Assembly: GCA_947629085.1 (NCBI GenBank)
Contig: CANRCM010000002.1
Location: forward strand, 1,208-65,207
Reading direction: 5' to 3'
Source of the DNA: an uncultured Clostridia bacterium
Lineage (GTDB): Bacteria > Bacillota > Clostridia > TANB77 > CAG-508
DNA length: 64,000 nucleotides
The notes beneath the pieces are model-generated. The model saw only the letters and a program-made list of their open reading frames with translations, ran no database searches and was not told the origin of the DNA. The translations under genes were made by a program, and so were the position numbers. Below are positions 1 through 64,000 of the stretch, one piece after another. Position 1 is the first letter of the stretch. Each line of letters starts with the position of its first letter.

Positions 1-1268
1 ATCCTTTTACACGTCAATTTATTGAATATAATAGCAATCATTCAAAGAAAAAACTTGGTATGCTAATATTAGACGTAAAAGGTAATTACTATAAGCAAGT
101 AAAAAAATATGCTAAACAGTATAACATTTTAAAAGATCTAATAGTAATAGAGTTAAAATCAAATGTTTTTTATAATCCATTACATAAACCTCATTTAAAG
201 CCTCAAGTTTTAGCAAATAGATTAAAAACTATTCTTCTTTTATTTTCTGAAAATAATTCAGATGACTACTGGCTAGATAAAGCAGAAACTATAATTTGTG
301 AAGCAATTAAACTTTGTAGGTTATATAACAATGGTTATGTTACATTTTTAGAATTGCATAAATTAATTACTTTACCTAATTATTATAAAGAAAAAATTGC
401 AATTTTAAGAGATTTATTTATTTCATCTAAATTATCTGATCAGCAAATTTATGAATTAAATCAAAGCTTAGATTTTTTTGAAAAAGAATTTCAAAATTTA
501 GATACTAGAACAAAAAATATTTTGATTTCTGAAATTACACGAATTACAAATCCTTTTATTTCAGATTATGATGTCATGTTTACTTTTTGCGCTCCCAAAA
601 ACAAATTAACATTCACAGGTTTTCAAGATGTATTAGATAACGGTAAAATTGTTGTTTTAAATATGAATATCTCTGAATATAGTATTCTTTCTAAAATCAT
701 TTCTACATATTTAAAATTAGATTTTCAAACAGAAATTATGAACCGATTATCAAAAAATATTTCTACACCCTCTGTATTTATTTGTGATGAATATGATAAA
801 TTTGCTAGCAAAACTGATGGAGATTTCTTCTCATTGAGTAGAGAAGCAAAATGCATAAATATAGTAAGTACACAAAGTTATTCCTCTTTAAAAAATACTT
901 TAAAAGATGATTCTTCAGTTAAAGTTATTATTCAAAATTTAATAAATAAAATTTGGTTTAGAACAGATGATACTTTCACAATCGAAGAAGCTCAAAAACA
1001 ATTAGGAAAAGAAGACAAAGAAAAAATTTCTAAAAGTATTTCAGAAAGTGCCAAAGAAACTAAATTTAGTTATATAACAAATACTCTAAATTCAGAAAAT
1101 TCAAATATTTCTGAAACATTTAGTACTTACACTCAAAATGACTTTATTTTTGAATCTAATTTCTTTACACAAAATTTAGAAACATTTACCGCTCTTACTT
1201 TTTTATCAGATGGAAGCAAAATATATTTACCAAAAAAATTAAAAATGTTTCCTTATTTTAAACATTAA
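1..1268 (+). CDS. Type IV coupling protein (VirD4/TraG/TcpA-like), C-terminal ~2/3. The frame is open to the window start, so the 5' end lies outside the window.
   Basis: Carries the family motifs LILDVKGNYY...FYNPL, a Walker-B-like FICDEYDKF, and IVSTQSYSSL. Frame 3 has no stop from position 3 onward. Confidence 0.65.
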   Translation, partial: PFTRQFIEYNSNHSKKKLGMLILDVKGNYYKQVKKYAKQYNILKDLIVIELKSNVFYNPLHKPHLKPQVLANRLKTILLLFSENNSDDYWLDKAETIICEAIKLCRLYNNGYVTFLELHKLITLPNYYKEKIAILRDLFISSKLSDQQIYELNQSLDFFEKEFQNLDTRTKNILISEITRITNPFISDYDVMFTFCAPKNKLTFTGFQDVLDNGKIVVLNMNISEYSILSKIISTYLKLDFQTEIMNRLSKNISTPSVFICDEYDKFASKTDGDFFSLSREAKCINIVSTQSYSSLKNTLKDDSSVKVIIQNLINKIWFRTDDTFTIEEAQKQLGKEDKEKISKSISESAKETKFSYITNTLNSENSNISETFSTYTQNDFIFESNFFTQNLETFTALTFLSDGSKIYLPKKLKMFPYFKH

Positions 1269-1321
1269 AGGTTTATGAATTTTCCTATTAAAAATTCAAA
1301 TAATTTTAAGGACTGATTTAT

Positions 1322-1654
1322 TTGAAAAAATTTTTATTTTATATTATTTTTATATTAATTTTTTCTATATTACTTTTAAATTTATTTTGTAATAATTGTT
1401 TTGCATGGGGAGATCCCCAAATTGTAACTAAAATAAATTCTGCTTTTGAAGATATAGAAAAATGGATTTTAAAAATTTCTACTCCTGCAGCTGCAGTAGC
1501 TGTTGGAAGTGGCGTATTTATGCGAAAATTTAGTTTTGGAGATGAAGAAAAAATTAGAATGGGGAAAAAAATTATAAAAGGATCTTTATTTTCTTATGCT
1601 TTTATATTAGCAATTGATTTAATTCTATCTGCTATAAAGTCACTTGTTTCTTAA
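1322..1654 (+). CDS. Small membrane protein with VirB2/TrbC pilin-like topology.
   Basis: 110 aa. It has a signal-peptide-like N-terminus, then helix 1 (TPAAAVAVGSGVFM), a charged loop (FGDEEKIRMGKK) and helix 2 (SLFSYAFILAIDLIL). Weak RBS, TTG start. Confidence 0.4.
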   Translation: MKKFLFYIIFILIFSILLLNLFCNNCFAWGDPQIVTKINSAFEDIEKWILKISTPAAAVAVGSGVFMRKFSFGDEEKIRMGKKIIKGSLFSYAFILAIDLILSAIKSLVS

Positions 1655-1664
1655 GGAGGTTAAT

Positions 1665-2543
1665 TTGGAAAATTCTGCAGATATAACTCAAACAATTATA
1701 GATACAATAAATAAAATATTTGAAAAATTATTTGCATCTATTGATAATAGTTTATATTCAACTTTAGATAAAATAACATTTATTAATTCAGATATACTGA
1801 CAGATAATACTTTTGAAAAAATATTTGGAACATCGACTTCAAATGGTATTTTAATAATTGCAAATTCTTTATTATTAGGTTTTATTTTATATTATTCAAT
1901 AAAATATTTAATGTCGCATATTACCTATACTCAAGTTGAGAATCCCTTTAGTTTTATTATAAAATTAATTATTTTTGGTCTTTTTATGAACTATTCTTTT
2001 TCAATAATTAGAATAATAATTAATTTAAATTCTAATATAACTATTTCTATTCAAAATATAGGTGAAAATATTTTGAATTGTCAAATTTCTTTTTCAGAAT
2101 TAATAAATAAAATAAATACTAATATGTCTATTCAAACGTCATCTATTGATATTTTTTCAATTGATGGATTTATTAAAGGAACTCTCAGTTTATCATTATT
2201 AAATTTAATTCTTTCATCTGCTTTCAGATATATAATGATTAAAGTATTCGTATTGCTCTCACCTTTTGCTTTCTTATCACTTACATTAAATACAACTTCT
2301 TGGTTTTTTAAATCATGGCTAAAAAATTTATTTTCTTTATTATTTATTCAAATTATAGTCTGTATTGTTTTACTTTTACTTTTTTCACTGGATTTTTCTA
2401 ATTCAAATATATTTAATAAATTTATTTATATTGGTGGCATATATGCACTAATAAAAGCAAACGCTTTTGTTAGAGAATTTGTTGGTGGAATATCCACAGA
2501 TATATCACAAACTGTTCAAAAATTTTCCTCATTTATAAATTAA
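1665..2543 (+). CDS. Polytopic membrane protein, VirB6/TrbL-like.
   Basis: About 6 hydrophobic helices. RBS AAGGAGG at 1654-1660, then a TTG start at 1665. The ORF-track start at 1644 overlaps the RBS. Confidence 0.4.
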   Translation: MENSADITQTIIDTINKIFEKLFASIDNSLYSTLDKITFINSDILTDNTFEKIFGTSTSNGILIIANSLLLGFILYYSIKYLMSHITYTQVENPFSFIIKLIIFGLFMNYSFSIIRIIINLNSNITISIQNIGENILNCQISFSELINKINTNMSIQTSSIDIFSIDGFIKGTLSLSLLNLILSSAFRYIMIKVFVLLSPFAFLSLTLNTTSWFFKSWLKNLFSLLFIQIIVCIVLLLLFSLDFSNSNIFNKFIYIGGIYALIKANAFVREFVGGISTDISQTVQKFSSFIN

Positions 2544-2554
2544 AGGAGGTCTTA

Positions 2555-2845
2555 ATGAAATTTATTTTTCCACAAAATTATAATTTTAAAAATAAGATAT
2601 TAGGTATAATTGATTATACAACTGCTTTTTTTAATGTTGTATGGTATATTTTAGTTTTTTTAATTACTAATATTATTTTTAAAAATTTACAAATTAAAAT
2701 TTTTATTTTCATTTTATTATGCTTTCCTTTGTTTCTTTTTAGTATTTCAGGATTTAATGGTGAAAACATTTTTTATGTATTTAAATATATATTAAAATAT
2801 TTTATTAAGCAAAAATTATATTTTTATAATAAAAATTATAAATAG
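2555..2845 (+). CDS. VirB3/PrgI-like two-TM protein.
   Basis: RBS AAAGGAGG upstream. The N-terminus (FPQNYNFKNKILGII) aligns with IPRNYKGEGRILYIF of the island VirB3-like protein at 30494-30871. Two TM helices. Confidence 0.5.
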   Translation: MKFIFPQNYNFKNKILGIIDYTTAFFNVVWYILVFLITNIIFKNLQIKIFIFILLCFPLFLFSISGFNGENIFYVFKYILKYFIKQKLYFYNKNYK

Positions 2846-2965
2846 TAATTTTTATCATTAATATGTATTATTTATAAATTTTGCTTTTTTCCTTGAATTT
2901 TATGTCCAAAAAAGTTATAATTTGAGGTACAGAATTGTACTAAAAGATGTTAGGAGAGATTTTAT

Positions 2966-3946
2966 ATGAAATTAGAACAAAATGAACAACCACTTATTTT
3001 TTCTACAACTGAGATTTCTGATATTTTCTTCTCAGAATATTTGTCAGAATTACCTGGTGATTATCTAAAAATATATTTATATATAATATTCTTATCTAAA
3101 TATGGAAAAGATATTAAATTAACAGATTTATCAAAAAAATTAAATATCCCTCTAAAAGTTATTAATGATGGATTAAAATTTTTAGAAGAACGAAATTTGG
3201 TTACTAAAAAAACTACGGGATATATTATTACAAATTTACAAGAGTTTACTCTTCACAATTTATATACACCTAATTTAACACTTTCTAAAGAAAAAATAGA
3301 GCAAACTGCAAACAATAAATCTAAAGCAAAAGCTATTGAACATATTAATAATATGTATTTTCAAGGTATTATGGGACCTTCTTGGTATAATGATATTGAT
3401 TTATGGTTTAGAAAATATTGTTTTGATGAGCAAGTAATGATTGCTTTGTTTGATTATTGTTATAAACGTAGTGCTTTACATAGAAATTACATACAAACAG
3501 TTGCGGAAGCTTGGGCTTCAAATAATGTAAAAACATGGAATGATTTAGATTTATATTATCAAAAACAAGAAAATTTAAATAAAATAAAAAAATCAATTGC
3601 AAAAAAACTTGGAAAATATAATGGTCTTACTCAATATGAAGAAGCTTATATTGAAAATTGGATTTTAAATTTTGGTTATGATATGAATATTATTGAAATT
3701 GCTTTAAAAAGAACAACTTTTAAACAAAATCCTACTTTTGAATATATTAATAATATTATTACAGATTGGCATGATAGAAAATTAAAAACACCATCAGAGG
3801 TTAATGCTTTTCTTGAGCAACGTAAAAAACAAGAAAATGATACTAAAAACTTAAAATCCAAAGTTAATAAAGCTAATTATACTCAAAGGCAATATTCTAA
3901 TTTAGATTTTCTTTACGCAAATAATATAGAAAAGAAGGAGAATTAA
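2966..3946 (+). CDS. DnaD-domain replication initiation / membrane attachment protein (DnaB/DnaD-like primosomal component).
   Basis: C-terminal DnaD-like repeat (NWILNFGYDMNIIEIALKRTTFKQNPTFEYINNIITDWHDRKLKT). RBS GGAGAG. Its stop overlaps the start of the following dnaI gene (TAAATG). Confidence 0.65.
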   Translation: MKLEQNEQPLIFSTTEISDIFFSEYLSELPGDYLKIYLYIIFLSKYGKDIKLTDLSKKLNIPLKVINDGLKFLEERNLVTKKTTGYIITNLQEFTLHNLYTPNLTLSKEKIEQTANNKSKAKAIEHINNMYFQGIMGPSWYNDIDLWFRKYCFDEQVMIALFDYCYKRSALHRNYIQTVAEAWASNNVKTWNDLDLYYQKQENLNKIKKSIAKKLGKYNGLTQYEEAYIENWILNFGYDMNIIEIALKRTTFKQNPTFEYINNIITDWHDRKLKTPSEVNAFLEQRKKQENDTKNLKSKVNKANYTQRQYSNLDFLYANNIEKKEN

Positions 3947-4949
3947 ATGTCTAACGAATTTTTAAACTCATTATTAAAAGAATATGAACAAAAAAAATTA
4001 ACTGCAGAATTGAATCTGGAAAAAAGAAAAGAAACTCTATATAAAGATGTTCCAAGACTTCAAAAAATAGAAGATAATTTAAACAATTTCGCAATTATGA
4101 CCGCTAAAAACATTTTAAACAATTCTTCTTATCCTATTGATCAACTAGAGGATGAAGTAAATAAATTAAAACTAGAAAAATCAGAAATATTAAAAAATTT
4201 AAATTTACCAGATAATTATCTAGAACCAAATTATGATTGTAAAATTTGTAAAGATACTGGTTATATTAAATTAGATAATTATAAGACTTCAATGTGTAAT
4301 TGTTTAAAACAAAAATTATTAGAATGTTCTTTTAATAAATCAAATATGTATAATTTAGATAAGCAAAATTTTAATAATTTTAATGAAGATATTTTTTCGG
4401 ATGAAGTAGATTTATCCAAATGTAAATTAAATATTTCGCCTAGACAAAATATTTTAAATATAAAAAATAAATGTATAGAATTTATCGAAAATTTTGATAA
4501 TCCAAATCAAAAAAATCTACTTTTCACAGGGAAAACAGGTTTACGGTAAAACTTTTATGTCTAATTGTATAGCAGCTGAATTATTAAATAAAGGTAAAAC
4601 TGTTCTTTATCAAACAGCTCCTATATTGCTTGAAAGCGTAATAGATTATAAGTTTAATAAACATAATAGTATTTCAGAAAATATTTATAAATCAATATTA
4701 GATTGTGATTTGTTAATTATAGATGATTTAGGAACCGAAACCATAAATAGTATGAAGTTAAGTGAATTATTTACAATAATTAATACTAGAATTTTAAATT
4801 TAAATAATAAAATAACTAAAACTATAATCTCTACAAATTTAGATATTAATGATATTTTTAAACATTACGAAGAACGTATTGGCTCTAGAATTGCTGGATA
4901 TTACGATATTTATTATTTCTTAGGAAATGATCTGAGATTTAAAAAATAA
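3947..4949 (+). CDS. dnaI: Primosomal helicase loader DnaI (DnaC-like AAA+ ATPase), read as one gene split by a single extra C at 4544.
   Basis: N-terminal Cys cluster (CKICKDTGY...CNCLKQ) typical of the DnaI zinc domain. The Walker A motif is broken as FTGKTGLR* / VYGKTF. Deleting C4544 restores FTGKTGLGKTFMSNC. Confidence 0.7.
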
Positions 4950-5072
4950 TAAATATAAACATATTAATATATCTTTTGTAACTTACATATTGAATGATAT
5001 TTGTAATTAAAAAACTCAATTTTCTTAAATATTATATTAGAAAATTGAGTTTTTATTTTATTTAATTAACAG

Positions 5073-7529
5073 TTATTCTTCGCTTTCAATTTCTGGAGTT
5101 AAAGTTTCTATACTTACTACTTTTCCACCATCATTAGTTCTCATTAGCGTTACCCCTTGAGTTGACCTTCCTAAAATACTTATTTCATTTACTTTTAACC
5201 TAATAATTGTTCCAGTATCCGTAATTAGCATAACATCATCTTCTTCAGTTGCAATTCTTATTCCTACGATTTTTCCTGTTTTAGGAGTTATTTTATAAGT
5301 AATTACTCCCTTTCCTCCTCTTTTTTGTACTCTATATTCATCAAGTTCTGTTCGTTTTCCAAATCCATTTTCTGTAATTGCAAGTAATGTTGCCTGTCCA
5401 CCTACTATTACTGATTCCATTCCTATTACTTCATCATCTTCATCTAGTCTCATACCAATTACACCTTGTGATACTCTACCAATAGGTCTAACATCTTTTT
5501 CATCAAATGTTATGCATAATCCATTCCTTGTTACTAATATAACATTATCTTCTCCATCTGTTAGCCTAACTCCTATTAACTCATCATCATTTTTTAATGT
5601 AATTCCTTGTAATCCTGTTTTTCTTGCTGTATCATATTCTTTTAAAGACGTTTTCTTTATTAATCCATTTTTTGTTGCCATAAGTAGATATTTGCCTTCT
5701 GCAAAATTTTGAATCGGAATAACTGCTGATATTTTTTCTCCAGGATCTAAACTTAATAAATTAACAATTGCTGTACCTTTTGCTGTTCTTCCCGCTTCTG
5801 GTACTTCATATCCTCTTAATTTATATAATTTACCTTTATTTGTAAAGAATAAAATCATATCATGTGTTGATGTCGTAAATATTTGTTTTACAAAATCATC
5901 TTCACGTGTAGCAATTCCTGTAATGCCTTTTCCCCCTCTTCTTTGACTTCTATATGTATCTATTGGCATTCTTTTTATATATCCAAAATGTGTTAAAGCA
6001 ACTACACATTGTTCTTCTTTAATTAGATCTTCTAAATCAATTTCTCCTTCTGCCGCTACTATTTTTGTTTTTCTTGCATCTCCAAATTTTTCTTTTATTT
6101 CAAGTAATTCTTCTTTTATAATATCGAAAACAAGTTTTTCACTATTTAGAACTGCTCTTAAATGTTCTATCAACGCCATTAATTGATTGTATTCTTCCTC
6201 TATTTTTTCGCGTTGCAATCCTGATAGAGTTTTTAATCTCATATCTAAAATAGCTTGTGCTTGTATATCAGAGAGTCCAAATCGTTGCATTAATTTTTCT
6301 TTAGCATCATCATATGACGAACGAATAATTTGAATAACTTCTTCTATATAATCTAAAGCTATTTTCAATCCTTCTAATATATGAGCCCTAGCTAATGCTT
6401 TATCTAAATCAAATTGAGTTCTTCTTAAAATTACATCTTTTCTATGTTCTATATAACAATCTAAGCATTGTCTTAGTGTTAATATTTTAGGCTCTCCATT
6501 AACTAATGCAAGCATTATAATACCAAATGTAGTTTGCATTTGTGTATGTTTAAATAATTGATTTAATACAACTTGTGCATTAGCATCTCTTTTTAATTCT
6601 ATAACTACTCTAACTTTATCTATTCTATCTGATTCATCTCTACATTCAGAAATACCTTCTACTTTTCTTTCTTTTGATAAATCAGATATTGTTTTTATTA
6701 AGTTGGCTTTGTTAACTTGATATGGTAGTGAAGAAACAATAATTCTTTGTCTATTTCCGCTCATTTCTTCTATATTAGTTTCTGCTCTTAATGTTATCTT
6801 TCCTCTTCCTGTAGTATATGCTTGTTTTATTCCTTCAATTCCCAATATAATTCCTTCTGTAGGAAAATCTGGTCCCTTTATTACAGTCATCAATTCTTCA
6901 TCTGTAACTTCATCTTCATCTATAATTTTTATAATTCCATCTATTACTTCTGTTAAGTTATGTGGTGGTATATTTGTTGCCATACCAACAGCAATTCCTG
7001 ATGATCCATTAATTAGAAGTGCTGGTATTCTAGCAGGTAGAACCGTAGGCTCTTGTAATCTATCGTCATAGTTTGGCATAAATTGAACTGTATTCTTTTC
7101 TATATCTGTTAACATATATGAAGCAATTTTTGACATTCTAGCTTCCGTATACCTCATAGCTGCAGCTCCATCACCGTCAACAGATCCAAAATTACCATGT
7201 CCATCAATTAACATATATCTCATAGAAAAATCTTGGGCTAACCTTACCATAGCATCATATACAGAACTATCTCCATGTGGATGATATCTACCTAAAACAG
7301 AACCAACTGTATTTGCACATTTTCTATATGGTTTATCTGACGTTATTCCATCTTCATGCATAGCATAAAGAATTCTTCTATGTACAGGTTTTAAACCATC
7401 TCTAACATCTGGAAGTGCACGAGATACAATAACACTCATAGCATAGTCAATATATGCTGTTCTCATTTCTTTTTCTATGTCTCTTTCTATTATTTTTCCG
7501 TCATTTCTTTCTTCTGGTGTTTGTTCCAT
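5073..7529 (-). CDS. gyrA: DNA gyrase subunit A.
   Basis: 818 aa. Catalytic-Tyr region (AAAMRYTEA) and the C-terminal beta-pinwheel repeats are present. Confidence 0.95.
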   Translation of the reverse strand: MEQTPEERNDGKIIERDIEKEMRTAYIDYAMSVIVSRALPDVRDGLKPVHRRILYAMHEDGITSDKPYRKCANTVGSVLGRYHPHGDSSVYDAMVRLAQDFSMRYMLIDGHGNFGSVDGDGAAAMRYTEARMSKIASYMLTDIEKNTVQFMPNYDDRLQEPTVLPARIPALLINGSSGIAVGMATNIPPHNLTEVIDGIIKIIDEDEVTDEELMTVIKGPDFPTEGIILGIEGIKQAYTTGRGKITLRAETNIEEMSGNRQRIIVSSLPYQVNKANLIKTISDLSKERKVEGISECRDESDRIDKVRVVIELKRDANAQVVLNQLFKHTQMQTTFGIIMLALVNGEPKILTLRQCLDCYIEHRKDVILRRTQFDLDKALARAHILEGLKIALDYIEEVIQIIRSSYDDAKEKLMQRFGLSDIQAQAILDMRLKTLSGLQREKIEEEYNQLMALIEHLRAVLNSEKLVFDIIKEELLEIKEKFGDARKTKIVAAEGEIDLEDLIKEEQCVVALTHFGYIKRMPIDTYRSQRRGGKGITGIATREDDFVKQIFTTSTHDMILFFTNKGKLYKLRGYEVPEAGRTAKGTAIVNLLSLDPGEKISAVIPIQNFAEGKYLLMATKNGLIKKTSLKEYDTARKTGLQGITLKNDDELIGVRLTDGEDNVILVTRNGLCITFDEKDVRPIGRVSQGVIGMRLDEDDEVIGMESVIVGGQATLLAITENGFGKRTELDEYRVQKRGGKGVITYKITPKTGKIVGIRIATEEDDVMLITDTGTIIRLKVNEISILGRSTQGVTLMRTNDGGKVVSIETLTPEIESEE

Positions 7530-7564
7530 CTTTTTCCCTCTTTTCTTAAATCTTTTACATTTGT

Positions 7565-7593
7565 ATTATACTAAAAGCATATAAATTTTGCAA
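7565..7593 (-). promoter_or_regulatory. Sigma-A-type promoter for gyrA (minus strand): TTGCAA, 17 nt spacer, TATAAT.
   Basis: The plus strand reads attata(7565-7570)...ttgcaa(7588-7593). Its reverse complement gives -35 TTGCAA and -10 TATAAT about 35 nt upstream of the gyrA start. Confidence 0.45.
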
Positions 7594-7732
7594 GTAAAAT
7601 TCCTTAAAAAACACTAAATTTTCTACGGATTTAGTCTTTTGATTAATATTAAAAGTAATTATGAATTTTACAAAATACTAATTATTTTTTGTTTTGTTCT
7701 TTACTGCTTTTTGTAATGTAATTCTTTCAATT

Positions 7733-8459
7733 TTATATTAACTTTTCTGCTAATTCCATTTGTTCTTTAGTTAAATTAAAATCTTGACCATTATTTTTTA
7801 TTAAATTATGTAATACTTCTATTGTTTTAGCATTATTAATGGTGTTTTCAATAGGTGCAATATTTTTTAATTGTTTTTCTATTTTACTATATTCTTTTTC
7901 CATTCCATTAAAATTTTTGGATTCAAAATACTTTTTCCAATTCGAAACATATTTATTAATATTATCTATAGCTTGATATTGGTTGTTAAAAGATTGTGTA
8001 ATATTACTTTCTAAATTATTTAAAATAATATTTTTACCTTGTTTTATTGTATTAGCAATACTGCTACTAATAGCACCCTCTTTTCTTACTTTTTCTACAA
8101 CATTATCAATTAAAATTGACATACTATCAATTAATCCTCCACTTTGTATTGCTTTTTGCATTTGCCCTACGCTTTCAAAGTTTCCTGTAAAAATTCCTAT
8201 TGCACTTTTTCCTAAGTCTATAGCATCACTTATAGTTTGTTTTATCCCGATCTTTCAGTCCATAATTAAATAAATTCTCTTTTAAACTAATTACTTCATT
8301 TTCCATAAAATCTGGTAATATTGCTCTCATACCTATATCTATTGCGGTGTTTATTGTTTTTCCTAATGTTGTCTCCAAAAAATTTTTTTGAGTTGTTTCA
8401 TTGACAATATTATTATTTTTTTCTATAACATTATTTTTTTCTAAATTTTCTATATTCAT
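7733..8459 (-). CDS. Hypothetical protein (~240 aa), read as one gene split by an extra base at 8249 (a C on the coding strand, before GGG).
   Basis: The ORFs 8226-8459 and 7733-8161 are contiguous in homology once the G at plus-strand 8249 is removed. The joined reading gives ...NYGLKDGIKQTISDAIDLGK... Confidence 0.45.
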
Positions 8460-8527
8460 TTTTACCTCTTTTCTTTTATTTATTTTTAATTGCCTTTTTA
8501 TAATTAATTTTACTTTTAAAAATAATT

Positions 8528-9697
8528 TTATTTTAATATTTTATTAAATATTTTTTTATACTTATTTTTATAAATTTGATTTTTTTTATGATAAAAAATT
8601 TTATAAATTTTAAAAGGTTTTTTAATAATATTTTTAATGACTAAATCACTAATTGAATTAAAAAAATATTTTTTTTCTATAATATATAATTGGGGTTTAT
8701 GATTTAAAATTTCTTTTTTATTTATTTTTAAATTTTTTATAAATTTATTAAAATCCATAAAGTCATTATTTATTATATATATTATTTTATCACTTGTGGT
8801 AATTAGTTCTTTAATTAAATATATGTTTTTGTTATATAAATTTAAATCTATATTAAATAAAATATAATCATATTTTTTTTCATTTTGTTTTAAAAAATTT
8901 TTTAAATTATTTTTTATTTCTTTTTTATTTATTTTAATTAAAAATTTTTTTAAATTATTTATTAAAATTGATTCTTTATTAATTATTTTTTTATTTTTTT
9001 TGTTGTTTATATTATTTTTATTATTCAAATTAATTAATAATATTTTTTTATTTTTTTCTATTAAATAATTAATTAATAAATTATTTATATGTTTTTGTTC
9101 ATTTTCATAAATAATTATTTTTTTGTTTGTTTTTATATTAATATTTTTTGTGAATTTTTTATCTTTTTGATTTTTTTTCTTTATTTTTTTTAATTTTTCT
9201 ATATAATTTTTAATTTTATTTTCATTTTTATCCTTATTTTTTCTTTTATTTTTATCTTGTTTTTCTTTTTTATTTATTTTTTTTATATTATGTTTTATAG
9301 TACTTTTTATTTGTTTATTTTTCAAAATATTTTTGTTTTCTATAAATAAATTTATTATTTTAATTTTATTTATTTTATTAATATAATAAATATTTTTTAT
9401 TTTTAATTTTTTTAATTTATTTTCTTTTCCTATATTTTCTTTTTGAAGAAAAAAAATAATATTAATTTTTTTATTAATTATTTTTATTTTTTTTATTAAA
9501 TCTTCTATACTAATTTCTCCAGGTAATTTTTCATCTAATAAAATTAAATCTATATTTTTTTCTCTTTTTAATATTTCTAAAATTGCCTCTCTGTATTGTA
9601 CTTTTTTTATATTTATCTGAATATTTATTAAATTTTCTATTTTTTCTATTTTTTTTAATATTTTTTTATTTTCAATTGCTAATATTACCTTTTTCAT
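8528..9697 (-). CDS. Lys/Asn/Ile-rich low-complexity protein with a possible receiver-like N-terminal fold.
   Basis: 389 aa. The N-terminus (KVILAIENKK...LILLDEKLPGEISIEDLIKKIKI) resembles a CheY-like REC domain. The rest is poly-K/N/I. It overlaps the upstream VirB4 gene by 26 nt. Confidence 0.45.
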   Translation of the reverse strand: MKKVILAIENKKILKKIEKIENLINIQINIKKVQYREAILEILKREKNIDLILLDEKLPGEISIEDLIKKIKIINKKINIIFFLQKENIGKENKLKKLKIKNIYYINKINKIKIINLFIENKNILKNKQIKSTIKHNIKKINKKEKQDKNKRKNKDKNENKIKNYIEKLKKIKKKNQKDKKFTKNINIKTNKKIIIYENEQKHINNLLINYLIEKNKKILLINLNNKNNINNKKNKKIINKESILINNLKKFLIKINKKEIKNNLKNFLKQNEKKYDYILFNIDLNLYNKNIYLIKELITTSDKIIYIINNDFMDFNKFIKNLKINKKEILNHKPQLYIIEKKYFFNSISDLVIKNIIKKPFKIYKIFYHKKNQIYKNKYKKIFNKILK

Positions 9698-21023: not shown

Positions 21024-21743
21024 ATGGCAAAAAGTATTATTTCTGAGGGAAAGACTACGAACGAAGCTATAGAGAATGGTTTAAAAAAATTAAATGTTTC
21101 AAAAAGAAAAGTTGACATTAAAGTATTAGAAAATGAAGATAAAAGAAGCTTTTTTAGTATTTTGTCACCAAGAATAGTAAAAGTAGAGTTAACATTAAAA
21201 GAAGATGAACAAGATAAAGAAAATAGAGGAGAAAAGAAAGATTTAAAAGTTAAAAAAGAAATAATTTTATCAGAAGAAGAAAAAGAAAAATCTATAGCAA
21301 ATTTAAAAAAATTTTTAAAAGAATTTAGTGAAAACTTTTCAGAAAAAATAGAATATGAAATACAAGAAAAAGATAATTATATACATGTAAATTTAAAAGG
21401 AGAAGAGTTAGGTTTTTTAATAGGATACAGGGGAGAAACTTTATATAATATGCAAACTATTTTATCTGCAATAGCTGGTAAAGGAATTCAAAATAAAATA
21501 AGAGTTATATTGGATATACAAGATTATAAACAAAAAAGAGAAAAAACTCTAGAAGAATTAGCAGAGAAAGTTGCAAATACTGTAGTTAGAACAAAAAAAT
21601 CAATAAAGTTAGAACCTATGAAAGCATATGAAAGAAAAATAATTCATACCAAATTACAACAACATCCAAAAGTAGAAACAACAAGTATAGGGGAAGAACC
21701 ATATAGAAAAATTATAGTTTCTTTAAAAACAAATAAAAAATAA
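21024..21743 (+). CDS. jag: Jag/KhpB RNA-binding protein (KH plus R3H).
   Basis: 239 aa. C-terminal R3H-like region (YERKIIHTKLQQHPKVETTSIGEEPYRKIIV). Confidence 0.8.
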   Translation: MAKSIISEGKTTNEAIENGLKKLNVSKRKVDIKVLENEDKRSFFSILSPRIVKVELTLKEDEQDKENRGEKKDLKVKKEIILSEEEKEKSIANLKKFLKEFSENFSEKIEYEIQEKDNYIHVNLKGEELGFLIGYRGETLYNMQTILSAIAGKGIQNKIRVILDIQDYKQKREKTLEELAEKVANTVVRTKKSIKLEPMKAYERKIIHTKLQQHPKVETTSIGEEPYRKIIVSLKTNKK

Positions 21744-21820
21744 AATCGGAGGTCAAAGGTCGGATTTTACAAAAGATTTGTAAATTCTATCTTTGACTTT
21801 TTTTTATAATAGGAGGTAAA

Positions 21821-23192
21821 ATGAGTACAATAGTTTCAATATCTACTGCACCACGGAATTGGTGGTATAGGAATTGTTAGAATGAGTGGAAAAGATTGTT
21901 TTAAAATATTAGATAAAATATTCATTCCCAAAAACAAACAAAAAATAAGTGAAATAAAAGGATATACAATTAAATACGGGAACATAATTGAAAACGATGA
22001 AGTAATTGATGAAGTGTTAGTTTCGTATTTTAAGTCACCCAAAAGTTATACAACAGAAGATATGTGCGAAATTAATTCTCATGGTGGAAATATAATAATG
22101 AAAAGAATTTTAGAAATATGCTTAAAAAATGGAGCTACACTTGCTGAGCCTGGGGAATTCACAAAAAGAGCATTTTTAAATGGAAGAATAGACTTGTTGC
22201 AAGCAGAATCTGTTATAGATGTTATAAATGCTAAGTCAGAAAAAGAAGCAAAAACAGCTATAAAACAGCTAGAAGGGGAATTGTCAAAAAAAATATCAGA
22301 AATAAAAAACGAAATAATGAATGTTATGGTTAATATAGAAGTTTCAATAGATTATCCAGAATATGACATAGAAGATGTAACAAATAATGAAGTATTTTCA
22401 ATGTTAAACAGCATAGAAAAAAAATTAGAAAAATTATCTAAAAGTTTCGATAGCGGTAAAATAATAAAAGAAGGAATAAAAACAGCTATTATAGGAAAGC
22501 CAAATGTTGGTAAATCATCACTTTTAAATGCTATTTTAAAGGAAGATAGAGCAATAGTAACAGAATATGAAGGAACAACAAGAGATATAATTGAGGAATT
22601 CATTACAGTAGAAGGTATTCCTCTTAAATTAATGGATACAGCAGGAATCAGACAAACTAAAGATGAAGTAGAAAAAATAGGAATAAAAAAATCTAGAGAA
22701 ATAGTAGACACAGCAGATTTAATAATTGCAATATTTGATTCTTCCAAAGAAATAGAAAAAGAAGATTTAGAAATACTAGATTTAATAAAAGAAAAAAATT
22801 CAATTATTATATTAAATAAGACAGATCTAAAAGCTAAAATCAACGAAAATGATAAGAGATTGAAAGAAGCAAGCAAATATATTATAAAAATATCTGCATT
22901 AAATAAAATAGGAATTGATAGTTTATATGAAAAAATCAGTGAAATGTTTAATTTAAATAAAATAAATTTAGATAATGATGTTTTAATTACTAATATTAGA
23001 CAAAAAGATTTTATAAATAAAGCTATTGATAATGTAAAAAAAGCAAAAGAAACACTAGAGCAAAAAATGTCAATAGATATTACTGCTATATTTATTAAAG
23101 AGATTTTAGAAGAATTAGGTAAAATAACAGGTGAATTTGTTAGTGAAGACATAATAAATGAAATATTTGCCAAGTTTTGTTTAGGAAAATAA
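21821..23192 (+). CDS. mnmE: tRNA modification GTPase MnmE, with the N-terminal frame interrupted by one extra C at 21854.
   Basis: As written, the ATG at 21821 gives MSTIVSISTAPRNWWYRNC*. Deleting C21854 gives ...ISTAPGIGGIGIVRMSGKDCF, which matches the conserved TPxGxGGxGIxRxSG motif. G1-G4 GTPase motifs and the C-terminal CxGK are intact. Confidence 0.85.
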
Positions 23193-23658
23193 AGAAGCAG
23201 ACTAATGAGAATCAAAAATAACAAGTTTTTGTAATTTTTTCAAGTAATCTTATGACTAAAAACAAAAATTGGCTAAATTTTAAAAATAACAACAAATTGA
23301 TAATATATTAAAAAAGAAAGATAAAATAAAAATTAGGCAAAATAAAATTTAAAAAGTAAAGCTAAAAAACAACATATCTTATTAGTAAGCAAAAAAAGAT
23401 AAAATGTAATTTTTACAACTAAACAAACAAAAGGTTACATAAGATACATAAAATAATTTCATAAATAATTATAATATATATAAAACTGTGATAAAGCGTG
23501 TAAAATGGTAAAAGCTACTAATTATATTATTAAATAATAGAACAGCAATAATGTAACTGATAAGTAAAATTTAAATAAATAAATATACGAACTATATTTT
23601 TTTGTTTCACACGGAAGGAATAAGAAGGTGAAACATAAAAAAAGAAAGAGGAATAAAA

Positions 23659-25542
23659 ATGAAAGCAAATAAGGGAGAATATAAGGCGGGAAAATTTGAT
23701 GTTGCAGTAATAGGTGCAGGACATGCTGGTTGTGAAGCAGGTCTTGCAGCAGCAAGATTAGGTATGAAAACATTAATATTTTCTATAAGCTTGGAAGCTA
23801 TAGCGAATATGCCATGTAATCCACATATAGGAGGAAGTTCAAAAGGACATCTAGTAAGAGAAATAGATGCTCTTGGTGGAGAAATGGGGAAAAATATAGA
23901 TAAAACAATGATTCAAATAAAGATGTTAAATACATCAAAAGGACCAGCAGTTCATTCATTAAGAGCTCAAGCTGATAGAAAAAAGTATCAAGCAGAAATG
24001 AAACATACATTAGAAATGCAAGATAACCTATATTTAAAACAGGGAGAAATTGTTGAAATTTTAATTAAGGATAATAACGTTATAGGAGTAAAAACTGATC
24101 TTGGTGCTATATATGAAGTAAAATCTGTTATAGTTGCAACAGGAACATATTTAAAAGGAAAAATCTTTATAGGAAGTTATTCTAAAGAAAGTGGTCCAGA
24201 TGGAGTTTCTGCAGCAAATAAGCTTTCAGAAAGTTTGAAAAAATTAGGAATTGAATTAACAAGATTTAAGACAGGAACACCAGCAAGAATAAATAGACGA
24301 AGTATAGATTTTAGTAAAATGGAAGTACAAAAAGGTGATAATAACATAGAAGCTTTTTCTTTTGAAAATGAACCGAAGAATTTTAAACAAGTTGATTGTT
24401 ATTTAACTTATACGAATGAAAAAACACATGAGATAATAAGAAAAAACTTGAATAGATCTCCATTATATGCTGGAAAAATAGAAGGTACAGGTCCTAGATA
24501 CTGTCCGTCTATAGAGGATAAAGTGGTTAGGTTTAGTGATAAACCACGTCATCAGGCTTTTGTTGAACCAGTAGGGTTAGATACAGAAGAGATGTATATT
24601 CAAGGAATGAGTTCGTCTTTACCAGAAGATGTACAAATTGCTTTATATCATACAATTCCAGGATTAGAAAATGCAGAGTTTACAAGACCTGCATATGCAA
24701 TAGAATATGATTGTATTGATCCTTCAAATTTAAAATTATCATTGGAGTATAAAGGAATTAGTGGACTATTTATGGCTGGGCAAATAAATGGAACATCTGG
24801 ATATGAAGAAGCAGCTTGCCAAGGATTAATGTCAGGAATTAATGCAAGCAGAAAAATACAAGGAAAAGATCCAATTATATTAGATAGAACTCAAGGATAC
24901 ATTGGAGTTCTAATAGATGATATTGTTACTAAAGGAACAAACGAACCATATAGAATGATGACATCTAGAGCAGAGTATAGACTTTTGCTAAGACAAGATA
25001 ATGCTGATTTAAGACTTACAGAAATAGGACATAAAATAGGACTTATAAAAGAAGAAAGATACAAGAAATTTGAAGAAAAAAGAAATAATATAGAAAAGGA
25101 AATAAAAAGATTAAAACAATTAATAGTAAAACCAAGTGAAAAAATTAACAAAATATTAAGAGAAAATAATACAACAGAACTTACAACTGGTACTAAAATG
25201 AGCGAATTATTGAAAAGAACAGAATTAAACTACGAAAAGTTAGCTTCTATAGATGAAGAAAGACCTAGATTAACACGTCAAGAAAAAGAAGAAGTAGAAA
25301 TACAAATAAAATATGAAGGATATATAAAGATGCAAGAAGCACAGGTTGAAAAATTTAAAAAACTAGAATCAAAAAAACTACCAGAGGATTTAGATTATGA
25401 AAAAATAAAAGGAATCAGCTTAGAAGGAAGACAAAAGTTAAATAAATTTAAGCCTCTTTCAATCGGACAAGCTTCTAGAATATCAGGAGTTTCACCTGCT
25501 GATATATCTGTTTTGTTAATTTATTTACAACAATTAAAATAG
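23659..25542 (+). CDS. mnmG: tRNA uridine 5-carboxymethylaminomethyl modification enzyme MnmG (GidA).
   Basis: 627 aa. FAD-binding N-terminus ([14 protein letters not shown]). Confidence 0.95.
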
Positions 25543-25555
25543 TAAGGAGTTGTAC

Positions 25556-26278
25556 ATGGAAATAAAAGAATTTAAAGAAGAATTAGAAGGGTATTTAAAA
25601 ATTTTAAATATTAATGTTAAAAATCAACAAATACAACAGTTATATGAATATATGAATGTATTGATAGAATGGAATAAAAATATTAATTTAACCGCGATTG
25701 TAGAATCAAAAGAAATAATATTAAAGCATTTTATTGATTCATTAACTATAAATAAATATATAGAAAAAGGAATCAATTTAATTGATGTTGGGACAGGAGC
25801 AGGTTTTCCTGGAATACCTTTAAAAATTATAAGACCGGATATTAATATTACTTTAGTAGATTCTTTAAATAAAAGAATAAAATTTTTAGATTATACAATA
25901 GGAAAATTAAAATTAGGAAATATAAAAACTATTCATAAAAGAGCAGAAGAACTAGGAAGAGATAAATTATATAGAGAAAAATACGATATTGCTACATCAA
26001 GGGCTGTAGCAAATGTTTCAACATTATCAGAATATTTGATTCCTCTTGTTAAAGAATCTGGAAAATGTATATATATGAAAGGACCAGATATAGATACTGA
26101 ATTAGAAGAAGGGAAAAAATCAATAGATGTTTTAGGTGGAAAAATAATAAATAAAGATGAATTTGAATTACCTAAAACGGATATAAAAAGAACAATAATT
26201 GTCATTCAAAAATATAAAAAAACACCAACAAAATATCCAAGAAAGCCGGGAATTCCTGCAAAAGAACCTATTCAATAA
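25556..26278 (+). CDS. rsmG: 16S rRNA m7G527 methyltransferase RsmG (GidB).
   Basis: SAM motif (IDVGTGAGFPGIPL). The ATG at 25556 follows RBS AAGGAG. Confidence 0.9.
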   Translation: MEIKEFKEELEGYLKILNINVKNQQIQQLYEYMNVLIEWNKNINLTAIVESKEIILKHFIDSLTINKYIEKGINLIDVGTGAGFPGIPLKIIRPDINITLVDSLNKRIKFLDYTIGKLKLGNIKTIHKRAEELGRDKLYREKYDIATSRAVANVSTLSEYLIPLVKESGKCIYMKGPDIDTELEEGKKSIDVLGGKIINKDEFELPKTDIKRTIIVIQKYKKTPTKYPRKPGIPAKEPIQ

Positions 26279-26427
26279 AAGATTAATAAAAATAGTATTA
26301 ATATATAAACAAAAAGTCGACAAATTTTTAAAAATTTATTGACTTTTTTTATATATTTTTATATTATAATAGTGCAATACATCATAAACTATGAAGTAAA
26401 TATTAACTAAAAATGGAGGCAATAAAA

Positions 26428-27216
26428 TTGGGAAAAATAGTATCATTAGCAAATCAAAAAGGTGGAGTAGGGAAGACCACAACAACAATAAATTTAGGGA
26501 CAATATTAGCTAAAAAAGGTAAAAAAGTATTATTAATAGATGCAGATCCTCAAGGTAATGCAACAAGTGGTATAGGCGTAGAAAAAGATGCCGAATACTC
26601 AACATATGATATTTTAGTAAATGAAACAAAATTACAAGATGCAATCCAAGATACAATAATTAAAAATCTAAAAGTATGTCCAGCTAATATGAGTTTAGCA
26701 GGTGCAGAAGTAGAATTAGTTTCTATGATGTCAAGAGAACAAAGGCTAAAAGAAAAGTTAGAAGAAGTAAAAGATGAATACGACTATGTTTTAATAGATT
26801 GTCCTCCATCATTAGGATTAATTACTTTAAATGCATTTACAGCATCAGATAGTGTTTTAATACCAGTACAATGTGAGTATTTTGCTTTAGAAGGATTAGG
26901 ACAACTAATGAACACTATAGATTTAGTAAAAAAACATTTAAATAAAGAAATACAAATTGAAGGTGCATTACTTACAATGTATGATATAAGAACTAATTTA
27001 TCAAATCAAGTTGTAAAAGAGGTAAAAAAGTATTTTGGAAATAGAGTGTATAAAGCAGTAATACCGAGAAATGTAAGACTTAGTGAAGCTCCAAGTTATG
27101 GTATGCCTATTACAGAATATGATCCTCGTTCTAAGGGTGCAAAAAGTTATACTAAGTTTGCAAAAGAGTTTTTAAAAATGAATGAAGAAGATAAAAAAGC
27201 AAAACATATGATGTAA
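26428..27216 (+). CDS. soj: Chromosome partitioning ATPase ParA/Soj.
   Basis: TTG start after GGAGG gives MGKIVSLANQKGGVGKTTT. The ATG used by the ORF track sits inside the RBS. Confidence 0.9.
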   Translation: MGKIVSLANQKGGVGKTTTTINLGTILAKKGKKVLLIDADPQGNATSGIGVEKDAEYSTYDILVNETKLQDAIQDTIIKNLKVCPANMSLAGAEVELVSMMSREQRLKEKLEEVKDEYDYVLIDCPPSLGLITLNAFTASDSVLIPVQCEYFALEGLGQLMNTIDLVKKHLNKEIQIEGALLTMYDIRTNLSNQVVKEVKKYFGNRVYKAVIPRNVRLSEAPSYGMPITEYDPRSKGAKSYTKFAKEFLKMNEEDKKAKHMM

Positions 27217-27230
27217 GGAGGAAAAATAAA

Positions 27231-28070
27231 ATGGCAAAAATGACAGGATTAGGAAAAGGGTTAGATGCTTTATTTGGACCAGCTCCAGAAGAAGAACAAA
27301 TTAAAGAAAATGACACTTTAAAAACATTAAAAATTACAGAAGTAGAACCTAATAGAGATCAACCAAGAAAAAGATTTGAACAATCGGCTTTAGAAGAATT
27401 ATCAGATTCTATAAAAGAATATGGATTGATTCAACCTATAGTTGTTACTAAAAAAGATGGATATTATAGCATAATAGCAGGAGAAAGAAGATGGAGGGCT
27501 TCTAAATTAGCAGGATTAAAAGAAATACCTGCTATTATAAGAGAAGATGATGAAAAAACAAATTCTGAAATATCTTTAATAGAAAATATGCAAAGAGAAG
27601 ACTTAAATCCAGTGGAAAAGGCAATGGGAATAAAGAAACTAATGGATAGTTATGGAATGTCTCAAGAAGTGGTATCTAAAAAACTAGGAAAAGGAAGAAG
27701 TACAATAGCAAACTGGGTAAGAGTTTTAAATCTAGAACCAAGAGTTTTAGAAATGGCAAAAGAGGGTAAAATAACAGAAGGACATTGTAAAGCATTACTT
27801 GCAATTACAGATCCAGAAAAACAATATCAAACAGCTATACATATGCTAGAGAGGGGACAAACTGTAAGACAAATAGAGAAAAAAGCTAAAGTAAAAGAGA
27901 CAAAAGAAGAAGAAAAAAGAAAACATGTGTTATATAAAAATATAGAAGATACATTTCAAGGATTTTTCGGTTCAAAAGTTAGATTAGATGCTGGAAAAAG
28001 ACGAGGAAAAATAATTATTGAATATACATCAAATGATGATTTAGAAAGAATATTAGGATTAATTAAATAA
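27231..28070 (+). CDS. spo0J: Chromosome partitioning protein ParB/Spo0J.
   Basis: ParB box (GLIQPIVV...AGERRWRAS) plus HTH. Only one ParB paralog is present; no noc. Confidence 0.9.
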   Translation: MAKMTGLGKGLDALFGPAPEEEQIKENDTLKTLKITEVEPNRDQPRKRFEQSALEELSDSIKEYGLIQPIVVTKKDGYYSIIAGERRWRASKLAGLKEIPAIIREDDEKTNSEISLIENMQREDLNPVEKAMGIKKLMDSYGMSQEVVSKKLGKGRSTIANWVRVLNLEPRVLEMAKEGKITEGHCKALLAITDPEKQYQTAIHMLERGQTVRQIEKKAKVKETKEEEKRKHVLYKNIEDTFQGFFGSKVRLDAGKRRGKIIIEYTSNDDLERILGLIK

Positions 28071-28157
28071 AACACAAAAAATCCAAAATTTACTATTGAC
28101 AAATGTTCACAAAAATGCTAATATAAATACTGTCGCTGGACATTTGTCTTATGATAT

Positions 28158-28249
<92 letters not shown>

Positions 28250-28306
28250 AACAATAAAAAGTTAGATATTAAAAGATATAAAATATCTAACTTTTATTTA
28301 TAAAAT

Positions 28307-28396
28307 GGAGATGTACCCAAGTGGTGAAGGGGACTGTTTGCTAAACAGTTAGGTCGTGAAAACGGCGCGGAGGTTCGAACCCTCTCATCTCCGCCA
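28307..28396 (+). tRNA. tRNA-Ser (anticodon GCT).
   Basis: Anticodon loop TTGCTAA, long variable arm, T-loop GGTTCGAACCC, CCA. A terminator hairpin follows at 28402-28448. Confidence 0.85.
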
Positions 28397-28578
28397 ATAA
28401 AAATAGACAATAGAAATGAAAATACTATTGTCTATTTTTTGTTAAAGAATATTATAAAACATGATACCTATACAACTAATAGTTATAGTTGAAAAAGGTT
28501 ATAAATTACATTATATTATATATGGCATACTACAATTTTGTATTAAACAAATATTGAAATTTAGACAAACTAAGTATG

Positions 28579-28607
28579 TTACAAACGTATTACAAAAGCA
28601 TTACAAA
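28579..28607 (+). promoter_or_regulatory. Three TTACAAA direct repeats at exact 11-bp phasing, upstream of the pilin-like gene array.
   Basis: TTACAAA at 28579, 28590 and 28601. Confidence 0.35.
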
Positions 28608-28689
28608 TTCATTAATTTTCTAAAAAATGACAAAAAAGTTGAAAAAAACTAAAAAAAGTAGTATAATTAAAAAGAATAGAGGTAAAAGT

Positions 28690-29073
28690 ATGAAAAAAAC
28701 AATAGAAACAAGTTTTAAAATTATAGCAATAGTTTTTATTTTAATAACAATTTTTTGTTTTTTTAGTAATAAATATGTGTGCGCGGCAAGTGATGGTAAA
28801 TTTAATCCTGATGATTATAAAGTTGATACTTCTTTAGACGGAGATACAAAAATTAAAGAAATAGGAAATAAAATAATTGGACCTGTTTCATTAATAGGTA
28901 GCTTAGTTTCAGTTATGGCAATAATAATTATTGGTATCAAATATATGTTAGGAAGTGTAGAAGAAAAAGCACAATATAAAGAAACATTAGGTCCATATTT
29001 TATAGGCGCTGTACTAGTATTTGGAATAATAACAGTTTTATCTATTGTACGAACAATTGCTTCATCATTATAG
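28690..29073 (+). CDS. VirB2/TrbC-like pilin-family small membrane protein, paralog 1.
   Basis: RBS GAGG. Signal peptide, a variable acidic segment, then the conserved core GIKYMLGSVEEKAQYKETLGPYFIGAVLVFG flanked by two TM helices. Confidence 0.6.
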   Translation: MKKTIETSFKIIAIVFILITIFCFFSNKYVCAASDGKFNPDDYKVDTSLDGDTKIKEIGNKIIGPVSLIGSLVSVMAIIIIGIKYMLGSVEEKAQYKETLGPYFIGAVLVFGIITVLSIVRTIASSL

Positions 29074-29090
29074 AAAAGAAGGTGAGAAAA

Positions 29091-29462
29091 ATGCAAAATA
29101 AAACAATCAAATTAATAGCAATTATAAGTTTATTTATTATAATATGTATTTTTCCAATAAAAGTTTTTTCTAGCTGGGTTGATGATGCAAAAGGATTTTT
29201 AGATGCTGCAGATGATACAGCAGTAGTTGATCAAGAGCAACTTCATAAAACATCAAATGATGTTTACAATATATTAACATCAATAGGAATGATAGTTTCT
29301 GTTGTTGTAGGTATAGTATTAGGAATTATTTATATGATGTCAAGTGCAATAGATAAGGCAAAAGTAAAAGAGTCATTAATTCCATATTTAATAGGAAGTT
29401 TAATAATTTTCGGTGCATTTGGAATATGGAAATTAATTATTAATACATTTAGTGGATTGTAA
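29091..29462 (+). CDS. VirB2/TrbC-like pilin-family small membrane protein, paralog 2 (most divergent).
   Basis: Core IIYMMSSAIDKAKVKESLIPYLIGSLIIFG. Confidence 0.55.
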   Translation: MQNKTIKLIAIISLFIIICIFPIKVFSSWVDDAKGFLDAADDTAVVDQEQLHKTSNDVYNILTSIGMIVSVVVGIVLGIIYMMSSAIDKAKVKESLIPYLIGSLIIFGAFGIWKLIINTFSGL

Positions 29463-29475
29463 TAGGAGAATAAAT

Positions 29476-29808
29476 ATGAAAAAATATATAAAAATATTTA
29501 TTTTATTAATATTAATTATAAGTTTTTTAATGACTACTGTATATGGATTTAAATTAGAAGACTTAGATGGAAGTGGAGCTACAACAGGAAATATAAAAAC
29601 TACTGGAAATGTGATCTTGAAATATTTATCTATTATAGCTTCAGGCATATCGATAATTGCAATTATTGCATTAGGAATAAAATATATGATGGGAAGTATA
29701 GAAGAAAAAGCACAATACAAAAAGACATTATTACCATATTTTATTGGTGCAGTATTTGTATTTGGAGCAACTGCAGTAGCTCAAGTAATATATAAAATGT
29801 TTAATTAG
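29476..29808 (+). CDS. VirB2/TrbC-like pilin-family small membrane protein, paralog 3.
   Basis: RBS AGGAGA. Core GIKYMMGSIEEKAQYKKTLLPYFIGAVFVFG. Confidence 0.6.
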   Translation: MKKYIKIFILLILIISFLMTTVYGFKLEDLDGSGATTGNIKTTGNVILKYLSIIASGISIIAIIALGIKYMMGSIEEKAQYKKTLLPYFIGAVFVFGATAVAQVIYKMFN

Positions 29809-29872
29809 TTTTTAAAGTTTTCTCACACAACGGGAAATTAATATAAAAGAAAAAGTAAAAGGAGGAATAGAT

Positions 29873-30241
29873 ATGAAAAAAATCCAAACAATATCAAAAA
29901 TACTTACAATAGCATTATTAACTATTATGTTGATAAGTACTTTCTCAACAGTATTTGGAGCAGTTGCGTGGAATCCAGACAAATGGAACGGAACCTCAGA
30001 AAGTATAAAAGCTGATCAAGTAGAAGATTTTATGGAAGGTGTAATAAATATAGTTTCTATAGTTGGATCAGCAGCAGCAATTATTTTTATAATTGTATTA
30101 GGTGTTAAATACATGATGGGAAGTGCAGAAGAAAAAGCAGATTACAAGAAAACATTATTACCATATTTTATTGGTGCAGTAATGGTTTTTGGTGCATCAA
30201 TATTAACAAAATTTATATATACTTTAATGAAAAATTCATAA
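29873..30241 (+). CDS. VirB2/TrbC-like pilin-family small membrane protein, paralog 4.
   Basis: RBS AAAGGAGG. Core GVKYMMGSAEEKADYKKTLLPYFIGAVMVFG. Confidence 0.6.
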   Translation: MKKIQTISKILTIALLTIMLISTFSTVFGAVAWNPDKWNGTSESIKADQVEDFMEGVINIVSIVGSAAAIIFIIVLGVKYMMGSAEEKADYKKTLLPYFIGAVMVFGASILTKFIYTLMKNS

Positions 30242-30350
30242 TATTAATTAAACAAAAAATCAAAACAAAAAAGGACGGGGAGAAATACCCTGTTCTCTTT
30301 TTTGTTTTAAAATACTTTTAATCATGCTTAAAGATATTAATTAATAATCT

Positions 30351-30450
30351 GTACAAATATTAAGAAAAAGTTACAAGAATATTACAAATATATTAAAATT
30401 TGATTTTTTTTGATATATAGTTACAAATATAGGTAAAATCTGTTATAATA
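30351..30450 (+). promoter_or_regulatory. TTACAAA-type heptamer repeats plus an extended -10, upstream of the VirB3/VirB4 genes.
   Basis: GTACAAA at 30351, TTACAAG at 30371, TTACAAA at 30382 (11-bp step) and at 30421. TGTTATAAT at 30442-30450. Confidence 0.3.
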
Positions 30451-30493
30451 ATATTAAGTAGAAATGGGTTTAAGTTCAAGGAGGGATAATACT

Positions 30494-30871
30494 ATGCAAA
30501 CTTATAATATACCAAGAAATTATAAAGGAGAAGGTAGGATTCTCTATATATTTTCAACTAAGGCAATTATATATACAGCTATAGGAATAGGTATTGGTTT
30601 GATATTTTATTTTATATTTAATTTAATAGGACTAACAGTTTTAGGAATAATTATTTCTGTTATTTTAGGAGCAATTGGATTTGCAATAGCAACATTTAAA
30701 GTACCAGAATTAAAAAACTTTGAAATAACAAAAAAAACAGGTGGAGAAAACATAGATAATGTAATAAAAAGATGGTATATGTTCAAAAAAAAGAAAAACA
30801 AAATATATGTTTATGCAGAAAAAGATAATAAATATTTAAAACCAAAAAAGGAGGAAACAAAAGATGAATGA
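30494..30871 (+). CDS. VirB3/PrgI-like two-TM protein.
   Basis: RBS AAGGAGGG. Two TM helices. Sits directly upstream of VirB4, the usual VirB3 position in Gram-positive T4SS loci. Confidence 0.6.
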   Translation: MQTYNIPRNYKGEGRILYIFSTKAIIYTAIGIGIGLIFYFIFNLIGLTVLGIIISVILGAIGFAIATFKVPELKNFEITKKTGGENIDNVIKRWYMFKKKKNKIYVYAEKDNKYLKPKKEETKDE

Positions 30872-33800
30872 TCAATCTATTAATATATTAACATATATTT
30901 TAATTTTTATGATTGTAATATTAGTAGTACTTTCTTTAATTTTTATTGTACTAAAAATCAAAGAAAATAATGACAAAAAAGATAAAAAACAAAAAATCAA
31001 AAAAAATGATAAGGCAACAAAAAATAAAAAAGCAGAAGAAGTAACAAAAGAATATAGTAAAGAATCTATATTTTCATTTATGGAATTTGACAAAATTGAA
31101 GACAACATGATTATAAAAAAAGAGATGAAAAATTATTTAATGGTAATTGAATGTCAAGGAATAAATTATGATTTGATGTCTGGCGTAGAAAAAACAAGTG
31201 TAGAACAAGGATTTTTACAATTCTTAAATACATTAAGACATCCTATACAAATTTATACACAAACAAGAACAGTAAATTTAGGAAATAGTATAGTTACATA
31301 TAAAGATAAATTAAAAGAAATTCAAGAAAATTTAGTAAAAACAGAGATGGATTATAGACAACGAGTAAATTCAGGAAAATATTCTCAAGAAGAACTTGAA
31401 AAATTTTATCTAGAAGTAGTAAAACAAAGAAATTTATATGAATACGGAATAGATATTATTAAAAACACAGAGCAAATGAGTTTTAATAAAAACATATTAA
31501 CAAAGCAATATTATATAATTATATCTTACTATCCAGAAGATATGGAAAATAGAGATTTTGATAAAGAAGAAATTAAAAATCTAGCTTTTTCTGAACTATA
31601 TACAAAAGCACAATCAATTATAAGTGCATTATTCGTATGCGGAGTAAATGGAAGAATATTAGATTCTACACAATTAGCAGAATTATTATATGTAGCATAT
31701 AACAGAGATGAATCTGAGGTATATGATTTAAATAAGGCACTAAGGTCAGGATATGAAGAACTATATTCTACAGCGCCTGATGTTTTAGATAAAAAAATGC
31801 AAGAATTAGACAAGAAAATAGAAGAAGAAGCAACTAAAAAAGCAAATGATGCGGTATTTATGGCAACAGAAGAAAACAAAAAAGAAAAAGAAGTAAGAGA
31901 AAAAGAAAGAAAAATTAACAAATTAATTGATGATATGGCCAAAATGATAATCGAAGAAAATGAAAGTTTTTTAGGAACAGAAGTAACAGAGAAAGCAAAA
32001 GAAATAGTAGATAGGGAAGATACAAAAGAAAAATCAAAGAAAAAAGGAGGTAATACGGATGAGAAAAAAGCAACAACAACAAGAAGAACTAGAAAAACAG
32101 TATAATACAGCGAATGAAGAAGAACAAATAAATATATTGAGAAAGAAAAGTATAAAAGAATTGATTGCTCCATCAGGTATAGATGCTTCCAATATTGATC
32201 ATTTAGAAATAATATCTAATACTAAAAGATATGCAAGAAGCTTTTTTGTATCATCATTGCCAAGAATGTGTACGTTTCCAGAATTATTTAGGGACATGTA
32301 TCTTTTTGGAGATATAAATACATCTGTATATATAACACCAATAAAAGAAGAGAGATCTCAAAATGAATTAAATAGAGTAATTAATGAATTAGAGACAGAA
32401 AGAATTGTAGCAGCAGATAAAGGAAATATAAATAGAGAAAGTATCATATCACAAAAAAGATTTGAGGCAGAGGAATTAAGAGATGAAATAGCAGCAGGAT
32501 TTAATAAATTATATGAAGCATCTGTAGTGGCAACTTTATTTTCATATAATTTAGAAGAGTTAGATAGATATACAAAATTATTAGCTAGCGAAATGTCTAA
32601 AACTTTAGTAGGAATAAAAACCGCATGGGGAATACAAGAAGAAGCTTTTCAATCTAATTTACCATTAATGAATAATAAAATAGATAAAAGACATACCTTT
32701 GATAGAAATTCAATGGGAACAGTATTTCCTTTTACAACATCAGAAATCGGACATCCTACAGGAGTACCACTAGGATTTAATAAACAAACAGGTACACCAA
32801 TATTATTTGATAATTTTCATAGTTCACTTACAAATTATAACATGGTTATATTTGCAAAGTCAGGTGCTGGTAAATCAGTTACTATGAAAACTTTAGTATC
32901 AAGATCTTCTGTACTTATGGGAATAGAAAGTTTAGCTTTAGATGCGGAAGGAGAATATAGAATAGTTGCTGAAAGTTTAGGAGGAATTAATGTTGTAATA
33001 AGCCCTACATCAAAAACAGTTATTAATGTTTTTGATATAGAAGTAGAGAATATTAAAGATGAGATTACAGGAAGAGAAAGAACTGTTCTAAACGTAGAAA
33101 ATAAAGTAGAAGATGTTACGCAAGCCTTACTTACAATGGCAAGAGGAAGTACAAAAAGTGAAGAAGTAAATGAGCTTACAAAACAAATAATAGCAGAATC
33201 AGTTGCAGAAGAATATGCAGCTAGAGGAATAACAAGTGATCCAAAAAGTTTATATGAATCATCACAAAACACAATAAATAATGGAAATATGTTTTCTAAA
33301 GAAAAGAAAAAAATGCCAACAATAGGAAGTTGGTATAGAAGAATTCAAAAGAAAGCACAAGACAACAAAAATAATGATTACCAATATCATTATAGTTATT
33401 TATTAAAAGTTATGAAGCAATACATAAGAGAATATGATGGGCAAATGGCATATTTTGATGGGCAATCTACATTTGAACTATTAGATGGATCGCCATTCAT
33501 TAATATAGATATATCTCAGTTAGAGGAAAGATTTGCAAGACCATTAGCACAGCAAATATTACTTTCTTGGATTTGGGAAAAATTTGTAAAGAAGAATAGT
33601 GAAGATAGAAAAAAGGCTAAGAAGAAAAGAGTTCTTGTAGATGAAGCTTGGATGTTACTTCCATATCAAGAAGCAGTAGATTTCTTAAATAAAATGGCAA
33701 GACGTGCTAGAAAAAGAAATGTTTCTCTTGCTATTATTTCTCAAAGATTTCAAGATTTCTATGAAAAACAAGAAGCACAAGCAGTTTTAACATCATCAGA

Positions 33801-34023
33801 TACAAAGTTATTCTTAGCACAAGATAAATCAGAAATACAATACTTAAAAGAAGTATTTAAACTTTCTGAGGGAGAGGCAAATTTTTTGATTACATGTCAA
33901 AAAGGAGAAGGTCTGTTTAAAGTTGGATCAGATACAGCAATTCTAAAGATAATGCCAACTAAAAAGGAATTTGAATTTGTAGAAACAAATTTAAATCAAT
34001 TAGCAAAACAAAGAGGAATGTAA
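30864..34023 (+). CDS. VirB4-like conjugative ATPase (copy C), read as one ~1050-aa gene split by an extra C at 32056. It has an N-terminal TM anchor plus K-rich extension, the VirB4 N-domain, then the ATPase body.
   Basis: Deleting C32056 joins ...KSKKKGGN to RMRKKQQQQEE... in frame, mirroring the contiguous arrangement in copy B. Walker A (FAKSGAGKS), Walker B (VLVDEAWMLL) and IISQRFQDF are present. Confidence 0.7.
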
Positions 34024-34041
34024 AAAAATAGGAGGACGAAA

Positions 34042-37000
34042 ATGAAAATTTTTACTAACAAAAAGATATGGCAAAAAATAATAATATTAATATTAATTAT
34101 ATTATTTTTTCAAATCTTTATTCCTAAACCATCACATGCAATTCCAGGAGACGTTTTATTAGAACCAGTTACTAATTTATTTGCAAATCTTGGAGATGGC
34201 ATTATGAATATTATGCAAAAAACTTTTATGGGCATGGATACATCAGGAGCATGGATTGAAAAAGGGAATGCATCATTTTGGCGAACGATTGCTATTATAG
34301 GGGCTGCTATACTAGCTGCTACAATAGCTGTTGCGGCAATAGTGCTTTCAGGAGGAGTAGGATTGGCTGTTTTTGCCTCAGCAGCAGGAGCAGTACTAAA
34401 AATTGCACGGAGTTGCAACTATAGTGTATTTTGCAGCAAGTGTAACCCATTTTCGGCGAAAAAGGATTTTATGTGCCTGATTATGAATTAACACCTCAAA
34501 GCATTTTTCAAAATGAGATATTAGCTTTTGATGTTAACTTTTTTAATCCAAAAGCAGATAAAATAACAAAAACAGTTGTAAAAGATAGAGATAGTGACGT
34601 AACGTTTAATGTTGATAATGATTTTAAAGGTGATTATAAATCAAATATAATAAATTTAAGGGGTAATGATAAAATTCCAGATATGAATGTTAGTTACGAA
34701 AATATTGATTTAGCTTTATCTAAGGGATTGGGGTATAATGGAGTTTCAAATAGTACAAACAATCCTAACATTTCAATAGAAGACATTGCAAAAGAATGTT
34801 ATAAAAATATGACGTTAGAAACTGGAGAGACTCCAGAATTAACGTATTCTGAAGGTGATAGACAAACAATTAGTGACACATACACTCTTAAGTCAAATGG
34901 AATTTATGAAGGAGAATATAAAATAACAGAAACAGTATTAATAAAAGCTAAAAATTATAGAGGAAGAATTGTTTTAACTAAAACATTTTACAATGGATGG
35001 ATTAGTTCAACGGATAGAAAAAGTGATAAAGTTGTAGTAAATACAACAACAGATGTATCTTCAGCTAAAGAATTACAACCGGTAATAGCATCATGGTATA
35101 AAGCTTTTAGAAATATAGCTCTTGTCGCTTTATTATCTGTATTAGTATATGTAGGTATAAGAATTACACTATCTAGTACTGCAGGAGATAAGGCGAAATA
35201 TAAACAAATGCTAGTTGATTGGACTGTAGCAATATGTTTGATTTTTTTGATGCACTACATAATGTCTTTTGCAGTTACTATTAATGAAAAAATAATAAAA
35301 ACAATTTCTTCAATTACGGTTTCTAATTCTGTATCAAAACAAGAAAACGAAGTTACAAAAGGTAATGGTAAAACTTTTGCTAATTATCAAAGTAAAAGTA
35401 CTAAAGGATCAGATGAGACGAAAAGCAAATTAAACAATAATGCGGGAATCAAGTCAGGAGAAGAAGCGAAAGGTGACGGGCTAGAGGTATTTATAATAAA
35501 TGATAAAGAAGATGTAAAGGCCGCTTGGAAAACATTAGTGGGAGAAAAAGGTGAAGATAGTAAATTTTTTAAATATTTTGATGGTGACTCAGAAGATAAT
35601 GTAAATATTTTATCATTACCAGCTCATGATTTTATGACACAAGCAAGGATGTATGGTCAAAAAGTAAATGTAGATAATGAATCGGATGACCAGACTGAAT
35701 CAGATAATAGCAGTCAAACATCAGTTGCTAGAGCTGGATATAACATTATATATGTTGTTTTGGTAATATTTACAGTAATATTCTGTTTTACATATCTAAA
35801 GAGGGTAATATATATGGCATTCTTAACAATTATTGCACCTTTAGTTGCTATAACATATCCTATAGATAAAATGAATGATGGAAAAGCACAAGCTTTTGAT
35901 TTGTGGTTAAAAGAATATATATTTAACTTATTAATACAACCAATGCATTTAATATTGTATATAGTTTTAGTAGGTTCTGCAATGAAATTTGCGGCTCATA
36001 ACATATTTTATGCAGTTATAGCATTAGGATTTATAGCATCAGCTGAAAAATTATTACGTAGATTCTTCGGATTTGAAAAAGCAAATACACCAGGAATGTT
36101 TGCAGGACCAGCAGGAACAGCATTAATGATGTCAGGTTTAAGTAAACTAATGCATAGACCTCCTCAAGGAAAATTAGGATCAGGAGGAAGAAATGGTAAC
36201 TCTAATGATTCTGAAGAAAAAGTAAAAGCACCAAAGATGAATAGAAATGTTGATGACACAGCTGGATTGTTTGGTAAAGAAACTGAAGAAAAAGAATTAC
36301 CTGTAGGAGGAAAAGAAACAAGCAATAAGAAAGAAATAAAAAATAAAGAAGAAAAAAGCAAATTTAAATTATCAAAAGGACAGCAAGAAGGAATAGATGA
36401 TTTAAAAGCACAAGGACTTAAACCAGGAGATCGAGAATTTGACCAAGCATTAATGAACATGGGTATTGATCCAAAAGCATACAAAAATTCTATGTTAAAT
36501 AATGGAGGAACAAATAAAACTCCATCAGGAAAAACACCTAATGGCACAAAGACACCAATTCCAAGTAATATGAAACCAAAATTAAGAACAAGAATAAAGA
36601 AAAAATTAAGAAGACCTACGAAAGCGTTAGCAAGTGGATTAAGAGCATATGGAAGAAAGAAAAATAAAAAATATTATGGAAAAACAAATGGACAAATAGC
36701 AGCGTTAATGCTTAAGAAGGGAGTAGGAAAAGGATTAGGATTAGGTGCAGAAGCAGCAACTACAACTTTAGCAGCATCAGCAGCAGGACTAGCATCTATC
36801 ACAAGTGGAGATCCACAAAAGGCACTTCAAAACATGGCTGTAGCAGGAGCTTCTGGGTATGCTCTAGGAAAAGGAATAGCAGGAAAAATTGAAGGCTCAG
36901 ATAATCAAGAAATATTTGATGCTATGAAGGAAGGATACTATGGAGATGACTATAAAGAAGTACAGCAAAAACAATTTGAAAAACAATTTGCAAAAGATGA

Positions 37001-37358
37001 AGAAAATCTAAAGAAGATAGAGAAAACTCTAAAATTAGAAAGAAAACAAGCTGAAAAAGTTGCTAAAGATGTTGCAAAAAATACACAAATAGATGGAATT
37101 GAAAATGTAGATCAAGCATTAGCAATGTATCAAATGCAACAAGAAGGAAAATATAGCGATAAAGAGATAGGATATGCAGCAAGTTATAATGAAAAAATAT
37201 TAGAAGGAAGAAATACTAAATACATGAAAGACAGAGAAGAACATAGAAATAGTTTAAAAGAATCTTTTATAAGAAACGGAGATAGTGAACATATGGCAGA
37301 AATAAAATCACAAAATGTATTCAAGGCTATGGATAGATATAATGAATTCAAAAAATAA
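34042..37358 (+). CDS. VirB6/TcpH/ConG-like polytopic membrane protein, read as one ~1100-aa gene split by two extra Cs (34408 and 34454).
   Basis: Removing both Cs gives a continuous ...AVLKIAGVATIVYFAASVTHFGEKGFYVPDYELTPQ. At least 6 TM helices lie mid-protein. The C-terminal half is a long hydrophilic K/G-rich tail. Confidence 0.55.
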
Positions 37359-37375
37359 AAAAGGAGGCTAAAATC

Positions 37376-38308
37376 ATGCATAACTTTTTAAGATATATTA
37401 GGCAAAATAGGAAAAAAATTATAAAAGGGGTATTGATTATAGCCTTCTTCATTATAATGTTAAATTTATTGAATTATTTTATAAAAGATGAAGGAAGTAA
37501 TGATAGTTCATCTAGTGATATTTATAATACTTCAAATGGAACAATAGTATCAGATAAATCAGCTGTATCTGGAGGTAAAATATCAACTAGAGAATTAGAG
37601 AAGGTTAGCAATCAAATTAATGACTTTGTTGAATTATGCAACAGCAATAAAGTAGAAGATGCATATAATCTAATTTCAGATGCATGTAAAGAAGCGTTAT
37701 ATCCTAATATAGAATATTTTACAAATAACTATTACGACATATTATTTAATGGAAAAAATAGAGAATATACAATAGAAAACTGGACAGGAGATACATATAT
37801 AGTTAAGTTTACTGAAGACTTGTTAGCGACAGGAAAATCAACAAAGGAAAATAGCTATTCTGATTATATTACAATAGTAGATGAAAATGGAGAAAAAAAG
37901 TTAAATATTAATAAATTTATAGGAAAAGAAGAAATAAATAAAAAAGGAGAAAATGATAACATAAAAGCAGAAGTATTATCAAGATCTAAATATTTTGATT
38001 ATGAAGTATATGAAATAAAAGTTACAAACGACACTGATAGTCCAATATTATTAGACCAATTATTAGATTCAGAAACAATATACTTAAAAGATAATAAAGG
38101 AAATAGACATTATTCATATAATAATGAAATAGTAAAAGAAGACTTAAAAATTTTCTCTGGATTTTCAAAAACAATAAAAATAAAATTTGATAATCCTTAT
38201 ATTACAGGTAGAAAGATAGCTTCACTTAATTTTTCAGAAGCAGTATTAGAATACGATGAAAATAATTATGGTTCAATTTCAACAACTAAAGTTTCTGTAA
38301 ATTTATAA
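37376..38308 (+). CDS. N-terminally membrane-anchored protein, possibly VirB8/TcpC-like.
   Basis: One TM helix (IIKGVLIIAFFIIMLNLL), then a ~270-aa soluble domain. The call is positional only. Confidence 0.3.
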   Translation: MHNFLRYIRQNRKKIIKGVLIIAFFIIMLNLLNYFIKDEGSNDSSSSDIYNTSNGTIVSDKSAVSGGKISTRELEKVSNQINDFVELCNSNKVEDAYNLISDACKEALYPNIEYFTNNYYDILFNGKNREYTIENWTGDTYIVKFTEDLLATGKSTKENSYSDYITIVDENGEKKLNINKFIGKEEINKKGENDNIKAEVLSRSKYFDYEVYEIKVTNDTDSPILLDQLLDSETIYLKDNKGNRHYSYNNEIVKEDLKIFSGFSKTIKIKFDNPYITGRKIASLNFSEAVLEYDENNYGSISTTKVSVNL

Positions 38309-38333
38309 ATATTAAAAGAAAGGGACAATTAAA

Positions 38334-38549
38334 ATGAGTGAAGAAGAGGTAAGTAAAACAAAAAAAGCAGATATAATAAAAAAAATAGCATTAAGATTTC
38401 TCCTGATTTTATTAATTAGTATAATTATAGGAGCATTGCTACTAGCATTTGCTATGACAGTATTTAAAAAAGATACAGGAGATTCAGAATTTAAGGACAA
38501 CAAAAAAGAATGGGAAGAATTAACAGAAAATTTTAAAACAGATGAATAG
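38334..38549 (+). CDS. Small single-TM protein.
   Basis: 71 aa with its own RBS. TM helix LRFLLILLISIIIGALLLAFAM. Confidence 0.4.
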   Translation: MSEEEVSKTKKADIIKKIALRFLLILLISIIIGALLLAFAMTVFKKDTGDSEFKDNKKEWEELTENFKTDE

Positions 38550-38581
38550 AAATTAAGAAATATTAAATAGGAGAAGGTATT

Positions 38582-41500
38582 ATGCGAAAAATAAAATTTA
38601 AAAATAAAATAAAATATCAATTTAATATTTTGATGAAAAAATTAGTATCAATATTAGTAATAATAACAAGTATATTTTTCTATTTACCAGTTATTAGTTT
38701 TGCTGCTGATTCTAATTCAGATAATGATAAAAAATCTCCAGCACTAGTTCCAGTAGCAGCAGATTCTATTATTTCTAAATATGTAGATACTAATTTTAGT
38801 GGAGGTAGTGAATCTAATAGTTCCAATAGTTCTTCAAGAATTATTACTGATAATAAAGAAAAAGGAAATGGGTGGGATAGTATAACTACAGTTAAATATC
38901 CTAATGGAACAGAAAGGACATATAGGAATTATAAACAGTTTCCAAATAACGAAGAAAATGATTATTATAATTATCCATATTGGGATGGTAAGATTCGTGA
39001 TTCAGGATGTGGACCAACTTCTATAGCAATTATATTAAGTGGTTATGGATATGACTATAATCCAAGAGACGTAGTACAAAAAATGAGTAGACTAGGAATT
39101 ACATATTCAAATTATGACTATCTTGTGAAGACATTGAAAAGCTTTAATATAGATTGTGAACTAAAAAGTTGGACAGACAATTCGGAAAAAGAAATAAAAA
39201 AGAACTTTGAAGAAGGTAGACCTATGATAGTAGGAGTGCCAAACCATTTTGTAACTTATGTAGGCTTAGATAAAGATGAAAAATTAATAATTTCTGATCC
39301 TGGTAAAAATGATGGACAACATGGTATATATGGAGCCACAATACCAGAACTAAAGAGAAACCAATCAACTCATCAATATATACTTATAAAATCAAATGGA
39401 ACTGCTACATCTGATAGCTCAAATTCATCTAGTAAAAACAGTTCTAATAATGAGTCAGATTCTTCATCATCAAAAACCGATTCAAATAATAATACAAGTG
39501 GTTCAGGTAAAGTTATAAGTACATCAAATTATAATTCAACAGGTGGATATTCTGGAGTATATGAGAGTAGAACTACAGGTAAAAAATTTAAAGAATATAA
39601 GCAAGATTCTTCATGGGCAATTTCTACATTTCCAAAAGTAGCTTGGACACAAGAATGTGGTAAAATATCAGCATTAATTATAGGAAGTGGTTATACAAAT
39701 AAGGCTACTTATAAAGATTTATATGAAAATATATTAGAAGAAGGAAAACAAAATCCAAATGTTCATTCGATAATAAATACATATACAAATACAAATTCTG
39801 ATTTTCAATCAATGGTAAGCATAGAAACTTTAAAGGATGCTCTATCAGAAGGATGTGTTGCATCAATACATGTAAGTGGATATCCTAATACTCCAACTCA
39901 CTTTTTGTCAATACTAGATATTGACGAAACAAAAACAAAGATATATTTATCAGACCCATGTGGAAAAAGCAGCAGTTATGACGGTTGGAAAGATATTTCG
40001 ATAGTAAGTAGTTTAGGAACTCATGAAATATGTTTTGTTTCAAGTGATGGAAAAGTTGTTGATTATAGTGGAGATGGAGATTCAAGTGATTCTTCAGATG
40101 GTTCATCAGAATCCAATATAGATATGAGTAAAAACATAGTACCTAATGGACGTGGCGGATATAAAATAAATATAAAACTAAATAAAGAAATTGATGATAT
40201 GCTAGCGAAATTGAAGAAAACAGATTTTAAAATGGAATCATACTTAAGTAGCAAAAATCAGAAAAAATACTTAAAAAATATGATAAAAGCAGCAATAGTA
40301 ACTCAATATCCTGATTTAAGAAGTGCTCAAGAAATTGAAAATGATGATGAAGTACAAGGAGAAACTCAAGGATGTATAAGGATTAAAAGATATCCAGATG
40401 GAGAAACTAAAGCTTTTGCGGGAATAGATAATAATGATGAAGGAATATATCTAGCATATAAACCATATGAAGAATTTTATAAGATGATAAGTGATGGTGA
40501 CAAAAATGCATTAAAGTATTTTTCTATGGATTCTTCAAACAATATAGTAGTTGCTGGTTGGGAAACTATGGAGGTTGAAATATCTGGTCCAACTCAAACA
40601 AATGCGAGTGAAGTGGGTAATGCACCAGATAGTTATAAAGAAGAATATACTCCTATAAGTCAACCATATTCAAAATTGACAGAAAAGAAAGTATCATACT
40701 TAAATCAAGTTTCTAACTATACTATGCCATTTAGTTTAATGTGGTCTTTGTTAGTATATGGCCATGATGAAGATTTTGTAAATGACTTAGCTAAATTAGT
40801 TATAAGTACAGATATTATCATAGGATGTTATGATGCAACAGATGTTAGAGTAACAAGTCATGATTTTACATATAGTAAAATAGGAGAAGCAAAAATAGAA
40901 GCAAGATTATCAAATCCAACTAGTGAAACTCCACATGCATCAGATACAAAGCAATATACAACTGTGCAAGTAGAATACAAATTCAAAGTAACAGAAACGG
41001 ATACATTAAAAACGGATAATCCATCTTTAAATGTTATATATGCAGATACATGGACAGCTGTATATAAAAGAGATTTTAAAGTAAAATCTGAAACAAAAAA
41101 ATCAGATGAACAAACAAGCAATCATGGAGATAAAACAACGGAAACAAATTATTATACAATAAATGGTGAAAAATATAGTGGAGATAGAAAGCCAGATGAT
41201 GAAACTTTAACACAAAAAATTGATGAAACAGTAGAAAAAGAATCTGAAGATTTATTAAATAAAGAATTAGAAGAATTAAGAGAATCAGTTGAAGGAGCAA
41301 ATAGGCAAATCCAATATAAATATCAAGCTTTAAGCAAAAAAATAAATGAAATTTATAGTAGAGAGAGTAATGCAGATCTTAATAAATTTTTAAATATTAA
41401 AGATGTACAAAGTTATATCATAAATATGATTATAGACCAATCTTCTAATACAATAATAGAGAGTACATTTAATGTAGAAAATGCTTTAATGTTAAAATAT

Positions 41501-42589
41501 GCTAAAAGTGTTAATTCGAACGATCATGTAAGTATATTAAACAAAGCAGTACAAGCGGTTCAATTTTTACAACAAGATGAAGAATTATATAATGAAATAA
41601 CAAAAAATAATAAGGATTTTACAAAGGCGCAAGTATATAATACTAATATAACAAGTGTGCAAATCACAGAAGAGAAGAAAAAAACAAATAATAAAGAAAC
41701 AATAAATGAAACAACAACTACATCACAAGTAGAAGAAGTTCCTACTTCAGAAGATAATGTTAGATTTAAAAAAGATAAAAATGCTGATGAAAATAGTTTT
41801 GTAAAATTATTAGCATATAGTAAAAGTGCAAATGGAAATTTACAAATAGTAAATGCTTGGTTTTTTGACTCATTGGAAGATACAGAAGCAATAGCAGATT
41901 TAGAAGATTTAATGAAATATTTATTCCAATGTGTATATAAGCAAAATTATGGAATTAAGAAAGAAGATATAGAAAAACTAAAAGATTTATTTGATCCAGA
42001 CAAATTTCAAAGTATAGGATCAAAATCTAGTAGTAGTAAAAGTGTTAGAACTAGTGATATGTTATGGGAATTTATAAAGGCATGGGAATCACATGAAGGA
42101 CTAAGTGAAGATGGAAAAAAATATAGAATAGGATTAGTATTAGGTAATAGAACCGTAGGATACGGATTTGATATAGACGCTAATGGATATGAAGATACTT
42201 TAAAAAAAGCAGGATATTCTACAAACGTAGGAGATTATATTGATGTAGATTTTATTGATAATTTAAGTAAAAAAGAATTATCTGAAAAAAGGCAAGCGAT
42301 TATTAACCAATTTAAAAACTGCAATCCACCATTAAATGAACAGCAAATAGATGCACTAACAGCTATTGCATATCAATATGGACCATATTCTTGGAAGGCA
42401 TCTTTTATAGATGCATATAGTAAATATGGAAATACAGATCAATTAAGATACAATGTCTATACAAATGGTAGTAATCATTGGCAAATATTTGTCAAAGGTC
42501 CAGAAAGCAATGGAAGGCCTGCAGCAAACTGGAAATTATTCCATGAAGGTAAATATACTAATGGAAGAGGACAGGAAATAACTTTATAA
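38582..42589 (+). CDS. Giant secreted cell-wall hydrolase (TcpG/PrgK/CwlT analog). Two tandem papain-fold Cys/His peptidase-like domains plus a C-terminal GH24 (T4-lysozyme-like) domain.
   Basis: Signal/TM N-terminus. Domain 1: DSGCGPTSIAI...NHFVTYVGLD...SDPG. Domain 2: TQECGKISALI...THFLSILDID...SDPCG. C-terminus: WESHEGLSEDGKKYRIGLVLGNRTVGYGFDID, carrying the Glu/Asp/Thr lysozyme triad. Confidence 0.6.
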   Translation: MRKIKFKNKIKYQFNILMKKLVSILVIITSIFFYLPVISFAADSNSDNDKKSPALVPVAADSIISKYVDTNFSGGSESNSSNSSSRIITDNKEKGNGWDSITTVKYPNGTERTYRNYKQFPNNEENDYYNYPYWDGKIRDSGCGPTSIAIILSGYGYDYNPRDVVQKMSRLGITYSNYDYLVKTLKSFNIDCELKSWTDNSEKEIKKNFEEGRPMIVGVPNHFVTYVGLDKDEKLIISDPGKNDGQHGIYGATIPELKRNQSTHQYILIKSNGTATSDSSNSSSKNSSNNESDSSSSKTDSNNNTSGSGKVISTSNYNSTGGYSGVYESRTTGKKFKEYKQDSSWAISTFPKVAWTQECGKISALIIGSGYTNKATYKDLYENILEEGKQNPNVHSIINTYTNTNSDFQSMVSIETLKDALSEGCVASIHVSGYPNTPTHFLSILDIDETKTKIYLSDPCGKSSSYDGWKDISIVSSLGTHEICFVSSDGKVVDYSGDGDSSDSSDGSSESNIDMSKNIVPNGRGGYKINIKLNKEIDDMLAKLKKTDFKMESYLSSKNQKKYLKNMIKAAIVTQYPDLRSAQEIENDDEVQGETQGCIRIKRYPDGETKAFAGIDNNDEGIYLAYKPYEEFYKMISDGDKNALKYFSMDSSNNIVVAGWETMEVEISGPTQTNASEVGNAPDSYKEEYTPISQPYSKLTEKKVSYLNQVSNYTMPFSLMWSLLVYGHDEDFVNDLAKLVISTDIIIGCYDATDVRVTSHDFTYSKIGEAKIEARLSNPTSETPHASDTKQYTTVQVEYKFKVTETDTLKTDNPSLNVIYADTWTAVYKRDFKVKSETKKSDEQTSNHGDKTTETNYYTINGEKYSGDRKPDDETLTQKIDETVEKESEDLLNKELEELRESVEGANRQIQYKYQALSKKINEIYSRESNADLNKFLNIKDVQSYIINMIIDQSSNTIIESTFNVENALMLKYAKSVNSNDHVSILNKAVQAVQFLQQDEELYNEITKNNKDFTKAQVYNTNITSVQITEEKKKTNNKETINETTTTSQVEEVPTSEDNVRFKKDKNADENSFVKLLAYSKSANGNLQIVNAWFFDSLEDTEAIADLEDLMKYLFQCVYKQNYGIKKEDIEKLKDLFDPDKFQSIGSKSSSSKSVRTSDMLWEFIKAWESHEGLSEDGKKYRIGLVLGNRTVGYGFDIDANGYEDTLKKAGYSTNVGDYIDVDFIDNLSKKELSEKRQAIINQFKNCNPPLNEQQIDALTAIAYQYGPYSWKASFIDAYSKYGNTDQLRYNVYTNGSNHWQIFVKGPESNGRPAANWKLFHEGKYTNGRGQEITL

Positions 42590-42682
42590 AAAATTGATAA
42601 CGCAGATAAAAGAAAATAGATAACAGTATTACATAAAATTTGTTTAAAAGGTAATTTATTAAAAAGAAAGGGAATATAATAA

Positions 42683-64000: not shown

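Follow-up and report, generated by a model that had tools for sequence, protein, structure and literature searches.

The closest parallel of the pilin array described here is that of the Patescibacteria type IV secretion system (T4SS), in which VirB2-like genes, e.g. those of Southlakia epibionticum, stand in tandem arrays of 2-11 genes with a mean identity of 25% (PMC12102498; PMC12857230). A December 2025 review states that VirB2 pilins are absent from Gram-positive T4SSs, with Patescibacteria as the sole exception, and that these bacteria alone could build conjugative-type pili (PMC12857230). As in Patescibacteria, the locus we analyzed encodes a monoderm T4SS of the PrgI/VirB3, TrsD-like, VirB4 and VirB6 type, with tandem divergent VirB2-like pilin genes near virB4, and both hosts are small-genome uncultured bacteria. 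The Patescibacteria system is chromosomal, usually without relaxase and often beside dnaA/oriC, and we found the same within 64 kb here. Unlike Patescibacteria, however, the present host is a spore-forming Bacillota (SpoIIR and GerM-like genes). Since the nearest named VirB4 relatives belong to Firmicutes (43% identity for C. botulinum plasmids and 36% for Heliorestis, with Peptostreptococcaceae also among them) and not to Patescibacteria, membership of this VirB4 in the Patescibacteria clade is argued against, and the resemblance between the two systems looks, from the sequences compared, like parallel domestication.

Several tandem, diverged VirB2-family genes within one T4SS are also known as trwL in the Trw system of Bartonella and as virB2 in Anaplasma/Ehrlichia, where, according to work cited in PMC12102498, they are thought to vary the exposed surface. 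Unlike the present host, those bacteria are diderm pathogens that interact with host cells; moreover, the classes and order of the genes described here are conserved over many species, without sign of recent duplication or conversion. The classical pilins VirB2 (Agrobacterium), TrbC (RP4) and TraA (F) have in common with our genes a signal peptide, which is predicted here, a two-helix hydrophobic hairpin with a basic tip and a position directly before virB3-/virB4-type genes, and three of our copies score above threshold for PF04956. Neither sequence comparison nor Foldseek detected any similarity to solved pilin structures and, unlike the hosts of classical pilins, the present one has no outer membrane. 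Nearer relatives are found on clostridial plasmids and ICEs (e.g. C. botulinum p12/29), which carry in the same order a pilin-like ORF, a PrgI-size ORF, a TraC-like gene, VirB4, a VirB6-like gene with a pilin-like segment and a C39-family peptidase. These have one pilin-like gene of 18-25 bits, below the Pfam threshold, against 3-6 above-threshold copies here, and they are parts of mobile elements (in L088, the neighbours are a T4CP and an integrase), whereas the present site is a fixed chromosomal one.

The archaeal Ced/Ted DNA-import systems combine small VirB2-like pilins with an ATPase of the VirB4 family and a VirB6-like membrane protein, and are likewise chromosomal and without relaxase; they serve import and not export. 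The only link that we found to them is a very weak, sub-threshold CedD match on VirB4 (26 bits). In the gut order TANB77, a Tad (type IVc) cluster has been described with a TadA/CpaF ATPase, a TadB/C platform and type IV pilins of 143-236 aa (PMC11680825). Like our locus it is a lineage-wide conserved pilin gene array of uncultured reduced-genome gut Clostridia (NCBI 'Clostridium sp. CAG:...'), but its machinery is unrelated. We considered whether the published conserved TANB77 pilin ('pilin 938') was the present array and rejected this, as it belongs to the Tad-type pilus cluster (PMC11680825).

The pilin genes and their products

In the window, that is the whole 64-kb stretch of DNA analyzed, the pilin genes and the signals around them are the following:

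28639-28667, + strand: promoter-like site TTGAAA-17-TATAAT, 11/12 matches, just 5' of pilin 1
28690-29073, + strand: pilin 1, 127 aa, class A, first-position type; PF18895 38.7 bits and PF04956 31.4 bits, both above the curated cut-off
29091-29462, + strand: pilin 2, 123 aa, class B, deeply diverged; PF18895 29.0 bits, above the cut-off, and PF04956 17.4 bits, below it
29476-29808, + strand: pilin 3, 110 aa, class A, close to pilin 4; PF04956 37.3 bits and PF18895 30.5 bits
29873-30241, + strand: pilin 4, 122 aa, class A, last-position type; PF18895 41.6 bits and PF04956 40.4 bits
30272-30306, + strand: intrinsic-terminator-like hairpin with T-run, closing the pilin unit; folding energy -19.4 kcal/mol, z = -4.0

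With the Pfam gathering scores as cut-offs, 26.6 bits for PF18895 (T4SS_pilin) and 27.9 bits for PF04956 (TrbC/VirB2), all four pilins passed the former (E = 1e-6 to 1e-10) and three of them (1, 3 and 4, not pilin 2) the latter. This agrees with a sequence-only reading that had claimed four tandem VirB2/TrbC-like paralogs at 28690-30241, each with its own ribosome-binding site. Indeed, Shine-Dalgarno-like motifs (AGAGG, AAGGTGA, AGGAG and AAGGAGG for pilins 1 to 4) lie 7-8 nt 5' of each ATG, the AAGGAGG of pilin 4 being the strongest of the array. The same reading had named an unrelated family, such as holin-like or bacteriocin-immunity proteins, as the assignment that would speak against it. 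The curated profiles point to T4SS pilins and TrbC/VirB2, and we found no match of the pilins to holin, phage or bacteriocin-immunity families in NCBIfam, nor anything relevant in the PHROGs scan. NCBIfam returned for them only sub-threshold matches to a 'pilin-like conjugal transfer protein' of a Mycoplasma ICE, and a profile search of PDB sequences returned no pilin but a designed coiled coil as its sole result.

The mechanical ORF of pilin 1 begins at 28627, but we prefer the start at 28690 because of the promoter-like -10 hexamer at 28662-28667 and the lengths of the orthologs. The promoter-like site itself is a consensus match only, in an AT-rich region that yields many by chance, and its position fits the 28690 start. 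At the other end, 55 of 78 related loci have a comparable hairpin with T-run behind their last pilin, compared with 11 of 210 segments taken at random. Judged by these signals, the four pilin genes form a predicted promoter-to-terminator unit of their own, directly upstream of a PrgI/VirB3-like gene. The array as a whole has a single promoter-like site and a single terminator-like hairpin, and we saw nothing invertible or phase-variable in it.

In each pilin, a K-rich N-terminus is followed by a hydrophobic stretch, then by small residues at -3/-1 and two more hydrophobic helices, a pattern consistent with the signal peptide that had been claimed for all four. The putative cleavage sites are VCA-A, VFS-S, VYG-F and VFG-A for pilins 1 to 4 (the hyphen marks the cut), and in an alignment of 276 homologs the commonest residues at -3 and -1 are V (51%) and A (65%); cleavage by signal peptidase I is putative. 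In the AlphaFold model of pilin 4 (pLDDT 81), helices span residues 2-30, 47-82 and 85-121, and the hydropathy segments of the pilins agree with its two-helix hairpin. The model gives the mature pilin two hydrophobic helices that form a hairpin, with a short basic turn between them; K79, K88, K92 and K93 lie in this tip in pilin 4. Foldseek gave no significant match of the model in PDB, a bare helical hairpin being an uninformative query.

The conserved core, said earlier to lie between two transmembrane helices, coincides in the model with the tip of this hairpin. Its description as near-identical is true of these 25 residues only, G(I/V)KYMxGSxEEKAxYKxTLxPYFIG, because identity over the whole protein is modest: 31%, 45% and 38% for pilin 1 against pilins 2, 3 and 4, and 31-45% among the paralogs of the array, with 19 invariant columns in the four-pilin alignment. 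Read off the alignment, the tip of pilin 4 is ~88% identical to that of pilin 3, ~76% to that of pilin 1 and ~56% to that of pilin 2, which is indeed the most diverged copy. The segment between the putative cleavage site and the core had been presented as ~30 aa long and Asp/Glu-rich. It is variable and acidic, but not to an extreme degree (19-29 aa, net charge -1 to -5, 16-25% Asp+Glu), and it is predicted to be the mature N-terminus. Among positional orthologs this segment is 17-23% identical versus 53-83% for the core, and the tip of last-position orthologs reaches 83% mean pairwise identity.

Conservation of the array among related loci

We obtained 466 confirmed VirB4 matches among species genomes, all of them from uncultured gut Clostridia, and fetched the 80 loci with the best VirB4 matches; because of this choice, the sample leans to close relatives. 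VirB4 in these loci is at least 81% identical, and the pilin array was found in essentially every one in which the upstream region was present. Arrays comprise three to four genes as a rule and up to six. Such variation in copy number among relatives (3, 4, up to 6) implies some birth-and-death. Four paralogs in one locus, which had been considered unusual, are therefore nothing exceptional for this lineage (~80 related genomes), and arrays were already known in Patescibacteria, Bartonella and Anaplasma (PMC12102498).

Two deep pilin classes, A (pilins 1, 3 and 4) and B (pilin 2), keep the order 1-2-(3)-4 across ~80 species. Of 76 arrays of three to four genes, 69 have a class B gene in second place, and pilin 1 is the best match for the first-position orthologs of other loci. 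Pilin 3 is absent from three-gene arrays. The patterns '124' versus '1234', in which types 3 and 4 differ little in score, suggest that it is a later duplication. At the DNA level, pilins 1, 3 and 4 share a 166-nt repeat of 66-75% identity. No long identical DNA tracts were found between copies, the longest near-identical one measuring 19 nt, and recent gene conversion or duplication was therefore rejected.

The pilins are ~42% identical, as against 84% for VirB4 and likewise for parA and parB, and VirB4 identity tracks parB identity (rho 0.61). The pilins share their low level with the other envelope parts (32-43% identity), while VirB4 stands at the housekeeping level; since all envelope components evolve fast, fast evolution of the pilins is by itself no proof of surface exposure. 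Outside the lineage, the plasmid and ICE systems of the outgroups carry just one weak pilin gene, and a sister lineage with 65% VirB4 identity has three.

The secretion locus, its chromosomal site and the roles of the array

The array is followed by the rest of the T4SS cluster and preceded by tRNA genes; a coupling-protein-like gene lies at the start of the window:

1-1268, + strand: coupling-protein (T4CP)-like ORF, PF12696 30.7 bits and PF10412 25.4 bits; runs off the window start
28158-28396, + strand: two tRNA-Ser genes, between parB and the pilin array
30464-30871, + strand: PrgI/VirB3-like small membrane protein, PF12666 21.1 bits, below the cut-off
30864-32105, + strand: 413-aa membrane-anchored protein, TraC-like, from precomputed PF26593 matches on orthologs
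32059-34023, + strand: VirB4-family ATPase (PF19044, DUF87, AAA_10)
34042-34491, + strand: 149-aa cluster protein without family match; fast-evolving, median identity 38%
34473-37358, + strand: 961-aa VirB6-like polytopic protein with an embedded pilin-like hairpin at aa 199-265 (weak, PF18895 22.4 bits)
37376-38308, + strand: 310-aa conserved cluster protein without family match; orthologs in 72 loci, median 36% identity
38582-42589, + strand: 1335-aa putative cell-wall hydrolase, C39-like peptidase and weak lysozyme-like domain; VirB1-type role
42683-44014, + strand: 443-aa conserved cluster protein without Pfam match; orthologs in 59 loci, median 32% identity

The PrgI-like and VirB4 genes lie 0.2-1.8 kb downstream of the pilins, an arrangement kept across the related loci examined. 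The position of the PrgI/VirB3-like gene is kept in all loci, its Heliorestis counterpart scoring 37.9 bits, whereas the TraC-like protein itself had no match in our local Pfam scan. VirB4 is 81-94% identical across 85 loci, and its NCBIfam matches, to the CD1110-family and Mbov_0397-family VirB4, are both sub-threshold. The VirB6-like protein weakly matches the MMCAP2_0566, Mbov_0396 and pLS20_p028 families of conjugation membrane proteins. Its weak pilin-like segment, for which hhalign gave E = 7e-4 over aa 206-264, is seen again in outgroups and in most of the related loci. The hydrolase matches PF13529 (44.4 bits), PF03412 (27.4 bits) and, below the cut-off, PF00959 (20.1 bits); in relatives, this position is taken by C39, M23 or NlpC/P60 hydrolases. 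The 64-kb window yielded no cyclase or acetylase partner for the pilins.

The locus is chromosomal, ~10 kb from dnaA (17511-18875) and right after parB (27231-28070), with the array beginning at 28690 and a GC-skew switch near 18 kb of the window. It is flanked by dnaA, dnaN, recF and gyrB on one side and by rnpA, yidC, jag, mnmE, mnmG, rsmG, parA and parB on the other. The same synteny is found on a 1.58-Mb contig of a relative, and parB lies directly upstream of the array and T4SS in 35 of 62 loci. The T4CP-like ORF is 27 kb from the array, across oriC; its frame is open back to base 3, and orthologs of 423-466 aa occupy the same place in two further loci (L090 and L091).

With regard to function, we consider it probable that the array is a separately transcribed VirB2/TrbC pilin operon of a vertically inherited, origin-proximal chromosomal T4SS, present in a large clade of uncultured spore-forming gut Clostridia, and that it encodes non-redundant subunits of one filament or conduit. 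An ordinary conjugation module, namely an ICE inserted at the tRNA-Ser genes whose pilins serve mating-pair formation in DNA transfer, would agree with an array that begins just past these two genes, with nearest out-of-lineage relatives that lie on plasmids or beside a T4CP and an integrase, and with the T4CP-like gene within the window. However, while a conjugative element unites VirB4, T4CP and relaxase on a mobile element, here VirB4 is present, the T4CP-like gene is distant, the window ORFs of at least 100 aa gave no match to a relaxase, integrase or excisionase family, and synteny is fixed, with identical chromosomal neighbours in distant relatives. In addition, VirB4 is conserved like parA, parB and mnmG and co-varies with parB, the GC content of the cluster is that of its flanks, and the integrase seen in loci L003 and L004 is a separate insertion that is absent from L005. 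With no relaxase or integrase in the window and with fixed synteny, we rejected the ICE hypothesis as highly improbable. A relaxase may lie outside the 64-kb window and, given that a T4CP-like gene is present 27 kb away, the locus may still perform a conjugation-like transfer of DNA or protein.

The sequence-only reading had offered three functions for the paralogs: exposed-epitope diversification, recipient or host specificity, or stoichiometric pilus components. Interchangeable major pilins, expressed singly or as a mixture so as to evade immunity or phages or to match different partner cells, would explain why the mature N-segment is hypervariable (17-23% among positional orthologs) next to a conserved core, why the pilins evolve twice as fast as VirB4 and why copy number ranges from 3 to 6, and the same reading has been proposed for Bartonella trwL and Anaplasma virB2 (PMC12102498). 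We nevertheless regard it as unlikely. Antigenic variation is marked by recent lineage-specific duplication or conversion, whereas here the classes are older than the sampled species and their order 1-2-(3)-4 is kept in ~80 of them; within-genome paralogs are old (31-45% identity), without long identical tracts or other sign of conversion, and the single promoter-like site and terminator come with no visible invertible or phase-variable element. Thus, stable non-redundant subunits with fast-evolving exposed N-termini are favoured, the conserved classes and order and the lack of conversion fitting an interchangeable antigenic-variation cassette less well. We think it quite unlikely that the pilins are part of an envelope channel, or a membrane assembly factor, with no extracellular filament at all. 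In favour of this reading, no conjugative pili are known from classical Gram-positive T4SSs. Furthermore, pilus-less Gram-negative systems still require pilin subunits (PMC12857230), and ordinary clostridial plasmid and ICE T4SSs have single weak pilin-like genes; TrsB of lactococcal pUC11B also has a VirB2-family match (PMC10221548), and a pilin-like hairpin lies inside the VirB6-like protein. However, three to six copies in a strongly signalled unit with its own terminator, together with hypervariable outward N-termini, fit an abundant exposed polymer better.

If the array encodes non-redundant subunits of one filament or conduit, Sec/YidC would insert each precursor and signal peptidase I would cut after V-x-(A/G/S), leaving in the membrane a helical hairpin of 86-96 aa whose two ends face outward and whose Lys-rich tip faces inward. 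If the Gram-negative VirB systems are a guide, the VirB4 ATPase would extract the subunits and stack them on the VirB6-like platform, whose weakly evidenced pilin-like hairpin could seed assembly; VirB4 and VirB6 are described as acting in pilin recruitment (PMC12857230). The hydrolase would open peptidoglycan, and the putative product would be a wall-spanning conduit or an extracellular pilus in which the conserved tip KYMxGSxEEKAxYKK is a packing or lumen-facing part and the hypervariable acidic N-termini form the exposed surface. One class-B subunit (pilin 2) and two or three class-A subunits (1, 3, 4) would have distinct roles, e.g. major, minor and initiator. That class identity and order are kept across species points to such distinct structural roles and not to interchangeable variants. 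The origin would be a clostridial conjugative element with one pilin gene, apparently domesticated much as in Patescibacteria.

True Bacillota thus have an above-threshold VirB2-family array, which several hundred gut species have kept together with its machine and which is transmitted in the manner of housekeeping loci. Recent reviews know such a combination of array and machine as a chromosomal fixture only for parasitic Patescibacteria. The single cryptic pilin gene of ordinary clostridial plasmid and ICE systems bears on the source of the Patescibacteria pilins. Should the array build a filament, abundant uncultured gut bacteria would carry on their surface a major structure that evolves fast, with a bearing on contact between cells, on the attachment of phages and on recognition by the host immune system. 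With orthologs from hundreds of species on hand, the question whether a Gram-positive T4SS can make a pilus becomes approachable. A bolder scenario, which we hold to be doubtful, is that this clade of small-genome gut Clostridia (~1.6-1.7 Mb, 25% GC) independently captured a conjugation machine, fixed it beside the origin, multiplied the pilin gene and now depends on a T4SS pilus for attaching to and exchanging with partner cells (gut bacteria or host). They would then be the first bona fide Firmicutes to possess a VirB2-type pilus and to live in dependence on partners, which might explain their resistance to cultivation.

A fifth pilin paralog in the window

Besides the four genes counted earlier, the window has a fifth, distant paralog, followed by a conserved gene:

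1322-1654, + strand: fifth T4SS_pilin paralog, 110 aa, TTG start; PF18895 28.5 bits, above the cut-off
1644-2543, + strand: 299-aa protein without Pfam match, always after the fifth pilin

The fifth pilin gene is a neighbour of the T4CP-like ORF at 1-1268. Its product is ~19% identical to pilin 1, and its family assignment comes from Pfam alone, its comparison with the array profile by hhalign not being significant (E = 0.08). It is highly conserved, the best 120 of its 5441 homologs being 75-92% identical. Orthologs of 291 aa of the 299-aa protein hold the same position in loci L090 and L091.

Four tandem pilin genes and their likely transcription signals

The sequence-only reading had described four tandem VirB2/TrbC-like pilin genes, each with its own ribosome-binding site, and our analysis confirms this observation: the gene coordinates are exact and a Shine-Dalgarno-like motif lies 7-8 nt 5' of the ATG in all four ORFs.

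Array and T4SS gene cluster
28639-28667, promoter-like site, 11/12 matches
28690-29073 (+), pilin copy 1, ORF matching PF18895 and PF04956
29091-29462 (+), pilin copy 2, ORF matching PF18895
29476-29808 (+), pilin copy 3, ORF matching PF18895 and PF04956
29873-30241 (+), pilin copy 4, ORF matching PF18895 and PF04956
30272-30306, terminator-like hairpin and T-run directly 3' of copy 4, fold z = -4.0
downstream of the array, PrgI/VirB3-like gene
downstream, 413-aa gene, orthologs carry PF26593 (TraC-like)
downstream, VirB4 ATPase
downstream, after VirB4, 149-aa ORF
34473-37358 (+), VirB6-like membrane protein, 961 aa
downstream, after VirB6-like, 310-aa ORF
downstream, 1335-aa protein, C39-like peptidase domain and weak lysozyme-like domain
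downstream, last of the cluster, 443-aa ORF

By Pfam, all four copies score over the curated threshold of PF18895 (T4SS_pilin), as do copies 1, 3 and 4 for PF04956 (TrbC/VirB2), with copy 2 under it, which supports the pilin assignment. Scans against phage/holin families and NCBIfam, the searches in which an unrelated (e.g. holin-like) family would have counted against it, found none competing. All four proteins run from a Lys-rich N-terminus through a hydrophobic stretch with small -3/-1 residues and an acidic segment (19-29 aa, net charge -1 to -5) to two hydrophobic helices, and the AlphaFold model of copy 4 (47 homologs as input; pLDDT 81) has helices at residues 2-30, 47-82 and 85-121. 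The earlier claim of a near-identical core holds for the 25-residue hairpin tip, G(I/V)KYMxGSxEEKAxYKxTLxPYFIG, and not for the whole proteins. Read off the alignment, the tip of copy 4 is ~88% identical to that of copy 3, ~76% to copy 1 and ~56% to copy 2, far better kept than the whole proteins, whose identity to copy 1 is 31% (copy 2), 45% (copy 3) and 38% (copy 4). Copy 2 is indeed the most diverged.

A comparable terminator-like hairpin stands 3' of the last pilin gene in 55/78 related loci, versus 11/210 random segments, and its stem sequences are not the same from locus to locus. With its promoter-like site and this recurring hairpin, the array looks like a transcription unit of its own, apart from the machinery genes.

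Conservation and inheritance among relatives

Homologs of copy 4 were found only in metagenomes and in MAGs named 'Clostridia bacterium'. On a 1.58-Mb contig the gene order is the same, mnmE-mnmG-rsmG-parA-parB followed by four pilins, PrgI-like, TraC-like and VirB4, and other MAGs likewise hold array and machinery. Scanning one genome per species with VirB4 gave at least 466 confirmed matches. Identity is at least 81% in each of the best 80, and every one of them stems from a gut MAG (hosts being humans, mice, rabbits, chickens and sheep); among them are 'Clostridium sp. CAG:343' and 'CAG:575', as well as a closed chromosome of 1.70 Mb. Among these best 80 loci, a pilin profile places the array upstream of VirB4 in essentially every one with the upstream region present, and copy number does vary, from three genes (n=42) to four (n=34) and six (n=1). 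Three pilin genes are already present in a sister lineage whose VirB4 stands at 65% identity. Outgroup systems (VirB4 36-43% identity), namely a metagenomic ICE-like locus with coupling protein (T4CP) and integrase, a Heliorestis locus, and C. botulinum and C. beijerinckii plasmids, keep the gene order with just one pilin-like ORF, which scores 18-25 bits and so stays under the Pfam threshold.

The pilins cluster as two deep classes; in 69 of the 76 arrays of three or four genes, position 2 belongs to the copy-2 class. When each array gene is labelled by the window copy that it matches best, 1-2-4 (31 loci), 1-2-3-4 (20) and 1-2-3-3 (7) are the most frequent patterns. Types 3 and 4 are separated by small score margins, which suggests that the fourth gene came from a later duplication of the last one; no long stretch of identical DNA is shared by the window copies.

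Median identity to the window proteins within the same related loci, picked as best VirB4 matches
VirB4: 84%
parA, parB, mnmG: 84%
PrgI-like: 60%
TraC-like: 56%
four array pilins: 41-43%
149-aa ORF, VirB6-like, 310-aa ORF, 443-aa ORF: 32-38%

Among positional orthologs, mean pairwise identity is 17-23% in the mature N-segment versus 53-83% in the hairpin tip. VirB4 and parB identities correlate (rho 0.61), and in 35/62 loci parB is the immediate upstream neighbour; this correlation and synteny fit vertical inheritance, although the loci had been picked as best VirB4 matches.

Two loci (L003, L004) share an identical last-position pilin (P0094) with a third (L005), and differ from it by an insertion directly upstream of the array that carries a tyrosine integrase and an HTH_17 gene; the window has two tRNA-Ser genes at that junction, between parB and the array. 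Other elements seem to use this junction as an integration hot spot, and the insertion is not evidence of the T4SS itself moving. Relatives without the parB neighbourhood have an EssC-like ATPase and YkuD-domain proteins upstream of the array (in L005 at 151-4734, a 1527-aa FtsK/SpoIIIE ATPase with FHA domain). In the sister-lineage locus L093, a TraX-family gene (3571-4389) lies ~1.6 kb upstream of the pilins. The F-pilin acetylase belongs to the TraX family, of which no member was seen in the window.

Chromosomal setting and a possible assembly route

Upstream of the array lie dnaA, dnaN, recF and gyrB (- strand) and rnpA, yidC, jag, mnmE, mnmG, rsmG, parA and parB (+ strand), with a GC-skew switch near 18 kb; housekeeping and sporulation genes follow farther downstream of the cluster. 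GC is ~25% across the window, and none of its ORFs of at least 100 aa was found to match a relaxase, integrase or excisionase family. GerM-like (Germane) and SpoIIR genes (53871-54416 and 60736-61401) indicate a spore-forming Firmicute, so the T4SS must cross a Gram-positive type envelope. Directly 3' of the cluster, at 44061-46482 (+), come an ABC ATPase and a large ABC-2-like membrane protein; 24 related loci have the ATPase too, at 66-75% identity.

The data show the family, topology and linkage of the pilins, the signals of their transcription unit, the pattern of conservation and the chromosomal inheritance; the assembly route is inferred. Following established T4SS biology (PMC12857230), processed pilin precursors would form a pool in the membrane, from which VirB4 would extract them for polymerisation on a VirB6-like platform, and the polymer would pass the wall via a gap made by the hydrolase, with the conserved hairpin tip inward and the variable acidic N-termini outward. 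Residues 199-265 of the VirB6-like protein form a weak pilin-like hairpin (22 bits; hhalign E = 7e-4) with a GDKAKYKQML motif similar to the pilin tip. This hairpin is seen again in most related loci, the C. botulinum plasmid homolog and the sister lineage, and pilin stacking may start from it as a built-in seed. Conserved class structure and gene order argue for the paralogs being non-redundant subunits of one structure. It is possible instead that they are alternative surface variants, or that the system is a conduit without an extracellular pilus.

Among described systems, the Patescibacteria T4SS comes nearest: it is chromosomal, often near dnaA and mostly without relaxase, its VirB2 arrays comprise 2-11 genes that share about 25% identity, and the array is essential in Southlakia (PMC12102498; PMC12857230). 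Since the nearest VirB4 relatives carrying names are Firmicutes, we read the Clostridia system as a probable parallel domestication, outside the Patescibacteria clade. According to both papers, VirB2 homologs are otherwise missing from Gram-positive T4SSs, and a lactococcal study lists a Pfam VirB2-family match for TrsB without comment (PMC10221548). Our literature search found no description of this array in Clostridia; the published 'conserved pilin of TANB77' was rejected as a candidate, being a Tad-type pilus, a different system. The array had been called unusual. Within this lineage it is the rule, and there are precedents elsewhere, but we found no report of it for Bacillota, and it goes against a current textbook-level statement on Gram-positive T4SSs.

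A fifth pilin and origin-side genes

Genes at the window start
window start to 1268 (+), T4CP-like ORF, running off the window start
1322-1654 (+), fifth pilin, PF18895 28.5 bits
after the fifth pilin, within 1-2543 (+), 299-aa ORF

In two relatives this triad is conserved and lies upstream of gyrA and dnaD/dnaI-like genes. The fifth pilin has 5441 homologs, the best 120 of them 75-92% identical. Conservation this far above the ~42% of the array pilins suggests that its role is a separate one, under tight constraint.

Between gyrA and gyrB sits an insertion of four genes (7733-12169, -) with a GC content of only 15-18%. They encode, among others, a second VirB4/TraG-P-loop-like ATPase of 582 aa (9672-11420) and proteins very rich in Lys and Asn. 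A similar gene set follows gyrA in one relative (L091) and not in another (L090).
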